Part shown: one piece after another, positions 1 to 64,000 of the stretch
Layout: the number at the start of each line of letters is the position of its first letter
How positions within the stretch are numbered: position 1 is the first letter of the stretch
Assembly: GCA_943359525.1 (NCBI GenBank)
Contig: CALRHV010000001.1
Location: 82,195 to 146,194, forward strand
Direction of reading: 5' to 3'
Length of the DNA: 64,000 nucleotides
Origin: Candidatus Uhrbacteria bacterium
GTDB taxonomy: Bacteria > Patescibacteriota > Patescibacteriia > UBA9934
Position numbers and translations under genes: made by a program
The notes under the pieces: model-generated
What the model saw: the letters and a program-made list of their open reading frames with translations, nothing else
Told to the model about the DNA's origin: nothing
The model's database searches: none

Positions 1-254
1 AACTTGTCTTCGCCTTCATCAGCATCGCCTACGAGATGCCCGACGTCGGTGATGTTCATCACCTGCGTCACTGCGAAACCGTTCGCCTCGAACATTCTTC
101 GGAGAACGTCAGCAAAGAGGAATGATCGGAAGTTTCCAACGCTCGCAAAGTCGTACACGGTTGGACCACAACTATAGATCCCTACTTTTCCCGGCACCAA
201 CGGCGCAAAGGCCTGTTTCTTTCGGCCAAGAGTGTTAAAAAGATGGATCGACAT
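1..254 (-). CDS. cysS: cysteine--tRNA ligase-like class I aaRS, N-terminal part (gene runs off the window start)
   Basis: Minus-strand translation from the ATG at 254 gives [67 protein letters not shown]. This matches the CysS N-terminal pattern (CG.TVYD ... NITD), but the HIGH motif is degenerate (SVGN). Confidence 0.55.
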
Positions 255-276
255 AGATGATGCGTAGACTACCATG

Positions 277-747
277 CTACGCCGTGGCGTGCATCATTGC
301 GCGGATCTTTTGTCGTTGATATCTGCCCTCAAGCGTGCCTTGTGCCAAAATGTGCCCCTCCATCGCGTCTTCAATCACTTGGCGTGGCGCGCCGTGGCCG
401 ATGTCCAAAATACAATCGAGTGCATAGCCGATGAAACGATATTCATGTTCACCAACTCCTGGGCATGGACCGCCATAACCAACCTCGCTGAAATCTGTTT
501 CTCCTTCACGTGCTCCTTGCGGGATACTGTTTTCGCGAACAACTCGCGTTGTTGGAGAAATATTCCACACACTCCAATGCAACCAATTTCCAGAAGGCGA
601 CGACGGGTCGTCCACCAACACCGCAATGCTCTGCGTGTCGCCAGGCACATCGTCGAACACAAGTTCTGGATTCACATCCTTCCCATCGCAAGTATATTTT
701 GCGGGGATCATCTCACCACTAAAGAACGCTGGAGACGTGACACGCAT
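277..747 (-). CDS. YbhB/YbcL (PEBP, Raf-kinase-inhibitor-like) family protein
   Basis: 156-aa ORF; the GYGGPCPP...HRY(RF) signature and overall layout are typical of bacterial PEBP proteins. Confidence 0.7.
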
Positions 748-940
748 AGATGTCGAGACTAGTGACGGCGCACAAGATCATCGGCAGCGCATTGATGTGA
801 TGCATTGTACAAACGCATGAAGAAAGCGTGAAGCGGAATCATCCACATGTGTATCACTCACTTGACGAGAAATATTTTTGTTCGGAATCGAAAACGCGGC
901 CCGTGCGTAGGGCCGCGTCTCGTCTGTCGTGTGCATCGAA

Positions 941-1318
941 CTACGCTCGAACGGAATCGCTCTTCCGTTCCCACGTGCCGGTTCCGTCTGGGGAACGAAC
1001 GTTCGTTGCCGCACGCTGAAACGCGATCGCCTTCGGGTTGACCACCCGATCGTTGGACTGATAGATCCCCTCGCGACGAACCGACGCCGGAACGTAGGAG
1101 AGCTCAGCCGAGAACATCGCGCCGGGCGCGAACAGGAGCGCGATCTGTTCACGCGATTTTCCAGCGAAGTGCATTACGCGGAGCGGAAGGCCGCGTTCGG
1201 TGCACAGACGGTAGATCTTGCCGTCGGCGTCCACGAAAATCGTAAACTCCACCAGCGGTTCACCTTTGCCGGAATCGACGACTTCGCATGAACGAACAAC
1301 ACACAGGAACTGGGACAT
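941..1318 (-). CDS. hypothetical protein
   Basis: ORF 941..1366 (-); trimmed to ATG 1318 (MSQFLCVV...), which has an AAGGAG spaced ~5 nt upstream. Confidence 0.45.
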   Translation of the reverse strand: MSQFLCVVRSCEVVDSGKGEPLVEFTIFVDADGKIYRLCTERGLPLRVMHFAGKSREQIALLFAPGAMFSAELSYVPASVRREGIYQSNDRVVNPKAIAFQRAATNVRSPDGTGTWERKSDSVRA

Positions 1319-1394
1319 GGAAGGCTCCTTCTTCTGCAGTGAACTCTCTTCGTCCGAAATGGACACGTCACGCTAACACAATATCAGAAAAAAG

Positions 1395-1712
1395 TTAAGA
1401 GGAGGACGGCTCCACGTGATTCACCCATCCGTCAATTCGACGCATCTCCTTATCGATCATCGGCCCCTCATATTCACCGCTATGTGCGTGATTTGATCCG
1501 TACGACGGCTTCTTCTGATCAAGGTGCAAGCTGAACAGTACTTCGTCGCCTTTATGATCGACGTACAAATGAAATCGAGGATAGAACTCCCCCGTCAAAC
1601 GCAACACAAAACTATTCTCTCCGCTCTGCGGATCCGTAAACGCCGAATACCCCGCCTTCCGCAAAACGGCCAACGGGCTGTGCATCACCTTTTTATCGTA
1701 TGTGACTTTCAT
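1395..1712 (-). CDS. hypothetical small protein
   Basis: ORF 1395..1802 (-) overlaps the tRNA gene, so it was trimmed to the internal start MKVTYDKK at 1712. The product has a plausible globular composition. Confidence 0.4.
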   Translation of the reverse strand: MKVTYDKKVMHSPLAVLRKAGYSAFTDPQSGENSFVLRLTGEFYPRFHLYVDHKGDEVLFSLHLDQKKPSYGSNHAHSGEYEGPMIDKEMRRIDGWVNHVEPSSS

Positions 1713-1755
1713 ACCGCCAGTGTAACAAAAAAGAACCGCGGAGGCGATTCTTTGT

Positions 1756-1843
1756 TGGCGGAAGGGGAGAGATTCGAACTCTCGATACCTTGCGGTATAC
1801 ACGCGTTCCAGGCGTGCGCACTAGGCCACTATGCGACCCTTCC
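1756..1843 (-). tRNA. tRNA-Ser (anticodon GGA)
   Basis: Reverse complement folds as a cloverleaf: acceptor GGAAGGG/CCCTTCC, anticodon stem CACGC/GCGTG with loop CTGGAAC, long variable arm, T-arm GAGAG-TTCGAAT-CTCTC, discriminator G, encoded CCA. Confidence 0.85.
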
Positions 1844-1882
1844 GTATTTGGGTGACGGAAGAATAGCTGATATTATCCTTCC

Positions 1883-3130
1883 ATGCAATTCGACGATTCA
1901 GAACATTTCGACGTCATCGTTATTGGCGGCGGAGCTTCCGGGCTTATGGCTGCGGCGACCGCGGCAAGCCGTGGCAAGCGGGTTTTGATACTCGAAAAAA
2001 ATCCGGAGTGCGGACGAAAGCTGTCGATTTCCGGTGGCGGACGGTGCAATATTACCAACGCCGAGTTCGACACACATCTGTTTTCCGATAACTACGGCGA
2101 TGCAAAGAAGTTCCTGCTTTCTGCATTCTCCCAGTTCGGCGTTCAAGAAACTTTCGATTACTTCAATTCACGAGGGCTAGCATTCATCACCGAAGCTCGT
2201 AAACGCGCGTTTCCGATCACTCACTCGGCTCCCGACGTGACGAATCTCCTCCTCGACGAATGCAAAAAGCACCACGTCAGAATTCAAACCTCCTCCCCTG
2301 TCATCAAAATCGATTTCTTCGAGAATGAAATTCTTTCTGTTTCAACTCGAAACGTTACGTACACTGCGACCTCGTATATCTTCGCCACCGGCGGATCGTC
2401 GCATCCAGAAACCGGATCAACTGGCGACGGATTCCCGTGGCTCTCCAAACTCGGCCACACCGTCGTTACTCCAACACCGTCACTCGTTCCGCTTGCGGTT
2501 CGTGAGCGTTGGGTGACCGATCTCCAAGGGATCACGGTCAAAGACGTGAAGATTTCGTTTACCGTCGACGGCCGTAAAGCATTCAACAAAAAGGGCTCTA
2601 TTCTCTTTACACACTTCGGGATCTCCGGGCCAACCGTGCTGCACTCCGCAAAAGGCGTCGCCGATCTGCTCCCCGAGGGCGAAGTCGTCGCACATCTTGA
2701 TCTCTTCCCTACCCTCGACGAAGGCACACTCAGCCGAAATCTTGTCGAGCTCTTCGACGCGCACAAGAACACGATGATCAAGAACGTATTCGCGGGAATG
2801 CTGCTTACCGGAATCGTGAATCGATCATTGGTGGTCGCTGAAATCGACCCCGATATGCAAGTGAACAGCGTCACCAAGGAACAACGTTCCCGTCTCGTCA
2901 AAGCATTCAAGGATCTTTCCTTCCCTATCGACGGCCTCCTTGGCATGGACAAAGCCATCATCGCCGACGGCGGAGTTCCTCTCTCCGAAGTGTCGATGCA
3001 GACGATGAAAAGCAAAATCGTCTCCAATCTCTTCCTCACCGGTGACCTCTTCCACATCGTCCGCCCCTCCGGTGGCTACTCCCTCCAACTCTGCTGGACG
3101 ACAGGATTTATTGCAGGAAACGCAGCGTAA
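1883..3130 (+). CDS. HI0933/YhiN-family NAD(P)/FAD-dependent flavoprotein (BaiN-like)
   Basis: 415 aa; N-terminal dinucleotide-binding motif VIVIGGGASGLMAA; family-typical GGGRCNITN and C-terminal motifs. Confidence 0.8.
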   Translation: MQFDDSEHFDVIVIGGGASGLMAAATAASRGKRVLILEKNPECGRKLSISGGGRCNITNAEFDTHLFSDNYGDAKKFLLSAFSQFGVQETFDYFNSRGLAFITEARKRAFPITHSAPDVTNLLLDECKKHHVRIQTSSPVIKIDFFENEILSVSTRNVTYTATSYIFATGGSSHPETGSTGDGFPWLSKLGHTVVTPTPSLVPLAVRERWVTDLQGITVKDVKISFTVDGRKAFNKKGSILFTHFGISGPTVLHSAKGVADLLPEGEVVAHLDLFPTLDEGTLSRNLVELFDAHKNTMIKNVFAGMLLTGIVNRSLVVAEIDPDMQVNSVTKEQRSRLVKAFKDLSFPIDGLLGMDKAIIADGGVPLSEVSMQTMKSKIVSNLFLTGDLFHIVRPSGGYSLQLCWTTGFIAGNAA

Positions 3131-3345
3131 ATTGGGCGAATCCTTGCGGAAAACGCGAGAACATGGTACTCTTTCGTTGCTTTGATTCGTCCTCAGTGTC
3201 GAATCTGTCCGTTGTGCCACGTGCACAATACGACCGGATTTCTGTCCGCGATACCGCGAAACGAGAAATCAAGCACTCTATTCAAGAGAACTTGCTGATT
3301 TCATCGTTTCGATTGAATCTTTCACGTTCTCACTGACATTCTTTC

Positions 3346-4803
3346 ATGACACACACAACCACAGCCGCACCAAGCGGCTTTGAAGGACTTGGCATTGCGC
3401 CAACGCTTCTCGAGATCCTTACGAAACACGGGTACACCACACCAACGCCAATTCAGCACCAGTCCATTCCAGTGGCGGTTGCCGGAAACGACGTGATTGG
3501 TATTGCCCAAACCGGTACGGGGAAAACGCTCGCATTCGGCATTCCAATGATCCAACGCCTTGCCCAGTTTAAAGGTCGTGGCTTGGTCATTTTGCCTACG
3601 CGCGAACTTGCACTGCAGGTGGATGAAAACCTCAAAAAGCTCGGCGCAGGTATTGGCATGAAAACTGCAGTGCTTATTGGCGGCGCTTCAATGCACCTCC
3701 AAAAGAAGGCCTTGCAAACAAAGCCACACGTTATCGTTGCGACTCCTGGTCGTCTTATTGATCATCTTGAGCAGAAAACGATTCGTTTGGACGACGTGAA
3801 GGTTCTTGTCCTCGACGAAGCCGACCGCATGTTGGACATGGGTTTTGCTCCGCAGATCGCAAAAATCCTCGCAACCGTGCCAAAGGACCGTCAAACAATG
3901 CTCTTCTCCGCAACCATGCCACTTGAAATTGTTCGCATCGCCAACACCGCAATGCGCACACCGGTTCGCGTGGAAGTTGCCCCACAAGGCACACTTGCAG
4001 AACGCGTCGAGCAAGAACTCATCTTCATCCCAAAACACGACAAGGAACGCATGCTCGAACTTCTCTTGAAGGAAACCGAGGGTACCGTCCTCGTGTTCTC
4101 TCGCACCAAACACGGCGCAAAGAAAATCGCTCGCGCCGTTCAGGCCATGGGAAACACCGTGGACGAGCTGCACTCAAACCGTTCATTGGCACAACGCCGC
4201 GGCGCACTTGAAGGCTTCAAATCCGGAAAGTATCGCGTGCTTGTTGCAACCGACATCGCCGCTCGTGGAATTGACGTGAAGGGCATTGCCCTCGTTATTA
4301 ACTACGATTTGCCAGACAATCCAGACGATTACGTTCACCGCATTGGTCGTACTGGCCGTGCAGGAATGGCTGGTAAGGCGGTTTCATTCGCAACACCAGA
4401 CCAGCGTGGCGATGTGAAGGGTATTGAACGCGTGATTCGTGGACTCATTCCATTGAAGCCTGTACCAAAGAACCTTCCAGCGTATCGCAACCTTCCACCA
4501 ATGGAACGCGATAACGATCCTCATGCTCGTGGGATTCGCGGAGAGAAAAAGTACGGTGCGCCATCAAGCGAGCGAAAGTACGGCGCAGCGCCACAAAAGG
4601 CGTACGAAAAGCAGTACAACGACCGCGGTTCAAAGCCAGTGCCACAAGGCCAGCATCGCGCAAAGCGATACGACACCGGTACGGCATCGGTAGCACCGTC
4701 GATGACGCCTCGTCCAATGACAGCATCAGTGACGACACAATCGTACGTTGCACCATCGGCAAATCAATTTGCACCATCGGCACCACGAAAGTTCCGGAAG
4801 TAA
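3346..4803 (+). CDS. DEAD-box ATP-dependent RNA helicase (DeaD/RhlE-like) with a basic low-complexity C-terminal tail
   Basis: Q-motif PTPIQ, motif I AQTGTGKT, DEAD, SAT, HRIGRTGR; about 215 nt of untranslated leader upstream. Confidence 0.9.
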   Translation: MTHTTTAAPSGFEGLGIAPTLLEILTKHGYTTPTPIQHQSIPVAVAGNDVIGIAQTGTGKTLAFGIPMIQRLAQFKGRGLVILPTRELALQVDENLKKLGAGIGMKTAVLIGGASMHLQKKALQTKPHVIVATPGRLIDHLEQKTIRLDDVKVLVLDEADRMLDMGFAPQIAKILATVPKDRQTMLFSATMPLEIVRIANTAMRTPVRVEVAPQGTLAERVEQELIFIPKHDKERMLELLLKETEGTVLVFSRTKHGAKKIARAVQAMGNTVDELHSNRSLAQRRGALEGFKSGKYRVLVATDIAARGIDVKGIALVINYDLPDNPDDYVHRIGRTGRAGMAGKAVSFATPDQRGDVKGIERVIRGLIPLKPVPKNLPAYRNLPPMERDNDPHARGIRGEKKYGAPSSERKYGAAPQKAYEKQYNDRGSKPVPQGQHRAKRYDTGTASVAPSMTPRPMTASVTTQSYVAPSANQFAPSAPRKFRK

Positions 4804-4811
4804 AATCACAA

Positions 4812-4850
4812 AGAACGCAGCTCAGAAATGAGCTGCGTTCTTTTGCATTG
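4812..4850. terminator. bidirectional rho-independent terminator between convergent helicase and dsbA-like genes
   Basis: AAAGAACGCAGCTCA-gaaa-TGAGCTGCGTTCTTTTGCATT: an 11-bp perfect stem flanked by an A-run and a T-run. Confidence 0.7.
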
Positions 4851-4868
4851 AACCGATCGTGCCATGCG

Positions 4869-5663
4869 CTATTTTGCCTTCGCAATCGCGTCGTCAATCA
4901 TCTTCTTCATACTCGCGTAAGGAACTGCGCCGGAAACAAGCGTGCCGTTCACGAACGTTGCCGGGGTTCCACTTACACCAGCCGTTCTGCCGGATGCTGC
5001 ACCCGCATCAACAACGCTCTGGTACTTCGCGCTGCTCACACAGTCGGCGAATTTCTTTGTATCAAGTTTAAGATCCGAAGCGATTTTGTTCACGAATGTC
5101 GTCGATGTCGCTGCATCGCCAGAAATCTGAGACTGGTCCGCGTACATTGCATCAGAGAACTCCCAGAACTTTCCTTGCTCACTTGCACATTCACTCGCAA
5201 GTGCCACTGGCTCCGCATTTGGATGAAACGACAATGGGAAGTGACGGTATACCCATGCAACATCGTCTCCGTAGTCCTTCACGATCTGCTGCATGGTTGG
5301 ATCATGTTTTGCACAATACGGACACTGGAAATCACTGTACTCCACCAACACCACCTTTGCCTTCTTGATATCCCCGCGAACGTGATCCTTGTCCGTTACG
5401 GGATCGAGTTTCCCTGCTGCTGCAGCGGCCACCGGTGCCGTCGCGGCTACTGGTGCCGCCACAGCTGAATTTGCTGCCGTGTCGATTGCTCCGCTGGAAA
5501 TGAGAGCAAAATTATTCAATAAAAGAATAATTGCCATTCCACTCGTCACACCAAACGTGAACATCGTTCGTGGATTTCCGTCAAGAAACCCAGGAGCTGA
5601 GGACTGGATCGGCGTAGATTCAATTGGTGCAGACCCCGGTACTTGGTTCATTTCATCAGACAT
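4869..5663 (-). CDS. DsbA-family thiol:disulfide oxidoreductase, membrane-anchored
   Basis: CPYC active site (VEYSDFQCPYCAKH) in a thioredoxin fold; N-terminal hydrophobic segment. Confidence 0.8.
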   Translation of the reverse strand: MSDEMNQVPGSAPIESTPIQSSAPGFLDGNPRTMFTFGVTSGMAIILLLNNFALISSGAIDTAANSAVAAPVAATAPVAAAAAGKLDPVTDKDHVRGDIKKAKVVLVEYSDFQCPYCAKHDPTMQQIVKDYGDDVAWVYRHFPLSFHPNAEPVALASECASEQGKFWEFSDAMYADQSQISGDAATSTTFVNKIASDLKLDTKKFADCVSSAKYQSVVDAGAASGRTAGVSGTPATFVNGTLVSGAVPYASMKKMIDDAIAKAK

Positions 5664-5699
5664 ACGTAGATATTACAGTTCGATGGAAGTCTATCAGCT

Positions 5700-6452
5700 T
5701 CAGAGGTTTCTCGCGCCTCTTTTTATCCACATTATGAAGAAGGCGCCGATTCCAAAAAGGACGATTGAGAAATACTGGCCTGGCGTTAAACCAAAATATC
5801 GAACGTCAATCACGCGCAAAAAGTCTAGGCCAAATCGCGTAACGCCATACCAAAGCGCAAATATTGCAAGATATGTTCCGACTGGACGCTCTTTTCGCGA
5901 AAGCCAGAACATCACAATCGCAAGAATACACGCGTTGATCGATAAATACAGCCCGAGATCGTGTCGCACGACGCCGTCGGGATACTGCACGCCGAGGATA
6001 AAATCGGTCGCCGTACCCGGATGATCGTGAATCAGGAAGCAACCGATTCTGCCAATCCATTTTCCGAATGGAAGACCGAATGCAATGACATCGGCGTAAC
6101 GAAAGACATCGACTTTTCGATGACGCAAATACAGAACACCCACGATCGACGCGAGAATAATTCCGCCGTACACCGACAGCCCCCCTTTCCAAATCTCGAA
6201 AATCTCCACAGGATGTGCCCAGTAATACGCGGGATCGTAGAAGAGAACATGACCGAGTCTGCCACCAACCATTCCCGCAATCGCCAACCACATCGTTACG
6301 TCGATAATGACCGCCGGATCGTCGCCTCGTCGCTTCGCTAACCAACACCCGGCCGCCGACCCAGCAACAAAACCAAGCGCGACGAATAGCCCCCAGACGT
6401 GGAGTGTGAGGGGACCGATGGAGAAAATCGTTGTGGAGAAATATGGGATCAT
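5700..6452 (-). CDS. lgt: prolipoprotein diacylglyceryl transferase
   Basis: 250-aa polytopic membrane protein with the Lgt signature region ...GKWIGRIGCFLIHDHPG... Confidence 0.8.
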   Translation of the reverse strand: MIPYFSTTIFSIGPLTLHVWGLFVALGFVAGSAAGCWLAKRRGDDPAVIIDVTMWLAIAGMVGGRLGHVLFYDPAYYWAHPVEIFEIWKGGLSVYGGIILASIVGVLYLRHRKVDVFRYADVIAFGLPFGKWIGRIGCFLIHDHPGTATDFILGVQYPDGVVRHDLGLYLSINACILAIVMFWLSRKERPVGTYLAIFALWYGVTRFGLDFLRVIDVRYFGLTPGQYFSIVLFGIGAFFIMWIKRGARNL

Positions 6453-6907
6453 AGCGCCCCCAACACAATCAACGCTCGTTTAAATTCGACGATTGCTTTT
6501 TGCGCTTGCGAGATTTTCATTTCTGATCCTGCTTCATGCACCAACGTATTTCGGAGTGAACGCGCCCAAAAAGTTCGTTGAAGGTCGTGATATTTTCGGC
6601 TTGCGAATTTTAATCTCTCCCCTGTTGTTGTTCCTGGAAACGATTTTGCCTTCAGCGCAAGATCGAGCACCGCATCGGCCTGTATGATCGCGAGCTTCAA
6701 ACTCATCGCGTCACCTCGATTCGCTAAATCCTCAACCGCCTTCCAATGCTTCGCGACATTATCGCGCTCGCTTCCAAACCTCCACCGCCGCATTGCCCTG
6801 CGAAGCCATACTGTCGCGATCAATAACAATACAAAACCGACGATGCCGATGACGACGTACGGAAGTACGGCTGATGCCATCGATGCAACGTCGGTGTTCA
6901 TACTCAT
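6449..6907 (-). CDS. hypothetical membrane-anchored protein
   Basis: 152 aa; one N-terminal TM helix followed by a helical soluble part; 4-nt overlaps with both neighbours. Confidence 0.5.
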   Translation of the reverse strand: MSMNTDVASMASAVLPYVVIGIVGFVLLLIATVWLRRAMRRWRFGSERDNVAKHWKAVEDLANRGDAMSLKLAIIQADAVLDLALKAKSFPGTTTGERLKFASRKYHDLQRTFWARSLRNTLVHEAGSEMKISQAQKAIVEFKRALIVLGAL

Positions 6908-8331
6908 GATGCATTATGCAACGCTTCAAACGCCGCAGCAACTTGCAATACTCTATTGTCGTCAAAACTCTTTCCAAGAATCTGCAATCCAACCGGCAAA
7001 CCATGTGCAGTGCCGCAAGGAACGGAGATACCTGGGATGCCGAGGATGTTTGCAGAGACGGTGAAGACGTCGGCGAGATACATGGAGACTGGATCATCCA
7101 TCTTTTCGCCAATTCCCCATGCCGCAATCGGCGAGACTGGTCCGACGATGACATCCACTTTCTTGAGCGCAGCGTCGAATTCCATCTTCATTGCTGCACG
7201 AACCGCAATCGCTTTCTTGTAGAACGCATCGTAGTAGCCAGCAGACAAAATGAATGTTCCCAGCATGATGCGACGCTTTGCTTCTGCGCCGAGTCCTGCA
7301 CCCCGAGCGGATCGATAACTTTCCTCGATTGCGCCTTCCCCACGATTGCCGTAGCGCATGCCATCAAAACGCGCCAAGTTGCTGCTCGCTTCTGCCGGCT
7401 GAATAATGTAGAACGCCGGCAACGCGTACGGCGCAAGCGGCAAAGACATGTTCACGATTTCTGCTCCGCCCTTCTTCAGTGTCTCGATCGCTTCGTGAAT
7501 TCGCGCGGCAACGTCCTCATCCATTCCGTCGATGAAATATTCTTTCGGCACGCCGATCCGAACACCTGCGAGGTCGGATGACACGTTTTCCGATGTTAGG
7601 TCGTCAAGAACAACCGATGTTGCATCGTGTGAATCTTTTCCTTCAATAATCGACAACACGATCGCAACGTCTTCAACCGTTGTTGCAATCGGGCCGATCT
7701 GATCGAGACTGGAACCGTCGGCGATCAAGCCGTAGCGCGAAACACGACCATACGTTGGCTTCATTCCCACAACACCACACAGTGATGATGGCTGACGGAT
7801 CGATCCGCCAGTATCGGAACCAAGCGCAGCAGGAATCATTCCTGCGGCCACAGCAGCAGCAGATCCGCCGGACGTTCCACCTGGAACTTTCGAGGTGTCG
7901 CGTGGGTTCTTCGTGACGTGAAATGCCGACGATTCGGTCGATGATCCGAACGCAAACTCGTCCATGTTCGTTCGGCCGATGATGATCGCACCGGCAGCTT
8001 GAAGACGAGTAACAACGGTCGCAGTGTAACTTGCGCGATAATCTGCGAGCATCTTTGAACCGGCACTCGCGATGTGGCCCATCACGAGCATGTTGTCTTT
8101 GAGCGCAATCGGAACTCCGGCCAATGGAAGATCGACCTCTCCTTTTGCGTGACGAGCGTCCACTTCTTTAGCCGCCTTCCGTGCATCGGTAGCGAACACT
8201 TCGAGAAATGCGCCGATCTCACCGTCTTTCTCCTCGATTCTACGTAATGCTTCATCGACTATCGATAGCGCGGTTACCGATCCCCCATTCACGGAATCCC
8301 GAATTGATTTTACGGTCCAATTGGTGTTCAT
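6904..8331 (-). CDS. gatA: Asp-tRNA(Asn)/Glu-tRNA(Gln) amidotransferase subunit A
   Basis: 475 aa; amidase signature GGSSGGSAAAVAAG plus Ser-cisSer-Lys context. Confidence 0.9.
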   Translation of the reverse strand: MNTNWTVKSIRDSVNGGSVTALSIVDEALRRIEEKDGEIGAFLEVFATDARKAAKEVDARHAKGEVDLPLAGVPIALKDNMLVMGHIASAGSKMLADYRASYTATVVTRLQAAGAIIIGRTNMDEFAFGSSTESSAFHVTKNPRDTSKVPGGTSGGSAAAVAAGMIPAALGSDTGGSIRQPSSLCGVVGMKPTYGRVSRYGLIADGSSLDQIGPIATTVEDVAIVLSIIEGKDSHDATSVVLDDLTSENVSSDLAGVRIGVPKEYFIDGMDEDVAARIHEAIETLKKGGAEIVNMSLPLAPYALPAFYIIQPAEASSNLARFDGMRYGNRGEGAIEESYRSARGAGLGAEAKRRIMLGTFILSAGYYDAFYKKAIAVRAAMKMEFDAALKKVDVIVGPVSPIAAWGIGEKMDDPVSMYLADVFTVSANILGIPGISVPCGTAHGLPVGLQILGKSFDDNRVLQVAAAFEALHNAS

Positions 8332-8334
8332 AGA

Positions 8335-8619
8335 TTACGCGGCAAACACACCAGGAACTTCCATTGCACCGCCGACCTGCTTTGGGAACGCGGCAATAAC
8401 CGCGTCGCGCTCTTCGCGAGATGAGGTGATTACGTCTTCGCGAAGCACGTTTACCGCGTCCGTAAGATACGCTTTCGCATCAACACCAGATGTGTCGACC
8501 TCTTGCAGCTTACTGACGTATGCCAAAATGTCGGGCAGCTGACGTGCGAGCATCTCCATTTCTTCGTCGGTAAGCTGTAATTTGGCTAAGGTTGCAAGCC
8601 GTTTGATGTCGATGTCCAT
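8335..8619 (-). CDS. gatC: Asp-tRNA(Asn)/Glu-tRNA(Gln) amidotransferase subunit C
   Basis: 94 aa; MDIDIKRLATLAKLQLTDEEMEML... is typical of GatC; lies directly upstream of gatA. Confidence 0.8.
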   Translation of the reverse strand: MDIDIKRLATLAKLQLTDEEMEMLARQLPDILAYVSKLQEVDTSGVDAKAYLTDAVNVLREDVITSSREERDAVIAAFPKQVGGAMEVPGVFAA

Positions 8620-8622
8620 AGA

Positions 8623-10707
<2,085 letters not shown>

Positions 10708-10787
10708 AATCTGATCTTAGACGGGTTGTGAGATTAGTGTGAAAGGCAGGGAGTGCGGGTGCTGCGACAGAAAACGGTACCCTCTGT

Positions 10788-11080
10788 TTTTGAGGTTTTA
10801 GAACTGGGCAATAGAATACGTTCTGATCCTAAAATCGAGAAATAATGAAATCGATTTCGGATCTTCGCGATCGCCGATCGTAGACGGCATTATCGACAAC
10901 CTCGTCGATCGTAAATATCGACCATCGGTTTCTTAACGCGAAATGTTCGCATTACCAAAGACCCTGTTTGAAATTGAACACCCCCTCACTCTCCTCGCCC
11001 AACTCAGGCTCGTCGAGCGTCGCCGATGATGTCATTATTGCCAACACCTCCGTCACAACCCTCCAAAGATCAGGTTCATT
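10788..11080. repeat. copy 1 of a conserved ~270-nt duplicated non-coding element (candidate structured RNA), abutting the stop codon of the minus-strand ORF 11076..11657
   Basis: Aligns by eye at roughly 75% identity over ~270 nt with 51866..52130. Shared blocks include GGTTTTA.AA..GGC.ATAGAA, GAAATCGATTTC, CGATCG.AGACGGC, GATCGT.AATAT, CTTAACGCGAAA..TTCGCATTA.CAAA..CCCTGTTTGAAAT.GAA..CCCCC, and CC.CCCG.CACA.CC.TCCAA.GATCAG.TTCA ending at a TCA/TGA stop. Confidence 0.7.
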
Positions 11081-11657
11081 CCATTTTAAACGCCAAACGC
11101 TCGAGTCCGAAGACCCGAGCGCTGCGTACTCGCCGACCGTTGCCGACGAGGGTGATGAAGGGGCCTATGAAGTGCTCAGCGAGAAGCTGAGTGATCTCTT
11201 CCTTGGCTCCACGAGCGATGATGTCGAAGGGTACCGTGTGGCCTTCCGCGTTGATGACGGCGAATCGACAGCCTTCGTGACCGTGTTTCACTGCGATGAA
11301 ACGAGTCAGCACGGAGCCAGGCATCACCTGATCTTCACCGAACATCACACGGCGAGCCTCCTGCGGAATCGCGCCGAGATCGATGACGCTGAACTCCTTC
11401 CACACGAACTTCGCGAGGTAGGCGTTCCGGATCATGTTCGCGAGCGCAGGCCAGCCGGGCTTCGCGGTGACAGGCATGAGCGGGTCGCCACGGAGAGCCT
11501 GGGCGAAGCTCATGTCAGGCGCTCCGGAGAAGAGGCGGCTGTGAGAGACGGGAATACCGAGGAGTCGGCAGAGGGACAGGGGAATGAAGTTCACGTTTTC
11601 ACCAGGGAACGGGTTAATCGAACACTTTATAATAGCATATTTCCCAATAAAAAGCAA
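11076..11657 (-). CDS. hypothetical protein; strand assignment uncertain because an exact antisense ORF 10968..11660 (+) also exists
   Basis: The stop codon sits at the same position of the duplicated element as the topIB stop in copy 2. The C-terminal half looks like a globular protein. The listed start overlaps the pilD terminator T-tract, so the true start is probably an internal Met, e.g. MSFAQ near 11513. Confidence 0.35.
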   Translation of the reverse strand: MLFIGKYAIIKCSINPFPGENVNFIPLSLCRLLGIPVSHSRLFSGAPDMSFAQALRGDPLMPVTAKPGWPALANMIRNAYLAKFVWKEFSVIDLGAIPQEARRVMFGEDQVMPGSVLTRFIAVKHGHEGCRFAVINAEGHTVPFDIIARGAKEEITQLLAEHFIGPFITLVGNGRRVRSARVFGLERLAFKME

Positions 11658-11685
11658 TAATACGGCTAGGATTAGCCGTATTATT
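11641..11685 (-). terminator. rho-independent terminator downstream of pilD
   Basis: Perfect 13-bp stem AATAATACGGCTA-GGA-TTAGCCGTATTATT followed on the minus strand by TTTTTATTGGG. Confidence 0.7.
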
Positions 11686-11700
11686 GGAGGGAATCGTCGC

Positions 11701-12504
11701 CTACCCCAAAAGTCCGAAGTACCAGGAAACTACCGAGTTTCCAAAAAAGAGGGCGATGATGGTGCCGATGACCATGAAGGTTCCAAACGGGACGTGGCTG
11801 CGGAGGTCGCGGCGACGGAAGAAGATGAGGTAAATACCGAGAATGGCGCCGATGGCGTAGGCGGTGAGAAGGGCAAAGATGCCGAGCTCGGGGCCGAGGA
11901 GGAAACCCATCACCATCGCCAAGCGAATATCTCCCCCACCAACCCATGTTCCGCGAGAAGCAATATATTGCACTGCAAAAAATGATCCAAGAAGAAATCC
12001 GCCGAGCAGCATCGTCAACGGATCAACACCCATCACTGCGTTCAATGAAAGCGCGATGATCATTGCCGGAACAGAGAGACGATCCGGAATAATGCTCGCG
12101 CGATAATCGAACATGAAAATCGGCAAGAGCAGCATTGCAAGCAAGCCGTTGCGAAGGAACAACCCCATTGCATCTGATGCGTCGCGAGCGAAGTATGGGA
12201 TGTTCGAGTCTTGTGTAACGATTTGATACGCGAATCCCATGAACAAAAGCATCATGGCGATTTCAAGCACGGGATACTGCCAAGGAATCACGGTTTTGCA
12301 CGCACGACACTTTGCCTGAAGCACCAGATAACTCACCAGTGGAAAATGATCCTTGGCATGCATCGGCCTGGCGCACGTCACGCACTTTCGTCGACCAGCG
12401 GTAAATCGCAATCCATCTGGCGTGCGCAACATGAAAATGTTCACGAATGCTCCGCACACTAAGCCGAGAACTCCCGCAACCACGATGATAGGAAACAATG
12501 GCAT
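11701..12504 (-). CDS. pilD: type IV prepilin peptidase (A24 family)
   Basis: 267 aa; N-terminal tetracysteine zinc site CVTC...CRAC followed by polytopic membrane peptidase and methyltransferase regions. Confidence 0.85.
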   Translation of the reverse strand: MPLFPIIVVAGVLGLVCGAFVNIFMLRTPDGLRFTAGRRKCVTCARPMHAKDHFPLVSYLVLQAKCRACKTVIPWQYPVLEIAMMLLFMGFAYQIVTQDSNIPYFARDASDAMGLFLRNGLLAMLLLPIFMFDYRASIIPDRLSVPAMIIALSLNAVMGVDPLTMLLGGFLLGSFFAVQYIASRGTWVGGGDIRLAMVMGFLLGPELGIFALLTAYAIGAILGIYLIFFRRRDLRSHVPFGTFMVIGTIIALFFGNSVVSWYFGLLG

Positions 12505-12507
12505 AGA

Positions 12508-12993
12508 TTAGAGCGCGGCGCAGGTGCCGGTTTTAAATCCGTTTTCGCTTAAACAATCGAGCCCCTTCGCCACACCAAGCAACGAATTCCCCCCTTCAAG
12601 CTCGAACTGAATGCGATACGAATCTGCGGTTCCACTGTAACAATACACATCACTCACCCCACCACAAACTACTAATCCATCAATTCCCGCTGACGGCGGA
12701 GTCGTCACAACGGACAGATACGGCGTTGGGCCGTTGAGCGAACATGGTGCAGCGAATCCTTCTGGTGATAAACATGCAGTGAGCGCTTGTCCAAGCGGAA
12801 TCGCCTCGGCAGCGATTGGATATGCGCTGTGATTTTGGAAATACATCTCCAACGCCATCTGCAATTCGCGCACATTCGCAAGCCGCGTCACGTCGCGAGT
12901 ATGGCTTCGGGCCGACAGCACGGCGTAACCCGACACAAGACCGATCACACCAATAATTGCGGCCATGATAAGGATTTCTGCGGTTCGTGTCAT
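12508..12993 (-). CDS. type IV pilin-like (pseudopilin-like) protein
   Basis: 161 aa; hydrophobic prepilin-type N-terminal helix with Glu (MTRTAEILIMAAIIGVIGLV), but no canonical Gly-Phe cleavage site; lies between pilM and pilD. Confidence 0.5.
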   Translation of the reverse strand: MTRTAEILIMAAIIGVIGLVSGYAVLSARSHTRDVTRLANVRELQMALEMYFQNHSAYPIAAEAIPLGQALTACLSPEGFAAPCSLNGPTPYLSVVTTPPSAGIDGLVVCGGVSDVYCYSGTADSYRIQFELEGGNSLLGVAKGLDCLSENGFKTGTCAAL

Positions 12994-13373
12994 AGGAGAA
13001 TGATGTTATGAAGCCGCTCTGCCACGCTTCGCGGTGTACTATGTGTTGTAAGAATAATATCATCTGCACCGGCCTTGTGCAGCGCCGCAACAAAAACGCT
13101 GCTTGCCTTCTTTGTAAATACAACGAGATGAAGCGACTTCATGGTTGGCTGTTTGTGCAGTGCGCGAACGTGCGCTACCACATCGTCGTCAGTTCCAACG
13201 CTCCCAGCATCAATCACGAGAAGCGCCGCATGAAGACGAAGCGCGCGACGTTCAAACTCCGCTATTTCCGGCACAAGAACCACCTTCGCAAAGCGTTCAA
13301 GATGACGTTCGTATACCGCGCCAAGAGCAGTATGCGTCGTCACCAACACGATAGTTGGCTTTACGTTGACCAT
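12990..13373 (-). CDS. hypothetical protein (weak resemblance to a CheY-like receiver fold)
   Basis: 127 aa; alternating beta/alpha pattern with a conserved Asp in LLVIDAGS and Lys in FTKK; sits in the pil cluster with 4-nt overlaps. Confidence 0.35.
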   Translation of the reverse strand: MVNVKPTIVLVTTHTALGAVYERHLERFAKVVLVPEIAEFERRALRLHAALLVIDAGSVGTDDDVVAHVRALHKQPTMKSLHLVVFTKKASSVFVAALHKAGADDIILTTHSTPRSVAERLHNIILL

Positions 13374-13378
13374 ATCGT

Positions 13379-14491
13379 TTACTTTTCTTTCTCCGCCACC
13401 ACACGCATAGCCAAACCAATCGCCACAGCGAGACGGCTTCCCACTTCATCAAGGACAGCGCGAGACTCTGGTGGCGTTGCAATTCGAGCCCACGGATCGC
13501 CGATGTATACATTCATGTTCAACGTGCTTGTCATCGCCGCATCAATCCCGGCAAGCGCTGCAGAACCACCGGTCAAAATCACCTTATCAACCGGTTTCGG
13601 CTGCTGCGTATTTTCCTGAAGGTTGATGTCGAGCGCGTACCTTACCTCATGCAGCAGCGGCTTGATTGCCGCAAGAATGGCTGGAGGCATCGTTGCTCCA
13701 GTGCCAAGCGCCAAGTCTTTTTTCGTTGCCTCTGCTTCCGGCAAGCCAATGCTCATTGCGCCAGAAAGCGCCTGAGTCACCGCGCCACCACCGGATTTAA
13801 TTCCGCGAGTAAGATATGGCACGCCTCGCTCTGCAATAAGAATATTCGTTCGATCGCCACCAATATCCACAATCATCGTTTTTGCGTTGTCCTTCCCGAT
13901 CAATGATCGCATCAACGCGAACACCTCGGTTTCCAATGAAATCAACTCGATCTTTGCGAGCGCGAACACGGCAAGATACTTTTCAACGAGCGCTTTTGGC
14001 GCCGCCGTCACCTGCACGCGAACGGTCTTTGCTTTTGATTCGGTAGCATCGCCTTCCTTTGGCAAGAAATCCTTGTCGATGATGTACGAATCGATGATCA
14101 TCTCCGCAACCGGCAATGGCAACAACTTCCCCGCCTGTGTCTCCACTAATGGACGGATATCTTCTTTGGCTGACTTTGGCGCGGGAATACTAATAATTGC
14201 GTGAAACACACTTTGTGCCGGCAACGATGCAACAGCCTTCGTCGCCTTCATGCCGCTTGCCTTGATAATGCCGCACAGCACCTGCGCAAGCTTCTTTGGC
14301 TCATCGATCGAAAGCGCCGACGCATCGCCGCCATATGGAATATCCGCGTAGCCGTATGTGATCAATCGAATACGACCAGCGTCTGGCGCAAGCTCGACGA
14401 CCTTTAAACCCGTCGTTCCAAGATCCACGCCAAGTAACGCCTGAGAGACTTCCTCTTTTTTTGTTCCAAACATATAGGGAAAGTATAGCAC
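13379..14491 (-). CDS. pilM: type IV pilus assembly protein PilM (actin-like ATPase)
   Basis: 370 aa; N-terminal GVDLGTTGLKVVEL and a second GGDRTNI phosphate-binding motif. Confidence 0.85.
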   Translation of the reverse strand: MLYFPYMFGTKKEEVSQALLGVDLGTTGLKVVELAPDAGRIRLITYGYADIPYGGDASALSIDEPKKLAQVLCGIIKASGMKATKAVASLPAQSVFHAIISIPAPKSAKEDIRPLVETQAGKLLPLPVAEMIIDSYIIDKDFLPKEGDATESKAKTVRVQVTAAPKALVEKYLAVFALAKIELISLETEVFALMRSLIGKDNAKTMIVDIGGDRTNILIAERGVPYLTRGIKSGGGAVTQALSGAMSIGLPEAEATKKDLALGTGATMPPAILAAIKPLLHEVRYALDINLQENTQQPKPVDKVILTGGSAALAGIDAAMTSTLNMNVYIGDPWARIATPPESRAVLDEVGSRLAVAIGLAMRVVAEKEK

Positions 14492-14509
14492 GCAGCCGCA
14501 ACTCCTCGA

Positions 14510-14938
14510 TTATCGACGCACATTAATGGCATCCAGCGTCTGATTCACCAACGCGTCGGCAGCGGTGTTTTGTTCGCGGAACACATGGGAGAATGTTGCC
14601 TTTATGAATTTCGTGCGGAGATTGTGAACCTCGAGGAACCGTTTAGCGATTTCTGGATTCTTCACGCGATAGATACCGTTGATCTGTTTCACGGCGAGCT
14701 CGGAGTCTAACCGCACATCGATTTCTTCGTATCCAAGATCGAGCGCCTTCTGCAAGCCGACAATGATGCCGGTGTACTCGGCTTGATTGTTCGTATCAAT
14801 GCCGATGTACTTCGCGGCATCACCAACGCGTTCGCCCTGTTCGCCACTCGCCGATAGCGCAAACAACACCGCAGCCCCAGCAGCAGGCCCTGGATTTCCT
14901 CGCGAGCCGCCATCTGCGTACATTCTTACTCTTTTCAT
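14510..14938 (-). CDS. rnhA: ribonuclease HI
   Basis: YADGGSRGNPGPAAGA... with the catalytic DEDD layout; the start ATG overlaps the recJ stop as ATGA. Confidence 0.8.
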   Translation of the reverse strand: MKRVRMYADGGSRGNPGPAAGAAVLFALSASGEQGERVGDAAKYIGIDTNNQAEYTGIIVGLQKALDLGYEEIDVRLDSELAVKQINGIYRVKNPEIAKRFLEVHNLRTKFIKATFSHVFREQNTAADALVNQTLDAINVRR

Positions 14939-16656
14939 AATCGAATATCTACAATGCGACATTGTACATCCTTTCGTCCGTTCCATTCGTTGATTCCCGG
15001 TTCATACGCGATATCAATTTGTCTTCCTCGAGTCAGTGCTTCCGCTTTATCACCCATCCCAAATCCCACCATCTTACAAACCTTCCCAGCGTCATCGAGC
15101 ACGGTGAGTCGCAGATGAGCTCCCGTCGCGCCCATCGTTTCCGCGACCATGACCGTAAGCTTCAACGCGGCGAACACTGGTGAACGGTTTCCCTCTCCAA
15201 ACGGTGCGCAAACATTCAGTTCGCCGATTCCGTCGATCGTGAATGTAGACGGAGTAACGATCGCGTCGATCGGCAGCGTGACCGACGGTCCATTTGGGCC
15301 GAACTTTGATCGCGCAAACGCATTCATCTGTGTTCGAAATTCGTGAACGTCGTCCATCGATCGAACTGATAATCCGCATGCTTGAGGATGCCCGCCTTTC
15401 TTAAGGAAAATATCGCCGCACGCATTCATCGCCTCGACGAGATGCAAACCACCGGCGGTGCGGCCACTTCCCACGTAATGATCACCAACTTTCGTGAGTG
15501 CAAATGCCGACAACGCAAAATCGTTAACGAGACGGCCGGCAATGAGGCCAACAATTCCCGGCAACCACGCGTCACTTGCGACGACGAGGACGTTGCATTG
15601 ATCGTCGATCATGGACTTCGCGATGGCCTCAGCCTCTTTGTACGAATCTTTAAAGATCGACTGGCGTTCTTTATTGAGTGATTCAAGCTTTGTTGCAGCG
15701 ACCTCGGCAGCCTCCGCGGTCTGTGCCGTGAGCGTATCGAATGCGAGCTTCGCGCTCGACAATCGCCCCGCAGCGTTCAAACGAGGTCCGATCCTAAATC
15801 CAATCGCAGTCGTGTCGATGGAACCAAGATCGGTTCCAGACATCGTCAGCATCGCGCGTAATCCAGGTCGGCGAGTCTTGTTCAATACTTGCAATCCAAA
15901 TGTTTCGAGCACGCGGTTTTCACCAAGAATCGGCATCACATCGGTGACGGTTGCGATTGCCACAAAATCGAGAAACCATTTTTCATATCCTTCCGGAATG
16001 TCAGCGCCCCGATTCCGAGCCTCGTGAATCAGCCCCGATGCAAACTTGAACGCAACACCCGTTCCGCACAGCGTTTTATTGGAGTACGTCTCCCCCGGTG
16101 CCAACGGATGGAGCACGATTGCGTGATGAGGAAAATGGGTGCCCATCTGGTGGTGATCGCACACAATCACATCGATTCCCCCTTCGAATGCCCGATCGAG
16201 CTCTAATCCATTCGCGATTCCGCAATCGACGGTGACAAGGAGTTTTTTCTTTTCATCGATCAAGCGCTCGATGGTATGCATCGCGACACCGTATCCGTCT
16301 TTCTCGCGATCGGGAAGAAATACTTCGACGTTAAATGTAAACGACATCTTCTCGGTGATGTACCGCAACGCTTCGAACAACAACGCCGATCCAGAAACAC
16401 CGTCAGCATCGTAATCGCCGTGAATAACAATCGCGTCACCACGCTCCAGTGCGCCGAACATCGCGGCAACCGCCTTTGTCATCTGCGTAAAATCAAACGG
16501 TGAAAACGTATCGCGTGCCCAGTCAGGATTCAAAAAATGATCGCGGTGCTCCATCGCAACCCCACGATTCACCAAAAGCTGCGAAACAAGGTTCTCCTCG
16601 CTCCGCGGCGCAATATTCCAGGCAATCGTCGCCACACTAAAATCCGAACTGGCCAA
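14935..16656 (-). CDS. recJ: single-stranded-DNA-specific exonuclease
   Basis: 573 aa; DHH motifs (HGDYDADGVSG, VCDHHQ) and DHHA1 region. Confidence 0.9.
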   Translation of the reverse strand: MASSDFSVATIAWNIAPRSEENLVSQLLVNRGVAMEHRDHFLNPDWARDTFSPFDFTQMTKAVAAMFGALERGDAIVIHGDYDADGVSGSALLFEALRYITEKMSFTFNVEVFLPDREKDGYGVAMHTIERLIDEKKKLLVTVDCGIANGLELDRAFEGGIDVIVCDHHQMGTHFPHHAIVLHPLAPGETYSNKTLCGTGVAFKFASGLIHEARNRGADIPEGYEKWFLDFVAIATVTDVMPILGENRVLETFGLQVLNKTRRPGLRAMLTMSGTDLGSIDTTAIGFRIGPRLNAAGRLSSAKLAFDTLTAQTAEAAEVAATKLESLNKERQSIFKDSYKEAEAIAKSMIDDQCNVLVVASDAWLPGIVGLIAGRLVNDFALSAFALTKVGDHYVGSGRTAGGLHLVEAMNACGDIFLKKGGHPQACGLSVRSMDDVHEFRTQMNAFARSKFGPNGPSVTLPIDAIVTPSTFTIDGIGELNVCAPFGEGNRSPVFAALKLTVMVAETMGATGAHLRLTVLDDAGKVCKMVGFGMGDKAEALTRGRQIDIAYEPGINEWNGRKDVQCRIVDIRL

Positions 16657-16735
16657 TCGATGCCAACATCGACACCATTACCAACAACGCAACAACCGCC
16701 CAGAACTTTTTTGCTCGTTTTCCATTCTGCATACG

Positions 16736-18550
16736 TTATCGCTTTAAGACTTTCATATACGCCTCGCTTGGGATGTCCACGGATCCCACACCCATCGCAA
16801 GCATTTTCTTTTTTCCTTTTTTCTGTTTCTCGAGCAACTTCAATTTTCGCGTAAAGTCTCCACCATACAATCCCGATGTCACGTCTTTTCGCATTGCGGA
16901 AATTCGTTCACCGGCAACAACTTTTCCACCAATCATCGCCTGCAACTTGATGACGAATTGCTGACGAGGAATACTGTCTTTCAAAATCTCGAGCACACGA
17001 CGACCAACACGCTCTGCTTCGTTGCGATACACCATCATCGCAAACGCATCCACGTTTTCGTCGGCGACTGAAATATCCAGTCGTACCACATCGGCTTCGC
17101 GATAGGTGAACACGTCATAACTCATCGAGGCATATCCACTCGAGGCGCCTTTGAGTTTATCGTTGAAGTCCACAATAATCGCAGACAACGGAATTTCGTA
17201 GTGAATCAATGCGCGACCTTCTGAAAGGTAGTCCGTATTGAGATAGATCCCACGACGGTCTTGTGCGAGACTCATCACGTTTCCGATGGAATCCACTGGA
17301 GTAATAATATCGATCTTTGCCCACGGTTCCTCAATACGATCCAAGAAACTCGGATCCGGGAGATCGAGCGCACTCTTCACGACCTCGAATTGATCAGGTG
17401 CCGCATTCGCTCGAAATACGTGATACGCCACCGACGGAAGCGTAACAACGAGATCGATCGTAAACTCGCGACTCAATCGTTCCTTCAAGATCTCGAGATG
17501 GAGCATGCCTAAAAATCCACAACGGAATCCGTAGCCGAGTGCTGGTGAATGCTCAGGCTCAAACACGAGCGCGGCGTCGTTCAGCTTCAGCCGATCCATC
17601 GCGTCGCGCAGTGCGCCATACTCATCGCCTTGCGCTGGAAATACACCAGCGAACACCATCGGCCGTACCTCGCGATATCCGTGCAACGCTTCAACAGGCG
17701 CAACCACCGGAAGTGTGGTCATGGTGTCCCCAACTCTACAGGCCCGAATATCTTTCAATCCCGTAACGATGTAGCCGATCTGACCAGTTTCGAGCTCGTC
17801 AAGCGGCGAAAACTTTGGCGTTAATGCTCCAAGCTCCAAGATTTCTCCTTCAGCTTCCGTTGCGAGTAATTTCAACTTGTCTTTCTTTTTGAACGTGCCG
17901 TCCATCACGCGAACGTATGCCACAACACCTTTGTAGTCGTCGTAAGCAGAATCAAAAATGACGGCACGCGGCGGCTTTGTTTCCGATCCCTCTGGCGACG
18001 GAATGCGGTCAATAATGACATCGAGCAACTCGCGAACGCCTGCGCCAGTTTTTCCTGACACTTCCAAAATCGAATCTGGATCACATCCAAGAAGCTTCAC
18101 GAGCTCGGCTTTCCGAGTAGGCACATCGGCGGCCGGAAGATCGATCTTATTCAACACCGGGATGATTTCGAGATTTTCTTCGACGGCAAGGTACAGGTTC
18201 GCGATGGTTTGTGCTTGGACGCCTTGCGTGGCATCGACGAGAAGGACGGCACCGTTCACCGACGCCAACGATCGGCTTACCTCGTAGTTAAAGTCGATAT
18301 GGCCTGGGGTATCGATAAGGTTCAGCGTGTAGTCCACATCGTTCTTTTTCCAGACCATTCGAGCTGGGGCAAGCTTGATAGTGATTCCCCGTTCTCGCTC
18401 AATATCCATGGAATCGAGCACCTGGTCCTTCATGACGCGCTTGTCGATAGTGCCAGTTACCTCCAAAAGCCGGTCCGAAAGCGTGGATTTTCCGTGGTCG
18501 ATGTGAGCAATGATGCAGAAATTGCGAATGTTTTTCTGTAGGACGGGCAT
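16736..18550 (-). CDS. lepA: elongation factor 4
   Basis: 604 aa; GTPase G1 AHIDHGKST and the LepA-specific C-terminal domain. Confidence 0.9.
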   Translation of the reverse strand: MPVLQKNIRNFCIIAHIDHGKSTLSDRLLEVTGTIDKRVMKDQVLDSMDIERERGITIKLAPARMVWKKNDVDYTLNLIDTPGHIDFNYEVSRSLASVNGAVLLVDATQGVQAQTIANLYLAVEENLEIIPVLNKIDLPAADVPTRKAELVKLLGCDPDSILEVSGKTGAGVRELLDVIIDRIPSPEGSETKPPRAVIFDSAYDDYKGVVAYVRVMDGTFKKKDKLKLLATEAEGEILELGALTPKFSPLDELETGQIGYIVTGLKDIRACRVGDTMTTLPVVAPVEALHGYREVRPMVFAGVFPAQGDEYGALRDAMDRLKLNDAALVFEPEHSPALGYGFRCGFLGMLHLEILKERLSREFTIDLVVTLPSVAYHVFRANAAPDQFEVVKSALDLPDPSFLDRIEEPWAKIDIITPVDSIGNVMSLAQDRRGIYLNTDYLSEGRALIHYEIPLSAIIVDFNDKLKGASSGYASMSYDVFTYREADVVRLDISVADENVDAFAMMVYRNEAERVGRRVLEILKDSIPRQQFVIKLQAMIGGKVVAGERISAMRKDVTSGLYGGDFTRKLKLLEKQKKGKKKMLAMGVGSVDIPSEAYMKVLKR

Positions 18551-18590
18551 ATTTGGTAAAAATCGTACCGTATTTTACGAAAGCCTGCAA

Positions 18591-18619
18591 TTGACGTATC
18601 CTTCATTTTAGGCTAATAT
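18591..18619 (+). promoter_or_regulatory. sigma70-like promoter
   Basis: TTGACG, a 17-nt spacer, then TAATAT; about 60 nt upstream of the ATG at 18679. Confidence 0.45.
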
Positions 18620-18678
18620 TAGATGTTTCTAAGGCTTCGCCCGAGAAACCACCACCTTCCAAAACCTGCGAGGATCTC

Positions 18679-19215
18679 ATGAACTCCACTTGGCCACGTC
18701 GTCAGCGTCAACCGCCCCTCATGTTCAGCGTGCTCACAACGAGTGGCATGCTGGGCGTCGCCCTCAGCATGAGCGCGGACGAATGCGACAGCAAGCTGTT
18801 GTCCATGGCGGCGCTGAAAGAAAAGGCGCTGAAAGATACAGCGACTCGCTACCGCGAGGCCCGAACGGCCGAAACGCAACGATACCAAACCGTCGAGGAA
18901 CCGGCCATCATCTCCGCATTTCTGAAACTCGAAGCGCCACCGGTCGCTGAACCGTTCCTCGCTGCATGGCGCGGAAAACGCGACGCACTCCTGGAACAGC
19001 TCATGGCATTCGGCTACGTCGTGGCCGTCATGGGAACGCTTGAGAATGCGACTGCAGAAAGCCCTGCCACCGGCACGGTTTTCACGATCGAGGGAGTCAC
19101 GGCTGGAGATTTCTTGCTCGTGGGTCGTCGGTGGCGCATTGGCGCAAACGATTCACGGAGAACAACACCGTACAAAAAAGTACCTCAGCACGTCATGACC
19201 GGAGTGAGTCCCTAG
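18679..19215 (+). CDS. hypothetical protein (GC-rich island)
   Basis: 178-aa ORF downstream of the promoter above; local GC is clearly higher than in the flanks. Confidence 0.4.
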   Translation: MNSTWPRRQRQPPLMFSVLTTSGMLGVALSMSADECDSKLLSMAALKEKALKDTATRYREARTAETQRYQTVEEPAIISAFLKLEAPPVAEPFLAAWRGKRDALLEQLMAFGYVVAVMGTLENATAESPATGTVFTIEGVTAGDFLLVGRRWRIGANDSRRTTPYKKVPQHVMTGVSP

Positions 19216-19228
19216 CGGATTCCTCGAA

Positions 19229-19271
19229 CGCGCTACGGCCCGGCTTCCCACGCGGGAGCCGGGCCGTTCGT
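19229..19271. repeat. 42-bp hairpin direct repeat, copy 1
   Basis: CGCGCTACGGCCCGGCTTCCCACGCGGGAGCCGGGCCGTTCGT; identical to 20095..20137; a 9-bp GC stem with a nested TCCC/GGGA stem. Confidence 0.85.
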
Positions 19272-19280
19272 CGTTTCACG

Positions 19281-19658
19281 TTACGAACAGAATTCCTGAA
19301 GTTGTGCGCGTTCGCCGTCGGTGAGTACCGCGTCGCATTTCGCCAAAATGGCGCGACAGAGACCCAGAAGCTTCCTGCGATCAGCACCCAAGGGCTTCCC
19401 GCACTTCGCGCGCGAGATGTACGTTTGCGACACACCAGCTGCGCTCGCGAACTCCCACTGGCGAACATCAGATCGCTGGAGGATGCTCCGAATCATAGCC
19501 GCAAATACATTGTGCTCCTCATCGCTACCCGGCGCATGGGTATTCTCAGAAACGAATATCGCCGTCACACCGGCCTTCGCGAGGTGCTTCAGAAACTCCT
19601 CAAGACCCTCGCCGTCTGCAAGTGTCACGCGGACCGTTCCGCGGAATTCGATCACCAT
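19281..19658 (-). CDS. XRE-type helix-turn-helix domain protein
   Basis: HTH stretch QWEFASAAGVSQTYISRAKCG; start taken at MVIEFRG (19658) rather than 19811 to avoid an Arg-rich leader. Confidence 0.5.
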   Translation of the reverse strand: MVIEFRGTVRVTLADGEGLEEFLKHLAKAGVTAIFVSENTHAPGSDEEHNVFAAMIRSILQRSDVRQWEFASAAGVSQTYISRAKCGKPLGADRRKLLGLCRAILAKCDAVLTDGERAQLQEFCS

Positions 19659-20041
19659 GGGGCGCCTCCAAAGTCCCAAAGCTCCCGTTCGGTCCTGTGA
19701 CGACAGTACAGGTCGATGGCGCCCCAGGAATGGGAGTGCATGTAGTCGCAGATTTCGTCTTCGGGTGCCAGATTCAAGGCCTCGCCGAAGCTGGTGAATG
19801 CCGCGCACCACTCGTCGTCCTCGGGTTTATATGCCCGATTCCAATGAGCAATAGCGCGTTCCACGGCAGCCAGAGCGACTTCTCCGAGCTTGTTTTTGGC
19901 GATCGTCCGCGATTCAGAGTACCGATGGTGCAGATACAAACCGAGCAGCACCACCAAAGGGATGCCGCACGTAACGGGGAGAAAGATCGTGACGATGAAT
20001 TCGAGGAAACCTGATGGGAACATGGGGAGTCTCCAATGCAA
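19652..20041 (-). CDS. hypothetical small membrane protein
   Basis: 129 aa; N-terminal TM segment; 7-nt overlap with the HTH gene downstream. Confidence 0.4.
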   Translation of the reverse strand: MHWRLPMFPSGFLEFIVTIFLPVTCGIPLVVLLGLYLHHRYSESRTIAKNKLGEVALAAVERAIAHWNRAYKPEDDEWCAAFTSFGEALNLAPEDEICDYMHSHSWGAIDLYCRHRTERELWDFGGAPW

Positions 20042-20094
20042 AAGATACTAAAAACTCTCGATTCCCGCAATATTTTGAGTAAAATCTCCACAAT

Positions 20095-20137
20095 CGCGCT
20101 ACGGCCCGGCTTCCCACGCGGGAGCCGGGCCGTTCGT
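20095..20137. repeat. 42-bp hairpin direct repeat, copy 2
   Basis: Identical to 19229..19271. Confidence 0.85.
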
Positions 20138-20140
20138 TGT

Positions 20141-20848
20141 TCAGTTTACCTGCGCAGCACGACACGCATCTTCCAGCGCCGCGAGCGCCACAAGGACGAG
20201 AAGGATCCGGTCGATCGACTGCAGATTGTGACCATGTGCCTCCCATCCTTCGTTGTTGTCACGCGGACGGTCAATATCTGCAACCCCGAAGCATGCGCAG
20301 TTGATGCCAACCGACATGTGCAGTGTGCCGGAATATTCCTCCACCGACCGCGAACTGATGGCCGCAGAATCTCCACACATCTGACGTTCCGCTCGTATCA
20401 CCGCACTGGTGACATCTCGGAATACGTCGGCTCGTACCGCGCGGATGAACCTCGCGAATCGCCCAGACGCAGCGACGGTGATGTCGGCCACACCGTATCG
20501 CAACACCAAGGCGTCAATCCACAACAGTTGGCCGCTTGTGTCGTCTTGCAGCTCAGAAAGATCCAAACCCCGAAACGCATCGACGGCGACGCGCAAGGTT
20601 GCAAGGGCGAGCGTCGTCTTTTTCCATTCCTGCGAGCCGATGCGTGCCACGGGAATCCGCAACACCACATGACTCTCTCGACGTTCCAGTTCGTTTTCGC
20701 GGAACTCGATTCCGCCACACGTCACCGCATCAATGAGCGCCCACGTGCGCAACGTCCACGTCACCAGAACCGCGTGTCCGTCCGCCACCAACGACAACGT
20801 CGAGGCAAACGGAGGCTTCGCCTCTTTCATGCACGGTTGAAAAACCAC
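20141..20848 (-). CDS. hypothetical protein (GC-rich island)
   Basis: 235-aa ORF; the antisense ORF 20036..20872 (+) is Arg-rich and looks spurious. Confidence 0.4.
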   Translation of the reverse strand: MVFQPCMKEAKPPFASTLSLVADGHAVLVTWTLRTWALIDAVTCGGIEFRENELERRESHVVLRIPVARIGSQEWKKTTLALATLRVAVDAFRGLDLSELQDDTSGQLLWIDALVLRYGVADITVAASGRFARFIRAVRADVFRDVTSAVIRAERQMCGDSAAISSRSVEEYSGTLHMSVGINCACFGVADIDRPRDNNEGWEAHGHNLQSIDRILLVLVALAALEDACRAAQVN

Positions 20849-20868
20849 GGATCACCTCCAAAAAAAGT

Positions 20869-21957
20869 TTAACACGAAATCACCCCACTGCCGATAAGCT
20901 CTTCGCCACGATAAAACGCAATAAACTGGCCGGGGGCAACGGCGCGTTGAGGTGAAGAGAAGTGAACCGCAAGCTCTAGAGATGGGGTCGGGTCTTGCTT
21001 TTGACGATTTTCGATCGTGCACTCCGCCAACGGCTGACGATAACGAATCCTCGCAAAGATCGGCTCACCGACCGCGCTGTCGATCGCACCGGGAATTGTT
21101 TCGCTGATATTCGTTGCGATCAGATCGGACCGGAACAATGCGGGATCGTCGGCGCCGACTGCAACAACAACCTCATTCGTTTCTGGCTTGCGATCAACAA
21201 CGTACAGCGGCGTGCCCCCACCGATGCCGAGGCCACCGCGTTGACCGATGGTATAGAACTCGAACCCGCGATGCTGACCGAGCACCCGTCCATCTGTCGT
21301 CACAATGTTGCCCTCGTGCGGCGTGATGCGCGCCTCGAGGAATTGCTGCATGTCTACTTGGCCGACGAAACAGATGCCTTGGCTGTCTTTCTTCTCGGCG
21401 ACCGAAAGTTTTTGCTCACGAGCGATTTCGCGTACGCGGGATTTCTGAAGATCGCCGATTGGAAAAAGCGATCGCTTCAACTGTTCTTGATTCAACTGAC
21501 ACAAGAAGTATGTTTGATCTTTTTTTTCATCGAGACCGACGAGAAGATGCGCGAGGCCTTCTGCGCCATCGGTTCTCCGCGCGTAATGACCGGTCGCGAT
21601 GAAATCGCAGCCGAGTGTATCGGCTTCTTTCAAAAAGAGATCGAACTTCATGTACTTGTTGCAGAGCACGTCCGGATTCGGTGTTCGTCCGGCTTTGTAT
21701 TCGTCGATCATGTATTCGTACACTTTTGATCGGTACTCTGCTTCAAAATCGAACGTATAAAATTTCAATCCAAGCTGACCAGCCACACGCATCGCATCGC
21801 GTCGCTCTCGTCGCCATTCGCATTCCTCGCCCTCATCATTCGTGCTCCAGTTCTTCATGAACCCGCCGATGACTTCATATCCTTGTTCCAACAACAAAAC
21901 GGCAGCAACACTGCTGTCCACGCCGCCAGACATTCCAAGGAGAACCTTGTTCGACAT
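20869..21957 (-). CDS. mnmA: tRNA-specific 2-thiouridylase
   Basis: PP-loop SGGVDSS, catalytic Cys residues, C-terminal MnmA domain; start taken at MSNKV. Confidence 0.9.
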   Translation of the reverse strand: MSNKVLLGMSGGVDSSVAAVLLLEQGYEVIGGFMKNWSTNDEGEECEWRRERRDAMRVAGQLGLKFYTFDFEAEYRSKVYEYMIDEYKAGRTPNPDVLCNKYMKFDLFLKEADTLGCDFIATGHYARRTDGAEGLAHLLVGLDEKKDQTYFLCQLNQEQLKRSLFPIGDLQKSRVREIAREQKLSVAEKKDSQGICFVGQVDMQQFLEARITPHEGNIVTTDGRVLGQHRGFEFYTIGQRGGLGIGGGTPLYVVDRKPETNEVVVAVGADDPALFRSDLIATNISETIPGAIDSAVGEPIFARIRYRQPLAECTIENRQKQDPTPSLELAVHFSSPQRAVAPGQFIAFYRGEELIGSGVISC

Positions 21958-21964
21958 ATCGTCA

Positions 21965-22690
21965 TTATCGCACAAACACCTCAAGCTCTGGTTCGGCGAT
22001 CGCAGTAATCCTTTCTTTCGTCACCGGCTGATCAAAGCTCAAGGAACGCGCCATGAGCGCAAGCGCAGTTGATCCGTTCGGCAACTGAATCGCCGCCCTC
22101 GCTCCGTATTTCATATCGCCAACAATCGGCGATCCGATGGACTGCATCGCCACGCGGATTTGGTGCGATCGACCAGTCTTTGGTTTCACCTCCATGAGCA
22201 CACGTCCGCCATCGAACTTCTTCATCACCGACCATCCGGTCTCGGCATACTGCGATCCCGCAACTTCGTGATCAAACGCCTTCGTTGTGTTGTTCGTCTC
22301 ATCTTTCACTAGCCACTGCTTTACAATTCCCGAATCGCCAACGGTGCGATCGGATGATTCGACGACCGCCCAATACACCTTCTCAACAGAATGCGTACGG
22401 AATTGATCGCTTAATCGTCCAGCTCCTTTGCTCGTTTTCCCAAACACCACCACTCCCCCAACCGGCCGGTCGAGGCGGTGAATAAGCCCAAGAAACACAT
22501 TCCCCGGCTTATCCTCGCGCTGCTTCAAAAAATACCGCACCTCGTTAATAAGCGTGGAATCCCCCGTATCGTCCGCCTGCACCAACATTCCGTGCGGCTT
22601 TTGCACAGCGATTATGTGATTGTCTTCGTAGAGGATTGGCACCATAGATTGTAAAATGTCACTGAATAGTCTAACATCCTCGAGCCCCAA
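21965..22690 (-). CDS. RluA-family pseudouridine synthase
   Basis: HRLDRPVGG catalytic-Asp motif; the start may instead be the internal MVPILYED at 22645. Confidence 0.75.
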   Translation of the reverse strand: MGLEDVRLFSDILQSMVPILYEDNHIIAVQKPHGMLVQADDTGDSTLINEVRYFLKQREDKPGNVFLGLIHRLDRPVGGVVVFGKTSKGAGRLSDQFRTHSVEKVYWAVVESSDRTVGDSGIVKQWLVKDETNNTTKAFDHEVAGSQYAETGWSVMKKFDGGRVLMEVKPKTGRSHQIRVAMQSIGSPIVGDMKYGARAAIQLPNGSTALALMARSLSFDQPVTKERITAIAEPELEVFVR

Positions 22691-22702
22691 GGAGAAATCT
22701 CA

Positions 22703-23281
22703 GTGCCCAAGATCCTCGCCCGTTCCGTCATCCCCGACCGTTTCATCCCCACCCATTGCGACAGGTGTGGCGCCCAGTGCCGTGATCGCATCGATTCCGA
22801 CGATTGGAACCAGTACGTCTGTAGCGCAAATCCTCGCCACGCGCGGTGGATTCAGTCTCCACCCGTGGCGTACGTCATCCTCATCGACGAATTCAGTAAC
22901 ACGTACATCGTGGAGCGTGGTATTCCCCCGGCAGTCGGTGGATGGTGCTTCCCCGGTGGATACGTGGACTACGGCGAAACGGCAGAGGAGACCATCGTCC
23001 ACGAAACGTTCGGCGAGGCCTGTATCCGCATCGGCGGCAAGAGAGCCATCTACCTAGGCCAATGGTTCGAGACTGGGCCGGGAGTAACGGTCATCGGGTT
23101 CCTTGTGCACATCCGGCGTGCAGACGCGAACTCCTTCGTCCCAAACACGGAAGCAACGAGCCGCATGGCTGTAAATTTTTGGGATATGGACCCAGAAACG
23201 CTCGCGTTCAACGGAAACCGACTCGCGCTAGCCGCCGCACGGAAAATCGTCCAGAGGGAAACCGCGTTCGAACATCCGTGA
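22703..23281 (+). CDS. NUDIX hydrolase with an N-terminal Cys4 zinc-ribbon
   Basis: CDRCGAQC...C.ANPRH ribbon, then a NUDIX box GGWCFPGGYVDYGETAEETIVHETFGEA in which the usual Arg is His. Confidence 0.6.
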   Translation: MPKILARSVIPDRFIPTHCDRCGAQCRDRIDSDDWNQYVCSANPRHARWIQSPPVAYVILIDEFSNTYIVERGIPPAVGGWCFPGGYVDYGETAEETIVHETFGEACIRIGGKRAIYLGQWFETGPGVTVIGFLVHIRRADANSFVPNTEATSRMAVNFWDMDPETLAFNGNRLALAAARKIVQRETAFEHP

Positions 23282-23405
23282 TCCCACATCAACGCACAAC
23301 ACACGCCGCCGCCCATCAGCACGATCTGATGGGCGGCGATGTCGTTTTTAAACGCAAAGCGCGCTGCGTCTCGGGCGTTCCCCGAATCGCAGCGCGCTCG
23401 TGTGG

Positions 23406-23921
23406 TCACTTGTTGTAGTGCAACTCGACCTCTGCCCAATCCTGGCGATGCGCACAAAGGTAGCAGCTCGTGCCGACCTCGTAATGCGCGCCGCAGGAAC
23501 AGGTCTCAAGGCTCTGCGCACGGATCTCGGAAAGGAGCTGTGGATCGACGTGGTGGCGCCCATCGCGGTCGAAGAAAATCGGCGGAGTCGTTTCCATGCC
23601 GAACACCCAGACTGCGGAGGGGGAGAGAACCCCGAACATGCTCGCGATCGGCGGAATACGCATCGCGTTCACAAGCATGAAAATGCCGTACCCCACTTCA
23701 TCAATCGGCTTTCCGTCGCCAATGAGTAGCACCACCTCGCGAAGCATCGGGATCTGCGCTCGTGGGAGCATTGAGCTCACCTTGGCGCTACCGTTACCCA
23801 CATCCATCACCAGACCAGCATGAACGACCAGCATTCCGTCACTCAACATACACACTCCCGTAAAGGCTTCGAGTTCTCTGCGTCCCCGGGATGGGGAACG
23901 AAAAGTATACACGAAAATCAA
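23406..23921 (-). CDS. hypothetical protein with a C-terminal zinc-ribbon
   Basis: 171 aa; C-terminal CSCGAHYEVGTSCYLC. Confidence 0.4.
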   Translation of the reverse strand: MIFVYTFRSPSRGRRELEAFTGVCMLSDGMLVVHAGLVMDVGNGSAKVSSMLPRAQIPMLREVVLLIGDGKPIDEVGYGIFMLVNAMRIPPIASMFGVLSPSAVWVFGMETTPPIFFDRDGRHHVDPQLLSEIRAQSLETCSCGAHYEVGTSCYLCAHRQDWAEVELHYNK

Positions 23922-23960
23922 AAAACCGCAACTATTTGGCTAATACTCGCGGCTTTTCTT

Positions 23961-26618
23961 TTAAAGCTCTGCGGCTTTTTCCACCGTTATCGTCCCGCCC
24001 TTATGGTAAATAACCGTATCGCGGCGGCCGACGTCGCCTTTTAAGATACGCTCGGCGATGAGGTTTTCCACTTTGTCCTGGAGTACACGGCGAAGTGGAC
24101 GCGCGCCGAACTTTGGATCATAGCCTTGGACGGAAAGCTCGTGCACTGCATCATCGTCGATCTGGAAATTGAGGCCCTTCGCCTTCAACCGCTCTTCGAT
24201 CTTGGCAACCATCAAGTACGTAATCGCTGCAACGTCGTCCTGTGTAAGCGGCGAGAACACAATCACGTCGTCAAAGCGGTTCAGGAATTCTGGACGATAC
24301 ACTTGGCGAAGCTGATCCTCCATGAGCTCCGATTTGATCACCGCGAGATCGGTCCCCTTCTGCACCTCGTCTTGAATAAACTGCGTTCCCGCGTTCGACG
24401 TGGCGATGAGAATGACGTTAGTGAAGTCGATTGTTCTGCCAAGGCCGTCGGTAAGTCGCCCGTCGTCCATTACCTGCAAGAAGAGGTTTAAGATATCGGA
24501 GTGTGCCTTTTCAAGCTCGTCGAGGAGCAATAACGTAAACGGTGTTTTGCGAATCGCTTCCGTAAGCAATCCCGCCTGACCGTTGCCGCCGATTAAGCGA
24601 GCGACGGATGCTTGATCCTGGTACTCGCTCATATCAAACCGCACCATCGCATTTTCGCTCCCGAAATATACTTCCGATGTGGTTTTCGCAAGCTCAGTTT
24701 TTCCCACACCTGTTGGTCCGAGGAAAAGGAAGTTCGCAATCGGTCTGCTGCCAGATCGCAGCTCCGTCCGAGCTCGGCGTAATGCAGATGACACAGATGT
24801 GATCGCAGCTTCCTGGCCAATGACGCGTTCGTGCAATCGAGATTCAAGCTGAAGAAGCTTTTGACCTTCATCTTGCGAGATCGATGTCACTGGAACTTTC
24901 GATTGTTCCGATACTCGTGCCGCAATGTCTTCACGCGTCACCCAAACCAATCCTTGCGTTCGCGGTCGTTTTCCCACATCAAGCGCAGCCTCGCGCGCCA
25001 CCGACAATGCCGACGTCGGTAACACGATGTCGTGCAAATATCGAGCAGCAAGATCAACACACGCCGCAACAGCGTGATATGTGAACACGACAGTATTCTG
25101 ATTTTCGATTCCGCCGATATGCGATTCGAGAATGCGAATCGCGAGGTTGCGATCTGGTTCGTCGATAGCGATGCGTTGTAACTTTGGTCCAAGGCTCGAT
25201 CGTTCCAGTTTCTCCGTGTATCCGCCAGGCGTTGCGGTTGCAATCACGAACGTGTAGCCCTTTTCGAGTTCACCAGCGAGAATCGATGAAAGATCGATCG
25301 AGCCGCCGATTCCAACGAGTTCGTGAATGTTTTCGATGACGAGGACGATGTTTCCGGATGCAGCAACCTCGGACAACGCGTACAAGAATCGTTCCTCGGC
25401 GCCGTTGCCACCTTCGGCGCTCACAATGTGCGAAACGTTCATCTTCAGCAATCGCTTATCCTTCAAAATATTCGGCACGCGTTCCTCTACCATAAGTTGA
25501 GCGAGCCCTTCAATAACCGCGCCTTTTCCAACGCCCGGGCTCCCAACAAGCACGACGCTCTGGCTTCCACCTTCAATCGATCGCAAAAGCGCCTTCATCT
25601 CCATGTCGCGATCAACACAAAATTCCGATCGGCCATACACGGCGTTCTTCGTGAGATCATCCGTGACATTGTTGAGGAATGGTGTTGCGACGGCGGTGTA
25701 TGCACGATCCATGTTTCCCGTTGGCTTGAATCCTGCAGCTTTGCGGAAATCTTGATATCGACGGTGCAGCGCATCTTGAATACGTAGCCAAGCGATGGTG
25801 TTCATTGTTGCATCGCGATCTGCACCAACGGCGAACATCACTTCTTGAAGAAAAGGGTCTGCGTCGTACGCGGCAGCGAAACATTCGAGACCGGAAACGT
25901 GTTGGGTACCGAGTGTTGCCGCACTGAAGAATGCGTCGCGTACGATTCCGATCGCCGCAGCTCCGAACGATGTCTCTCCCGTTGGCAGCGGCGCCATTTT
26001 GCGACGAAGCGGATCGATCACCGACGACATGCTGATGCCAAGACGCGCGAAGAGCACGCGAACATCGCGGTCCGCAGTTGATGCGGCAAAAATGTGCATC
26101 GCCGTCACTTCCGTGTGATTCGATTTCTTGGCGAGTGCAAAGGCTTCTTCAAGGAGTGAAACCGATTCTAAGGATAGCGCACAAAAGATTCCGTGCTTCT
26201 GGCTCGCGGCACCGAGTGAAGGAACTGACGTTTTCTCTGGAGCTCCGTTTTGCGCCTTTGGGATAGCGATTGTCGCATCTGCCATCGCTCGCGTTTTGTA
26301 CCAAACGAAACACAAGGAAAGAATGCCAAACCAGAATGCGAAAAGATCGCCATGCGGCGTGAGCCAGAAATCGGAATCAAGAACATCAGATGCGTGCATC
26401 GTCAAAATTCCGATCACGAAAAGCGCAAAAGAAACCACCGCGGCACCAACACCAATCCAACGGAACGTCTTCGCAATGCTGTGCATGCGTTTTCGATACG
26501 CAATCGCATCGTCGTCCATCACGCCGTCCCAATACCAAAATGTTCCATCGATGAGTACACCCGGAATACCAGACGTTTGCACCTCGCCTTCGTGAATGAG
26601 GGAAAGATCAAGGCTCAT
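23961..26618 (-). CDS. Clp/Hsp100-family AAA+ ATPase (ClpC/ClpA-like) with a two-helix transmembrane N-terminal extension
   Basis: Two Walker A sites (GSPGVGKGA, GPTGVGKTE), Clp_N-like repeats and a sensor-2 region; the first ~150 aa hold two hydrophobic helices; start taken at MSLDL (26618). Confidence 0.8.
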   Translation of the reverse strand: MSLDLSLIHEGEVQTSGIPGVLIDGTFWYWDGVMDDDAIAYRKRMHSIAKTFRWIGVGAAVVSFALFVIGILTMHASDVLDSDFWLTPHGDLFAFWFGILSLCFVWYKTRAMADATIAIPKAQNGAPEKTSVPSLGAASQKHGIFCALSLESVSLLEEAFALAKKSNHTEVTAMHIFAASTADRDVRVLFARLGISMSSVIDPLRRKMAPLPTGETSFGAAAIGIVRDAFFSAATLGTQHVSGLECFAAAYDADPFLQEVMFAVGADRDATMNTIAWLRIQDALHRRYQDFRKAAGFKPTGNMDRAYTAVATPFLNNVTDDLTKNAVYGRSEFCVDRDMEMKALLRSIEGGSQSVVLVGSPGVGKGAVIEGLAQLMVEERVPNILKDKRLLKMNVSHIVSAEGGNGAEERFLYALSEVAASGNIVLVIENIHELVGIGGSIDLSSILAGELEKGYTFVIATATPGGYTEKLERSSLGPKLQRIAIDEPDRNLAIRILESHIGGIENQNTVVFTYHAVAACVDLAARYLHDIVLPTSALSVAREAALDVGKRPRTQGLVWVTREDIAARVSEQSKVPVTSISQDEGQKLLQLESRLHERVIGQEAAITSVSSALRRARTELRSGSRPIANFLFLGPTGVGKTELAKTTSEVYFGSENAMVRFDMSEYQDQASVARLIGGNGQAGLLTEAIRKTPFTLLLLDELEKAHSDILNLFLQVMDDGRLTDGLGRTIDFTNVILIATSNAGTQFIQDEVQKGTDLAVIKSELMEDQLRQVYRPEFLNRFDDVIVFSPLTQDDVAAITYLMVAKIEERLKAKGLNFQIDDDAVHELSVQGYDPKFGARPLRRVLQDKVENLIAERILKGDVGRRDTVIYHKGGTITVEKAAEL

Positions 26619-26992
26619 AGCGCAAGAAGTGATGTGGCGTGAAACAGTATGAATGCAATCGTCATTGCCGGGAGCGCCACGTACAGTGCGAACATGCAAA
26701 ACACAATGAACGCAACGATGATCGTCACGAATCCCCGTCCAACCACGTTCACCAAGCGCATGAACACGCTAATAATTCTGCTCTGCCAGTCGTATCTGCC
26801 GAACATCGGAACAAAGATATTCTTCGCCCACGTCATCACGCCAAGGCTTCGTGCGTAGCCTTGAATGAATTCCATGGCGTACGTTGCAGCATGAAGCAAG
26901 CCTTTCCCATACCACCATGCGGGGAAACGCAAAACATCACCGCTCAACTCCCAAAGCAATCCTGCCGCATTTCCTCCTTGTGCGCCTTGCAT
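26615..26992 (-). CDS. hypothetical membrane protein
   Basis: 125 aa; two TM helices; 4-nt overlap with the Clp gene start. Confidence 0.45.
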   Translation of the reverse strand: MQGAQGGNAAGLLWELSGDVLRFPAWWYGKGLLHAATYAMEFIQGYARSLGVMTWAKNIFVPMFGRYDWQSRIISVFMRLVNVVGRGFVTIIVAFIVFCMFALYVALPAMTIAFILFHATSLLAL

Positions 26993-27016
26993 ATTCGCTA
27001 TTGTAACACCTCGTGC

Positions 27017-27385
27017 CTATTTCATCCCGATGTATGCGCTTGCATCCTTGTCGAGAAGAAGAACCAAGGAGATAATTGGCAACAATGAAAGTATTCCGCC
27101 GCCAGCCACAATCTGGACGATGAGCGATACGAATGCTGCTGTTGCCCAATTTTCCTTTCGAACGTTAATCGCATTCAACACAATCCACGGTAAGCCGACT
27201 GTAACCACGACCGCGACAAGAAAAAGAAGAACACCAAGGATGATTGGGATCAATGGAAGCGAGTCCGCCTCTGACATGAGGAAGAAGACGGCGAACAGCG
27301 CTCCGATCGCTAAAAAGAACAACGGAATCACCATCTGAACAATCGTCAGCGTTCGCACGATGCTGATGCGTTTCGCAAGGGTCAT
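27017..27385 (-). CDS. hypothetical polytopic membrane protein
   Basis: 122 aa; 3-4 TM helices. Confidence 0.45.
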   Translation of the reverse strand: MTLAKRISIVRTLTIVQMVIPLFFLAIGALFAVFFLMSEADSLPLIPIILGVLLFLVAVVVTVGLPWIVLNAINVRKENWATAAFVSLIVQIVAGGGILSLLPIISLVLLLDKDASAYIGMK

Positions 27386-27388
27386 ATG

Positions 27389-27796
27389 CTAGTCCTTTTT
27401 AAAACTCACTTTAAATACTGGAGCCCATTTGACGTTCATGTCGTCCACGATCTCAACTGGAAGCTGCTGTACGTACATGTTTAACGCGATGTCTGCTAAC
27501 AAAATTGTATCAGATTGTATATCGATTTTTAATTCCTCGATCTTTCCAGTATCTGCATCTCGTCCACGAGCCTCATTCTCAATACTCTTCTTCTCTGCCT
27601 TCAACGTTTCAATCTTCTCCAAAATCTCCATGTAATGCGCGTTATTCCGCAATTCATCCTGGAACGACCGCACCATTTCCCGCTTTTCCTTCTTCTTCTT
27701 TGTCAGTCGAGCGTGAACGTCCTGGAGCTTTGGCATAGATGGTAGAACTTCCTCCTTTGGTCGATTTTGGGCTTGCACCATCGAAAACTTTTTCAA
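27389..27796 (-). CDS. hypothetical coiled-coil protein
   Basis: 135 aa; Lys/Glu-rich heptad-like sequence. Confidence 0.4.
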   Translation of the reverse strand: MKKFSMVQAQNRPKEEVLPSMPKLQDVHARLTKKKKEKREMVRSFQDELRNNAHYMEILEKIETLKAEKKSIENEARGRDADTGKIEELKIDIQSDTILLADIALNMYVQQLPVEIVDDMNVKWAPVFKVSFKKD

Positions 27797-27907
27797 CGTA
27801 CCATGAAGTACGTCTCAAAAGCTTTTCTCGTTGCGCACCCAAACTCGCCTCAAATGAGAAAGTTCTAATAAATTCTTAATTTCGGTTCCAATATCGTACC
27901 ACGACGG

Positions 27908-28114
27908 CTACTCAATGAAACGGAATCGCGGGATCGATTCACCATTGACCGTCACACTTTCCGCAAACATCGCTGCTGGACGAATCCACAAGCTCGGTTC
28001 GCCGTCGAGATGCTTGTAGACGACGTATTCCTCAAGAGATTCAGAATGTTTTGCAACACCAATCACATCGTACCGCCCGCCCTTGTAGTGAATGTAGATT
28101 CCGGGGGTGATCAT
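27908..28114 (-). CDS. DUF1653-family small protein
   Basis: 68 aa; GIYIHYKGGRYDV...EEYVVYK pattern. Confidence 0.55.
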   Translation of the reverse strand: MITPGIYIHYKGGRYDVIGVAKHSESLEEYVVYKHLDGEPSLWIRPAAMFAESVTVNGESIPRFRFIE

Positions 28115-28130
28115 ATCCTGTTATTTTTCA

Positions 28131-28219
28131 GTCATCCCCGCGGCCTGTCCCCCGGAGGGGGAAGGCGGGGATCCATCATTCCGAACGATCTGGATCCCCG
28201 CCTACGCGGGGATGACCAG
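28131..28219. repeat. composite of two GTCATCCCCGCG...GGGGATCC hairpin repeats (family i)
   Basis: GTCATCCCCGCGGCC-[CCCCCGGAGGGGG]-GGCGGGGATCC, then CTGGATCCCCGCCTACGCGGGGATGACCAG. Confidence 0.8.
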
Positions 28220-28238
28220 ACGGAACAAGAGATCTCGT

Positions 28239-28685
28239 CTACTTCTGAACATTGATCGTAATATCTCGCGTCATTGGCTGGACGATTTTCATGCTCGCAA
28301 TGACGTGATCCCAATATGGCGTTTCGAGATTTTCATAACGATACACGCTAACGGCGTTGCCCTCTAAAACAAAACTCATCTCCGGTGTTGGCTGATCGTT
28401 TTCCGTTGTTGGACAAATAAGACTCATCCACTTTGCGTCGGTTCCTAAGCGACACGTTGACGGAATTTCGAAACTCACAATCCCACCAATCGTCACCGTT
28501 TGCCACGCTGTTACACTCGGAACTTCGGCGCCAATCGGCATTTCAACATCTTCATTCACGCCTACCAAATATTGAGAAGCATAAAACGCAATCGTCCCCG
28601 CAGAAACCGTCAGCACAGCACCGAGGAAGATTCCCACCCATGTCGAAGAGCGCTTTTGCATATATGAATAGAGTAGCACAATCAT
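28239..28685 (-). CDS. hypothetical signal-anchored protein
   Basis: 148 aa; N-terminal TM helix. Confidence 0.4.
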   Translation of the reverse strand: MIVLLYSYMQKRSSTWVGIFLGAVLTVSAGTIAFYASQYLVGVNEDVEMPIGAEVPSVTAWQTVTIGGIVSFEIPSTCRLGTDAKWMSLICPTTENDQPTPEMSFVLEGNAVSVYRYENLETPYWDHVIASMKIVQPMTRDITINVQK

Positions 28686-28688
28686 GGA

Positions 28689-29075
28689 TTATCGAACTCT
28701 TTGTCGGTCGTAGCCAAACCGCGCCTCATCGATCAGTTCGATTCGTGTTGGGCGAAGAACGTACCATTGATGATCTTCGAGGACGACGAAATCTTCGGCG
28801 GGCGCTGGCTTGTTTTGCTTTCGGAAATATCGAAGAGCGACCTCACGCGGCACGGAATCGATCGCCTTAGCCTTTCCACTCATCTGTACGCCAGAATCTG
28901 AGTCGCCAGGACGTTGCGTTGCAGTAATCGCCGCCGCCACATTCGGATTCGCTTCAATTGCCATGGAGTGCCGCCGATCAGCTGTGCTCATCCAATAGAT
29001 ATTGAACTCGTCGTCATGAGCAAAGATAACATCCGCGACCCAAACGCCTTGTTCATCGGAAACGCCCAGGGACAT
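28689..29075 (-). CDS. pyridoxamine 5'-phosphate oxidase-like (FMN-binding split-barrel) family protein
   Basis: Family-like pattern (IYWMS..., RYFRKQN, LRPTRIEL); start trimmed to avoid overlapping secA. Confidence 0.4.
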   Translation of the reverse strand: MSLGVSDEQGVWVADVIFAHDDEFNIYWMSTADRRHSMAIEANPNVAAAITATQRPGDSDSGVQMSGKAKAIDSVPREVALRYFRKQNKPAPAEDFVVLEDHQWYVLRPTRIELIDEARFGYDRQRVR

Positions 29076-29124
29076 GAGGTAGGAGGCGGAGAGAGCTTCG
29101 CGAGTCAAGTCAAGGAGATCCACA

Positions 29125-31953
29125 CTATTTCCCACAACACTTCTTAAACTTCTTTCCACTTCCGCAATGACATGGTTCGTTTGGTCGAGGTTTTTTGGAG
29201 GAATCGCTCTGGATCCCCGCCTGTGCGGGGATGACTGAGCCGGATGGGATGACGGAGTCTAAAGGAGCAACGGCAGGATTTGATTCTGCCTTCTCCGCCG
29301 GCACATCGATCACCGTTGTTCCGCCACTGGATTGCTGCGATAAAAACTGCACCGCGTTGCGCATGAGTTGAGGAGCGGTTTCCATGATGTGCTTTGCGGC
29401 GAGATGTTGGTCGATGATTTTGAAGAGGTTGTACGAAACTTCGCGGCCGAGTTCGGAACGCATCGTGTTGTAGAGGCGATACGATTCGCGCTTGTATTCA
29501 ACAAGAGGATCACGCTGGGCGTAACCTTGCAACCCGATGGTACGGCGCAAGTAGGTCATGTCGTCCAAGTGCTGCATCCACAGCGTGTCGTTGGCGCGCA
29601 ACAAAATATTACGCTCAAGCGCCATAAGGTGTTTTGCATCACCAAACTTTTCAATAGCACCATCGTATGCACGACGAATTGCGCCGTTGACGATCTCGAT
29701 GACGTGGCTGCGTTGATACGCAAGATTTTCTTTGTCGATCGAAAGCGTCGAAAGTTCTTCACGAATCGCAGTCGATTCCCCGTCCTCGAGTTTCACGATC
29801 GTGCTGAGGCTTTCAACAATTTCTTGCGGATCCCAATCTGGCTTGCCCGCCTCGTCTTCTACGAAATCCTTCGGCACGTCGGCTTCCGCCTTGCTCGTGT
29901 GAAAGAACACCACACGTTCGATTTCTTTTTCAACAATTGAGTGCACGAGTTCATGCGCTTTCTCCTCATTCTTCATGACCTCTTTGCGTTCGTTGTACAC
30001 GGCAGTGCGATGCTTATTCAGCACGTCGTCGTATTCCAACACGTGTTTACGTGTGTCGAAGTGATGACCTTCCACACGCTGCTGCGATTTCTCAAGCGCC
30101 TTTGTGACCATCTTGCTTTCGATTGGTGTTGCATCGTCAATACCGAGTTTGTCCATCATACCTTTCACACGATCGCTTCCGAAGATACGCATCAAGTCGT
30201 CGTCGAGTGACACAAAGAACTGCGTGCTACCAGGATCACCTTGGCGACCAGCGCGTCCACGGAGCTGATTGTCGATGCGACGTGATTCGTGGCGTTCGGT
30301 GCCGATCACGTGCAAACCACCGAGCTTCTTTACCTCGTCCGCCATTGCCGCATCCACTGGGTTTCCACCAAGCAAAATGTCCACACCACGCCCAGCCATG
30401 TTTGTGGCAAGTGTTACCGCGCCACGTCGTCCAGCCTGTGCGATAATTTCGCCTTCACGTTCGTGGTTCTTTGCGTTGAGTGTGTTGTGAATAACGCCAG
30501 CCGCAGTAAGAAACTTTGAGAGCGCTTCGTTCTTGTCGATCGACACGGTTCCGATGAGGACTGGCTGACCGATCTCGTTCAAACGCTTCACTTCTTCAAC
30601 AACCGCCATCCACTTTCCCATTTCATTCTTGTAAATGCGATCTGGTAAATCCTTACGACGCGCTTCGTGATTGGTTGGAATAGTGACAACGTCGAGTTTA
30701 TAAATCTTCGCGAATTCCTCGGCTTCCGTGCTCGCCGTTCCGGTCATACCAGAAAGCTTCTCGTACATGCGGAAATAATTCTGGAACGTAATCGTTGCGA
30801 GCGTCTTGCTCTCGCGCTGAATTTTCACACCTTCCTTTGCCTCAATCGCTTGGTGCAAACCCTCCGAATATCGACGGCCTTCCATGATGCGACCAGTGAA
30901 TTCATCAACAATCAATACTTCGCCAGTGCGAACGACGTAGTCACGATCGATCTTAAACAACGAGTGTGCTTTCAATGCCTGCTCGGCGTGATGAACCATC
31001 GCAAGTCCTTCTTCGTAAATATTTTTCACGTTGAGTAAGCGCTCCAACTTTTGCAAGCCGTTTTCCGTGAACGTTGAAACGCGCATCTTCTCGTCGATAT
31101 TAAAATCTTCGCCCTCAACACAATTCCTGATGACGTCGGCGAATCGATAATACAGATCTGTCGATTCTTGCGCCGCAGCAGAAATAATCAACGGTGTACG
31201 TGCTTCGTCGATGAGAATTGAGTCGACCTCGTCCACAATAGCGTAATGCAAACCGCGCTGCACAACGTCCTCGGCACGACTCGCCATGTTGTCGCGTAAG
31301 TAATCGAAACCGAATTCATTGTTCGTACCGTACGTAATGTCGGCAGCATACGCTTGAGATCGGCTCACTGGACGCAACGAATCGGATGCGACGTGGAAAC
31401 CAGCAACAGTCTCCGCGCCTTCTGCTGGTGTCTCCACCTTAAAATCTGCGTCGTAAATATATCCACTTTCGTGCTGAATACACGCGACGGTTAAACCAAG
31501 CGACGCAAACACACGGCCCATCCACACAGAGTCGCGCTTTGCCAAATAGTCGTTCACCGTCACAAGGTGAACACCTTTTCCGGTGAGTGCGTTGAGATAC
31601 GTCGGCGCAGTTGCCGTGAGCGTCTTTCCCTCACCGGTTCGCATTTCCGCGATTGCTCCACGATGCAACGAAAGTCCGCCCATCATTTGCACATCAAAAT
31701 GACGTTGACCGAGTACGCGCTTACTCGCTTCACGAACAACAGCAAACGCCTCGTGCGCCATAGAATCAAGCGTCTCCCCGTTCGCGAGCCTTTCGCGGAA
31801 CGTCTGCGTCTTTGCTTTCAGCTCTTCTGCAGACAACGCTTTCAGTCCTTCCTCGAGTGCTGCAATTTTTTCAGCATCCTTCTTAAGATTCTTAACAACT
31901 TTTGCGTTTGGATCACCGAAAATCGTGGAAAGAGAGAAGGCCATAGATGGCAA
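29125..31953 (-). CDS. secA: preprotein translocase ATPase SecA; its C-terminal linker carries an in-frame insertion of a family (i) repeat
   Basis: 942 aa; DEAD-like motor, PPXD, HSD/HWD domains and a C-terminal zinc motif CHCGSGKKFKKCC; residues SVIPSGSVIPAQAGIQ are encoded by the repeat at 29209..29253. Confidence 0.95.
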   Translation of the reverse strand: MPSMAFSLSTIFGDPNAKVVKNLKKDAEKIAALEEGLKALSAEELKAKTQTFRERLANGETLDSMAHEAFAVVREASKRVLGQRHFDVQMMGGLSLHRGAIAEMRTGEGKTLTATAPTYLNALTGKGVHLVTVNDYLAKRDSVWMGRVFASLGLTVACIQHESGYIYDADFKVETPAEGAETVAGFHVASDSLRPVSRSQAYAADITYGTNNEFGFDYLRDNMASRAEDVVQRGLHYAIVDEVDSILIDEARTPLIISAAAQESTDLYYRFADVIRNCVEGEDFNIDEKMRVSTFTENGLQKLERLLNVKNIYEEGLAMVHHAEQALKAHSLFKIDRDYVVRTGEVLIVDEFTGRIMEGRRYSEGLHQAIEAKEGVKIQRESKTLATITFQNYFRMYEKLSGMTGTASTEAEEFAKIYKLDVVTIPTNHEARRKDLPDRIYKNEMGKWMAVVEEVKRLNEIGQPVLIGTVSIDKNEALSKFLTAAGVIHNTLNAKNHEREGEIIAQAGRRGAVTLATNMAGRGVDILLGGNPVDAAMADEVKKLGGLHVIGTERHESRRIDNQLRGRAGRQGDPGSTQFFVSLDDDLMRIFGSDRVKGMMDKLGIDDATPIESKMVTKALEKSQQRVEGHHFDTRKHVLEYDDVLNKHRTAVYNERKEVMKNEEKAHELVHSIVEKEIERVVFFHTSKAEADVPKDFVEDEAGKPDWDPQEIVESLSTIVKLEDGESTAIREELSTLSIDKENLAYQRSHVIEIVNGAIRRAYDGAIEKFGDAKHLMALERNILLRANDTLWMQHLDDMTYLRRTIGLQGYAQRDPLVEYKRESYRLYNTMRSELGREVSYNLFKIIDQHLAAKHIMETAPQLMRNAVQFLSQQSSGGTTVIDVPAEKAESNPAVAPLDSVIPSGSVIPAQAGIQSDSSKKPRPNEPCHCGSGKKFKKCCGK
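29209..29253. repeat. family (i) hairpin repeat inside the secA coding sequence
   Basis: CTGGATCCCCGCCTGTGCGGGGATGAC plus TGAGCCGGATGGGATGAC; the secA frame reads through it as VIPAQAGIQ. Confidence 0.85.
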
Positions 31954-32232
31954 AATTGTGCCAGAAGTTGGCGGATTTCACAAGGAAAGAATGTTGACGA
32001 AAACCTAAAAAGTGGCTAAGGTTAGTGAGTCAACCAAAGGTTTTCCATGAACGTAGCCCTCGTAATCGGCGTCGTCGGCTTTTTCGCCGTCCTTCTTACT
32101 GTGGCCCTCCTCTTCGGCACCTCCGATCCCCAATCGGGAAGCGGCCCAACCGATCCCTGGTAATACCGAGAACAACTCAACCACGCACTGACCGCCGCCT
32201 CCCGAAAGGTGAGGCGGCGTTGTGATTTATGG

Positions 32233-32637
32233 CTATGGCTTCGCTGATCGACCCCCTCTATCTCCCCCTTGAAAAGGGGGAGGACATGAGGCTGCAATCT
32301 GAAGAAGAACGCCGTCCAAATTTCTCATCACATCATTATTCGTGAATCGAAGGATTCGAAAATCAAGACCGATTAAATATGCAGTGCGTTCTGCATCGTA
32401 AACCAACCCTTCTCGAGTAAAATGAGAATCTCCATCAACCTCAATCACTATACGATGCATCGGCGAACAGAAATCAACAATAAAAGATCCAATTCCAAAT
32501 TGACGGCGAAACTTTATCCCAAGAGTGCCGTTTCGTAATTCTTTCCAAAGTATTCTTTCTGGTATTGTCATGCTTCCGCGAAGATTTCTCCGACGTTCAA
32601 TGCTCCACGCAGGATTAAATAGCTTCGTCATACACAC
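32233..32637 (-). CDS. DUF559 (Vsr-like endonuclease fold) domain protein in an AT-rich insert
   Basis: ERILWKELRN...FRRQ..IG.FIVDF......VIEVDG.SH layout; the body is AT-rich relative to the flanks; the C-terminus runs into a G5 hairpin repeat. Confidence 0.6.
   Translation of the reverse strand: MCMTKLFNPAWSIERRRNLRGSMTIPERILWKELRNGTLGIKFRRQFGIGSFIVDFCSPMHRIVIEVDGDSHFTREGLVYDAERTAYLIGLDFRILRFTNNDVMRNLDGVLLQIAASCPPPFQGGDRGGRSAKP
32252..32283. repeat. G5/C5 hairpin repeat (family iii)
   Basis: CCCCCTCTATCTCCCCCTTGAAAAGGGGGAGG. Confidence 0.8.
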
Positions 32638-32640
32638 CCC

Positions 32641-32738
32641 CTCCTTACTCCCCCTTGAAAAGGGGGAGGGACATAAACTAAACCGAACGTAGCCCCACTT
32701 ATTCCTCTCCCCCTTTTCAAGGGGGAGTCGGAGGGGGT
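32641..32738. repeat. two further family (iii) hairpins in tandem
   Basis: CTCCCCCTTGAAAAGGGGGAGGG ... CTCCCCCTTTTCAAGGGGGAG ... GGAGGGGGTC. Confidence 0.8.
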
Positions 32739-34160
32739 CTAATACACCAGATTCCTCGCCACTCCATCAACGTCCCCCGCACCCATCACAATCACCACAT
32801 CGCTTGGCAGAATAATCTCTCGGAGTTTCGACTCCGCCTCAACAAGGTCCTTCGCGCAATGTCCTTCTTTTGGCGGTGTTGCCGATTGCATTGCCGCATC
32901 GAGAAGTTTTTTACTCGTCACCGATTCATCACGCACTTCCGTTCTGCCAAGCACGCCGTATATTTCGGAAAGGATCAACACATCCGCTCCACCGAACGAA
33001 TCGGCGAAGTCGTCGAAAAGTTCTTTTGTCCGATTATGCTGATGCGGTTCGAAGAGCAACACAATACGACTCGTTGGAAAAAATTCTCTGGCGCCTGCAA
33101 GCGTTCCTTTGATCGCAGACGGATGATGGCCGTAGTCCGAGATGATCTGCGCGCCATTGTACTCGCCGACGCGTTCGAATCGTCGCCAAATTCCAGCGAA
33201 CGAAGCCAGCGATTCGAGAATATTCTGCAGCCCAATACCGTATTCCAGCGCAACCGCTTTTGCCGCGAGCGCATTCATCATATTGAACAAGCCAGGAATA
33301 CTCAGCGTGAGCGTTCCAAGTTTTTTCGCTTTGCGAATCGCGCCGTCCTGCTCAAGAATATCCAGTGATTGCGTGCCGTTCGCAAAATAGCGATCGACGT
33401 ACGGCATCGGTTCGTTCCACGATGTAAATGCGTGTTGCATGAGCTCGTATCCGTAAATTCCAATACGTGCCGAACCGTCGCCACGATACAAACATCGTTG
33501 CTGATCCTTCATGGTAATCCATACGGTCTTCTTTGTCTGACGTCCAAGCTGCGCGAACATCGCCTCAACATCGGCAAGGTCTTTATATACATCAGTGTGA
33601 TCCAGTTCTACGTTCGTGATCACTGTTGTTTCTGGGAAAAGCTTCAACACCTTTCGCAGATACTCGTCACCTTCAATAATCATGATATCGCTCTTTCCAA
33701 CCACAACGTTCCCATATTTCCATCCCGGCACGATCGATCCTACAAACACCGTCGGATCCATTCCGGCATCGATGAAGATCTTTCCCGCCATCGCGGTGGT
33801 CGTCGACTTCCCATTGGTTCCAGTGATACAGATCGTTCGATAGTCTTTCGAGAGTTCGCCAAGAAAATCGAAATGCCCCATTTGTGAAATACCGCGCTCC
33901 GATGCCGCCGCACGTTCAGTATTCTCTTCAGTCGCCGCTTCGGTGTACACGACGAGATCAGTCTCCGATGGGATATTCGACGCGTCATGGCCGATCGATA
34001 CTGGAATTCCGAGATCGATGAGGCCGTCAGTAATCATCGACTGTTTTGCATCGCTTCCCGAAACCGAAACGCCTTTCGCACACAAAAACTTCATCACGCC
34101 ACTGATTCCAATTCCTCCCGCGCCAATACAGTGGACGTGGCGATACGACTCTAGATTCAT
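32739..34160 (-). CDS. murC: UDP-N-acetylmuramate--L-alanine ligase
   Basis: 473 aa; N-terminal GIGGIGISG, Mur ligase central and C-terminal domains. Confidence 0.9.
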   Translation of the reverse strand: MNLESYRHVHCIGAGGIGISGVMKFLCAKGVSVSGSDAKQSMITDGLIDLGIPVSIGHDASNIPSETDLVVYTEAATEENTERAAASERGISQMGHFDFLGELSKDYRTICITGTNGKSTTTAMAGKIFIDAGMDPTVFVGSIVPGWKYGNVVVGKSDIMIIEGDEYLRKVLKLFPETTVITNVELDHTDVYKDLADVEAMFAQLGRQTKKTVWITMKDQQRCLYRGDGSARIGIYGYELMQHAFTSWNEPMPYVDRYFANGTQSLDILEQDGAIRKAKKLGTLTLSIPGLFNMMNALAAKAVALEYGIGLQNILESLASFAGIWRRFERVGEYNGAQIISDYGHHPSAIKGTLAGAREFFPTSRIVLLFEPHQHNRTKELFDDFADSFGGADVLILSEIYGVLGRTEVRDESVTSKKLLDAAMQSATPPKEGHCAKDLVEAESKLREIILPSDVVIVMGAGDVDGVARNLVY

Positions 34161-34163
34161 AAT

Positions 34164-34541
34164 CTATTCTTCTGCCTCGTCGGCAACCATTGCATCTTCT
34201 TCCTCAATTTCGTCGCCGCCTTCAGTACGCGCATCCACCATCTTTTCTTTCTTATCAATCAACTGACGCTTCACGTCGTCCTTCGCTTGATGAATCGCAG
34301 AATATAAATCATCGGCCACTACGTGCGATCGGAGCACCTCGCCAACGACCACAACATTCATCTCGGCAAAAAACACATCACCCTTATTATGATGTTCACT
34401 CGTCTTCCCAACCTCCACCGCGACATCACATGGATCGAAGCGTTTCGCGAAACGCGCAATGCTCTCAACTTTTTCTGTGACATAATTCCGAATGGCGTCC
34501 GTTAGTTCAATATTCGTCCCCTGGATTTCGGTAATGCGCAT
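34164..34541 (-). CDS. hpf: ribosome hibernation-promoting factor (RaiA/HPF, short form)
   Basis: MRITEIQGTNIELTDAIRNYVTEKV... with an acidic tail; an ATG start at 34541 avoids overlapping murB, whereas the longer ORF would need a TTG start. Confidence 0.75.
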   Translation of the reverse strand: MRITEIQGTNIELTDAIRNYVTEKVESIARFAKRFDPCDVAVEVGKTSEHHNKGDVFFAEMNVVVVGEVLRSHVVADDLYSAIHQAKDDVKRQLIDKKEKMVDARTEGGDEIEEEDAMVADEAEE

Positions 34542-34557
34542 AGAAAGGAATAAAGAA

Positions 34558-35538
34558 TTAGAAGCCGATGTGGACAACTTCCTCTTCTAATACTACACCA
34601 ACTTCGGCCGAAACGTGTTTCTTCACTCGCGAAACAAGCCTCACGATGTCTTCGGCAGTGGCATGTCCTTTGTTCAGCAAGAAATTTCCGTGCTGCAATG
34701 ACACTTCCGCGTCGCCAACTGCTGTTCCTTTTAATCCGAGCTTTTCGATAATCCATCCAGCTGGAATGCGCTTGCGGTCGATATACTCTTGTGGAATCTC
34801 GTACGTTTTCTGGAGCTGGGCAATCGTGGCGTGATCCGTCCATTCAAAGTTTTTAAACATGCATCCTGCTGACGACGCGCCGAGTGGCTGTGTTGCCTTG
34901 CGACCAGCGAGGTTCTTTTCAATCTGCGCAAGCGCGTCCTCACGATTCCCAACGTCGAGCTTCAACAGAACGTCGAGAACTACGTCATCATTCCCGATCT
35001 CTTTCAATAGACTGTGACGATACGCAAAGCGTAGATCGTCATTCGACAGCACAAGAACCGTTCCTCGACGGAGCACACGAACGGATTCAATCGATTCTCG
35101 CATCTCGCCTCCGAAGCATCCGGCATTGCCACGAACGCCGCCGCCAATGGTGCCAGGGAGTGAAACAGCCCACTCGAATCCTCGCAATCCAGCTTCTGCG
35201 CTTGCTCGAGCAGCGGCAGAAGAGATCACTCCAGCTTCAGCGAAAATTCGGTTCCCCTCAACACGCATTGCACGGTTCGCAGCTTTGATGACGAGGCCTG
35301 GGAATCCCCCATCGGACACCAACGTATTCGACCCACCGCCGAGAATAAAATATTCCACCGCAAAATCTTGTGCCATGTTTACGGCATCGATGAGATCCTG
35401 GGTACTCCGCGCTTCCACAAACCACTTTGCCGGTCCGCCAATACGGATGTTGAGATGTTTCCCCAGGAGTTCTTGCTCCTTAAACTGCGCACCGAATCGT
35501 TCACGAAATTTATCGGCGAGGGTCATAAAACTATCCAT
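34558..35538 (-). CDS. murB: UDP-N-acetylenolpyruvoylglucosamine reductase
   Basis: FAD-binding PCMH domain (NIRIGGPAKWF..., ILGGGSN) and MurB C-terminal domain. Confidence 0.85.
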   Translation of the reverse strand: MDSFMTLADKFRERFGAQFKEQELLGKHLNIRIGGPAKWFVEARSTQDLIDAVNMAQDFAVEYFILGGGSNTLVSDGGFPGLVIKAANRAMRVEGNRIFAEAGVISSAAARASAEAGLRGFEWAVSLPGTIGGGVRGNAGCFGGEMRESIESVRVLRRGTVLVLSNDDLRFAYRHSLLKEIGNDDVVLDVLLKLDVGNREDALAQIEKNLAGRKATQPLGASSAGCMFKNFEWTDHATIAQLQKTYEIPQEYIDRKRIPAGWIIEKLGLKGTAVGDAEVSLQHGNFLLNKGHATAEDIVRLVSRVKKHVSAEVGVVLEEEVVHIGF

Positions 35539-36061
35539 GTACCGGGAATGGACTCATCGCGAGCATGGAATCTTTTTCCGATGAAGTAATGACGCTCTTT
35601 TGCGCCAACGAAATAACAAGGGCAGTATCTTTCTCATCAACTCGAACAATATGACTCACGATTCCCATCTCCAAACCATCAACCTTTCTATCGAGATGGT
35701 CCTTTGAAGCCAATTCGTTACGTGTTTGACGGAACTCAGCGTCGGTATGTGTCGAAAGCATTTGAATTGCATTCATCACATCGCCTTCGAGTTCAATAGT
35801 TGTTTTTTCTAATCGTTCTACTTTTTCTTCCAAACGCCAGAGACTGCCCCTCGTCGCCGCCGCAAATGCATCTACCTTTATATTATGTATTTTCTGCTTT
35901 GTTGAATCATATTTCAAACTCTCAAGATCTGCCTTTACCGTGGTAACGGTTTGAATCAAACTCACCATCAGCGTTCTGATTTCCTGAGTCTCGATCTGCG
36001 TTTTTTCCACAGCCAATAAAACCTGTGCATTCGTGACTTCTGGATTTTGAGATGATTCCAT
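35531..36061 (-). CDS. hypothetical coiled-coil protein
   Basis: 176 aa; helical heptad pattern. Confidence 0.4.
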   Translation of the reverse strand: MESSQNPEVTNAQVLLAVEKTQIETQEIRTLMVSLIQTVTTVKADLESLKYDSTKQKIHNIKVDAFAAATRGSLWRLEEKVERLEKTTIELEGDVMNAIQMLSTHTDAEFRQTRNELASKDHLDRKVDGLEMGIVSHIVRVDEKDTALVISLAQKSVITSSEKDSMLAMSPFPVHG

Positions 36062-36140
36062 AGTGTTTGAATCCTATCATACCTTTCAAGGAATCTAAAC
36101 CTTCCCAGATGCTCAATAAACCGCTATCCTACTCACATCT

Positions 36141-37385
36141 ATGATGACATTTTCGCACGATACGGAAATTGCACAGGCCATGCAGAACGAACTTGAACGG
36201 CAACGCCACGGATTGGAAATGATTCCGTCCGAAAACTTTGTTTCTGAAGCAGTGCTCGCCGCACTCGGAAGCGTTGCAACGAATAAGTACGCCGAAGGAT
36301 TGCCGGGCAAACGTTACTACGGCGGATGCTTGCACATCGACGTCATCGAGTCGATCGCTATCGAGCGTGCGAAGAAATTGTTCGGCGCAGAACACGTGAA
36401 CGTTCAGCCACACTCTGGGGCACCAGCAAACAACGCCGTGTACGCCGCACTTCTTCAGTCAGGCGACACCGTTCTTGGCATGGATCTTTCGCACGGCGGC
36501 CATCTCACCCACGGTCATCCTGTTACCGATGCGGCGAAGCGATACAACTTCCTTCGGTACAAGACGACGGCTGACGGGACCATCGACTACGAAGAGATCG
36601 AAAGCCTCGCACGCGAGCACAAGCCAAAAATGATTCTCGTTGGATATTCCGCATACACTCGCGAAATTGACTACGCTCGTATCGCAACAATCGCTGCAGA
36701 AGTTGGAGCACTTACCATGGCCGATATCGCCCACATCGCCGGCCTTATTGCCGCAGGAGAAATGAACAATCCGGTTCCCCTGTTCGACGTCGTGACGACC
36801 ACAACGCACAAAACGCTTCGCGGTCCACGCGGCGGAATGATCATGTGTAAGGAAATCCATGCGAAAGCGATCAATAAATCTGTGTTCCCGGGCATGCAAG
36901 GCGGTCCGCACGAGAATACGATTGCCGCAAAGGCGATTGCATTCGGCGAGGCGCTTCAGCCAGAATTCAAGGAATACGCAAAACGCATTCGTGCAAACGC
37001 GAAAACATTAGCCGACGAACTGACGAAGCGTGAATTCACACTGTTGTTCGGTGGAACCGATAATCATCTTCTTCTCATCGACGTCAGCACAAAAGGCGTT
37101 ACCGGCGCACAAGCCGAAGTCGCGCTGGATGCTGCGGGAATTACCGTGAACAAGAATATGATTCCAAACGACCCTCGCGGTCCGATGGATCCTTCCGGAA
37201 TTCGCATGGGCACACCAGCAATCACGACTCGCGGCTTAAACGTAGAGCACATGCCGCTCGTTGCAGAATGGATCGACCGCGCAATTCAACACCACACCGA
37301 TCCTGCCATGCTTCGAAGTATTGCGGACGACGTACGGAAGTTGGTGTCGGAGTTCCCACTGTATCCAGATTTGAAATACGTATGA
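36141..37385 (+). CDS. glyA: serine hydroxymethyltransferase
   Basis: 414 aa; PLP-lysine region TTTHKTLRGPRGG. Confidence 0.95.
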   Translation: MMTFSHDTEIAQAMQNELERQRHGLEMIPSENFVSEAVLAALGSVATNKYAEGLPGKRYYGGCLHIDVIESIAIERAKKLFGAEHVNVQPHSGAPANNAVYAALLQSGDTVLGMDLSHGGHLTHGHPVTDAAKRYNFLRYKTTADGTIDYEEIESLAREHKPKMILVGYSAYTREIDYARIATIAAEVGALTMADIAHIAGLIAAGEMNNPVPLFDVVTTTTHKTLRGPRGGMIMCKEIHAKAINKSVFPGMQGGPHENTIAAKAIAFGEALQPEFKEYAKRIRANAKTLADELTKREFTLLFGGTDNHLLLIDVSTKGVTGAQAEVALDAAGITVNKNMIPNDPRGPMDPSGIRMGTPAITTRGLNVEHMPLVAEWIDRAIQHHTDPAMLRSIADDVRKLVSEFPLYPDLKYV

Positions 37386-38224
37386 CCGAAATTCTCAACG
37401 GAAAAATTCTTGCGAAAACTATTCGTGAAAAGGCAAAGAAACGCGTGGAAGCCATGGAAACTCCTCCAGGTCTTGCCGTGGTTTTGATTGGCGAGAATCC
37501 AGCGTCGCAACTGTATGTTCGTTTGAAAATGGAAGCAGCAAAAGAAGTAGGAATTTATGTTGAGCGACATGAATGCCCAGCAGACGTCAGCACGGCAGAC
37601 GCGGTCGCGAAAGTTCAGGAACTCAATGAACGCAACGACATCAACGGAATTCTCGTACAGCTGCCACTCCCCGGCGATCAGGACACGGATGCAATTATTA
37701 GTGCAATCATGCCGATCAAGGATGTTGACGGCTTCCATACGGAGAATCGCCGTTTGCTCCTTGCAAGCACGCCAAACCTTGTTCCACCAACTGCACTTTC
37801 GCTCATGCGGCTCATTCAAGCAACGCGCATGCCGCTTCGTGGAAAATCCGCCGTCATTCTTGGCAACTCACACATCTTTGCCGAACCCATCATCGAGCTT
37901 CTTCGCGACGCTGGTGTTGCTGCGACTTTTGTTCCCAAAGATACCGAAGGGCTTGCCGCCATCACTCGCGCTGCAGACATCCTCATCGTTGCCGTGGGCA
38001 TCGCAAATTTCATCACCGCCGACATGGTGAAGCCATCCGCCGTCGTCCTCGACGTTGGCGCCAACAAATCCGGCGACAAAACCATCGGCGACGTTTCCGA
38101 AGACGTCATCGGCCACGCCGGCTTCCTCTCCCCCGTCCCCGGTGGTGTCGGCCCACTCACAGTTGCCTACCTTTTACTGAACGTGATCAAGGCGATGGAA
38201 TTGCAGGAGCGATTGAGAGGATGA
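37382..38224 (+). CDS. folD: bifunctional methylenetetrahydrofolate dehydrogenase/cyclohydrolase
   Basis: Starts MTEILNGKILAKTIREK; the ATG overlaps the glyA stop as ATGA; THF_DHG_CYH N- and C-terminal domains (GRS..VG.P motifs). Confidence 0.85.
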   Translation: MTEILNGKILAKTIREKAKKRVEAMETPPGLAVVLIGENPASQLYVRLKMEAAKEVGIYVERHECPADVSTADAVAKVQELNERNDINGILVQLPLPGDQDTDAIISAIMPIKDVDGFHTENRRLLLASTPNLVPPTALSLMRLIQATRMPLRGKSAVILGNSHIFAEPIIELLRDAGVAATFVPKDTEGLAAITRAADILIVAVGIANFITADMVKPSAVVLDVGANKSGDKTIGDVSEDVIGHAGFLSPVPGGVGPLTVAYLLLNVIKAMELQERLRG

Positions 38225-38397
38225 CGCGAGGCGAACGAATCAACGGGTGGCGCCGAGGGAGGCCCCCGCCCCCTCCGGGGACAAGTACGGAGCGCAACGA
38301 GCGCCGCAGTAACATGATGATCAGCGATAAAGTGATGCGCGCGGTGAGCACCGTAACGGGGTCCGAGGTGACAGGACCCGTTGATGAGTGAGTGAAG

Positions 38398-38448
38398 CGT
38401 CTAACCTACGAGAGATGGTTACTGGATCCCCGCCTTCGCGGGGATGAC
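38398..38448. repeat. chimeric family (ii)/(i) hairpin repeat between convergent folD and uvrA
   Basis: CTAACCTACGAGAGAT (a family ii arm fragment) followed by CTGGATCCCCGCCTTCGCGGGGATGACTGA. Confidence 0.8.
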
Positions 38449-38457
38449 TGATAAAAA

Positions 38458-40974
38458 TTACTTCAAATACTTCCGCAAATACCTCCCGGTGTGGCTTTTT
38501 GTCATGCGAGCAATGTCTTCTGGGGTACCGACGCCGACGACAGTGCCGCCCAAGTCGCCACCTTCTGGGCCCATGTCGATGAGCCAGTCGGCGGTTTTAA
38601 TCACGTCGAGGTTGTGCTCAATGACGATCATCGTGTTTCCTTTGCTAACCAAACGATGAAGAACGTCGAGAAGTTGTTTGACGTCGTCGAAGTGTAAGCC
38701 GGTTGTTGGTTCGTCGAGGAGATACAGCGTCTTTCCTGTTTGTCGCTTTGATAATTCCGATGCCAGTTTCACGCGCTGTGCTTCGCCGCCAGATAATGTT
38801 GCGGCGGACTGACCGAGTGTAACGTACGACAATCCGACCTCGTTCAGCGCCTTCAACTTATCGGCAATCTCGGGAATGTCTTTAAAGAACGGCTCAGCTT
38901 CCTCAATAGTCATGTCGAGCACTTGGCTGATATTCTTTTCTTTGTATACGACCTCGAGTGTTTCGCGATTGAATCGCTTTCCCTTACACACATCGCACAT
39001 CACATACACCGTTGGCAAAAAATGCATTTCGATTTCAATCTCGCCGTGGCCTTCACAGTTTTCACATCGTCCACCGGGAACGTTGAAGCTGAAGCGACCA
39101 GGCTTGTAACCACGGAAGCGAGCTTCTTCTGTCGCAGTGAACAGCTCACGAATCGGCGTCCATGCTCCTGTATATGTTGCCGGATTCGATCGTGATGTTC
39201 TACCGATCGCACCTTGGTCGATAAGAATCGCCTTGTCGATGTATTCCACGCCAAGAACAGACTTCGCTGCACCAGGCGTATCTTTTCCGCCATAAAGCTT
39301 CTTCGCAATCGACTTGTACATCACGTCGTATGCGAGCGTTGACTTTCCCGATCCCGAAACGCCAGTGACGCAAATGAATCGTCGCAACGGAAAATCGACG
39401 TCAATGTTCTTCAGATTGTTTTCGGTTGCACCACGAACCTTGATCGCACCGACCGAGCTGTCACGACGTTCATCGGGGACTTCGATCTTTGCATCGCCAC
39501 GAAGATACGCCGCAGTTCGTGACTTCTTGTTCTGAAACACCTCCGGCGTCTTCCCTTCTGCAACAACATATCCGCCGTGCTTTCCGGCTCCAGGACCAAT
39601 CTCGAGCATATAATCCGATCGACGAATTGTATCCTCGTCGTGTTCGACAACGAGAACAGTGTTGCCGATGTCGCGCAAATGCTCGAGGGTCTCGATAAGG
39701 CGTTCGTTGTCGCGTTGGTGTAGTCCGATCGTTGGTTCGTCGAGAACGTACAGCGCGCCGACTAAACTCGATCCGATCTGCGATGCCAAACGAATACGCT
39801 GTGCTTCGCCACCAGACAACGTTCCCGCGGTTCGATTCAACGTAAGGTAATGCAAACCGACATCGAGCATGAAGGACAATCGCGATTCAACTTCCTTCAA
39901 GATCGTACTCGCGATGGTCCGTTCTCGCTCCGATAATCCGAGTTCGAGGAAGAACGTTACCGCCGCATCGATCGACATTGACGTTACATCAACAATCGAT
40001 TTCCCGGCGATAAAAACGGACAACGCTTCTTTACGCAATCGGTCTCCATGACACGTTTCGCAAGGTTCTGACGAAAAGAGATCTACCGTTCCCAAACCAG
40101 AACATGCAGCACACGCGCCGTATGGACTGTTGAAAGAAAATAACCGAGGCTCGATATCTGGAAACGAGAATCCACACTCAACACAGCTAAATTTGGACGA
40201 CAACAATCGTTCCTCCTTATTCGGCATCACCGCAATTGCCAGATCCGATCCTTGCGCAAGCGCTTTCTCGAGCGCCTCGCTTAATCGTTGACGATCATCT
40301 TTCTTTGGCGCCAAAAGCGAGCTCGCCGGCAACGTATCGATGACGACTTCAATAGTGTGCTGCTTGTATCGTGAAAGTTCGATCTTCTCACTCAAGCGAT
40401 GAAGCTTCCCATCTACACGGACCTTCGCAAAACCGCTATTGTAAAGATCGTACAAGAGCTGGTAGTACTCCCCTTTTCGTCCACGGATGATCGGCGCAAG
40501 AATCAATACTTCGTCCCCCGATTTCAACTTCGCGATTCCCTCAACATCGCGAATAACGATATCGGACATTTCATCAACGGTGAGCTTCTCAATCTTCTTA
40601 TGACAATTCGGGCAGAACGGAACACCGATTCTGGCATAGAGCACGCGAAGGTAATCGTAGATCTCCGTAATCGTCGCGATCGTGCTTCGTGGATTTCGTG
40701 AATGTGCCTTCTGGTCGATACTGATCGCTGGCGATAATCCCTCAATCTCATCAACGTCCGGCTTTTGCATCTGCCCCAAGAATTGTCGAGCGTACGCCGA
40801 CAACGATTCCACGTAACGGCGCTGGCCCTCCGCAAAAATCGTATCAAACGCCAAACTCGACTTCCCACTTCCAGAAAGTCCCGTAATACAAATCATCTGG
40901 TTCCGCGGAAGCGACACCGTAATATTCTTGAGGTTGTGCTGACGCGCGCCTTTGACAACAATGTGATTGAGCAT
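38458..40974 (-). CDS. uvrA: excinuclease ABC subunit A (short form)
   Basis: 838 aa; two ABC ATPase modules (GLSGSGKSS, GVSGSGKST), LSGGEAQR signatures and zinc-finger Cys pairs. Confidence 0.9.
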   Translation of the reverse strand: MLNHIVVKGARQHNLKNITVSLPRNQMICITGLSGSGKSSLAFDTIFAEGQRRYVESLSAYARQFLGQMQKPDVDEIEGLSPAISIDQKAHSRNPRSTIATITEIYDYLRVLYARIGVPFCPNCHKKIEKLTVDEMSDIVIRDVEGIAKLKSGDEVLILAPIIRGRKGEYYQLLYDLYNSGFAKVRVDGKLHRLSEKIELSRYKQHTIEVVIDTLPASSLLAPKKDDRQRLSEALEKALAQGSDLAIAVMPNKEERLLSSKFSCVECGFSFPDIEPRLFSFNSPYGACAACSGLGTVDLFSSEPCETCHGDRLRKEALSVFIAGKSIVDVTSMSIDAAVTFFLELGLSERERTIASTILKEVESRLSFMLDVGLHYLTLNRTAGTLSGGEAQRIRLASQIGSSLVGALYVLDEPTIGLHQRDNERLIETLEHLRDIGNTVLVVEHDEDTIRRSDYMLEIGPGAGKHGGYVVAEGKTPEVFQNKKSRTAAYLRGDAKIEVPDERRDSSVGAIKVRGATENNLKNIDVDFPLRRFICVTGVSGSGKSTLAYDVMYKSIAKKLYGGKDTPGAAKSVLGVEYIDKAILIDQGAIGRTSRSNPATYTGAWTPIRELFTATEEARFRGYKPGRFSFNVPGGRCENCEGHGEIEIEMHFLPTVYVMCDVCKGKRFNRETLEVVYKEKNISQVLDMTIEEAEPFFKDIPEIADKLKALNEVGLSYVTLGQSAATLSGGEAQRVKLASELSKRQTGKTLYLLDEPTTGLHFDDVKQLLDVLHRLVSKGNTMIVIEHNLDVIKTADWLIDMGPEGGDLGGTVVGVGTPEDIARMTKSHTGRYLRKYLK

Positions 40975-40983
40975 AGTGGTGTT

Positions 40984-43095
40984 TTACGTTCTCCGAGATC
41001 GTTTTTCCTTCTTTCCCTTCTTCATTCCCAACAGCTCCTTGCTCAACAACGCGATCTCGTCTCGCAGAATCGCCGCAGTCTCGAACAACAGGTTCGCCGA
41101 CGCTTTGTCCATTTCAATCTCCTTCTCACGAATTGCTTCTTCAATCTCAACCGGGGTCGCGCTGATTTCGATGTTCAGAATCTTCGAGGTGTCGGCTTCG
41201 AAGTTTCTGTCGAGTTCTGCGCGAATGTCTTTAATCGTTTTAATGATCGTCTGCGGCGTGATGCTGTGTTTGACGTTGTGTGCAATTTGGATGTTGCGAC
41301 GACGTTCGGTTTCTTTCAGCGCCCTGTCGAGCGATCCCGTCATCTTGTCGGCATACAGAACGACCAAGCCGTTGATGTTTCGCGCAGCACGACCGATGGT
41401 TTGAATGAGCGAGGTTTCCGATCGCAGGAAGCCTTCCTTGTCCGCGTCGAGCACGCCGATGAGTGACACCTCAGGAAGATCGAGCCCCTCACGAAGCAAG
41501 TTCACTCCGACGACAACGTCGTATGTTCCCTTTCGCAACTCAGTGAGAATCGTAATCCGATCGAGCGTTTCGACATCGGAATGGAGATACGCCACTTTCA
41601 TGCCGCCTTCTTTCAGGTACGCTGTTAAATCCTCGGCCATCTTTTTTGTGAGCGTGGTGACGAGTGCGCGTTCGCCTTTGGTGACACGATCTTTGATGCG
41701 TTCGGTGATGTCGGAGACTTGGCCGGGGAAGCCCCCTCCAACTCCCCCATAAATGGGGGAGAGGTTATCACCGAGCGGCCCCCCTCCATTTATGGAGGGG
41801 CTGGGGGAGGCGAGCGTCGCCGTCACCGGCAATACCAATGTCTCTGGGTCGACTAAACCGGTTGGACGAATGATTTGCTCAACAATCTGCTCCGATGTTT
41901 CTTTTTCGACGACTCCCGGTGTTGCAGATACGTACACGGTTTGACCGATCGTTTTATCGAACTCTTGGTACGTAAGCGGTCGATTATCCTTCGCCGATGG
42001 GAGACGGAAACCGAAATCAACGAGCGTTTGTTTTCGCGCCTGATCACCAGCGAACATTCCGCCAATCTGTGGGAGCGTGACGTGTGATTCGTCGATGATG
42101 GTAAGAAAATCTTTCGGAAAGTATGACAGCAACGTGTGTGCCGGTTCACCAACACGACGTCCATCAAAGTGACGTGAATAGTTTTCAATACCACTGCAAT
42201 ACCCAACGTTCCGAATCATCTCGATATCGTATCGCGTTCGTCGCATGAGGCGCTCCGATTCTAAAAGCTTCCCTTCTTTCTCGAACTCCCTCAAACGATC
42301 CGCGAGCTCGTTCTCGATGTCGCGAATTGCCCGTTCACGCTCGGCGCTATCGGACATGAAATGCTTCGCCGGAAAGAACCACGCGTCCTCGTTCTGTGTG
42401 ATGATCTTTCGCGTAACCTTATTCAACGAAAAAATCTCACGCACCGCGTTTCCTTCAATCACAATCCGATACACGATTTCATCACTCGGCGGCATGACTT
42501 CGATAACGTCGCCATTTGCGCGAAAGTGGCCACGAGTAAGATCGGCATTCGTGCGTTCGTACTGCATCGAAACAAGCTGACGAAGAAAGTCTGCACGATC
42601 GATCCGGTCGCCGACTCGCATATGAAGCACCTCGCGTTTGTATGCTTCCGGCGAACCTAATCCATAAATACAGCTCACCGAGGCAACGACGATCACATCG
42701 CGACGGGATAAAAGAGATTGCGTTGCGGCATGGCGAAGGCGATCGATCTCCTCGTTGATCTGCGCGTCCTTCTCAATATACGTGTCTGTTCGCGGCATGT
42801 ACGCCTCTGGCTGGTAGTAGTCGTAATACGAAACGAAGTAGGAAACGGCATTGTCAGGAAAAAACTCGCGGAACTCGGAACAGAGCTGCGCGGCGAGGGT
42901 TTTGTTGTGCGCAATCACCAACGTTGGCTTCTGCACATTTTGAATAACATTCGCCATGGTAAACGTCTTTCCCGAACCCGTCACCCCAAGCAACGTCTGC
43001 CGATGCAAGCCGTCGTTGATGCCGTCCGTCAGATCGGCAATGGCTTTCGGCTGATCACCGGCTGGAGAATATTTTGAGACGAGATTGAAGGGCAT
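40984..43095 (-). CDS. uvrB: excinuclease ABC subunit B with an in-frame insertion of a G5-hairpin repeat
   Basis: Walker A GVTGSGKT, DESH, helicase C domain; the stretch LASPSPSINGGGPLGDNLSPIYGGVGGGFPG after RPTG is encoded by the repeat at 41731..41810; start taken at MPFNL (43095). Confidence 0.9.
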   Translation of the reverse strand: MPFNLVSKYSPAGDQPKAIADLTDGINDGLHRQTLLGVTGSGKTFTMANVIQNVQKPTLVIAHNKTLAAQLCSEFREFFPDNAVSYFVSYYDYYQPEAYMPRTDTYIEKDAQINEEIDRLRHAATQSLLSRRDVIVVASVSCIYGLGSPEAYKREVLHMRVGDRIDRADFLRQLVSMQYERTNADLTRGHFRANGDVIEVMPPSDEIVYRIVIEGNAVREIFSLNKVTRKIITQNEDAWFFPAKHFMSDSAERERAIRDIENELADRLREFEKEGKLLESERLMRRTRYDIEMIRNVGYCSGIENYSRHFDGRRVGEPAHTLLSYFPKDFLTIIDESHVTLPQIGGMFAGDQARKQTLVDFGFRLPSAKDNRPLTYQEFDKTIGQTVYVSATPGVVEKETSEQIVEQIIRPTGLVDPETLVLPVTATLASPSPSINGGGPLGDNLSPIYGGVGGGFPGQVSDITERIKDRVTKGERALVTTLTKKMAEDLTAYLKEGGMKVAYLHSDVETLDRITILTELRKGTYDVVVGVNLLREGLDLPEVSLIGVLDADKEGFLRSETSLIQTIGRAARNINGLVVLYADKMTGSLDRALKETERRRNIQIAHNVKHSITPQTIIKTIKDIRAELDRNFEADTSKILNIEISATPVEIEEAIREKEIEMDKASANLLFETAAILRDEIALLSKELLGMKKGKKEKRSRRT
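41731..41810. repeat. family (iii) G5/C5 hairpin repeat inside the uvrB coding sequence
   Basis: CCCCCTCCAACTCCCCCATAAATGGGGGAGAGG...CCCCTCCATTTATGGAGGGGCTGGGGGAGG: two palindromic hairpins. Confidence 0.85.
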
Positions 43096-43174
43096 ACATC
43101 TGTGGATTATTTCATTGACGAAAAACGGTATCTCTAGTATATTCTTTGTATTCACCAAGAAAGAGACCCTTATA

Positions 43175-43215
43175 CGGATAAGTCCGTATCGGGGGCTCTT
43201 TTATTTTTATCTTGT
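43175..43215. terminator. strong hairpin plus T-tract (terminator-like) in the AT-rich uvrB/NYN spacer
   Basis: GAGACCCTTATACGGATAAGTCCGTATCGGGGGCTC followed by TTTTATTTTTATC on the plus strand. Confidence 0.5.
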
Positions 43216-43342
43216 GAAATCTTGTATTTTACATCCTCAAGATACACGATCGATGCTCCAGTCCTTTTCAATAATAGAGAACATTTATTTTGAGGGGCTG
43301 GTGATAGAATCGTACAATTCACACTCTTTTCCTGCCAAAACT

Positions 43343-43735
43343 TCACAAGAGAACATAATCACCATCGCTCGAAATTAACAAAACACGATCAACTTTTTCC
43401 TCAAAATGATCCCGCACAGCTCGTAATACAAGATCAGCATCACAGTTTCCCTTTGCTTTTCCAGTTCCATCAAAGACAACTTCTTTAAAAACAAGGGTAA
43501 ATTCTGCTTTCCTTAAAAAGAGATATAAATTTGAATATCTCTCAACCATACCAATAAAAATATACGCAATTTGCACGTTATATTTCTGACGGATCCATGC
43601 ACGAAATCGTCGATAATCCAAAACCCAGCCCAAATCGGAGATGCTTTTGTGAAGATTCGCGCCATCAATATAGGCAATCGATCGCGATTGACCCTCTGTT
43701 TTGAGATGAAGTTTTGAGTCGGAATCGATATTCAT
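43343..43735 (-). CDS. NYN/LabA-like PIN-fold domain protein, apparently C-terminally truncated
   Basis: IDGANL ... KGNCDADLVL ... ISSDGDYVLL then a stop; lies in an AT-rich segment. Confidence 0.55.
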   Translation of the reverse strand: MNIDSDSKLHLKTEGQSRSIAYIDGANLHKSISDLGWVLDYRRFRAWIRQKYNVQIAYIFIGMVERYSNLYLFLRKAEFTLVFKEVVFDGTGKAKGNCDADLVLRAVRDHFEEKVDRVLLISSDGDYVLL

Positions 43736-43887
43736 ACAGAAAAGTCGCCCCGGAGTTGGCCTCTAGGGGTACGTGTAAGAGAATGTATTTCTAGCATACC
43801 AAACAAACGCCGAACGTGGAATGGCTTGTCCACACCAACCGTCGATGACCCGCGATAGAATAGTCCTATCTTTAGCCTCTCCTTTTT

Positions 43888-44691
43888 ATGTTCAGCGAAA
43901 CACACGCGAAGCTTTTTAAAAAGATTGTTGAACCCGTGCATGATGACGGCGAGTTCAATTATGAACGATGGGAGGTCACCGCAAGTATGCTGTGTACATT
44001 CCTGGGTATTCTCCGAGGGATCACTGAAGGCGACTTCTCGGCGGAAGGACGAGCTCGTGCGCTTGCCGCATCCGAGCTTGAATTTCGAACGCTTGAGGAT
44101 TGTTTTCCCGATGAAGAGCGTCAGCGTGTTCGCGACGTAATTGCTGGCTTGGGCACATCGAATCCAAAAAGCGAAGATTTTTTGCGCGAGGCTATTGGCG
44201 ACAGAATTCGTTTCGCGAACAATCAGATCGTCGGCACCGCACCGTCAGAAGAGGTTCGCGACGAAAAGGACGCAACACGACAGGCGATAGGAGACAAGCC
44301 CACCCCGGCACACCTTTGGCTCAAAGGCCTTGAGGCAAGGGAGATTTCAGACTGTCTCGGATTCATCCTTGATGATCCAACTACGCCTGCGCGTCCCGCA
44401 GATGTGTTCTCTTCAATCGGAGCCCTGCAGCGTTTGCTCGTTATCGTAGAAAAGCTTCGCGAACGCATTGACGACGGCTCCATTCCTGTTGCAGATCGCG
44501 ATACCGACGAGTGCGTTGCGCAGATTGGCGCCGCTCGCAACTCCGTCATTCGCTCCCTCATCCCGATCAATGAAGACACCGCCACCACCAGCGTTCCCGC
44601 CTTCGATGCTGCGATTTTAGACCTTAGCGCGCTCGACAACGCCTGGGACATTGCCGGCTGGCTTTCGGACGTGAAAATGCGAAGCGTCTAG
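43888..44691 (+). CDS. hypothetical protein (GC-rich block)
   Basis: 267-aa acidic ORF. Confidence 0.4.
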   Translation: MFSETHAKLFKKIVEPVHDDGEFNYERWEVTASMLCTFLGILRGITEGDFSAEGRARALAASELEFRTLEDCFPDEERQRVRDVIAGLGTSNPKSEDFLREAIGDRIRFANNQIVGTAPSEEVRDEKDATRQAIGDKPTPAHLWLKGLEAREISDCLGFILDDPTTPARPADVFSSIGALQRLLVIVEKLRERIDDGSIPVADRDTDECVAQIGAARNSVIRSLIPINEDTATTSVPAFDAAILDLSALDNAWDIAGWLSDVKMRSV

Positions 44692-44764
44692 CCAAAACAG
44701 CAGGATTCTGCTACATTTTCTTGTCCACGCACTCCCGCGTGGCGACACCTTCCTGGGTTCACAC

Positions 44765-45416
44765 ATGACAACCGCCAAAGTCTTTTCAAATGCATCGGCC
44801 ACCACGGCTCATGCCGAAAGCCTTCAGAACGCACTCGCAAGTCACATCGTCGCTCGCGGCGATACTCCGCTCACCGCGGACAGCATCGCGAAAGTGATCG
44901 TCTCCCAGTTCACGGACCACAACAATCCCAACGTCCTCGCGGCGAAGGTGATTTTGTACATGTGGTTCAAAGACGGCACGGCGCTCCACCGCATCGGCCA
45001 GAAGGAGCAGATCATGATCGCCGAAGAACTCCGTTGGAGCTTCCAGCCGGCAGAAGGATCGGGGCACGTTACCGTCGGCGTGGAATGGCTCGAAGGCTTG
45101 CTCCTGGAACGCGAACGTCTCACCAATCTCCTCGTGGAATGCGGGCAGACAGACGCGCTATTCAAGGAGGTGGTGAACGGCCCGAAGAGCGATAACCCCG
45201 CGCTGTTCAAGTCCGTCGAAACGCTGAACCTCCCGGTCCGTGTACAAAATGGGTTGATCAACTGCAGAATCGATCTCATCTGGCAACTCGTGGAAAAGAC
45301 GGAGAGCGAACTTGAGGGGCTTCGGTCCGACTTACGTAGTCCACATCGTCCGCGCACTCGGCGAGGAAGGACTCAAGCTCAGCACAAACCTGGGACCGCT
45401 CTTCCACAGGCGATGA
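44765..45416 (+). pseudogene. protein with a C-terminal RNA-polymerase alpha-CTD-like HhH domain, interrupted by a +1 frameshift in a GGGG run near 45316
   Basis: Frame 1 ends ...LNLPVRVQNGLINCRIDLIWQLVEKTESELEG; the +1 frame continues FGPTYVVHIVRALGEEGLKLSTNLGPLFHRR-stop, matching the end of alpha-CTD. The tail of the original frame is Arg-rich junk running into a family (i) repeat. Confidence 0.45.
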
Positions 45417-45526
45417 CCACAGTCACGATCACCCCACGACGGGCCGCCCACCAGCGGCTCGTTTGCGTTTTGGCGTGTTACAATCGAGGACGAAACTCAT
45501 CTTCTCCGTTTTCCTTAACATTTCCC

Positions 45527-45553
45527 TTGGATCCCCGCTTTCGCGAGGATGAC
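45527..45553. repeat. family (i) hairpin repeat (slightly degenerate)
   Basis: TTGGATCCCCGCTTTCGCGAGGATGAC. Confidence 0.7.
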
Positions 45554-45582
45554 TAAATATATACAATTTCGGCTCTGAATAT

Positions 45583-46467
45583 ATGCGATTTCGGCTTTTC
45601 CAAAATTTGAACAGACTGCGAATGGTGAATGATATTTGCCCGTTGCCGGGGTTCCCAAGCCACGATCCGTTTGCGTGGAAGGGTGCAGCATCGCAGTCAC
45701 GATTTCCGATGATTGAGCATACAAATGGGTATACGGTGACAGATTTTCGAAATCGATTCATCACGTGGCATCGCACGTTCACGAAGGATCACGATGTTCC
45801 AAAACTTTCATCGAAGAGCTGGGTTCACATTCACGAATGGATTCCGCCAACTGAGCCGTCGCGCTCCGTGATCGATCGTCTCAACAGTGAAGGACGATCG
45901 TTTCATGCGTTTTCGATGAATCATTTTGAGGCACTCACCATACTCACACCTGAACCGACCAAGCTGTGGAGTTCGCAGGCACGCCGCCATCTTTCATCGG
46001 CAAGGAAGAATGCTGATCTCGAACTTCGCATTGGCACGATCGACGAGATTGCGAGCATGTTGCCGACCTCGCAAGTTCCGAAATCGCTTCACACCACATT
46101 CCTCGATTTCGCGAAACGCCACATCGCTGCGCACCCGCAAGACGTCGAGGTGCTCATCGCGACACTCAGCGACCAGCCCGTCGCTGGGTTCATCGCCGGA
46201 TATTGCCTCGAGGCAAGCGAGAGCTCATACCTTGTTGGATGTTTTACGGGCGAGGGCGGAAAAGCACACGCAATGGTAGCGCTCGTGGCGTGGTGGTTTG
46301 AACGATGCACAGAACGCGGAATGCTGCACGCAAACTTTGGCGACATCGTCGGCCCATATCCGTTCCCCTTTGACGATATGATCGGCTACTCCAACTTTAA
46401 AACGCATTTCAACATTCACCGCGTCTGGATGCCAGGAAGCCGATGGAAGATTTCGCTATCGATGTAA
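45583..46467 (+). CDS. hypothetical protein, possibly a GNAT-fold (FemAB/BioF2-like) acyltransferase
   Basis: 294 aa; C-terminal VAGFIAGYCLE...YLVGCFTGEGGKAHAM pattern; weak. Confidence 0.35.
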   Translation: MRFRLFQNLNRLRMVNDICPLPGFPSHDPFAWKGAASQSRFPMIEHTNGYTVTDFRNRFITWHRTFTKDHDVPKLSSKSWVHIHEWIPPTEPSRSVIDRLNSEGRSFHAFSMNHFEALTILTPEPTKLWSSQARRHLSSARKNADLELRIGTIDEIASMLPTSQVPKSLHTTFLDFAKRHIAAHPQDVEVLIATLSDQPVAGFIAGYCLEASESSYLVGCFTGEGGKAHAMVALVAWWFERCTERGMLHANFGDIVGPYPFPFDDMIGYSNFKTHFNIHRVWMPGSRWKISLSM

Positions 46468-46899
46468 TCCTTTGACGACGTCCCTTTCAAGATCGGCAAG
46501 ATCGAGACCTTTCTCCATCCGCGACAACTCCGATCCGTTAAGCTCCTTCACCAACAATTTCCGTTCAATGCGTTCGATCATTTTCAGAATTTGTGTAATT
46601 TCCTGCTCGGAAGTGACGTTCACCTGGAAGTCGAGCTCTTCACGAAGATCGGCAATTTTTGCGGCACGATTCTGGCTGATCAGCACAATCACCGAAAGAA
46701 ATATCGCCTCCAGCGACACCACCATCGTCAGCATGCCGTACGGATACGGATCAAACGGCTTGAAGCCAGGAATCGCATTCGAATTTACCGCAATCCACGC
46801 AAGGAACAATGCAATATTCACGATAAGGAACACAATCGTTCCAATCGAATCCGTTAAAAAATCCGCAACGCGCTCGCTCATGCTGCGCCTACGATTCAT
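46456..46899 (-). CDS. DUF1003-family membrane protein
   Basis: FKPFDPYPYGMLTMVVSLEAIFLSVIVLISQNR signature; start taken at MNRRRSMSE. Confidence 0.65.
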   Translation of the reverse strand: MNRRRSMSERVADFLTDSIGTIVFLIVNIALFLAWIAVNSNAIPGFKPFDPYPYGMLTMVVSLEAIFLSVIVLISQNRAAKIADLREELDFQVNVTSEQEITQILKMIERIERKLLVKELNGSELSRMEKGLDLADLERDVVKGLHR

Positions 46900-47072
46900 T
46901 CCTGCAGAAAACACCGGCATGCGCCGTTTTACCCCGCGAACCGTGGTTCGTCCCCTCCTATGCTGTGGCATATACAAAAAGTATATCACGGCACGTCGTT
47001 CGCGAACGACGTGTCACGTGACAAATACTCAATATTCTGCTATTGTTTCGTGGCTCAACCCACAGGAGCTTC

Positions 47073-47807
47073 ATGGTTTTTCCCTCCGAGATCCCACCGC
47101 AACCGCCCACCACGTTCTCTCATCGTGTCGCCGTCGCCAACATCGCAACTCCCTGTTTCCTCATCGGCCATCCAGATCCGTTCGTTCTAAGCATCATGAA
47201 CGACGGTGCCAGGAAGGCTGGCCGTATCGAGTTCGGTGCAATCGGTGGCGGCGCGCTCATCACCCAAGCTGGGTGTGAGGAACTCCGCACCATCGCTCCA
47301 ACCGCATTCGAGGTTCACGATGACGGCGTTCAGCTCGACGCGCGCATGACGTTCCAGGTCCCGAGTGAAGATCAGATCCCCCAGATTCTCAACGCATTCC
47401 TTCGAGCCGTTCTCGAATGGGCGCGGGACAGCGATTCTCGAAAGATCGAGCTCGACATCACTCGCGAATTCATCGAAGAGCTCGTGGACGACGATCCCGC
47501 GATTCTCTCCATGGCGCAGCTCGCGAGCATCCGGACTCGCCTCATCGGCTGGAAGTACGGAACAATCCGACAGTCCAACCGCGGAGGACTGCGTGTCCTC
47601 ACGACGCCGATGTACCTGTGTCATGAAGTCGTTTTCGAAGACGAAGGCGTCCTCAACGCACTTCTACGCGATCCGTTTGGCCGGGTGAAACGCGTCTCCC
47701 TTGAGGAGCTCGCTACCACGAACGGTGGGCGATGTGAAGGACGCACCAAAGACGGACACGTGCTCTTCACGAACTTGTTCGAACCGGGATACATCCGACT
47801 GCTGTAA
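47073..47807 (+). CDS. hypothetical protein
   Basis: ORF trimmed to an ATG preceded by AGGAGC; followed by a strong terminator. Confidence 0.45.
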   Translation: MVFPSEIPPQPPTTFSHRVAVANIATPCFLIGHPDPFVLSIMNDGARKAGRIEFGAIGGGALITQAGCEELRTIAPTAFEVHDDGVQLDARMTFQVPSEDQIPQILNAFLRAVLEWARDSDSRKIELDITREFIEELVDDDPAILSMAQLASIRTRLIGWKYGTIRQSNRGGLRVLTTPMYLCHEVVFEDEGVLNALLRDPFGRVKRVSLEELATTNGGRCEGRTKDGHVLFTNLFEPGYIRLL

Positions 47808-47821
47808 GTCACGACGACGAA

Positions 47822-47870
47822 AGAGGCTCCTGGTCCCACACGGTGGACCAGGAGCCTCTCTGCATTTTTA
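47822..47870. terminator. bidirectional rho-independent terminator
   Basis: AGAGGCTCCTGGTCC-cacacggt-GGACCAGGAGCCTCT then CTGCATTTTT: a 15-bp perfect stem between convergent genes. Confidence 0.8.
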
Positions 47871-48641
47871 GATTTCATTTCGCAAAATTTCCACCGCAAT
47901 CGGTCCGGCCACGTACGGAGCAATGAGATACGGGTTGTAGAAAATTCCGATCGCGTCTGGCGTGGTGTAGAAAATTGCGTCATCGATGTAGCGATTCGTC
48001 TGCTCATCCGCTGGATTCGCAACGTACTCCTGAAACTCGATCAACGATTCCTCGAATAATTGATCCGCTTCATTGTTCACGAGCCACTGTTTTTCCTTTA
48101 CCTCGAACACGGTGAGTTTTGCCGGATCGAGAATGTCCCGCAACGAAAGCTGTTTCCCCGTTTTCACATCGAAGTTTAAAAACAACTGCGTAATGTTCGG
48201 ATGCGCGCCGCCTTGGTTGAGATAATTCGAAAGTCCGATTGAGAGAATGCCGTTTGAGTTTTGCTTGATGTCGTAGCCAACTTCACTCGTCCACGCGCCT
48301 TCCGTAGGGTCTTCTGTACACGTCGTGTGGAATTCCTTCACCGCCGAAATGATCTGAGCATTCATCGACTCGCGAATCTCCAATGGCGTGCTCGACGACT
48401 CCTCGATCTGTGGATACAGCAGACGAACGTCGCATCCACCTGTGACTTGAGCGTCCTCATGCTGAACCTCTGCTATTTCGCGAAACACAAGGTCCTTTCC
48501 TGCGGCAACATTCACGAGGCCACCGGAATCGCTATCGAGTTGCGCTGCATCGTCCATATCCCATCGGTAAAGAAAATATCCACCAGCCGTAAGTACTGCC
48601 ACAATCGCCAAGCTCAACACGATATTGCCGAGGTTCTTCAT
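47868..48641 (-). CDS. DUF3298/DUF4163-like (RsiV/PdaC C-terminal-like) membrane-anchored protein
   Basis: N-terminal TM helix, then the family-like tail FYNPYLIAPYVAGPIAVEI. Confidence 0.45.
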   Translation of the reverse strand: MKNLGNIVLSLAIVAVLTAGGYFLYRWDMDDAAQLDSDSGGLVNVAAGKDLVFREIAEVQHEDAQVTGGCDVRLLYPQIEESSSTPLEIRESMNAQIISAVKEFHTTCTEDPTEGAWTSEVGYDIKQNSNGILSIGLSNYLNQGGAHPNITQLFLNFDVKTGKQLSLRDILDPAKLTVFEVKEKQWLVNNEADQLFEESLIEFQEYVANPADEQTNRYIDDAIFYTTPDAIGIFYNPYLIAPYVAGPIAVEILRNEI

Positions 48642-48675
48642 ATGGAGAGATGGTAACAAGGCTACTGCCAATCGC

Positions 48676-49476
48676 CTACTGAACCATCAACACGTTCGGT
48701 ACGGCTGCAGATTGTACTTCAATATCCCACGGAGTCGATGTGGTGGACATGCCTGTGGACGGGCCACCGTCGAGATTGCCGGCGATTCTGAAATGTTCTG
48801 GCTGTGCCACGAGCCACTGCGCCATTTGGTACAGCGATACCTCGCCAACTTCGCTGACGATGACGTAAATTGTTCCATCGATTTCTTGAGCAAGAACGGT
48901 TCGACGAGCGTGCAATCCGCTGTCCGTTGCGACGAGCGCGTGATCGTTCATGACCAATGTTGGGAATGAAAGGAATGTTGATCCCGGGTACGGACCGAGC
49001 ATCGAGCTTGTGGGAACCCAGTACATGTTCATTCCGCCGTCGGTCGTGATATTCACGGCAAAGGTGTACCCGTTTTCGCTATCTCCGATCTCGGATTCTG
49101 GCCAAACCACCGCCGAGACCGCGCCATCGATGGAATAAAATCCCGTTGGTTGATTCGCGTCGGTAAAATATGATCCGTTGATGACGAATGATGCGCCGAG
49201 TGATTGCCGCCATTCATGAACCGACTTCGGTGACGACGGATCGTTCACCATCGACCACTGCGAATCGGCAGAGAACTTCGAGACGAGAAATGAAACTTCG
49301 TGGCCATCGAACGTTGCAACCCTACGCTCCATGAACGCCGGAAGATCGGCGTAGCCATAGCGGAAGAAGAGCTTCATCGTTGGCAGATACGCAGCAACAA
49401 TACAACCAAGCACAACGCCGCCGCATAGCATCGCCAAACAACCAAATGCCAAAAATCGTTTCAGGGTCATACGGCG
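48676..49476 (-). CDS. phosphodiester glycosidase (NAGPA/DUF2233-like) family protein
   Basis: Signal anchor, then GNLDGGPSTGM typical of the family. Confidence 0.5.
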   Translation of the reverse strand, partial: RRMTLKRFLAFGCLAMLCGGVVLGCIVAAYLPTMKLFFRYGYADLPAFMERRVATFDGHEVSFLVSKFSADSQWSMVNDPSSPKSVHEWRQSLGASFVINGSYFTDANQPTGFYSIDGAVSAVVWPESEIGDSENGYTFAVNITTDGGMNMYWVPTSSMLGPYPGSTFLSFPTLVMNDHALVATDSGLHARRTVLAQEIDGTIYVIVSEVGEVSLYQMAQWLVAQPEHFRIAGNLDGGPSTGMSTTSTPWDIEVQSAAVPNVLMVQ

Positions 49477-50048
49477 CATTTTTCCGCGATTGCTCGCGCT
49501 TCGGATTCTTTCCAAACGATCGCAAGAATGCGCTTCTTCGGTTTTCCCGTTATTCTCTTGGCATTCAAGGTCGCAATAACACGCCATTTGTTGCCAATGT
49601 TATACGTACGCCTCCCGATAAGACCAAAAACGGGAATCATCGCCACATCAATCGAGGCGATATTTGCACGAGTCAACGATTCTTTTTGCCACCGAATAAA
49701 ATTTCCTCGCCATGTGACGAGCATTTTATTGGAAATACTCGTTGATCGATCAACGTTCATCATAAGCACTCCAAGAAAAAGAAACACGAGGCCCGCACAG
49801 AAGAACAGGGTCCACATCACTGCACTGAACGCGAACTCGAACCAGTCACAACGCGATGATGGGCAGATCACCGCACCGATCCAGTCAGAGAACGATCGTA
49901 CAGCCACACCGGAATTTTCAACTGTATGAAAGATTTCTCCCTGCCATTGATACAGCAGCACCGCGCCAATCAGCGCGAAGATTGGGCCGAACACCCACAC
50001 GCTCCATCCCAACGGTTCATAACGAATTACCGTTTCAGCGTTCGCCAT
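49467..50048 (-). CDS. hypothetical polytopic membrane protein
   Basis: 193 aa; four hydrophobic helices. Confidence 0.4.
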   Translation of the reverse strand: MANAETVIRYEPLGWSVWVFGPIFALIGAVLLYQWQGEIFHTVENSGVAVRSFSDWIGAVICPSSRCDWFEFAFSAVMWTLFFCAGLVFLFLGVLMMNVDRSTSISNKMLVTWRGNFIRWQKESLTRANIASIDVAMIPVFGLIGRRTYNIGNKWRVIATLNAKRITGKPKKRILAIVWKESEARAIAEKCAV

Positions 50049-50049
50049 A

Positions 50050-50274
50050 TTACAATTTTCGAAGAATCTTTTTTGCCCTCTGCGCCGCTGTTACAGGAAC
50101 CATGATCGAGAATCTTGCCGGCACGTGCGCGGAAAACGGATTCCAATGAAAGGTAGAATCTCCCACAATCTCCGCCGGAATTCCCGCAATCATCAATTTC
50201 GCACAAGCGATTTCCGCCCGCACTTCGTCGTCCATCGTGGCCGCAACCACCAAAACCTTTCCATGATTCCGCAT
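50050..50274 (-). CDS. hypothetical small protein
   Basis: 74 aa; 2-nt spacing to the upstream gene. Confidence 0.35.
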   Translation of the reverse strand: MRNHGKVLVVAATMDDEVRAEIACAKLMIAGIPAEIVGDSTFHWNPFSAHVPARFSIMVPVTAAQRAKKILRKL

Positions 50275-50419
50275 AGCTACAGTTTACAGAAGAATCAAAA
50301 TTTTGTAGAATACCCTCGCTCAGTACGGTTTCGACTGAACAGAGTAACCGGATAGAACCTTCTCCTTAAAAAGAAGGTTCTCTGTACGGTCCAAACCAAA
50401 TGATTTTGTAGGACTTTCT

Positions 50420-50493
50420 AGGGATATCGTATAATGGTAGTACAACGGTCTCCAAAACCGTTAGCGTGGGTCCGATTCCCCCTATCCCTGCCA
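50420..50493 (+). tRNA. tRNA-Trp (anticodon CCA)
   Basis: Acceptor AGGGATA/TATCCCT, U8, D-arm GTAT/GTAC, anticodon stem ACGGT/ACCGT with loop CTCCAAA, T-loop TCCGATT, discriminator G, encoded CCA. Confidence 0.8.
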
Positions 50494-50532
50494 AAAAATC
50501 CCAGCTCTCGCGAGCTGGGATTTTTTATTGGG
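50494..50532. terminator. rho-independent terminator after tRNA-Trp (bidirectional)
   Basis: AAAAATCCCAGCTC-tcgc-GAGCTGGGATTTTTTATT. Confidence 0.8.
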
Positions 50533-50544
50533 TTTACAATTAAT

Positions 50545-51711
50545 TTACCAACGACCAGGACCGTTCGGGTTGTATCCGTTCGCAATTTCGAGGCCATCGG
50601 GATAGCTGTCGTTGTCGGAGTCGGAGTCGAAACGGTTAGTCCAGTGGATGGTCATTTCAGCGTAGTCGGTGAGACCGTCGTGATCGGAGTCGAGCTTGCC
50701 TACGCCGTTCGGATTGTAGCCGTTGATGACTTCGGTGTAGTCCGGGTATCCATCACCGTCCGTATCGGAACTGAAGGGATTCGAGTGCCAAACTGATTCC
50801 TCGTCGGTATTCGTTAAACCATCGCCATCGTTGTCCATAGCCAACATTGCATCGCCAAGACGTTCAACAGTGGCTTCGTCGGCATTCGACATGTGGTAAT
50901 TCTTGATATCGATTGCATTGGCTGGCACTGCAATATTCACCGGTGCGTTGAAGCTATTGAAGAGCACCGAAACGCCAACCGTGGTGTACGACGTAGCGCT
51001 CTGTTGCACGTTTACGTTGAGCGTGAACATTGCAGGAAGCATACTTACCGTATCAACCCAGAATGAACCGCCAATGGTGACGTGTTCTGCAAGGTATGTA
51101 CGAGCCGCGTCTTCTTCAGACGCTGGAATTAGCTTCTTTTCAACAAGATACTCAACCAAGCGGTCCGTGTTTACCGTGTAGGCATAGCGGACGGTTGGCT
51201 TCGAATTGATGAAGCCGACGGTTTCGAGGCGATAGCTTACGACTCCGCGATTGAACATGTCTTGAAGATACGACTGCATTTGCGCAACGGCTTCTTCAGT
51301 TTCTCCCGCAGTTGGATAGTTGCTCGAACTGGCGAACTTCGTGAAATACCAAATGTTCTCGTCTTGCGAGAAGTATGCGGTGTCCTGTGTGAGGATCACC
51401 GATCCATTCGATGCGTTCGACGCACCGTTTTGATCGGTCACCGAGCCAGCAAAGTTTAACCGGCCATTCTGCGTCGTACTTGAAACACCATCAAGGTCCA
51501 CGTGAACCTTTACTGGCTGATTCATGCTAGACGTGTATGTTTCCACATCAACGTCTACGCTGAAATCCACGGACTTCGCGGTGGCGACGTTTTTGAGAAG
51601 CGTAGAAGTCGAATCGCTACTCAAGACGGTGGCGGCAGACGCAAACTGCGCCGGCAGCAATACCACACTCAAAACAAGGATCGAGACACACTTTTTGATA
51701 AGGTTTTTCAT
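50545..51711 (-). CDS. secreted protein with C-terminal thrombospondin type-3-like calcium-binding Asp repeats
   Basis: Signal peptide MKNLIKKCVSILVLSVVLLPAQFASA; C-terminal DGDGLTNTDEE, DTDGDGYPDYTE, DSDHDGLTDYAE, DSDSDNDSYPDGLE repeats. Confidence 0.7.
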   Translation of the reverse strand: MKNLIKKCVSILVLSVVLLPAQFASAATVLSSDSTSTLLKNVATAKSVDFSVDVDVETYTSSMNQPVKVHVDLDGVSSTTQNGRLNFAGSVTDQNGASNASNGSVILTQDTAYFSQDENIWYFTKFASSSNYPTAGETEEAVAQMQSYLQDMFNRGVVSYRLETVGFINSKPTVRYAYTVNTDRLVEYLVEKKLIPASEEDAARTYLAEHVTIGGSFWVDTVSMLPAMFTLNVNVQQSATSYTTVGVSVLFNSFNAPVNIAVPANAIDIKNYHMSNADEATVERLGDAMLAMDNDGDGLTNTDEESVWHSNPFSSDTDGDGYPDYTEVINGYNPNGVGKLDSDHDGLTDYAEMTIHWTNRFDSDSDNDSYPDGLEIANGYNPNGPGRW

Positions 51712-51865
51712 GGGATTTGGCCAATAAATTAACCGGATAGTATAGCAAAAAAACGGCCAAAAGTCAAGGAATTTGGCTAAAGTAAGCAAAGATGTAAACC
51801 GGTTGTGGCGAACGAACCCCCGAGCCACCAGTCCGAGGTAGTGCGCCAGAAAATGATGCCCTCGT

Positions 51866-52130
51866 ATTTTGGGGTTTTAAAAAGGGGCGATAGAACGTGT
51901 TGTGATGCTGTAATCAATGAAAAGCGAAATCGATTTCAAAATGCGTGACCGGCGATCGGAGACGGCTTCATCGCGAGCCGAACGGATCGTCAATATGAGC
52001 CAGTGCTTCCTTAACGCGAAACTTTCGCATTAGCAAAACACCCTGTTTGAAATCGAATGCCCCCGCTCTCGACAATCGTGTTTGTGATCATCACTCCCGC
52101 CACATCCATCCAAGATCAGTTCAGGCCTTC
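51866..52130. repeat. copy 2 of the conserved ~270-nt duplicated non-coding element, abutting the topIB stop codon
   Basis: See copy 1 (10788..11080). Confidence 0.7.
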
Positions 52131-53120
52131 CAACACCTTCATCAACCCAACTTCATGAACGTGGAGTAATGGATATTTCTTTCGCAATGATTCATTCGGA
52201 GCGTGCCAGGTGAGCTTTCCTTTGGCGTAGAGCGAAAGCACTTTCGGATGAATATAGGATTTTTTGCAGACGACGACGGTGTTGCCGAGGGCATCTGCAG
52301 CGCGTTGAATCGCGGCTTTCACATTCTGTTGTATTTCTCGTTTCGTCTCAACGGCCGGCCGATCCCAAAGATACGACGCGACGATGACGGTGCCGTGCCA
52401 GGTACGAAAATCTTTGGCGGTAATCTCTTCCTTCGAAATCGATTTCAGATACTCGTTGACGTCTTCCGATTGGACATCATGCGGCTTACCCTCGTGATCG
52501 AGATACTCAAAAAGCTTCTGTCCAGGAATATCGTGGCACGTTGCGACGATCTTCCGGATTCGCTCATCCTCGATGGGAAATTCGTGCGCGATCCCATCCT
52601 TCCCATCGAACGCAAGTCCCATGTACTCCCCCGTTCCCTTCACGTGCCGATTCCGCAACGTCGTCAAACCGAATGAGTGATTATCTTTCGCATACTCCTC
52701 ATTGCCGATGCGAATGAATGCCGTATCTAATAGCTCAACGATCGCTGCGAGCACCTTGTCTTTTGGTATCCCTCGAAGGCGCAAGTCGTGATCAACTCGA
52801 CGACGAATGCGGGAGAGCGATACCGCAAACTCGTTCATCCGATGAAACTTCCCCTCATTCTGCTTCGCGATCCAGTCGTGATGATAGATGTATTGTTTTC
52901 TATTTCGCGCGTCGATCGCCGTTGCTTGAATATGGCCGTTTGCAAACGGGCAGATCCACACGCTGGAATACGCCGGAGGAATGCCAAGGGAACGAATGCG
53001 AGCCAAAACGTTTGCGTTTCGGATCTTTCGTCCCTTTTCGTCGCGATATACCACACCAAACCAACCCTTTGTTCGGGTAAAGCCGGGAATCGTATCAATC
53101 ACGTATCGGAGTCGCATCAC
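52116..53120 (-). CDS. DNA topoisomerase IB (poxvirus-like bacterial TopIB)
   Basis: 334 aa; catalytic-domain layout with the active-site Tyr in KKSYIHP near the C-terminus and conserved Arg/Lys/His positions. Confidence 0.75.
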   Translation of the reverse strand: MMRLRYVIDTIPGFTRTKGWFGVVYRDEKGRKIRNANVLARIRSLGIPPAYSSVWICPFANGHIQATAIDARNRKQYIYHHDWIAKQNEGKFHRMNEFAVSLSRIRRRVDHDLRLRGIPKDKVLAAIVELLDTAFIRIGNEEYAKDNHSFGLTTLRNRHVKGTGEYMGLAFDGKDGIAHEFPIEDERIRKIVATCHDIPGQKLFEYLDHEGKPHDVQSEDVNEYLKSISKEEITAKDFRTWHGTVIVASYLWDRPAVETKREIQQNVKAAIQRAADALGNTVVVCKKSYIHPKVLSLYAKGKLTWHAPNESLRKKYPLLHVHEVGLMKVLEGLN

Positions 53121-53458
53121 TGTAGTATATCCTGTTTCGCTACAACGTATGTCGTTTGCGCGTCCTGCCGATGCATTGCAGTTGCTCGCACGCTACGGTA
53201 TTGGCATAACTTTGAGCAATCTCACGTTGGTGCCAATCCACACGACGTCAATTCGCGCAGTGCCCTTCTTTTCACAGGCACCACTTGGGGATTGGTATGA
53301 TCCTCGTCAAAGCGAAGGACGCGACATCATCACGGCTATGTTGTAGTTTTTGTTAATTATCCTTCTGGCGACTACGTACCCGTTACCCCAATGCCAACGG
53401 CAATGATTATTATCAAGCCGGAATAGCATGGTAAAATGCTCATAATCATTCTTGGATT

Positions 53459-56278
53459 ATGGTAAAGCTTCGTAACGCACTTCTTGGCGCAGCAGTCGGT
53501 CTTGGTATTGGTGCAGCAAGCATCGAACACGCAGAGGCAAAAGACTTCGCCACCGCCCAGTCGCCAGACCCAACGTTTCCCTTTGAGCGCCTTGCGATTG
53601 GCGGCACACCGGAAGACATCGATGAGCTCCTCACGCACATCAACGACTGGGCGTACAAAGATAGAGCAGGCGACGTGGCGGTAGAACTTGCAAAAAAATA
53701 TCCGTACGACGTCATAAAACACAATAAGGATTTTCTTGATCTTGGCGTTCCGTGGACAGACGAGGTTTTGCGATCCGCACTACATTCGGCCACCGACGAA
53801 TCTCGGAACTACGACATTTTCCGATATTTTGACGTAGGCGATCCAAGAACCGCTCGCCTTTTTGAGGAATCCATGGACACCGTGTCTAGGCCACTGACTC
53901 ACTATTATTGGAGGACCTCGTTGGGATTATCGCAACAGCAACACGATGCGTATTCTGAACTCATGCGCAAGGCAATTTCCGTAGAGGCCGCTCAGCGTCC
54001 CATGCAAATGTTCCGCACTGCATACAATGACCAAGATCAATTCGCGAAGTTCGTTCCAAACCGTACCAAACGGAAGGCACTCATGGAACAGATGATTGTC
54101 AACATCATTGAATCCGGTGACGACGAAGATCTTAAGGAAATGGCTCGCTACGCACAAGGATCTTCTGATATCCGAATACTCATCGCTCAGCACTATGGTT
54201 GGGAGCGGTTTCTTGAGCAGTGCGCCGAACGCATACCTGGAGCCGTTCTCCGCAGCTTCCGTGATTGGAGAAGTCCGTTCTTTGTGTTTTGGGCTGAAAA
54301 GAAACGCATGGAGGTGTATCGCAATGCCACAGAACGCGATCCGGGCGCGCTCATTTGGGAATGGAGAAATGAATCGAAATATCACGAACTCCAACAACAG
54401 AATCATCGCGACGAAATGAAGCGCCTCGCTGGCGATGCGTATACAAAGGTCATTACAGAACACCTCGATGAGTTTCATGTGCAGCATCTCCTCACGCCAG
54501 AAGTGATGCGAGAAATTCCTGCGATCGATACTGCGCTTCGCTCCTCGGCAGAAAAGAATCCCGCGCAGCTTCTTGACGCTCTGGATGTAGACGTTTTAGA
54601 AATCGATGCAACGCCATACCTTGAAATCGCCGCACGAAGCGCCATCGCGAAGCGTACATGGAAGAACGCTCGCCCTGTTCGTCACGAGGAATCGAAGATC
54701 ACCGCTTATGGCGATGAGCGCAGATCATATTCTCGATATGGCGACGATCTTTACACCGTGAATCAATTCGGCCGCCTTCCAGATCATGAGGAACTCGAGG
54801 TGGCGTGGTTCAAGGCGGCGATGACGGATATTCCAGGCGAAACACTTGGACTGTATTTTCGCGAACCGTGGACCAGCAAGGCGCTCGACGAGAATCTTCC
54901 TGGGAACCTCATGTACGCACAAGAAATGAATCCTGCTGCCATCGATACAACCCTCGACATCCCTACGCTTACCTTCGATGAGCGACATCTTCTCCTTGGT
55001 TCTCGAGCGAAGGATGATTTTGCGGAAGCAACAAGAGACGCAATAACGATTCTGCAACTCGATAAAGGAACCAGTTCAAAGCTCGCGTATCAGCTGTTGT
55101 GGATCCTTGAAGAAGCTCAGCCGTACGAATTTTCCGCGTGGGTGAAGGAACTCGAAAAAACACCGGCGCCGAATTCACTTCTGGACGACTGGAAAAAGGC
55201 TGTCACCAAAGAACAATGGGACGGACTCGTGAAACACGCTGATAGTATTGAGAAGAGCAAAGCATACGAAACGCTCGCAACGTCCACGATTGGCACTGGT
55301 TTTCGATTCAATACCGCAACGCTCGAAGAGCTGCTTGGAATGAATTATCACCATCGGCTGCGCACCACCGTTGCGTCGAGCAATTCCTATGGAGCATATG
55401 AAGGAAAAAACTTTATTACTGTTCCGATGCTTGCGTTTGAAACGATTGCCACATCAAAGGCCTTTGAACGCTACATCGATGCGCACGCAAACGATAAGCT
55501 CTCGTTCGTTACCCTCTGCTCAACCGTGCAAGCAACGTGGCGTAGATTACGCGATTTGCATATGGATCCATCGCCGGCGAATATCGAGCGCGCGCTCAAT
55601 GATGTAGAGCAGCAATGGGAACATGTAAAAAATGTAGAAGTCTTTGGACCGCACACCGACGTCATTACCATTGCGCACGAAGAAGCGCGATTTAGCAACA
55701 CGGAATTTATCGATCAGTTGGTGCTCGGCCATGGCGGGAATGCGAAACAGGTGCTGTTTCAAGGAAAGGGCGCAAAAGACGAATCCGCAATTCTCACGGC
55801 GATCAGCACAAAAAAGACCAAGTCCATCACCATCGCCTTTCATGGTCACGGGCTTGAACAAGGCCTGTATCTCGACGACCGAACTCCGATCGAACCAACG
55901 GAACTCGGCGCCGCGCTCATTGCCTCTGACAACATTCAAAACACTCGTCTCATCCTCCACTCGTGCCACGCATACGACTTCGTGGATCAACTGCTCAGAT
56001 ATTTGCGCGAGAAACATATTGACACTACCGGTTTCGTCGTCGTCACGGGCGCAAACAAAAACGCACTTGGATTCGGCACTGGCAATAACACAAATCCAGT
56101 TTTAGACAGCCGGTATCTTAGCGCTATCCACACGCAAAATGCCGGGAGACCAATTACGGTCGACGCATTCCGCAGAGCCGAAAACATTGATTGGATTCAC
56201 CAAGACCCAAGCATCACCGTCGGCCTGCCACTTGAAAGCGGATGGATGACGGGAATTGAAGTTGCGGAAGCTGAATAA
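53459..56278 (+). CDS. large secreted helical-repeat protein with a C-terminal CHAT/caspase-like domain
   Basis: Signal peptide MVKLRNALLGAAVGLGIGAASIEHAEA; about 700 aa of helical repeats; C-terminal ITIAFHGHG (His-Gly) and LILHSCHA (hydrophobic block then Cys) spaced as in clan-CD peptidases. Confidence 0.5.
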   Translation: MVKLRNALLGAAVGLGIGAASIEHAEAKDFATAQSPDPTFPFERLAIGGTPEDIDELLTHINDWAYKDRAGDVAVELAKKYPYDVIKHNKDFLDLGVPWTDEVLRSALHSATDESRNYDIFRYFDVGDPRTARLFEESMDTVSRPLTHYYWRTSLGLSQQQHDAYSELMRKAISVEAAQRPMQMFRTAYNDQDQFAKFVPNRTKRKALMEQMIVNIIESGDDEDLKEMARYAQGSSDIRILIAQHYGWERFLEQCAERIPGAVLRSFRDWRSPFFVFWAEKKRMEVYRNATERDPGALIWEWRNESKYHELQQQNHRDEMKRLAGDAYTKVITEHLDEFHVQHLLTPEVMREIPAIDTALRSSAEKNPAQLLDALDVDVLEIDATPYLEIAARSAIAKRTWKNARPVRHEESKITAYGDERRSYSRYGDDLYTVNQFGRLPDHEELEVAWFKAAMTDIPGETLGLYFREPWTSKALDENLPGNLMYAQEMNPAAIDTTLDIPTLTFDERHLLLGSRAKDDFAEATRDAITILQLDKGTSSKLAYQLLWILEEAQPYEFSAWVKELEKTPAPNSLLDDWKKAVTKEQWDGLVKHADSIEKSKAYETLATSTIGTGFRFNTATLEELLGMNYHHRLRTTVASSNSYGAYEGKNFITVPMLAFETIATSKAFERYIDAHANDKLSFVTLCSTVQATWRRLRDLHMDPSPANIERALNDVEQQWEHVKNVEVFGPHTDVITIAHEEARFSNTEFIDQLVLGHGGNAKQVLFQGKGAKDESAILTAISTKKTKSITIAFHGHGLEQGLYLDDRTPIEPTELGAALIASDNIQNTRLILHSCHAYDFVDQLLRYLREKHIDTTGFVVVTGANKNALGFGTGNNTNPVLDSRYLSAIHTQNAGRPITVDAFRRAENIDWIHQDPSITVGLPLESGWMTGIEVAEAE

Positions 56279-56337
56279 GCCTGATATCGTACAGCCTCAG
56301 ACATGGCAGCCTGCTTTATGGCTCCAAAATTTCATAT

Positions 56338-56475
56338 ATGGACGACACCAACGTAGTACCAGCAGCAGACGAAACCGCAGCTCCAGTTGCAGCGCCAGAA
56401 GAAACAACAGCTCCTGCTACAGACATGCTAACAGACGACGTCGCTCCAGCAGCAGACGAAGAAGTCACCGCGTAA
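56338..56475 (+). CDS. 46-aa acidic Pro/Ala/Asp/Glu/Thr-rich micro-ORF (below the ORF-track length cutoff)
   Basis: MDDTNVVPAADETAAPVAAPEETTAPATDMLTDDVAPAADEEVTA; starts 60 nt after the CHAT-like gene and is followed by a hairpin/T-tract. Confidence 0.35.
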   Translation: MDDTNVVPAADETAAPVAAPEETTAPATDMLTDDVAPAADEEVTA

Positions 56476-56481
56476 TTTCCG

Positions 56482-56520
56482 CGGTTCGCAAAAACCCTAG
56501 CGAGCAATCGCTGGGGTTTT
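56482..56520 (+). terminator. terminator-like hairpin with T-tract
   Basis: AAAAACCCTAGCGAGCAATCGCTGGGGTTTTTGATTT. Confidence 0.5.
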
Positions 56521-56546
56521 TGATTTCATGCGATACAATACGACAT

Positions 56547-57161
56547 ATGGCATCGTGGACCACCGAAGAACAAAAGATTCTCAAAAAACTCTCAACGCCC
56601 GCCAAGATTCAAGATTTCTTGAACGGCCTTCGATTCCGGATTATCGGCGGGAACGAAACCTGTCATTCCCCGCGACTCGTCCTTCGCCATCGGGAGGCAC
56701 AGTGCATGGAAGGGGCGATGTTCGCGGCGGCTGTGCTTCGATTCCATGGTTACCGACCGCTCATTATCGACCTCACATCGACCGCGCAGGATCAAGATCA
56801 CGTCATCTCTGTGTTTCAGATTGGTGGCTTTTGGGGAGCAATTTCGAAGACGAATCACGGGGTTCTGCGATATCGTGAGCCCGTGTATCGATCAGTTCGT
56901 GAACTCGTCATGAGCTACTTTCACGAATACTTCCTTCAATCGAATCGAAAGAAAACACTACGAGGATTCTCGAAACCGGTCGATCTCTCACGATTCGATC
57001 GGAGAGAATGGGAAACGAGCGAAGAACCGATTTGGTATATTCCCGAATATCTCTTAACAATTCCCCACTCGCCAATTCTGAATCGATCGCAAATTGCCCG
57101 GCTCCGCATCGCCGACCCAATCGAGGCACAGATGACGGAAATCGTGGAATGGCGTACGTAA
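56547..57161 (+). CDS. transglutaminase-like (Cys-His-Asp papain-like) superfamily protein
   Basis: Real start MASWTTEEQ; the upstream 97 codons of the ORF are Arg/Ser-rich antisense-like. Core AQCMEGAMFAAAVLRFHGY ... DHVISVF. Confidence 0.45.
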   Translation: MASWTTEEQKILKKLSTPAKIQDFLNGLRFRIIGGNETCHSPRLVLRHREAQCMEGAMFAAAVLRFHGYRPLIIDLTSTAQDQDHVISVFQIGGFWGAISKTNHGVLRYREPVYRSVRELVMSYFHEYFLQSNRKKTLRGFSKPVDLSRFDRREWETSEEPIWYIPEYLLTIPHSPILNRSQIARLRIADPIEAQMTEIVEWRT

Positions 57162-57439
57162 ATCGTTTCAGTCATGCTGAGCGTTAGCGAAGCATCTCTC
57201 GCAGGGTATCTGGATTACCTACGGGAGATTCTTCACTTCGTTCAGAATGACGAACAGAATTCGAAATGCTATAGTTTTCCCATATGGAATGTCCAAAATG
57301 TCATCGTGCAACAACGGGGATCAAAACCGATACCACAAAAGGAAGGCACGGCGAGGTGTATGTTCGCGAAGCATCGCGATGTCCGCGATGCGATGTGTGG
57401 GTGACGGTCGAGACACCGAAAGAAGCCAAGGAATAACAA

Positions 57440-57472
57440 AAAACTCCGAGCATTGCGCTCGGAGTTTTTCTT
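57440..57472. terminator. rho-independent terminator downstream of rplU
   Basis: AAAAACTCCGAGC-attgc-GCTCGGAGTTTTTCTTT. Confidence 0.75.
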
Positions 57473-57477
57473 TGCGA

Positions 57478-57789
57478 TTACGCGATGGATTCAATGGTGA
57501 TCTTGGTCCAAGGCTGACGATGACCGACGTTACGGCGGTAACGCGTCTTTGGCTTGTACTTGATGACAGAGATCTTGTCGGCACGACCATGCTCGCTAAC
57601 GACAGCCTTCACGACTGCGCCAGTAACGATTGGCGTACCAACCTTCACAGTTGCACCGTCGTCGGACGCCACGAGCAATGCTTCAAAAGTCATTGGAGCG
57701 CCAACCTCGAGTTCGATCTTTTCTACGCTGAGCACCTGGCCCTCGCGGACGATGTGCTGTTTACCACCTGCCGTTATTACTGCAAACAT
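57478..57789 (-). CDS. rplU: 50S ribosomal protein L21
   Basis: MFAVITAGGKQHIVREGQ...GHRQPWTKITIESI; note that no rpmA follows. Confidence 0.9.
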   Translation of the reverse strand: MFAVITAGGKQHIVREGQVLSVEKIELEVGAPMTFEALLVASDDGATVKVGTPIVTGAVVKAVVSEHGRADKISVIKYKPKTRYRRNVGHRQPWTKITIESIA

Positions 57790-57868
57790 AGAGAATTGTG
57801 CTGCTGAGGCGACGAGGAAACCCACGTACTTTTTTGCCTATTGCAAGCCAAAATGTAGCGAAAGAGTA

Positions 57869-58912
57869 TCAGGAAGCCTTGGAATCGTCAAGATATTTCG
57901 CTAACAGGCTAATGCCAATAACGGCAAAAATCCCCAAGATTCCTAGCACAATCGCCTTCTGCCAGCTAACAAAGACGAGGCTCGTCACCCCAAACACCAG
58001 AGCAAGGAGCGAGTAAAGCAAAGTCACCTGCCGTGGTGAAAGTCCAGCGTCACGAAGCATAAAGTGGAAATGTCGGCGATCTGCGGTGGTAAATGGATTT
58101 TGCCCACTGCGCCATCGGCGGACGGCAACGAGAGCAACATCGATCGCTGGGATACCGAGGACGAGAAGTGCCGTTGCCATCTTGCTGCCCGCGATCACCG
58201 AAAGCACGCCAACCGTAAAACCGAGAACCGTACTTCCAGACTCGCCGAGAAAGATCTGCGCCGGATGCCAATTCCAAAGAATAAATCCGAGGATCGATGC
58301 CGAGAAAATCAGGGCGAGTAATGCGACATCGGACTGGAAATACATTGGCGTCAGCGCGAGCGCAGTAATCATCAACGCCCCCACCAACGACACGCTCGAC
58401 GCCAGGCCGTCAACGCCGTCGAGCAGCTTCGTCGTCATCGTCATCGCGAGAATCCACACAAACGCCACAACCGACGCTACGATCGGAGCAAGAACGATCA
58501 CGCCACCAAGTGGGTTCGTTATCTTTGCAACGTTGATCCCACCAAGAACAGCGACGAGTGATGCAGTTACGAAGAGCGTCATCGAATACTTTGCCGAGAT
58601 CGTGAATCGATCATCTACCACGCCGCCAATCGTGAGAATCGCGATACCAAAAAAGAAGCCGATGAAGTGATGGAATCCAATAGCGCCGCTCGTGAGTTCG
58701 GTCGATGAAAGTAAAACGCCGATTGTAACAATCGTAAAACTCGCCACGATCGCCAAACCGCCAAGGAGCGGCGTTGGTTCGTTGTGAAGCTTTCGTCCAC
58801 CATCGGGGGAATCGATAACCCCAAATCGCAGCGCCAACGATCGAACAATTGGCGTAAGCCAAGCCGAGATGAGAAATGCGAGTGCAACGGGAATTGGCCA
58901 CCACAAAGGCAT
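57869..58912 (-). CDS. MraY/WecA-family (GT4) polyprenyl-phosphate N-acetylhexosamine-1-phosphate transferase
   Basis: VIDSPDGGRKLH..PTPLLGG, DDRF, LLDGVDGLA and NWHPAQIFLGESGS motifs; ten TM helices. Confidence 0.75.
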   Translation of the reverse strand: MPLWWPIPVALAFLISAWLTPIVRSLALRFGVIDSPDGGRKLHNEPTPLLGGLAIVASFTIVTIGVLLSSTELTSGAIGFHHFIGFFFGIAILTIGGVVDDRFTISAKYSMTLFVTASLVAVLGGINVAKITNPLGGVIVLAPIVASVVAFVWILAMTMTTKLLDGVDGLASSVSLVGALMITALALTPMYFQSDVALLALIFSASILGFILWNWHPAQIFLGESGSTVLGFTVGVLSVIAGSKMATALLVLGIPAIDVALVAVRRWRSGQNPFTTADRRHFHFMLRDAGLSPRQVTLLYSLLALVFGVTSLVFVSWQKAIVLGILGIFAVIGISLLAKYLDDSKAS

Positions 58913-58929
58913 ATACTAACAGCCTACCC

Positions 58930-59370
58930 TTACTCCCACCACTTGCACAACGGCATTTCGGCAATGCAATACAGCTCCTTCTTCTTGTTTGGGAACTTTT
59001 TCAACAGACGAAGGCTCAACCAGTGATCGATGGAGTGACGGCCCGCACCAGAGGTCAAAAGCAATACCGCGGTGCCGAAGATCAGGATCCGAGCGGAAAA
59101 ATCGACCGCAAGGACATCGGGAATACTGGACGAGAGCAAGGGTAATGCCATTCCGATAATGACCAATGCTCCCGCGAGTCGAGTGAAAAATCCCTCGACC
59201 GAAAGAACACCAGCAATGAACATGACTGCGACTAAAAATGAAATCGACTCAATGTGATTGATGGATTGCGCAATAAGTACGCCGCCGAATGCAATGCGAA
59301 CCGGAATAATTCCCCACGTTGGTCGGGTGCCAAAGAAATATGTCCAAAACTTTGCAGCAGATTGTGTCAT
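58930..59370 (-). CDS. DoxX-family membrane protein
   Basis: 146 aa; four TM helices. Confidence 0.5.
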   Translation of the reverse strand: MTQSAAKFWTYFFGTRPTWGIIPVRIAFGGVLIAQSINHIESISFLVAVMFIAGVLSVEGFFTRLAGALVIIGMALPLLSSSIPDVLAVDFSARILIFGTAVLLLTSGAGRHSIDHWLSLRLLKKFPNKKKELYCIAEMPLCKWWE

Positions 59371-60773
59371 AGTGGAATTAATCCGGGAATCGCTTCACTC
59401 ATCGTGGGGTACGCGTGGATCATCGATTGAACGGTGTCGATGGCAATGCCGGCGTACATCGCCAACGCAAGCTCGTGAATCACCTCCCCCGAATGATCGC
59501 CGAGCATTGAGGCACCAAGGATGAGGCTCGATTTCTTATCGACGAATACCTTGAGCAACCCGATCCGCTCACTCTCGATCACTGCTCGACCGAGGGCTCC
59601 GACGGGAAATTTCCAGACGGAGAACAATTTTTTCTGCATAACAAGTTCATCGGCCATTGCGCCGACCGAAGCGAGTTCTGGAGAGACGAAAACAACGCGT
59701 GGAACAACAGCGAGATCGACATGAGTGAATTTCTTTTTTCCTTGTGCGAACAATGCTGCGTTCTTTCCAGCAATCGTCCCCTCATGATGTGCGGTATGCG
59801 TGTATGCCGGAAGTCCAGTAACATCACCCGCAAAAAAGATCGATCGTCCCTTTACACGCATCATTTGGTCGATGGTGACGCCGTTCGTTGCGTTACGTTT
59901 GATTCCAGCGTTCTCGAGACCGAGCAATTCGATATTCGGCGCACGACCGGATGCGATAAGCAGTTTTTCAACGCGGACTGTTTTTCGAGGATTCGATTTC
60001 GTTTGATACGTGAGACGAATCTGCCGACCAGACTTCGCTACCCCGAGGACGCGAGTGCTGGAGTGAAATGTAACGCCGCGATGCATCAGCGTTTTTGCGG
60101 CAAGCGCAGCGACCTCGGCATCTTCACGTGGAAGCAAACGATCGGCGATATCGAAAATAATAACGGGAACGCCGAGTAAGGAAAAGAACGTCGCAAATTC
60201 GCAACCAATTGGTCCGCTGCCGAGAATAGCGATTGATTCTGGTAACTCTGTGATTGATGTTGCTTCGCGCGGCGTCCAGTAATCGATAGCCTCGATTCCC
60301 GCAATCGGCGGAATTCTTGAAATCGATCCCGTGGCGATGACGAATGATTTTGCGCTGATGATGTGCGTGCCAACGCGGATGGATTCGTCGTCGATAAAAC
60401 TTGCAGCACCACGAAAGACTGTTACCTTTTCGCTCTCTAAAATCTTCTCGAGTCGTCGATTACCCGTCATCGCATTCACGACGGCATTCTTGCGTTCCAT
60501 CATCGTAGAAAGATTGAATGATAGTTGCTTCACATCGATTCCAAATCGCCCACCGTTTCGTCGGATGTCGTCGTACCGAACAGCAGCTGCAAGCATCGAC
60601 TTCGTTGGAACACACGCATAGTTTGGACATTCGCCGCCGAGTTTGTCCGCACTCACCATCGCTACGCTCGCGCCTTCCTGTCGCGCAGCAAACGCCGCGG
60701 AAAGCCCCGCAGAGCCTCCGCCAATGATGACCACATCGAATCCTGTTTTATGAGTAATCTTTTTTGCAGGCAT
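59367..60773 (-). CDS. class I pyridine nucleotide-disulfide oxidoreductase (dihydrolipoyl dehydrogenase/mercuric reductase-like)
   Basis: FAD motif VVIIGGGSAGLSAA; redox-active disulfide GGECPNYACVPTKS; NAD(P) site GSGPIGCEFA; dimerisation domain. Confidence 0.8.
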   Translation of the reverse strand: MPAKKITHKTGFDVVIIGGGSAGLSAAFAARQEGASVAMVSADKLGGECPNYACVPTKSMLAAAVRYDDIRRNGGRFGIDVKQLSFNLSTMMERKNAVVNAMTGNRRLEKILESEKVTVFRGAASFIDDESIRVGTHIISAKSFVIATGSISRIPPIAGIEAIDYWTPREATSITELPESIAILGSGPIGCEFATFFSLLGVPVIIFDIADRLLPREDAEVAALAAKTLMHRGVTFHSSTRVLGVAKSGRQIRLTYQTKSNPRKTVRVEKLLIASGRAPNIELLGLENAGIKRNATNGVTIDQMMRVKGRSIFFAGDVTGLPAYTHTAHHEGTIAGKNAALFAQGKKKFTHVDLAVVPRVVFVSPELASVGAMADELVMQKKLFSVWKFPVGALGRAVIESERIGLLKVFVDKKSSLILGASMLGDHSGEVIHELALAMYAGIAIDTVQSMIHAYPTMSEAIPGLIPL

Positions 60774-60785
60774 AATGCTATTTCC

Positions 60786-60869
60786 GTCATCCTGAACGAA
60801 GTGAAGGATCTCTCGCAGGTGATCCGGACTAACCTACGAGAGATTCTTCGCTACGCTCAGAATGACTGA
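60786..60869. repeat. family (ii) long imperfect inverted-repeat hairpin, copy B
   Basis: GTCATCCTGAACGAAGTGAAGGATCTCTCGCAGG-15 nt-CCTACGAGAGATTCTTCGCTACGCTCAGAATGACTGA. Confidence 0.85.
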
Positions 60870-60894
60870 GTTGAAACTCTGCGTAAAATAATTC

Positions 60895-62241
60895 CTAAAC
60901 CACCAGCGGCAAATTCCGCCATACCTTTTCGTCGCCACGCAATAACGACTCCACTCGGTACGCGCCATGCGTTGGTGCATTCGTAAATCCACTCCACGCC
61001 ATGCGTGCCAATGCGCCACTATCGATCCAATCGAACAGCCACTCATTCATGTACTGCGGCGCAAGGCCATCAGCGCCACCACCAACGTACGTTAACCATG
61101 CGCGATTGAAATCCTCCTGACTTCCAACAGTCGGCGCCATAATAATCGGAATCGCTAAGCCGGTGTAGAACGAAAGCTCCGACGGTTTGGTCCAAAGAAT
61201 ATCTGTCTTGCGCATCAGCGTCGCGAATGCCGAAAAATAATCCGGACGATTGTCTTCGAAAAGGATCGTCACCTTCCCCGCGCGCTTTGCACTCACCAAT
61301 CCGTCCAGCCGAATCTCGCGTTCAAAAAATTCATTCACTTCCGGTCGCGTTCCTGCAACAAGGTTTACGATGATTCGTCCTGCACGGATATCGGAAGCCA
61401 ATGACCGGAGAGCTAAAGCAACAAGCTCGCGCTGCGTTCCCGCACCGCCAACAGCAAACGTGATCGATGGCGTGGTTGGCTTGATTGCACAAAATGGCTT
61501 TCCAAATGTTGCGTCCAGAAGCGCATGCGCTTTTGCAACGAAATTTCCACGCGGATCAAGGTTGCACATGCGACGCTGCAAATCGGCTCGCACATATTCT
61601 GGCGAGTGCGCGCCGCCAATCGTTTCGTACGGTAACGGAAAACCCGTCAGCGTAATATTTTTTTCTTTGACGCCGTACAACTTTAAACGCTCAACAACGC
61701 GACCGGTCGGCGCCAAGTATTTGATTCTGCTTTTCTTTGGATTCAGCGGCACCCAAGCACGAGCAATGTCTGCATCGCAAAGAACAATGTAGATGTCTTC
61801 TGGATAATCGAGTTCCTCCGCGGCAAAGGCTGGGGTAAAGAATGTTGAAACGATTGGAAGTGGATTTTCCTTGAATCGCTTGATCAGGTCATGGCACATC
61901 CCCTGACTATGAATAAGCGCGTATGTTTGTCTAACTTGTAAACTCGGTTTCGATAAATCGCGCTTGGGATAGAACTCCGGAATACGCTGCATCTTATCCA
62001 TTAAACCGAACGTTGCCGATCCCAGAATTGGCACGTTCTTGAACCGCGACACAAATTCGTAGAAGCTTTTTCCCGTTTCCCAAAGTCTCCGTTCATGAGC
62101 CGGAATTCCCGGATAATCATTCGCAACCGTTACCTGTTTACCAGGAGCAAGGTGCCGCAACGCAAAAGCGGCCCGTTCATGGCCATAGCCCATATTGACG
62201 GCAACCACGTGCGCCAATGCTTTCCCCCTTTTTTCCTCCAT
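60895..62241 (-). CDS. GT-B fold glycosyltransferase (MGDG synthase/UgtP/MurG-like, GT28-like)
   Basis: N-terminal HVVAVNMGYGHERAAFAL motif; bracketed by direct copies of the family (ii) hairpin. Confidence 0.45.
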   Translation of the reverse strand: MEEKRGKALAHVVAVNMGYGHERAAFALRHLAPGKQVTVANDYPGIPAHERRLWETGKSFYEFVSRFKNVPILGSATFGLMDKMQRIPEFYPKRDLSKPSLQVRQTYALIHSQGMCHDLIKRFKENPLPIVSTFFTPAFAAEELDYPEDIYIVLCDADIARAWVPLNPKKSRIKYLAPTGRVVERLKLYGVKEKNITLTGFPLPYETIGGAHSPEYVRADLQRRMCNLDPRGNFVAKAHALLDATFGKPFCAIKPTTPSITFAVGGAGTQRELVALALRSLASDIRAGRIIVNLVAGTRPEVNEFFEREIRLDGLVSAKRAGKVTILFEDNRPDYFSAFATLMRKTDILWTKPSELSFYTGLAIPIIMAPTVGSQEDFNRAWLTYVGGGADGLAPQYMNEWLFDWIDSGALARMAWSGFTNAPTHGAYRVESLLRGDEKVWRNLPLVV

Positions 62242-62250
62242 ACTTTTGCA

Positions 62251-62331
62251 GTCATCCTGAACGGAGTGAAGGATCTCTCGCAGGTCATCCGAATACCCTA
62301 CGGAGATTCTTCGCTTCGCTCAGAATGACTG
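62251..62331. repeat. family (ii) inverted-repeat hairpin, copy C, directly 5' of the GT-B gene start
   Basis: GTCATCCTGAACGGAGTGAAGGATCTCTCGCAGG-...-CCTACGGAGATTCTTCGCTTCGCTCAGAATGACTGA. Confidence 0.85.
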
Positions 62332-62402
62332 AACGTGAATTGCGTCAATTCATTTAGGAGAAGTATAGCAAGAAAACTTTTACACGATTCACTTTCCGCA
62401 GC

Positions 62403-62514
62403 GTCATCCCCGCGCAGGCGGGGATCCAGAGTGTTCTGAATGAAGATCGTGTCAGTATTCATCCCAAAAATTCTTCAATGTATTCTGGATCCCCGCCTGC
62501 GCGGGGATGACCAG
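62403..62514. repeat. inverted pair of family (i) repeats with a 55-nt spacer
   Basis: GTCATCCCCGCGCAGGCGGGGATCCAG at 62403..62429 and CTGGATCCCCGCCTGCGCGGGGATGACCAG at 62485..62514. Confidence 0.85.
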
Positions 62515-62771
62515 AGGGGAAGAAATTCCTACTACAAATCGAAGAGGCTGCCCGCGTGGAGCAGCCTCTCGTGGATCCGTGACGGGGATCAGTCGGCCGC
62601 GTTTGCGGCGTACTCGGCGTCGCGAGCTGCGAGCTCGGCTTCGGTCATCGGGAAGGAAAGGACGCGACCGCATATTCACGCTCGTTTTACGCGAAGTCCT
62701 GTCCACCACTGAGATTTGCCAAATTTATGGGGTTCAGGTAGCATTCCCGCATTCGAAACCCCAATACGCTT

Positions 62772-63002
62772 ATGTCCAAAGTCTGCATGATCACTGGCAA
62801 AACGCCTCTTACGGGCAATAATGTCAGCCACAGTAACGTCAAATCCAAGCGTCGCCAGATGCCAAATTTGCAAAAGAAAACGGTTATTAACCCAGCAACC
62901 GGCAAGCCAGTGGTGCTCATGGTTTCTAGCCGTGGTATCCGCACCCTCGCAAAGTGGGTAAAAGCAGGAAGCAAGGTCGACTTGCGCCATTTCATCGGTT
63001 AA
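62772..63002 (+). CDS. rpmB: 50S ribosomal protein L28
   Basis: MSKVCMITGKTPLTGNNVSHSNVKSKRRQMPNLQ... Confidence 0.9.
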   Translation: MSKVCMITGKTPLTGNNVSHSNVKSKRRQMPNLQKKTVINPATGKPVVLMVSSRGIRTLAKWVKAGSKVDLRHFIG

Positions 63003-63015
63003 TCACCGATTGCAA

Positions 63016-63050
63016 AAACTCCCCGATCGTTCGGGGAGTTTTTGTTATGT
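63016..63050 (+). terminator. rho-independent terminator after rpmB
   Basis: AAAAACTCCCCGATCGTTCGGGGAGTTTTTGTT. Confidence 0.8.
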
Positions 63051-63986
63051 CTTTGTGTATCCGCCGTCTTTGAAAACGATCTCGCCGTCGATTGAGACGG
63101 TAGTGATGTCGGCGAAGACATCGACGTGATATTTGCTCGATCGCTTTGGAAATCCTTCCTTGGTGTACACCGAATGTTTTTGACCAAGAGAAAGGTGAAT
63201 GCCGCACATGCGTTCGTAGCTGCCGATGTCCGTAAGCCGGCGATGCTTGGTCATAGCACGGTTCATACCGAACCCGAGCTCGCGAACCCAAAGGAGTTCG
63301 TCGGCGCGAATCTGGTCAAGTACTGCAGTGAATGAATCAGGTGGGTCGATCGCCTCGACGAGAATGCCGTTTTCGATGCGGACGGTTACTGGTTCTGGCG
63401 GAACGATAACGTGAAAGTCTGCATCAGCGTAGGCGAACAATTTCACGAAACCGTTCGCCTTCGAGAAATCAGCAGCCTCGGTAAACACTTCGCCAATTGG
63501 GAACATGCCTCCAGTATTCTTCATCCCCGTATAATCCCCCGTGTTCAACTTCGCTGATTCAAACGGCCCGTCGTATATGAGCTCTGTTCCTTCGCAGGAA
63601 ACGATGATTTGCTTTGCGTTATCGATCTTTTCCTTCAACCAAGGACCAACGGTGTGGTAGTAGTGCTCATCGTATGCGAGTGAATCGAGGTAGATTTCGT
63701 GTTCCTCTTCTGGCATGCGGCCAAGATGTGGATGCTCGATGACGGCAAGATTGCGATTGAAAAGCTCAAGGCGGAATCGGAATTCGTTCAAACGGAAACT
63801 TCCAGATTGGACAAGGACTACGAGGCTTCCTGGCGCCAATGTGTCGATTGCGGCGCGAACGAGTTCTGGCGTTGTTTCGTCAAAGTTGATAACGATCGCG
63901 TTCGTCAAAACCGCACGATACGCCTTTGAAAGTCGCGTTGAAAGCGGCGAATGTTCATCAAACACAATCATCGACGGATGCGACAC
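63045..63986 (-). CDS. hypothetical protein (possibly an aminopeptidase-like fold; unassigned)
   Basis: 313-aa ORF with a balanced composition; no motif I can name with confidence. Confidence 0.35.
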   Translation of the reverse strand: MSHPSMIVFDEHSPLSTRLSKAYRAVLTNAIVINFDETTPELVRAAIDTLAPGSLVVLVQSGSFRLNEFRFRLELFNRNLAVIEHPHLGRMPEEEHEIYLDSLAYDEHYYHTVGPWLKEKIDNAKQIIVSCEGTELIYDGPFESAKLNTGDYTGMKNTGGMFPIGEVFTEAADFSKANGFVKLFAYADADFHVIVPPEPVTVRIENGILVEAIDPPDSFTAVLDQIRADELLWVRELGFGMNRAMTKHRRLTDIGSYERMCGIHLSLGQKHSVYTKEGFPKRSSKYHVDVFADITTVSIDGEIVFKDGGYTKT

Positions 63987-64000
63987 ATCGATCCGGAATG

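What the first reader, a model, noticed from the sequence alone, without database searches (positions are those of the whole stretch)
10788..11080. Duplicated ~270-nt conserved non-coding element abutting gene stop codons (candidate structured RNA)
Region 10788-11080 and region 51866-52130 align at roughly 75% identity over ~270 nt. Conserved blocks are interrupted by variable stretches in which hairpins are kept, for example GCGAA-atg-TTCGC versus GCGAA-act-TTCGC. Both copies begin exactly at the TGA of a minus-strand gene (ORF 11076..11657 and topIB) and lie in otherwise non-coding DNA. The divergence level looks like paralogous functional RNAs or 3'-UTR elements, not a recently spread MITE. 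Read on the minus strand, the far end starts GGGGG(T/C)(G/A)TTC.ATTTCAAACAGGG, loosely like a tmRNA 5' end, but no tRNA-like 3' end is visible.
Basis: seen in the sequence. Interest (0 to 1): 0.7.

Follow-up and report, generated by a model that had tools for sequence, protein, structure and literature searches.

The report
Inverted-repeat-bounded non-coding repeat in Uhrbacteria
The two look-alike non-coding stretches are old copies of a small, gene-less DNA element bounded by inverted repeats. In related ultra-small groundwater bacteria it is found inserted, lost or flipped, yet its interior is kept by selection for a role still unknown.

Summary
The repeat is real. Two copies, core A at 10744-10996 and core B at 51829-52075, share about 73-78% identity and are the only copies in the window. 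It is not tmRNA and matches no Rfam family.

Each copy is larger than reported. A core of about 250 nt sits inside imperfect inverted repeats, so element A spans about 10627-11083. I recovered six further copies from four related Patescibacteria (Uhrbacteria-like) genomes.

The element behaves as DNA:
- In the pilD-ligA spacer it is present forward, present reversed, replaced by a short variant, or absent with a clean empty site, depending on the relative.
- Copy B is missing after topIB in four relatives.
- B's end repeat supplies topIB's last three codons and its stop. The "abuts a stop codon" feature is therefore incidental.

The interior is nevertheless conserved:
- It is more conserved than 4-fold sites of the adjacent ligA gene.
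- Four short helices persist in all eight copies with compensatory changes.
- A block of about 60 nt stays 57-84% identical (73-84% without the most diverged copy, L048) even where the middle has randomised.

No conserved reading frame, no target-site duplication and no transposase or recombinase was found.

Best reading: an old, low-copy foldback or MITE-like element with a selected interior. A new RNA gene is not excluded.

The parts
10627..11083 (.). Element A, whole unit: outer inverted repeats plus the interior.
   Evidence: Inverted repeats I1 and I2. The full-length fold has z = -3.4. The boundaries come from the empty site in L047 and from L046.
10744..10996 (-). Core A, about 250 nt. 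'Forward' orientation is defined as the window's minus strand.
   Evidence: nhmmer profile hit, E = 5e-72. Alignments A4 and A5.
10932..10990 (.). Best-conserved block of copy A. It holds hairpin H1 (10938-10950, GCGAA-ATG-TTCGC) and hairpin H0 (10956-10970, CAAA-loop-TTTG).
   Evidence: The block is 57-84% identical across all eight copies, and 73-84% if L048 is left out. H1 is Watson-Crick in 40 of 40 cells, with two pairs that change on both sides. H0 has one compensatory C-G to U-A change.
11053..11083 (-). Terminal motif M of copy A (TGAACCTGATCTTTGGAGGGTTGTGA). It contains the TGA that ends ORF 11076..11657.
10627..10658 (+). Outer inverted copy of M on the ligA side of copy A.
   Evidence: I2, 80% complementary..
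10704..10735 (+). Inner inverted copy of M in copy A.
   Evidence: I1, 25 nt, 84% complementary..
10659..10706 (.). Separate REP-like palindrome 'Y' (GAGATCC...GTCATCCTGAGC..GCGAAGGATCTC) lodged in the right arm of A.
   Evidence: I6. Related units flank L012's core, and similar REP-like hairpins occur without a core in L046 and L043.
10985..11025 (-). Module X (CGCTCGACGAGCCTGAGTTGGGCGAGGAGAGTG), next to the core.
   Evidence: It occurs once in the window. It is also present in L017, L041, L042 and L046, and as an inverted pair in L017 and L042.
10757..10817 (+). On the plus strand of copy A: a hairpin GGGTGC...GTACCC followed by a T-run, then a sigma-70-like promoter TTGAGG-16-TAGAAT (10790-10817).
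   Evidence: The promoter was flagged. Hexamers at the same alignment columns in the other copies were read by eye. The hairpin has 7 G.U pairs on the plus strand against 1 on the minus strand.
11084..11150 (-). Terminator-like 'T-module' that precedes the element. ORF 11076..11657 reads through it. This is context, not part of the element.
   Evidence: The same module is seen in L041, L042, L043, L046, L047 and L048.
51788..52127 (.). Element B, whole unit. The left end is degenerate.
51829..52075 (-). Core B.
   Evidence: nhmmer hit, E = 1.4e-69.
52010..52069 (.). Conserved block of copy B, with H1 (52016-52028) and H0 (52034-52049).
52104..52127 (-). Terminal motif M of copy B (GGCCTGAACTGATCTTGGATGG). 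It supplies topIB's last three codons and its stop.
   Evidence: Homology with four topIB orthologues ends just before this motif.
51788..51810 (.). Degenerate inverted M copy of B (GCCACAACCGGTTTACATC on the minus strand).
   Evidence: Read from the sequence. It falls below the fuzzy-match threshold used.
51869..51896 (+). Weak promoter-like site in copy B, TTGGGG-16-TAGAAC, aligned with the site in copy A.
   Evidence: Read by eye from the alignment. It did not pass the tool's threshold.
51739..51767 (-). The next gene's own strong promoter, TTGACT-17-TATACT, lying downstream of element B. This is context.

Best explanation
A and B are two old copies of a lineage-restricted, gene-less DNA element of Uhrbacteria-type Patescibacteria.

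Anatomy. Each unit is about 450-600 bp. Imperfect inverted repeats form the arms. The arms always carry motif M, sometimes carry module X, and sometimes hold unrelated REP-like palindromes. They enclose a core of about 250 nt, so the unit is a foldback with a unique apex.

Shown:
- The unit behaves as movable or rearranging DNA. It sits at different, non-syntenic intergenic sites in different genomes.
- It is present, absent, or replaced by a short variant at one hot spot, the pilD-ligA spacer.
- It occurs there in both orientations, with the breakpoints inside M. This fits recombination between the arms.
- Where it lands against a gene end, its terminal repeat (CTGAAC TGA TC) provides the stop codon.
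- The interior is not decaying junk. It is more conserved than synonymous sites of the neighbouring ligA. Four short helices are kept by compensatory change.

Inferred:
- The conserved interior is a cis-acting module read as folded nucleic acid. The main candidate is subterminal recognition hairpins for a trans-encoded recombinase or transposase. The alternative is a short transcript from the internal plus-strand promoter-like site.
- That function would explain why one or two copies per genome persist.
For: Copies and anatomy:
- There are eight distinct copies in five genomes: window A and B, L017 (= L028), L012, L019, L041, L042 and L048.
- M lies upstream and an inverted M lies downstream in seven of the eight copies. 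B's downstream copy is degenerate. M is essentially absent elsewhere in 455 kb of held sequence.
- Full-length folds are long hairpins, with z = -3.4, -4.6 and -6.5.
- Mismatches between the arms show no RNA-type wobble excess: 17 G.U-type, 28 A.C-type and 45 other.

Behaviour at the conserved pilD-ligA spacer:
- Forward orientation in the window and in L048.
- Reversed orientation in L041 and L042.
- A short variant in L043, which keeps M and the P1 ends but has a different interior.
- No core in L046.
- A clean empty site in L047.
- Other genes in L044.
- L048 (forward) shares the derived hairpin GCAAC/GTTGC with L041 and L042 (reversed). Its conserved block is also closest to theirs. This points to flipping in place.

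Other loci:
- Copy B is absent after topIB in four relatives. topIB's last three codons and stop are element sequence.
- The site of L012's copy, the NUDIX-clpC spacer, holds no copy in the window.

Selection on the interior:
- ligA 4-fold sites are 54-57% identical between the window, L041 and L042, and 38-41% against L048.
- The cores are 72-75% and 55-58% identical for the same comparisons. The block is 57-82%.
- The four helices are 91% paired. Seven pairs change on both sides, and 0 of 500 shuffles reach that.
Against: - No target-site duplication is visible at any junction.
- Copy number is only one or two per genome, as far as I could see.
- Within-genome copies are as diverged as between-genome copies, so there is no sign of recent transposition.
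- No transposase or recombinase is present among 62 ORFs of the window. No full-length parent element was found.
- The best-conserved part is internal, not the termini. That is the reverse of a typical MITE.
- Differential loss plus local rearrangement of an old resident RNA gene could produce much of the same pattern.
- Only eight sequences were available, and the helices were chosen on those same sequences.
Confidence: 0.5

Rival explanations
1. It is an independent structured small-RNA gene family, with one or two paralogues per genome. The long flanking inverted repeats would form a processing or stability stalk, and the core would be the functional RNA. The variable location would reflect genome shuffling and loss, not mobility.
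For: - The core is conserved above the neutral yardstick.
- Four helices carry compensatory changes.
- The alignment folding energy has z of about -4 against column shuffles.
- A sigma-70-like promoter sits at the same alignment columns on the window plus strand in most copies. It is strong in L048 (TTGGCA-16-TACAAT), and fair in A and L041.
- G.U versus A.C asymmetry mildly favours that same strand.
- There is no coding signal.
Against: - Only 20 base pairs in about 230 nt are conserved across all copies. The middle has no shared structure and sits at near-random identity in L012, L019 and L048.
- The covariation term of RNAalifold is about zero or positive.
- The folding signal is equal on both strands.
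- There is no conserved terminator.
- P1 and the arms would lie outside a transcript started at the internal promoter.
- The arms show no wobble excess.
- L043 keeps the arms but not the core.
- There is no Rfam match.
Confidence: 0.25
2. It is an invertible DNA switch (an inverton). A site-specific recombinase would flip the segment between the M repeats, pointing the internal promoter toward or away from a neighbouring gene such as ligA.
For: - Both orientations occur at the same locus in related genomes, with breakpoints inside the inverted repeats.
- In the reversed state (L041, L042) the internal promoter-like site faces ligA.
Against: - Two independent assemblies of the same population show the same orientation.
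- Sequences in opposite orientations differ by 25% or more, so flips are rare evolutionary events.
- No invertase is present in the window.
- Other copies have no gene to regulate. L012's copy lies between convergent genes, and B's neighbour has its own strong promoter.
- ligA keeps its own conserved promoter region outside the element.
Confidence: 0.08
3. It is a 3'-UTR element of the upstream gene, or a tmRNA-like RNA.
For: - Both window copies start at a stop codon.
- On the minus strand the core begins GGGGG(T/C)..TTC.ATTTCAAACAGGG.
- A 5'/3' closing helix exists.
Against: - ARAGORN finds no tmRNA, and there is no Rfam hit at E<=10.
- There is no T-arm, no CCA and no G3:U70.
- Copies occur after promoters of divergent genes, between convergent genes, and reversed.
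- The stop-codon contact is explained by read-through and by insertion.
Confidence: 0.03
4. It encodes a small protein. One candidate is a 20-codon ORF on the minus strand that starts in hairpin H1. The other is a 25-32-codon ORF (MKSEIDFKNARSPI...) on the plus strand, downstream of the promoter-like site.
For: - The minus-strand ORF is 20 codons long in four of the first five copies.
- The plus-strand ORF is intact in L041, L042 and L048, with similar peptides.
Against: - Minus-strand ORF: L041 has no AUG and L042 has an early stop.
- Plus-strand ORF: A has AGA in place of ATG. B and L017 carry a frameshift and a TGA. L019 has no ATG.
- One-nucleotide indels occur between copies.
- The synonymous fraction is at most 0.32, and no frame stands out.
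- There is no third-position bias between L048 and L042, by hand count.
Confidence: 0.04

Closest known systems
Bacterial MITE-like intergenic repeats that fold back on themselves (Correia/CREE elements of Neisseria, ERIC/IRU of enterobacteria, RUP and BOX of pneumococcus). This comparison rests on my own knowledge.
   Same: - Short and gene-less, and located between genes.
- Bounded by imperfect inverted repeats, so that DNA or RNA can fold into a long hairpin.
- Present or absent at orthologous sites.
- Found in either orientation.
- Can carry promoter-like sites and alter the ends of neighbouring genes.
   Different: - Those families have tens to hundreds of similar copies, defined termini and usually a target duplication (TA for Correia).
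- Here there are one or two copies per genome, 68-80% identity, and no duplication.
- Here the interior, not the termini, is the best-conserved part.
REPINs (REP doublets mobilised by RAYT Y1 transposases). This comparison rests on my own knowledge.
   Same: - Paired inverted short repeats form a hairpin.
- They live between genes.
- They persist over long periods.
   Different: - REPINs are about 100 bp with almost no unique interior. They are numerous and co-occur with a RAYT gene.
- No Y1 transposase is present in the window.
- The one in L042 has its own unrelated flanking repeats.
Invertible promoter switches (fimS, hin, Bacteroides invertons). This comparison rests on my own knowledge.
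   Same: - A segment of a few hundred bp between inverted repeats.
- Seen in both orientations at one locus.
- A promoter-like site lies inside.
   Different: - No invertase nearby.
- No consistent regulated gene.
- Inversion is seen only between diverged genomes, not within a population.
tmRNA (Rfam RF00023 and its clan).
   Same: - A G-rich 5' end that pairs with the 3' end.
- Loose sequence likeness over about 25 nt.
   Different: - No tRNA-like domain, no tag reading frame, and no detection by ARAGORN or Infernal.

Membership tests
tmRNA | Detected by a tmRNA covariance model or by ARAGORN. | tested here: not met
   One search found only two tRNAs. Searches gave no tmRNA hit, even at E<=10.
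tmRNA | A tRNA-like domain: T-arm, acceptor stem with G3:U70, and a 3' CCA or discriminator base. | tested here: not met
   Read from the sequence. The closing helix GGGGGTA/TACCCC has no G:U at position 3. No T-arm precedes it and no CCA follows it.
Any Rfam 15 family | Reaches the family's gathering score. | tested here: not met
   One search found only two tRNAs in the whole window. Searches gave only chance snoRNA hits at E above 2.
MITE (non-autonomous transposon) | Terminal inverted repeats. | tested here: met
   An M / inverted-M pair is present in seven of the eight copies. B's downstream copy is degenerate.
MITE (non-autonomous transposon) | Target-site duplication flanking the repeats. 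| tested here: not met
   No direct repeat is visible at any of the junctions printed. The ends are degenerate, so a 2-3 bp duplication could have been missed.
MITE (non-autonomous transposon) | Small and without a coding gene. | tested here: met
   The unit is 450-600 bp. No conserved ORF was found.
MITE (non-autonomous transposon) | Presence/absence polymorphism at orthologous sites. | tested here: met
   The pilD-ligA site is empty in L047 and lacks the core in L046. The topIB site is empty in four relatives. The NUDIX-clpC site is empty in the window.
MITE (non-autonomous transposon) | Many similar copies per genome. | tested here: inconclusive
   Two copies occur in 64 kb of this genome and two in the TrH-25oct19-103 MAG. 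Whole genomes could not be scanned. The copies are only 56-75% alike.
MITE (non-autonomous transposon) | A parent autonomous element with the same termini and a transposase. | not testable with these tools
   None lies in the window or in the fetched loci.
Inverton (invertible switch) | Both orientations within one population or among near-identical strains. | tested here: not met
   The only near-identical assembly, L045, has the same orientation. Opposite orientations are seen only between genomes whose LigA proteins are 86-91% identical. Raw reads could not be examined.
Inverton (invertible switch) | A site-specific recombinase encoded nearby. | tested here: not met
   No recombinase Pfam hit among 62 ORFs of the window.
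REPIN/REP | Association with a RAYT (Y1) transposase and high copy number. | tested here: not met
   tblastn with the L042 Y1 protein finds nothing in the window or in the other loci.
Structured non-coding RNA (generic) | Base pairs maintained by compensatory substitutions. | tested here: inconclusive
   Twenty pairs in four short helices are 91% paired. Seven pairs change on both sides, and 0 of 500 shuffles reach that. There are only eight sequences, and the helices were picked on them. The rest of the core has no shared structure.
Structured non-coding RNA (generic) | A defined transcribed strand with a promoter and a terminator. | tested here: inconclusive
   A promoter-like site lies on the plus strand in most copies. 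There is no conserved terminator. Folding z-scores are equal on both strands. Expression data are not available here.

The most novel reading that the evidence does not exclude
The conserved core would be a previously undescribed functional RNA, or a single-stranded-DNA recognition module, specific to a clade of Uhrbacteria. It would be carried at the apex of a long foldback. One possibility is a small RNA released from a processing stalk. Another is a guide or recognition RNA for a trans-encoded recombinase. Either would be kept by selection at one or two copies in these very small genomes.
Probability: 0.2. Interest if true: 0.65.

Novelty: new variant of a known kind. Interest (0 to 1): 0.4.

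Why it matters
Patescibacteria have tiny, streamlined genomes, and very little is known about their non-coding DNA. A gene-less element that persists across genera at one or two copies is unexpected ballast. It flips and relocates, edits the ends of housekeeping genes such as topIB, and still keeps a selected interior.

If the interior proves to be an RNA or a recombinase recognition module, it would be a new functional class for this phylum.

If not, the finding is still practical. The element marks rearrangement hot spots and creates annotation artefacts: extended ORFs, and a spurious 323-aa antisense gene call across it.

Tried and rejected
- tmRNA or tRNA-like: ARAGORN and Rfam are negative.
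- CRISPR array next to L019's copy: these are only local palindromes.
- Minus-strand 20-codon ORF and a downstream 'KSISLFIDF' frame: broken in several copies.
- Plus-strand sORF, possibly a remnant of a parent transposase: it shows no coding signature. The peptide was too short for the protein search.
- Y1 transposase link: the L042 gene has its own unrelated repeats and no homologue in the window.
- Phage or plasmid origin: no match in phage records, plasmid records or viral contigs.
- Extra copies in the window or in the 48 loci: the profile search finds none beyond the eight. The NUDIX-clpC spacer of the window is unrelated.
- Target-site duplications: none seen.
- Strand assignment from wobble pairs: the signals are mixed and only weakly favour the plus strand.
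- Modules X and T as genome-wide repeats: each occurs once in the window.
- Literature searches for CPR repeats or RNAs found nothing describing this element.
- DGR template/variable repeats, retron, integron attC, a DnaA-box origin and a group I intron in a tRNA were considered from the sequence. I set them aside because the required features are missing: no reverse transcriptase, no adenine-specific differences, no cassette array, no TTATCCACA boxes, and no tRNA exons.

Full report

Yes. Window 10750-11120 and 51830-52170 align with 78% mean column identity. blastn gives 73% over 230 nt, E about 1e-31. The conserved 18-23-mers occur only at these two places, where shuffles expect 0.00 and 0.23 matches. 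The hairpin GCGAA-nnn-TTCGC is present in both copies.

The similarity starts further left than reported, at about 10745 and 51829. It fades after the C-run. It then returns in a terminal motif that I call M: TGAACCTGATCTTTGGAGGG at 11053-11083 and CTGAACTGATCTTGGATGG at 52104-52127.

**2. Known RNA families**

Infernal against Rfam 15 finds only two tRNAs in the window. It finds nothing on either copy even at E<=10. ARAGORN finds no tmRNA. The tmRNA resemblance is a loose likeness over about 25 nt. There is no T-arm, no CCA and no G3:U70.

**3. The element is larger than the reported span**

In copy A the right-end motif M has two inverted partners on the left, at 10633-10652 and 10707-10731. 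The whole unit therefore spans about 10627-11083. The full-length sequence folds into a long hairpin with a branched apex, z = -3.4.

**4. Relatives**

One pattern scan of species-representative genomes and one of metagenomes, checked by blastn, gave three further copies:
- one in a Patescibacteria MAG from the Hainich aquifer (L017, identical to L028);
- two in Candidatus Uhrbacteria TrH-25oct19-103 (L012 and L019).

Fetching orthologous loci through ligA and topIB homologues added copies in L041, L042 and L048. A profile search of all 455 kb held finds exactly these eight distinct copies. Phage records, plasmid records and viral contigs have none.

Seven of the eight copies have M upstream and an inverted M downstream of the core. 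B's downstream copy is degenerate. M is essentially confined to the elements.

Some copies also carry module X on one or both sides. Some hold an unrelated REP-like palindrome, Y. L017 and L012 fold into long hairpins with z = -4.6 and -6.5.

**5. DNA-level behaviour**

The gene order pilM...pilD-[spacer]-ligA-gatC-gatA is conserved in all ligA relatives. The spacer varies as follows:

| Locus | LigA aa identity to the window | State of the spacer |
|---|---|---|
| Window | - | Element present, forward |
| L048 | 86% | Element present, forward |
| L041 | 91% | Element present, reversed |
| L042 | 90% | Element present, reversed |
| L043 | 85% | M, X and the core's closing-helix ends kept around a different short interior |
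| L046 | 91% | Only a solo X and REP-like hairpins |
| L047 | 89% | Empty: the terminator-like T-module is followed about 12 nt later by the ligA promoter |
| L044 | 84% | Two sigma-like genes instead |

The sequence next to ligA is the same in both orientation states up to and including M, so the breakpoints lie in the inverted repeats.

L048 (forward) shares the derived hairpin GCAAC-TGA-GTTGC with L041 and L042 (reversed). Its conserved block is also closest to theirs. This points to flipping in place rather than separate insertions.

The only near-identical assembly, L045, has the same orientation as the window.

Other loci tell the same story:
- Copy B is absent after topIB in four relatives with 73-83% identical TopIB. 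There a convergent gene follows within about 90 nt.
- Homology with those orthologues stops just before GGC CTG AAC TGA. topIB's last three codons and its stop are therefore element sequence.
- ORF 11076..11657 ends in M only because it lost its native stop (...ITFV* in relatives). It now reads through the T-module.
- The NUDIX-clpC spacer that holds L012's copy holds no copy in the window.
- Neighbours differ at every locus: ligA, topIB, relA, nusA and clpC. Orientations also differ.

**6. Is it coding?**

No.
- The minus-strand 20-codon ORF lacks an AUG in L041 and has an early stop in L042.
- The plus-strand sORF is intact in only three of the eight copies.
- No frame stands out in a six-frame synonymous/non-synonymous count. 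The maximum synonymous fraction is 0.32.

**7. Is it folded nucleic acid?**

Partly. Four short helices hold in all eight copies:
- a closing helix P1 (GGGGGTA/TACCCC);
- a CGATCG hairpin;
- H1;
- H0.

Together they are 91% paired. Seven pairs change on both sides, and no shuffle out of 500 reaches that. H1 switches from GCGAA/TTCGC to GCAAC/GTTGC. Alignment folding energy is about 4 sd below column shuffles, but equally so on both strands.

Several points count against a complex RNA:
- The rest of the core has no shared structure.
- RNAalifold's covariation term is about zero.
- Mismatches in the arms show no wobble excess: 17 G.U-type, 28 A.C-type and 45 other.

On the window's plus strand, a hairpin plus T-run is followed by a sigma-70-like promoter at the same alignment columns in most copies. 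It reads TTGAGG-16-TAGAAT in A, TTGGGG-16-TACAAT in L041 and TTGGCA-16-TACAAT in L048, and it is weak in B, L017, L042 and L012. Wobble asymmetry mildly favours that strand. This is a lead, not proof of transcription.

**8. Selection**

- ligA 4-fold degenerate sites are 54-57% identical between the window, L041 and L042. They are 38-41% identical against L048.
- The cores are 72-75% and 55-58% identical for the same comparisons.
- The 60-nt block is 57-84% identical across all pairs. That includes copies whose middle part is at 36-55%.
- Identity among A, B, L017, L041 and L042 is star-like at 68-80%.

Either the interior is under purifying selection or the copies are younger than their hosts. 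The strong unevenness along the element favours selection on the block.

**9. Proteins nearby**

Sixty-two ORFs of at least 100 aa in the window give no transposase or recombinase hit.

**10. Verdict**

Its reading as a 3'-UTR or tmRNA-like RNA does not.

The best-supported description is an old, low-copy, inverted-repeat-bounded (foldback or MITE-like) non-coding element. It is inserted, lost and flipped as DNA, and its interior is kept by selection. It fails two defining MITE features, target duplication and high copy number, so I do not file it as a member.

A new small-RNA gene remains a live rival at about 0.25. What the interior does is inferred, not shown.

Noticed in passing
window 11084-11150; L041 700-770; L042 8860-8925 and 9400-9470; L043 9490-9580; L046, L047 and L048 after the ORF193 homologue: A conserved terminator-like 'T-module' follows pilD or the ORF193-family gene. 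It reads ..GGCAACGG(T)TCGGCGAGTACG..GC-rich hairpin..GGCGTTTGGCGTT. In L042 it occurs on both sides of that gene, as if the gene were a cassette bounded by the module. The pilD-ligA spacer is a hot spot with different cargo in each genome.
   Followed up: partly
window 11076-11657 (-): The C-terminal 22 or so codons of this ORF are read-through of the T-module into the element. Relatives end at ...ITFV*. The family has no Pfam match.
   Followed up: partly
window 10659-10706; L012 about 1060-1100 and 1440-1480; L043 9830-9900; L046 about 2330-2440: A separate REP-like palindrome family (GTCATCCTGAGC..GCGAAGGATCTC and variants) is scattered in these intergenic regions, with or without the element.
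   Followed up: no
L042 4657-5295: A Y1 (IS200-like or RAYT-like) transposase gene lies between RNase H and pilM. It is flanked by three copies of AAGCTAAGCTTTAACA. It is absent from the window and from L043 at the same position.
   Followed up: partly
L042 8798-9769 (-): The public gene call of 323 aa on this strand is probably spurious. It runs antisense to the ORF193 homologue and across half of the element.
   Followed up: no
window 10744-10996 and all other cores: GATC, mostly as CGATCG, is about five-fold enriched in the core. By my hand count there are 5 sites in about 250 nt of copy A, where about 1 is expected.
   Followed up: no
L046 1560-1630; L043 9590-9660; compare L047 1050-1090 and L048 1320-1350: Module X can sit alone inside a CCCTCC...GGAGGG hairpin just after pilD. 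Relatives have the plain hairpin, so X behaves like a small insertion module in its own right.
   Followed up: no
L019 5958-6056: Several copies of the palindrome CAACCCTTAGGGTTGAA lie downstream of the element. This is not a CRISPR array.
   Followed up: partly
window 50545-51714 (-) and 51739-51767 (-): The gene after element B encodes a secreted protein with bacterial TSP3 repeats. It has its own near-consensus promoter, TTGACT-17-TATACT.
   Followed up: no

Follow-up and report, generated by a model that had tools for sequence, protein, structure and literature searches.

Genes and composition of the island

The window analysed here is a stretch of 64,000 nt from an uncultured Patescibacteria genome (Candidatus Uhrbacteria bacterium, Patescibacteriota; GCA_943359525.1, contig CALRHV010000001.1, 82,195-146,194 of the forward strand). 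Between lepA and mnmA it carries a variable island with an anchor gene (p235), a convergent gene (p178) and, between two copies of a hairpin (H1 and H2), a self-contained cassette made up of an AT-rich leader, a membrane protein and a helix-turn-helix (HTH) protein (Table 1). The 2.35 kb of the island are 100% identical in three further records (ERZ27280328, ERZ27280264 and GCA_964685005.1; the latter two could represent a single assembly), so it is not an artefact of a single assembly.

Table 1. Features of the island and its flanks, in window coordinates
Feature	Positions	Strand	Remarks
lepA	16736..18550	-	Pfam GTP_EFTU/LepA_C; conserved flank of the variable island
Candidate promoter of p178	18591..18619	+	sigma-70-like, TTGACG-17-TAATAT; scan, 9/12 matches
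p178	18679..19215	+	ORFan, convergent with the p235 side; type-1 convergent gene
H1	19221..19275	none	exact core 19229-19271; between the HTH125 and p178 stops
HTH125	19281..19658	-	125 aa; N-terminal domain of ~45 aa, weak XRE/Cro-like helix-turn-helix
mem123	19652..20023	-	123 aa; single N-terminal transmembrane helix plus four-helix soluble domain
Cassette leader/promoter region	20024..20094	-	AT-rich; RBS GGAGAC; from sequence
H2	20087..20141	none	exact core 20095-20137; directly after the p235 stop, upstream of the cassette
p235	20141..20848	-	island anchor gene; GTG start, RBS GGAGG, 20 nt after mnmA
mnmA	20869..21984	-	Pfam tRNA_Me_trans; conserved flank

The anchor gene p235 is co-oriented with mnmA and shows conserved His/Cys motifs. 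It has seven homologs (51-100% identity) and only 20 matches in 1.84e9 representatives, none of them with Pfam domains, and its AF2 model (pLDDT 77.5, pTM 0.83) has no PDB match. The product of p178 has a hydrophobic N-terminus and a conserved Cys-Asp; homologs with 31-39% identity stand at the same position in two relatives (L088 and L098), and an unrelated gene of 253-258 aa is found there instead in two others (L092 and L095). Like p235, the convergent gene is fast-evolving, and two allele types exist of each. Searches of Pfam, PADLOC, PHROGs and NCBIfam returned nothing for p178, mem123 or p235, nor for the convergent genes and other ORFans of the relatives or the distant p235 homologs.

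The cassette genes are as the initial annotation described them, but the XRE-type label given to HTH125 leans solely on sub-threshold matches (Pfam HTH_3 at E=0.13 and 12.7 bits against a cut-off of 23; HTH_31; the repressor PHROG 1468 at 4.5e-5). From its sequence we regard the protein as HTH-like rather than as a certified member of the XRE family. No homolog besides itself was found in 5.8e9 proteins, and it is absent from the relative L095/L096, which has the membrane gene alone. That gene (P0009, 61-62% identity, same locus) is the one homolog of mem123, whose AF2 model (pLDDT 77.5) has no fold match in the PDB; the proximal 31 nt of the leader are conserved between the two (local alignment 38 versus a shuffle maximum of 32). 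As a type II toxin-antitoxin pair (HigBA-like) the cassette fits in its operon overlap, the HTH125 start overlapping the mem123 stop (ATGGTGA), but mem123 has no family match, HTH125 reaches only TIGR03070 at E=0.01, far below cut-off, and the membrane gene of L095/L096 occurs without an HTH gene. Our guess, held with low confidence, is that the cassette is a small self-regulated membrane-protein module of addiction or defence type.

Between positions 18580 and 20870 the GC content reaches 0.576, where the window as a whole averages 0.517 (z 3.1); this bears out the rise first noticed between lepA and mnmA. Only 4 of 618 sliding windows of 2.29 kb reach 0.576, all four overlapping the island, and the repeats sit in the GC-richest 2.3 kb. 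At third codon positions the island genes reach 0.64-0.68, versus 0.56-0.58 in lepA and mnmA. The same holds in every relative, where p235, the convergent gene and the cargo have 57-63% GC versus 50-53% in the flanks. Because the island genes are GC-rich in every relative, the island as a whole is old and common to the genus, not newly acquired: comparison with sister genomes (92-98% amino acid identity in lepA, 80-88% in mnmA) revises the initial view that foreign DNA had lately been inserted. The near-consensus promoter reported at the start of the island is present, in the 128-nt divergent spacer between lepA and p178 and 60 nt upstream of the p178 start, but the region holds 12 promoter-like sites versus 12.0 in shuffles, and the motif alone is weak evidence.

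The hairpin repeat

The exact repeat, CGCGCTACGGCCCGGCTTCCCACGCGGGAGCCGGGCCGTTCGT, occurs twice on the + strand. The initial annotation had its identity, direct orientation and positions (19229 and 20095) right and its length one short, at 42 bp for 43 nt. No third copy exists in the 64 kb, even allowing 3 mismatches (0 expected in shuffles), and the similarity between the two stretches to 55 nt at 93%. The fold of each copy has a stem of 14 bp, a loop of 5 nt and, in addition, a short lower stem, with dG between -33 and -37 kcal/mol and z between -3.3 and -5.6; each copy lies 4-13 nt from a gene stop codon, whether of p235, HTH125 or p178. H1 has the position of a bidirectional terminator, with convergent genes on either side, and its left flank, CGTGAAAC, is also found at the hairpin after the membrane gene in L096. 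The ortholog of H2 is the single hairpin that follows p235, with the same flanks, in L088, L092, L098, L099 and L101.

Across six lineages the hairpin is conserved with compensatory changes: 96% of cells pair, changes on both sides are seen in 5 of 18 pairs versus 2.1±0.9 in shuffles (3/500), and the pairing collapses once the partner is slid by at least one column. Judged by these patterns, the hairpin structure is under selection. Its nucleotides are conserved too (88-93% over 50-67 nt, versus 80-83% for lepA), as are the loop motif RCGTG, the flanks, and the lower stem AACG/CGTT with its asymmetric internal loop; hairpins keep ~90% identity even between genomes that share just 52-61% in p235. 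A derived C-A / G-U position is common to both window copies and absent from the relatives, which fits duplication or gene conversion within the lineage of the window.

As in intrinsic terminators, a stable GC-rich stem-loop stands at the 3' end of a transcription unit. On the + strand, the sense of p178, the conserved tail beyond the stem reads GUUCGUYGUUU, and under the 5-of-8 T rule of a terminator scan only H2 passes, on that strand; on the - strand, the sense of p235, the tail is GUAGCGCG, with no U-tract. A distant homolog (L116) has a canonical terminator with U-tract after the same CGACGAACGG flank. From its place and fold we identify the 43-nt repeat as the native 3' stem-loop of a predicted mnmA-p235 transcription unit, and its predicted role is, most probably, to terminate transcription intrinsically from both sides or to insulate the units. 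Against a plain terminator stands the fact that the sequence, the RCGTG loop and the flanks are kept beyond what termination needs. The repeats are copies of p235's own conserved 3' hairpin and not foreign att sites, as had been suggested, and an artificial construct with cloned terminators, the other option raised, is excluded by hairpin orthologs in wild metagenomes.

We searched for the hairpin family in the 64-kb window, in 101 related loci, and in scans of JGI metagenome and IMG/VR viral sequences. With two copies in 64 kb and, in the 101 related loci, no occurrence outside this island site, the 43-mer is not a common genome-wide terminator, a point on which the initial annotation had asked for a check. 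The JGI (9 hits) and IMG/VR (3 hits) scans gave nothing related, and IMG/VR held no sequence related to the cassette locus. All but one of the hits lie in contigs of 65-78% GC, the exception (54% GC) being a short non-hairpin match. None carries an island-gene homolog, on which ground we rejected the hairpin as a widespread element.

Occupied, empty and alternative states in relatives

Empty sites, which the initial annotation had proposed to look for, were found in three relatives (L088, L098 and L092), in each of which exactly one hairpin, and nothing else, separates p235 from the convergent gene. Another relative has three hairpin copies, which bound a module with a retron-type reverse transcriptase (RT) and then a membrane gene alone; in the composite relative L099+L095, a degenerate copy (HB) lies between two divergent units, where no terminator is needed. 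The RT of L099 and L101 matches PADLOC RT_III-A (1.4e-35) and has NAKFH and YGDD motifs, and no RT was found in the island of the window. The retron unit is inverted, and all bounding hairpins keep one constant orientation. Judged from these relatives, the hairpin marks a small hotspot of gain and loss, in which gain versus loss, and the route by which recombination proceeds, are inferred. The excisable module first envisaged survives as a discrete, variably present segment; a recent gain is not demonstrable, because the membrane gene has diverged between lineages as much as p235 (62% versus 61%).

Several other origins were rejected. A class C, terminator-targeting group II intron does not account for the RT of the relatives, which gives a retron-family match, a TIGR04416 value of only 5e-8 and no Rfam intron hit; the mere ~50 nt between its stop and that of p235 also counted against an intron. 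For a diversity-generating retroelement, the C-terminus of p235 is conserved, not variable, and the RT, of retron type, carries an NAxxH motif. A circle junction, at which the sequence to the right of the relative's third hairpin would match the cassette leader of the window, was dropped too, since the alignment scores 21 versus a shuffle maximum of 26, which is not significant. An IS200/IS605, PATE or REP/RAYT origin fails on the mere 2 copies in 64 kb, on the confinement of the hairpin to this island site in the 101 loci and on empty sites that keep one hairpin; Y1_Tnp genes lie ~5 kb away in relatives, in loci with no further hairpin copy.

In more distant lepA relatives (L008-L087), mnmA is kept upstream only in L009 and L010 and the intervening genes differ, so that synteny there is uninformative.

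Explanations and comparable systems

With moderate confidence, we favour a duplicated bidirectional terminator whose direct repeats allow precise loss or gain by homologous recombination. This explanation builds on the observed sequence, fold and covariation of the hairpin, its position relative to genes, and the presence or absence of units among relatives. H2 would keep transcription of p235 from running on into the cassette, and the transcripts of the cassette and of convergent p178 would both terminate at H1. Precise deletion of the cassette, with one hairpin left behind, would follow from homologous recombination or from replication slippage between direct repeats of 43-55 bp, and a circular or hairpin-flanked cassette copy could re-enter at a single hairpin. 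Deletion and re-entry of this kind would lead to the one, two or three copies with no cargo, the membrane gene, the membrane and HTH genes, or a retron module seen in close relatives. Empty sites with exactly one hairpin, and the degeneration of HB where termination is unneeded, argue for the proposal. Against it, 43-55 bp is short for RecA-dependent recombination, unrelated cargo (inverted retron, membrane gene) between hairpins of constant orientation resembles a site-specific system, and the model leaves the origin of the first duplication unexplained.

The ~90% identity of orthologous hairpins in spite of 52-61% identity in p235 means that the 93-100% identity of the paralogs needs no recent event. 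This, the parallel divergence of the membrane gene and p235, and the GC-rich composition shared by all relatives would also suit an ancestral cassette with both hairpins, each unit keeping its own terminator under purifying selection while relatives lost genes by ordinary deletion; copy identity would then reflect constraint, not recombination, and the module would not be mobile at all. We consider this unlikely: in two or more allele lineages (L088/L098 of type 1, L092 of type 2) the deletions end exactly at hairpin boundaries and leave one intact copy, as repeat-mediated rather than random deletion gives, the derived mismatch is common to both window copies, and the retron module of L099 is again bounded by a further hairpin copy. 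Far less probable is an operator bound by HTH125, with two flanking sites allowing looping or autoregulation. The cassette does encode an HTH protein, with a perfect 14-bp inverted repeat ~70 nt upstream of the membrane gene and a second just past the HTH gene, but the hairpin is conserved in five relatives (L088, L092, L098, L099 and L101) that all lack an HTH125 homolog, its compensatory changes preserve pairing and not a fixed half-site, and it sits at gene 3' ends.

A dedicated recombination site, less likely than a duplicated terminator and in itself doubtful, would be recognised as a folded hairpin or duplex palindrome by a recombinase encoded elsewhere, like attC, Xer/dif or res; cassettes (membrane gene, membrane and HTH genes, retron) would be mobile units with one copy each, and integration of a circle at the resident hairpin would generate the direct repeats. 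Three different cargos bounded by the same hairpin in constant orientation, the reversed retron module included, point this way, as do the exactly one copy at the empty site, the conservation of sequence, RCGTG loop and flanks above that of neighbouring coding DNA, and the upkeep of the AACG/CGTT lower stem and asymmetric internal loop. Logan contigs branch at the hairpin, which could reflect a mixed population, with no cassette contig on record. A ParE/RelE operon of like architecture, with a res-like palindrome on either side and one copy at the empty site, is on record (PMC13617665). On the other side, no tyrosine or serine recombinase, integrase or transposase is recognised in the Pfam-annotated genes around the island, ORFs of at least 150 aa lack the tyrosine-recombinase box II motif, ten further ORFs scanned farther out hold no recombinase, and the sole related enzyme, a topoisomerase IB, lies at a distance of 33 kb. 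As in prophages, satellites or integrative elements, direct repeats and a single-copy empty site are seen, but the 866-bp unit and the annotated or scanned window contain no integrase. The attC R''/R' boxes (RYYYAAC...GTTRRRY) are unmatched, the flanks (G/A)ACGAAC and GTAGCGC / GTTCGTY agreeing by eye only in AAC/GTT. The dif site is 28 nt long (11-6-11), and by eye, against its consensus, the hairpin shows no dif-like AT-rich arms (Xer/dif, IMEX, pdif); cumulative GC skew falls monotonically through 14-26 kb, with no turn at the hairpin. In all the loci fetched the family is confined to this one site, and it is absent from the JGI metagenome and viral scans; the divergence of the membrane gene in step with p235 speaks against recent mobility. 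More improbable still is a cassette-exchange system of Patescibacteria, structure-specific and as yet undescribed, that would recognise the hairpin through a recombinase encoded elsewhere in the genome, and in which small self-expressed modules (a retron, the membrane protein alone or with the HTH protein) with one hairpin each would be inserted at or excised from the terminator of a resident gene, integron-like without IntI or attC.

The genomes of Patescibacteria are tiny, and the ways in which they acquire and shed accessory genes are poorly known. The locus is a compact and well-delimited case: every boundary at which cargo changes, the retron included, bears one and the same conserved hairpin. 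If repeat-mediated recombination at a terminator suffices, this would be a simple route of gene flux without mobile-element machinery; should a dedicated recombinase take part, the locus would represent a new kind of cassette system.

Like bidirectional intrinsic (Rho-independent) terminators, the hairpin has a GC-rich 14-bp stem-loop a few nt past the stops of convergent genes, compensatory changes that keep its structure, a U-rich side and a canonical distant ortholog. Unlike them, it lacks a U-tract in the p235 sense, is unusually conserved in sequence, loop and flanks, and is doubled or tripled around inserted modules, with one copy where termination is unneeded. Integron cassettes and CALIN arrays share with it cargo units each followed by one imperfect palindrome in constant orientation, copies as homogeneous as in chromosomal arrays, and a unit number that varies between relatives. 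They differ in that here no IntI or attI lies beside the array, which is bounded by mnmA and lepA and holds only 1-2 units; the ORFs are not promoterless and co-oriented, with a 70-nt AT-rich leader (250 nt in a relative) and one unit inverted, and the palindrome belongs to a resident gene as its probable terminator.

In Photorhabdus laumondii TT01, a ParE/RelE toxin-antitoxin operon is flanked by a duplicated res-I-like palindrome, and the empty site of a sister genome has a single one (PMC13617665). The likeness extends to a two-gene module with its own promoter, near-identical palindromes and no mobility gene at the locus; that palindrome is 24 bp long and resembles a Tn3 res site, and its cargo is a recognisable toxin-antitoxin (PMC13617665), unlike our native terminator hairpin of 43-55 nt, which resembles no known recombination site, and its ORFan cargo. 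Insertion of Retron-Eco5 (Ec107) replaces a 34-bp intergenic palindrome, and different retrons or ORFs occupy one locus across strains (PMC6868368). The retron-type RT modules of L099 and L101 likewise lie at a palindromic intergenic site, after p235, with no mobility genes and strain-variable cargo, but here the palindrome is kept and duplicated, and the window has no RT. Accessory and defence hotspots flanked by core genes, such as the Pseudomonas core defence hotspots (PMC10250203), resemble the locus in their variable small accessory genes (a retron in relatives) between housekeeping genes, mnmA and lepA in our case; the locus described here is tiny (0.8-3.5 kb), all its genes but the retron are ORFans, and its units are bounded by a repeated hairpin.

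The GC-rich island and its duplicated hairpin

The island between lepA and mnmA (18580-20870) has the highest GC content of any 2.3-kb stretch in the window (GC 0.576 versus a window mean of 0.517; z 3.1), with a GC3 of 0.64-0.68, in agreement with the compositional jump described in the initial annotation. Its repeat, stated there to be 42 bp, is 43 nt long and occurs in exactly two copies in the 64-kb window, identical and both on the + strand: H1, between the stops of HTH125 and p178, and H2, between the mem123 leader and the p235 stop. We found no third copy in the window with up to three mismatches (none is expected by chance), and the likeness between H1 and H2 reaches 55 nt at 93%. The fold of each is a 14-bp stem carrying a 5-nt loop, with a short stem below it (dG -33 to -37 kcal/mol, z -3.3 to -5.6).

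The hairpins bracket mem123 and HTH125, a membrane-protein and HTH pair whose genes overlap in ATGGTGA; ahead of mem123 lie an RBS and an AT-rich leader of 70 nt. Beyond H2, p235 has a GTG start with GGAGG upstream, 20 nt past mnmA. The near-consensus promoter reported at the island start (TTGACG-17-TAATAT) does exist, yet in our scan promoter-like matches in the region were no commoner than in shuffles. Three other records match the island sequence exactly, and two of them may be a single assembly. p178, mem123 and p235 have no family match in Pfam, PADLOC, PHROGs or NCBIfam, and HTH125, previously called XRE-type, does give XRE/Cro-type matches in these collections, but all are sub-threshold. 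Among 5.8e9 proteins, mem123 has one homolog and HTH125 none except itself; p235 has seven close homologs and only 20 matches in 1.84e9 representatives, with no Pfam domain in the 10 distant matches scanned. AlphaFold models of moderate confidence were obtained for p235 (pLDDT 77.5, pTM 0.83) and for mem123 (a transmembrane helix plus a four-helix bundle), without convincing PDB neighbours.

Other patches and repeats were observed in the window. A second GC-rich patch (GC 0.58-0.62) carries a NUDIX gene, a 171-aa ORF and a palindromic hairpin of 32-34 nt, which the scan calls a terminator on either strand. Four ORFs of 263-294 aa (GC 0.54-0.55) form a block that is possibly a further accessory patch; three lack a Pfam match, and the other has none beyond a stretch resembling the RNA polymerase alpha CTD. 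The dispersed, REP-like TGGATCCCCGCC..GCGGGGATGAC hairpin family (five copies, 71-94% identity) has at least one copy just past a gene end and one near or inside the secA 3' end, and is unrelated to the island hairpin. GTCATCCTGAACGAAGTGAAGGATCTC and GAGATTCTTCGCTTCGCTCAGAATGAC, two families of short repeats, resemble the halves of a dispersed hairpin element, and the CTCCCCCTTGAAAAGGGGGAG hairpin forms a terminator-like family of three copies.

Coordinates of features in the window and in loci of related genomes (L-numbers)
Feature	Locus	Coordinates	Strand	Remarks
lepA	window	16736-18550	-	
TTGACG-17-TAATAT	window	18591-18619		promoter-like
p178	window	18679-19215	+	
H1	window	19229-19271	+	
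HTH125	window	19281-19658	-	
mem123	window	19652-20023	-	
H2	window	20095-20137	+	
p235	window	20141-20848	-	
mnmA	window	20869-21984	-	
Second GC-rich patch	window	22700-23900		
Hairpin of that patch	window	23306-23339		
TGGATCCCCGCC..GCGGGGATGAC copies	window	28189-28223, 29208-29242, 38421-38455, 45526-45560, 62484-62518		
GTCATCCTGAACGAAGTGAAGGATCTC / GAGATTCTTCGCTTCGCTCAGAATGAC families	window	10663-10714, 60775-60826, 62240-62291		partner repeats 57225-57254, 60840-60869, 62303-62332
CTCCCCCTTGAAAAGGGGGAG copies	window	32252-32283, 32638-32669, 41732-41763		
Four-ORF block	window	43888-47278		
Bacterial type IB topoisomerase	window	52116-53120	-	Pfam Topoisom_I 7.8e-36, Top1B_N_bact 9.7e-21
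Retron-type RT	L099	1484-2632	-	with 2633-2905
Retron-type RT	L100			
Retron-type RT	L101	1011-2294	-	
Y1 transposase gene	L088	14381-15019		IS200-like
Y1 transposase gene	L092	14230-14886		IS200-like
TGACACTNAGTGTCA copies	L095/L096	1-15, 127-141		
ORFan, lepA-recJ	L088	11352-12011	-	
ORFans, lepA-recJ	L095	3504-4220, 4321-4980	-	

Occupied and empty sites in related genomes

By lepA, the closest loci come from Patescibacteria/Parcubacteria-type MAGs. Sister genomes, with lepA 92-98% identical to that of the window, were found through the contexts of p235 and mem homologs.

Arrangements in p235 orientation (H, hairpin; conv, gene convergent with p235; L099 was joined to L095/L096 through a 27-28-nt contig overlap)
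Locus	Arrangement
window	mnmA - p235 - H - [leader-mem-HTH] - H - p178(conv) - lepA
L088	mnmA - TauE - 174 aa ORF - p235 - H - 155(conv) - lepA
L098	p235 - H - 177(conv) - lepA
L092	mnmA - p235 - H - 258(conv) - lepA
L099+L095/L096	mnmA - p235 - HA - [retron-type RT, inverted, ~270 nt upstream] - HB - [250-nt leader - mem] - HC - second hairpin - 253(conv) - lepA
L101	p235 - H - retron-type RT (inverted) ...

Where the cassette is absent, just one hairpin lies between p235 and the convergent gene, and the hairpin count equals the inserted units plus one. The cassette is a discrete unit, present in some genomes and missing from others; where it is missing, the site is clean and holds one copy, an empty site of the kind that the initial annotation proposed to look for. 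The retron-type RT of the relatives is convergent with p235, with hairpin copies at its bounds; it carries NAKFH and YGDD motifs and best matches PADLOC RT_III-A (1.4e-35), its match to the NCBIfam retron St85 family (1.5e-31) being below the cut-off. The ~270 nt upstream are GC-rich and structured and may hold the ncRNA. In the 250-nt mem leader of L095/L096, the 15-nt palindrome TGACACTNAGTGTCA occurs twice, 126 nt apart, and may be an operator pair; it is absent from the 70-nt leader in the window. The interval between lepA and recJ, only ~80 nt in the window, holds extra ORFans in relatives and is a second small variable site adjoining the island. An IS200-like Y1 transposase gene, absent from the window, lies between rnhA and pilM in L088 and L092, and a search of these two loci for further island hairpins gave none.

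Island genes have 57-63% GC in every relative, versus 50-53% for mnmA and lepA, so the composition jump is a shared property of the locus and not a sign of recent acquisition in this genome. The island is old, hypervariable, fast-evolving and common to the genus. Among sister genomes mnmA is 77-88% identical, and p235 only 52-84%. By pairwise identities rather than a tree, p235 falls into type 1 (window, L088, L098) and type 2 (L092, L099, L101), and the convergent gene tracks the type (p178-like with type 1, 253/258-like with type 2, the two being unrelated). This grouping is at odds with lepA, since L088 and L092 share 98% identity in lepA but only 58% in p235. Between the window and L095/L096, mem is 62% identical and p235 61%. 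The simplest reading is that mem would already have been at the locus before the two allele types split, with two or more later losses that each left one hairpin intact; independent gains of mem are possible.

Origin and role of the hairpin

We aligned nine hairpin copies from six lineages over ~50 nt and computed pairing statistics on the six distinct sequences. Pairing is kept in 96% of cells, both-side changes occur in 5 of 18 pairs versus 2.1±0.9 in shuffles (3 of 500), and pairing collapses once the partner is slid: modest but consistent covariation evidence, from six sequences only, suggesting a conserved structure. The hairpin is a conserved structured element, the 3' hairpin of p235 itself, and the repeats, proposed earlier to be att-like, are not foreign att sites but copies of this terminator-like element of a resident gene. 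In L116, where a more distant p235 homolog lies in another context, the same CGACGAACGG flank is followed by a canonical terminator with a U-tract. In the genus of the window, the U-rich tail (GUUCGUYGUUU) is found in the sense of the convergent gene only, the tail in p235 sense being GUAGCGCG.

Most likely, the locus works by terminator duplication plus repeat recombination. Placed between convergent units, the hairpin would act as a bidirectional terminator or insulator, and would have been duplicated as extra transcription units came to adjoin it. Homologous recombination or slippage between the resulting 43-55-bp direct repeats would then allow precise loss, as well as the return of DNA that is circular or flanked by hairpins. 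We prefer this reading because hairpins sit at gene 3' ends, because of the terminator in L116 and the single hairpin of empty sites, and because HB, flanked by two divergent units that require no terminator between them, has decayed. H1 and H2 also share a derived C-A/G-U position, an indication that they were duplicated or converted within this lineage. Finally, no recombinase was recognised: Pfam-annotated called genes around the island are housekeeping only, and a motif scan plus 10 further ORFs gave nothing except the topoisomerase IB, the only enzyme found in the window whose mechanism resembles that of tyrosine recombinases. The preferred reading is weakened by the lack of a U-tract in p235 sense, by a hairpin more conserved in nucleotides (88-93%) than lepA (80-83%), with conserved flanks and loop (RCGTG), by repeats that are short for RecA, and by a first duplication that it leaves without explanation. 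In Logan (k=31), two assemblies hold p235, p178 and lepA at 100% identity, on contigs ending exactly 30 nt inside H1 and H2 (L002/L004 start at window 19258, L006 ends at 20108), an ending typical of a repeat at which the assembly branches. No Logan contig with mem or HTH125 is on record, a pattern that could reflect a mixed occupied/empty population or merely a record gap.

A site-specific cassette site is suggested by the constant orientation of all hairpin copies, by the unrelated cargo that the same hairpin bounds, including the retron unit in inverted orientation, and by a closely similar published case from Photorhabdus, where a ParE/RelE operon has a duplicated res-like palindrome on both sides and one copy at the empty site (PMC13617665). 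Against it stand, besides the lack of a recognised recombinase, the unmatched attC and dif consensus, a position that is not at a skew turn and the restriction of the hairpin to one locus: the family occurs here only among 101 loci, and JGI-wide and IMG/VR-wide pattern scans returned mostly generic hairpins of high-GC organisms and no contig with an island-gene homolog. A static ancestral arrangement under purifying selection would account for the high hairpin identity without recent events, but does not explain why deletions have repeatedly stopped exactly at the hairpin. That the hairpin serves as operator for HTH125 is unlikely, given its conservation in genomes lacking that gene.

The locus would be of high interest only with proof of a dedicated recombination system specific for the hairpin. 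Retron-Eco5 (Ec107) has, without mobility genes, taken the place of a 34-bp intergenic palindrome, and a single locus can hold different retrons or ORFs depending on the strain (PMC6868368), which resembles the retron and variable cargo in the relatives of the window. Small modules with duplicated palindrome flanks in a hotspot between core genes are a known kind, of which this locus is a variant.

What the first reader, a model, noticed from the sequence alone, without database searches (positions are those of the whole stretch)
29209..29253. Hairpin repeat inserted in frame in the SecA C-terminal linker
The family (i) repeat CTGGATCCCCGCCTGTGCGGGGATGAC, plus a half-copy, lies inside secA. 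The reading frame passes through it and adds SVIPSGSVIPAQAGIQ. The insertion sits between the conserved body and the zinc-binding tail CHCGSGKKFKKCC. The same 27-nt unit occurs at six or more intergenic sites in this window. This is the behaviour described for Rickettsia palindromic elements, which are selfish hairpins tolerated as peptide insertions in essential genes.
Basis: seen in the sequence. Interest (0 to 1): 0.75.

Follow-up and report, generated by a model that had tools for sequence, protein, structure and literature searches.

The report
REP hairpin read through inside SecA
A 27-base hairpin repeat of a known, cross-phylum family (CGTC-1 REP, the same family as Neisseria dRS3/NTS and Rickettsia RPE-6) sits in frame in the flexible tail linker of the essential SecA protein of a tiny groundwater (CPR) bacterium, and relatives carry four different hairpin families at the same spot.

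Summary
secA (29125..31944, minus strand) reads through GTCATCCCCGCACAGGCGGGGATCCAG (29209-29235) as VIPAQAGIQ. The site lies between the scaffold domain and the SEC-C zinc motif. The same protein occurs on three independent assemblies.

The element is a CGTC-1 REP: GTC tag, 8-bp stem starting AT, 4-nt loop, CCA tail. That family equals Neisseria dRS3/NTS, the Ssn-related motif, and Rickettsia conorii RPE-6. The same peptide, VIPAKAGI, is already listed for R. conorii proteins. New here are the host phylum (Patescibacteria) and the target (SecA linker).

Further findings:
- The identical hairpin occurs in more than 120 stretches from many phyla, with a fixed GNAR loop.
- The upstream half-copy is a family-wide signature (23 of 142 copies upstream, 3 downstream).
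- The element is frozen at the DNA level: 7 of 8 third positions invariant, against 19% in the secA body (P = 6e-5).
- Close orthologues carry four hairpin families in the same linker. One is a family-B unit at the same left junction, inside a 100%-bootstrap clade of family-A carriers.
- In three relatives it is the only such hairpin in 22.8 kb.

No Ssn or RAYT gene lies in the window. Verdict: new member of a known kind, moderate interest.

The parts
29209..29236 (-). CGTC-1 REP / Ssn-related-motif hairpin inside secA: A-GTC tag, stem ATCCCCGC (29225-29232) / GCGGGGAT (29213-29220), loop ACAG (29221-29224), tail CCAG. It is read as VIPAQAGIQ.
   Evidence: Exact sequence. It matches the published SRM regex. 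As DNA the hairpin folds at -12.2 and -13.3 kcal/mol on the two strands, z -3.9 and -5.1, with 0 of 200 shuffles as good.
29242..29259 (-). Upstream 18-nt unit GACTCCGTCATCCCATCC, a partial tandem duplicate of flank plus left arm. The half-copy GTCATCCC is at 29246-29253. It encodes DSVIPS.
   Evidence: One search shows decayed versions in orthologues (GTTGTCCC, GTTATCCCC, GCAACTCC). The same flank-plus-left-arm arrangement, mostly with a period of 15-24 nt (several of those with a near-identical duplicated flank), appears upstream in 23 of 142 copies from other phyla, against 3 downstream.
29125..31944 (-). secA coding sequence (939 aa from ATG; the ORF extends to a TTG at 31953).
   Evidence: P0001 is 100% identical.
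29182..29388 (-). SecA C-terminal flexible linker (about residues 856-924), which varies in length and sequence. It hosts the hairpin.
   Evidence: Pfam domain limits. Indel-rich alignment of 25 orthologues. The FLD and MBD architecture of the SecA tail is described in PMC6620043.
29125..29181 (-). SEC-C zinc-binding motif (NEPCHCGSGKKFKKCCGK) plus the stop codon.
   Evidence: PF02810 hit at residues 925-942. It aligns to the B. subtilis SecA tail.
28190..28216 (-). Intergenic family-A copy (GGTCATCCCCGCGTAGGCGGGGATCCAG). It forms an inverted dimer with the split copy at 28131.
28131..28175 (+). Family-A copy with a 20-nt hairpin-containing insert (GCCTGTCCCCCGGAGGGGGA) nested in its loop.
38422..38448 (-). 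Intergenic family-A copy between convergent folD and uvrA. It is followed by the TCTCGTAGG module shared with family B.
45527..45553 (+). Degenerate family-A copy read on its reverse strand as LDPRFREDD, with TAA flush against it. It forms the 3' end of the orphan ORF 44765..45556.
62403..62429 (+). Intergenic family-A copy with a canonical CGTC tag. It is the left member of an inverted dimer.
62485..62511 (-). Intergenic family-A copy, the right member of the inverted dimer (55-nt spacer).

Best explanation
The feature is a CGTC-1-type repetitive extragenic palindrome embedded in frame in the flexible linker of the SecA C-terminal tail. This is the hairpin family known as dRS3/NTS in Neisseria, as the Ssn-related motif, and as RPE-6 in Rickettsia conorii. 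The host is a Patescibacteria (Uhrbacteria-like) bacterium.

Shown:
- The unit has the family's tag, stem, loop and tail.
- It is one of about 7 copies of its family in the window, and the other copies are almost all intergenic.
- Five of its six reading frames are open, so it is translated as VIPAQAGIQ without breaking SecA.
- The host segment is a tether that varies freely in length and sequence between the SecA scaffold and the zinc finger.

Inferred:
- It entered the linker in an ancestor of the P0001-P0008 clade. The more distant relatives P0022-P0025 show no recognisable hairpin peptide (L131 confirmed at the DNA level), although the linker is too divergent to reconstruct an exact empty site.
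- Since then it has been held at the DNA level rather than the peptide level. The cause is either gene conversion from the dispersed genomic copies or selection for recognition by a hairpin-specific protein such as an Ssn-type single-strand nuclease.
- The site undergoes turnover, in which one GTCAT-tagged or other hairpin replaces another.
- The upstream half-copy is a scar typical of this family. It lies on the side where SsnA is known to cut, so it may record nick-and-repair or the insertion event itself.
For: Identity:
- The sequence anatomy matches the CGTC-1 definition (PMC3733652).
- It matches the NTS consensus CGTCATTCCCGCGMAVGCGGGAATCYRG apart from one compensated stem pair, and it matches the SRM regex (PMC11893778; 3 hits against 0.3 expected).
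- The peptide VIPAKAGI is listed for R. conorii CGTC-1 inserts.

Cross-phylum family:
- More than 120 stretches in the species-genome collection (scan truncated), against under 1 expected by my own calculation.
- The unspecified loop bases are fixed as G-N-A-R at 99%.

In-frame and tolerated:
-.
- The FLD is a flexible linker and is not required for translocation in E. coli (PMC6620043).

Not an artefact: three assemblies plus four orthologues.

DNA-level constraint:
- Third positions at identical residues differ by 37-48% pairwise in the secA body.
- They are invariant across 5 lineages in 139 of 724 body columns, but in 7 of 8 element codons (P = 6e-5).
- The flanking linker DNA is divergent.

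Turnover:
- L003 has family B at the same left junction and is nested in a 100%-bootstrap clade with family-A carriers.
- P0006 (A) and P0008 (D) are sisters at 100%.
- L008 has family C. L130 has family B in another frame. L129 has a decayed copy. L131 has none.

Depletion from genes elsewhere: 1 of 13 clear copies in the window lies inside a real CDS, although 89% of the window is coding.

Half-copy: 23 of 142 upstream against 3 downstream. SsnA cuts a few nt upstream on the CGTCAT strand only.
Against: - No Ssn-type GIY-YIG gene and no Y1 or RAYT transposase was found in the window or in about 190 kb of related CPR loci. The protein that would recognise or move the hairpin in this organism is therefore unidentified.
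- The first base of the tag in the secA copy is A, a minority variant (4% across phyla).
- The loop's first base is A instead of the near-invariant G. That change is synonymous.
- The exact empty site cannot be reconstructed, because the linker is unalignable at 76% identity.
- Families B and C are not predicted to fold stably by nearest-neighbour rules. Calling them hairpins relies on non-canonical G.A pairs.
- The link between the half-copy and Ssn cleavage is inference only.
Confidence: 0.8

Rival explanations
1. The linker hairpin is a selected cis-acting element and not a tolerated parasite. It could be a DNA or RNA structure that modulates expression of secA or the downstream gene, replication or repair, or ribosome pausing just before the zinc-finger module. 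This would explain why the site stays occupied.
For: DNA-level conservation (P = 6e-5). The hairpin always lies 82-95 nt from the secA stop, in 10 loci. In L003, L008 and L130 it is the only family-type hairpin in 22.8 kb. 13 of the 19 closest orthologues carry some hairpin-derived peptide there. The RNA context folds at -34.5 kcal/mol, z -3.65.
Against: Four unrelated hairpin sequences occupy the site, including two that are not predicted to fold stably. L129's copy is decaying, and L131, P0022, P0024 and P0025 have none. The same 27-mer is equally conserved at hundreds of unrelated loci across phyla, so the conservation need not relate to secA. No experiment was done.
Confidence: 0.15
2. The shared site reflects repeated independent, site-specific insertions into a hot spot, not inheritance followed by replacement. 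The hot spot could be a target such as ...TCA|GTCAT or a pre-existing hairpin.
For: Different families and a different reading frame occur in L130. Many copies in the window are preceded by yCA. A nested insertion into the loop of another copy at 28131 shows that hairpins can target hairpins. Di Nocera et al. noted different REPs at about the same site in Xanthomonas recB.
Against: Family A is shared by five lineages spanning the whole P0001-P0008 clade. They have the same frame, the same downstream offset (88 nt) and the same decayed upstream half-copy, which is most simply explained by inheritance.
Confidence: 0.2
3. The block is an assembly or binning artefact: a repeat-induced chimera joining the SecA body to a foreign zinc-finger tail.
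For: Short dispersed repeats can mis-join metagenomic contigs. The window is from a metagenome-assembled genome.
Against: The identical product occurs on three separately assembled contigs. Orthologues from four other samples have the same arrangement. The SEC-C tail is the normal end of SecA. A 27-nt repeat is shorter than typical assembly k-mers (k141 and k127 appear in the contig names).
Confidence: 0.02
4. The sequence is ordinary SecA linker coding sequence that resembles the repeat by chance or by convergent evolution.
For: Low-complexity linkers rich in P, S, A, G and Q are common.
Against: There is a 27/27 match to a family with zero chance expectation. It matches a published 28-nt degenerate motif. 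Synonymous sites are frozen. Outgroup orthologues lack it.
Confidence: 0.01

Closest known systems
CGTC-1 REPs (Di Nocera et al. 2013, PMC3733652) = Neisseria dRS3 / NTS and Ssn-related motifs (PMC11893778)
   Same: It has the GTC tag, an 8-bp stem beginning AT, a 4-nt G-N-A-R loop and a CCA(G) tail. Copies are dispersed and mostly intergenic, and there are inverted dimers. It matches the SRM regex. It differs from the NTS consensus by a single compensated pair (ATTCCCGC becomes ATCCCCGC).
   Different: The host is a Patescibacteria genome. That phylum is not among the five phyla listed in 2013 and is not mentioned in the 2025 main text. No Ssn gene was found locally. This copy is intragenic, in SecA, which is absent from the 2013 intragenic table.
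Rickettsia palindromic elements RPE-6 (= CGTC-1) and RPE-4 (= CGTC-4) inserted in frame in R. conorii genes
   Same: It is the same repeat superfamily, and by the Di Nocera assignment the same family as RPE-6. It shows the same behaviour: in-frame read-through in housekeeping proteins. The encoded peptide is essentially the same (VIPAKAGI against VIPAQAGIQ).
   Different: The phylum and lifestyle differ. It is a single 27-nt unit, much shorter than the 100-150-bp RPE-1 elements that made the phenomenon famous (that length is from my own knowledge of Ogata et al. 2000). Here the same site shows turnover among four hairpin families.
GTAG-tagged REPs / REPINs mobilised by RAYT transposases
   Same: These are also short palindromic dispersed repeats, often arranged as inverted doublets, and occasionally intragenic.
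   Different: The tag is GTC(AT), not GTAG. No Y1 or RAYT gene was detected in the window. CGTC REPs are reported to lack a dedicated transposase.
Different REPs at about the same position in Xanthomonas campestris and X. oryzae recB (Di Nocera et al. 2013)
   Same: It is a precedent for different REP units occupying the same position of one orthologous gene.
   Different: That case was only noted in passing. Here the pattern is documented with a phylogeny, junction sequences, four families and a synonymous-site test.

Membership tests
CGTC-1 REP (Di Nocera 2013) | Unpaired 5' tag CGTC (variants TGTC and CCTC) | tested here: met
   GTC is invariant. The first base is A in the secA and 38422 copies, C in the 62403 copy, and G in the 28190 and 62485 copies. 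Across phyla it is C 66%, T 27%, A 4%. The SRM motif allows A, C or T.
CGTC-1 REP (Di Nocera 2013) | 8-bp stem whose first two pairs are A-T and T-A | tested here: met
   ATCCCCGC pairs with GCGGGGAT perfectly.
CGTC-1 REP (Di Nocera 2013) | 4-nt loop of a few major types | tested here: met
   The loop is ACAG in the window and GCAG in four orthologues. The family loop is G-N-A-R.
CGTC-1 REP (Di Nocera 2013) | Short unpaired tail fitting CCA | tested here: met
   The tail is ...GGGGAT-CCAG. Across phyla A follows CC in 94% of copies.
CGTC-1 REP (Di Nocera 2013) | Multi-copy, mostly intergenic, often in inverted dimers | tested here: met
   There are 7 family-A copies in 64 kb. 1 of 13 clear A and B copies lies inside a real gene. 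Dimers are at 28131/28190 and 62403/62485.
NTS/SRM-Ssn system (PMC11893778) | Sequence matches the degenerate SRM motif HGTCWYN(0-2)YYVSBRHN(0-5)WNVSBRGN(0-2)RNCYNB | tested here: met
   The secA copy matches, as do two others. That is 3 hits against a mean of 0.3 in 100 shuffles.
NTS/SRM-Ssn system (PMC11893778) | The genome encodes a single-domain GIY-YIG Ssn nuclease (cd10448), often flanked by the motif | tested here: inconclusive
   No GIY-YIG was found among 35 small ORFs of the window. None was found by HMM in all six-frame ORFs of the window plus 11 CPR loci, except L042. Only 64 kb of this genome was available. L042 (Moraniibacteria) has a GIY-YIG ORF, but it is not flanked by hairpins.
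NTS/SRM-Ssn system (PMC11893778) | Strand-specific ssDNA binding and cleavage a few nt upstream of the hairpin | not testable with these tools
   This needs biochemistry. The only indirect hint is the upstream-only half-copy signature.
Rickettsia palindromic elements (RPE) | In-frame insertion in a conserved protein-coding gene, absent from more distant orthologues | tested here: met
Rickettsia palindromic elements (RPE) | Sequence relationship to a named RPE family | tested here: met
   By the literature equivalence CGTC-1 = RPE-6 and the shared peptide VIPAKAGI in R. conorii RC0483 and RC0657. I made no direct alignment to Rickettsia DNA.
Rickettsia palindromic elements (RPE) | Insert lies in a part of the protein that tolerates it (surface or linker) | tested here: met
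   The linker is indel-rich and unalignable among orthologues. The FLD is flexible and not required for translocation in E. coli. No structure was predicted here.
Rickettsia palindromic elements (RPE) | RPE-1-type size (about 100-150 bp) and a Rickettsia host | tested here: not met
   The unit is 27 nt and the host is a Patescibacteria bacterium. The size criterion is from my own knowledge of Ogata et al. 2000.
GTAG REP / REPIN-RAYT | GTAG tag and an associated RAYT (Y1 transposase) | tested here: not met
   The tag is GTCAT. There is no Y1_Tnp among the window's small ORFs.

The most novel reading that the evidence does not exclude
The SecA linker may be a fixed landing pad at which hairpin repeats replace one another by a targeted, hairpin-directed mechanism. 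One candidate is a nick just upstream of the GTCAT tag followed by templated repair from another genomic copy. Under this reading the in-gene copy is actively homogenised or selected, not merely tolerated. If so, this locus would be a natural, phylogenetically resolved record of how the 'transposase-less' CGTC/SRM hairpins move. It would also tie the upstream flank-plus-left-arm duplication seen across phyla to that mechanism.
Probability: 0.2. Interest if true: 0.7.

Novelty: new member of a known kind. Interest (0 to 1): 0.5.

Why it matters
In-frame REP or RPE insertions in housekeeping genes are a known curiosity. This case extends the CGTC-1/NTS hairpin family to the Candidate Phyla Radiation, which has very small genomes, and to SecA, an essential protein.

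More usefully, the graded series of orthologues (95% down to 76% identity) gives a time series at one site. It shows inheritance, synonymous-site freezing, decay, loss, and replacement by three other hairpin families.

How CGTC-type hairpins spread has been open since 2013, when no transposase could be found for them. The 2025 discovery of Ssn nucleases that cut just upstream of these hairpins has not settled it. The upstream-only half-copy signature and the same-junction replacement seen here are concrete, testable footprints of that process.

On the practical side, annotators should expect VIPAxAGIQ, LDPRLRGDD and WIPAxAGMT peptides in CPR proteins and spurious ORFs to be repeat-derived.

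Tried and rejected
- Generic hairpin enrichment. Perfect stems of 7 bp or more number 61 in the window against 42-62 in Markov shuffles. The signal is therefore family-specific and not a general excess of hairpins.
- My first reading of the half-copy was an unrelated PSDS-type tandem in the linker, because orthologues show GCAACTCC or GCTTCTCC there. I dropped this after finding the same flank-plus-left-arm duplication upstream of 23 of 142 copies in unrelated phyla.
- CRISPR type I-E repeat resemblance (stem CCCCGC/GCGGGG, recalled from memory). I rejected it because the copies are dispersed at kilobase distances and in both orientations, and there is no array.
- RAYT/REPIN membership. Rejected because the tag is wrong and no Y1 transposase was found.
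- Search for an Ssn partner. A regex found nothing. A heuristic for ORFs bracketed by hairpins gave no clean seed. Pfam on 35 small ORFs was negative. An HMM built from two recovered GIY-YIG seeds was negative except for the L042 control.
- Second coding example. ORF 44765..45556 has no homologues other than itself, so it is untestable.
- Rfam has no family for these hairpins; its only hits were two tRNAs.
- Literature search for palindromic repeats in the Candidate Phyla Radiation found nothing relevant.
- DNA for P0008 could not be retrieved.
Full report
**1. Observation**

The plus strand at 29209-29235 reads CTGGATCCCCGCCTGTGCGGGGATGAC. The only long ORF across it is on the minus strand, 29125..31953. 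It is 942 aa from a TTG, and 939 aa from the ATG at 31944. The 939-aa form is 100% identical to database protein P0001.

Pfam finds all the SecA domains. The wing/scaffold domain ends near residue 846-855, and the SEC-C zinc motif covers residues 925-942. The protein aligns end to end with the B. subtilis SecA structures, including the tail NEPCHCGSGKKFKKCCGK.

On the coding strand the unit is GTC ATC CCC GCA CAG GCG GGG ATC CAG, which encodes VIPAQAGIQ at residues 907-915 of the 942-aa ORF. Eighteen nucleotides upstream lies GTCATCCC (29246-29253).

The family is far beyond chance: 5 matches at 3 or fewer mismatches against 0.00 expected. Besides secA there are four intact copies (28190, 38422, 62403, 62485). 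There is a degenerate copy at 45527. There is also a copy at 28131-28175 whose loop carries a nested 20-nt insert.

**2. Not an artefact**

The exact 939-aa product is encoded on three separately assembled contigs from different projects. Orthologues from four other samples, with 95, 94, 89 and 86% protein identity, carry the same 27-mer in the same frame.

**3. What the element is**

The organism is a Patescibacteria (CPR) bacterium close to Candidatus Uhrbacteria.

The window contains at least 12 units with the architecture GTCAT-stem-loop-stem'-ATC, against about 4 chance matches per shuffle. They fall into two families:
- Family A has stem CCCCGC and includes the secA copy.
- Family B (GTCATCCTGAGCGAAGCGAAGGATC) mostly occurs as inverted pairs around a TCTCGCAGG...CCTACGAGA stem.

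The hosts were Alpha-, Beta-, Gamma- and Deltaproteobacteria, Planctomycetes, Gemmatimonadota, Omnitrophota, Cloacimonadota, Hydrogenedentota, Chloroflexi, Rhodothermota-like bacteria, Parcubacteria and Moraniibacteria. For 21 specified bases in 596 Gb I calculate fewer than one chance match.

In 143 such copies the four unspecified loop bases are G (99%), N, A (99%), R. The next base is A (94%), and the base before GTC is C (66%) or T (27%). This is one conserved element.

The literature identifies it:
- Di Nocera et al. 2013 (PMC3733652) define CGTC-tagged REPs. Family CGTC-1 has an 8-bp stem beginning AT, a 4-nt loop and a CCA tail. They state that CGTC-1 corresponds to Neisseria dRS3 and to R. 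conorii RPE-6, and CGTC-4 to RPE-4.
- The 2025 Ssn paper (PMC11893778) extends dRS3 to the 28-nt NTS, CGTCATTCCCGCGMAVGCGGGAATCYRG, and to a degenerate Ssn-related motif.
- The same paper shows that the 94-aa GIY-YIG protein SsnA binds the hairpin only as ssDNA, only on the CGTCAT strand, and cuts a few nucleotides upstream.

The secA copy matches that degenerate motif: 3 strict hits in the window against 0.3 expected. It differs from NTS by one compensated stem pair.

As DNA it folds at -12.2 and -13.3 kcal/mol on the two strands, with 0 of 200 shuffles as stable. Rfam has no family for it.

**4.

The RPE analogy is in fact family membership. Di Nocera's table of intragenic REPs lists VIPAKAGI as the CGTC-1 insert in several proteins:
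- R. conorii NADH dehydrogenase subunit C
- R. conorii phosphomannomutase
- a Chlorobium membrane protein
- Micavibrio DNA polymerase I, as SIPAKAGIQ

SecA and translocases do not occur in that table. Five of the six frames of the unit are open, which explains why read-through is easy.

The host segment corresponds to the flexible linker domain of the SecA C-terminal tail. In E. coli this domain tethers the metal-binding domain and is not required for translocation (PMC6620043). Among 25 orthologues it is full of indels and essentially unalignable.

**5. The half-copy**

In orthologues the corresponding octamer has decayed: GTTGTCCC, GTTATCCCC, GCAACTCC, GCTTCTCC. It is therefore an old 18-nt duplication of flank plus left arm.

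The same arrangement appears in unrelated phyla: X-L-X-L-loop-R, mostly with a period of 15-24 nt, and in several of those the duplicated flank is near-identical (10-12 of 12 bases). A left-half copy lies within 45 nt upstream in 23 of 142 copies but downstream in only 3. The right half appears 3 times on either side.

The duplication sits on the side where SsnA cuts. I infer, but cannot show, that it is a scar of nicking and repair or of the insertion event.

**6. Evolution at the site**

- L003 (93% identical SecA) has a family-B unit, GTCATGCTGAGCGAAAGCGAAGCATCTCTCGCAGG. It sits at the same left junction (...CCATCCGACTCA|GTCAT) and in the same frame.
- L008 (86%) has GTCATTGCGAGTGTAGCAAAGCAATCC.
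- L130 (78%) has a family-B unit read in another frame (SHPEG).
- L129 (80%) has a decayed TGTCATCCCGACGAAAGGAGGGATCTC.
- L131 (76%) has none.
- P0008 and P0019 carry LPL[LN]KGESEGV. This is what the window's third hairpin family encodes: CTCCCCCTTTTCAAGGGGGAGTCGGAGGGGGTC translates to LPLFKGESEGV. I had no DNA for those two proteins.

A neighbour-joining tree of the SecA body puts P0003 (family B) inside a 100%-bootstrap clade with the family-A carriers P0001, P0002 and P0004. It makes P0006 (A) and P0008 (D) sisters at 100%, within a 100% clade P0001-P0008. The simplest reading is an ancestral family-A insertion followed by replacements.

Thirteen of 120 homologue tails show recognisable hairpin peptides, and all thirteen are among the 19 closest.

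**7. DNA-level constraint**

Between the five family-A lineages, third codon positions at identical residues differ by 37-48% in the secA body. Across all five they are invariant in only 139 of 724 columns (19%), but in 7 of 8 element codons (binomial P = 6e-5).

The single third-position difference is the window's synonymous GCG to GCA change in the loop. The flanking linker DNA is divergent, so the region was not recently transferred as a block.

The unit is therefore kept by something acting on the DNA: gene conversion from other copies, selection for the hairpin or its recognition, or re-insertion.

**8. Census**

With a greedy ORF tiling (89% coding), only the secA copy among 13 clear family A and B units in the window lies inside a real gene. 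One more forms the end of an orphan ORF that has no homologues.

In L003, L008 and L130 (22.8 kb each) the secA hairpin is the only family-type hairpin in the locus. In all loci it lies 82-95 nt from the secA stop. The site is thus occupied far more persistently than random insertion would predict.

**9. Partner enzyme**

- No GIY-YIG or Y1 transposase domain occurs among 35 small ORFs of the window.
- An HMM built from two GIY-YIG proteins recovered from the cross-phylum loci finds nothing in the window or in 11 CPR loci except its own source.
- That source, a Moraniibacteria locus, shows that CPR genomes with the hairpin can encode single-domain GIY-YIG proteins. The gene sits in a duplicated tRNA and is not between hairpins.
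- The hairpin pattern also occurs in 73 stretches of viral contigs.

**10. Verdict**

The feature is a CGTC-1 REP (dRS3/NTS/SRM/RPE-6 family) read through in the SecA flexible linker.

This is a new member of a known kind, with a new phylum and a new target gene. Three added observations are worth following up:
- same-site turnover among four hairpin families
- synonymous-site freezing of the in-gene copy
- a cross-phylum upstream half-copy signature on the side of the Ssn cut

The mechanism that maintains or exchanges the hairpin remains inferred.

Noticed in passing
window 32233-32740 (and 41742-41761): The DUF559/MTES_1575 restriction-endonuclease-like gene just upstream of secA (32233..32631, minus strand) is bracketed by a third hairpin family, CTCCCCCTT-GAA-AAGGGGGAG. 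Copies are at 32262-82 (inside the gene's 3' end), 32648-68 and 32707-27. A DUF559 gene sits upstream of secA in nearly all relatives, so it looks like a small mobile cassette.
   Followed up: partly
window 28131-28175: This family-A hairpin has a 20-nt insert (GCCTGTCCCCCGGAGGGGGA, itself a small hairpin) nested in its loop. It forms an inverted dimer with the intact copy at 28190. It shows that hairpins can insert into hairpins.
   Followed up: partly
window 57171-57251, 60786-60866, 62251-62329, 10674-10697: Family-B units (GTCATCCTGARCGNAGYGAAGGATC) occur as inverted pairs around a central TCTCGCAGG...CCTACGAGA stem, which is REPIN-like. All three pairs share the same C.A mismatch on the plus strand, equivalent to G.T on the minus strand. 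That hints the structure matters on one strand. Nearest-neighbour folding does not predict the unit itself to be stable.
   Followed up: partly
window 44765-45556: This orphan ORF has a weak RNA_pol_A_CTD hit. Its last nine codons (LDPRFREDD) and the abutting TAA stop are supplied by a degenerate family-A copy read on the reverse strand. There are no homologues other than itself, so it is untestable.
   Followed up: yes
window 29125-29181: The SecA zinc motif ends KKCCGK in this genome, whereas all 24 closest orthologues have KKCHGK. The His ligand is replaced by Cys, as in B. subtilis SecA.
   Followed up: no
L042 1840-2240: In a Candidatus Moraniibacteriota genome, an 81-aa single-domain GIY-YIG ORF (PF01541, E = 3.6e-16) lies between a truncated and a complete copy of the same tRNA gene, like a small homing element. 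About 800 nt away is an inverted dimer made of an ATTCCCGC and an ATCCCCGC hairpin variant.
   Followed up: partly
L016 5847-7310: Rhodopseudomonas pentothenatexigens has six copies of the hairpin at a period of about 310 nt in one orientation. This is a tandem array of a longer unit that contains the hairpin.
   Followed up: no
L132-L204 (IMG/VR): The exact hairpin pattern occurs in 73 stretches of viral contigs, several with multiple or inverted copies. This could be a vehicle for cross-phylum spread, or it could be prophage-flank contamination.
   Followed up: no
L003 12640-12700 and L007 2745-2800: Two orthologues share an extra GGCAGT-rich segment (GSGQSAVAES and GSRQLAGAES) in the same SecA linker. 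It looks like another simple repeat type colonising the tether.
   Followed up: no
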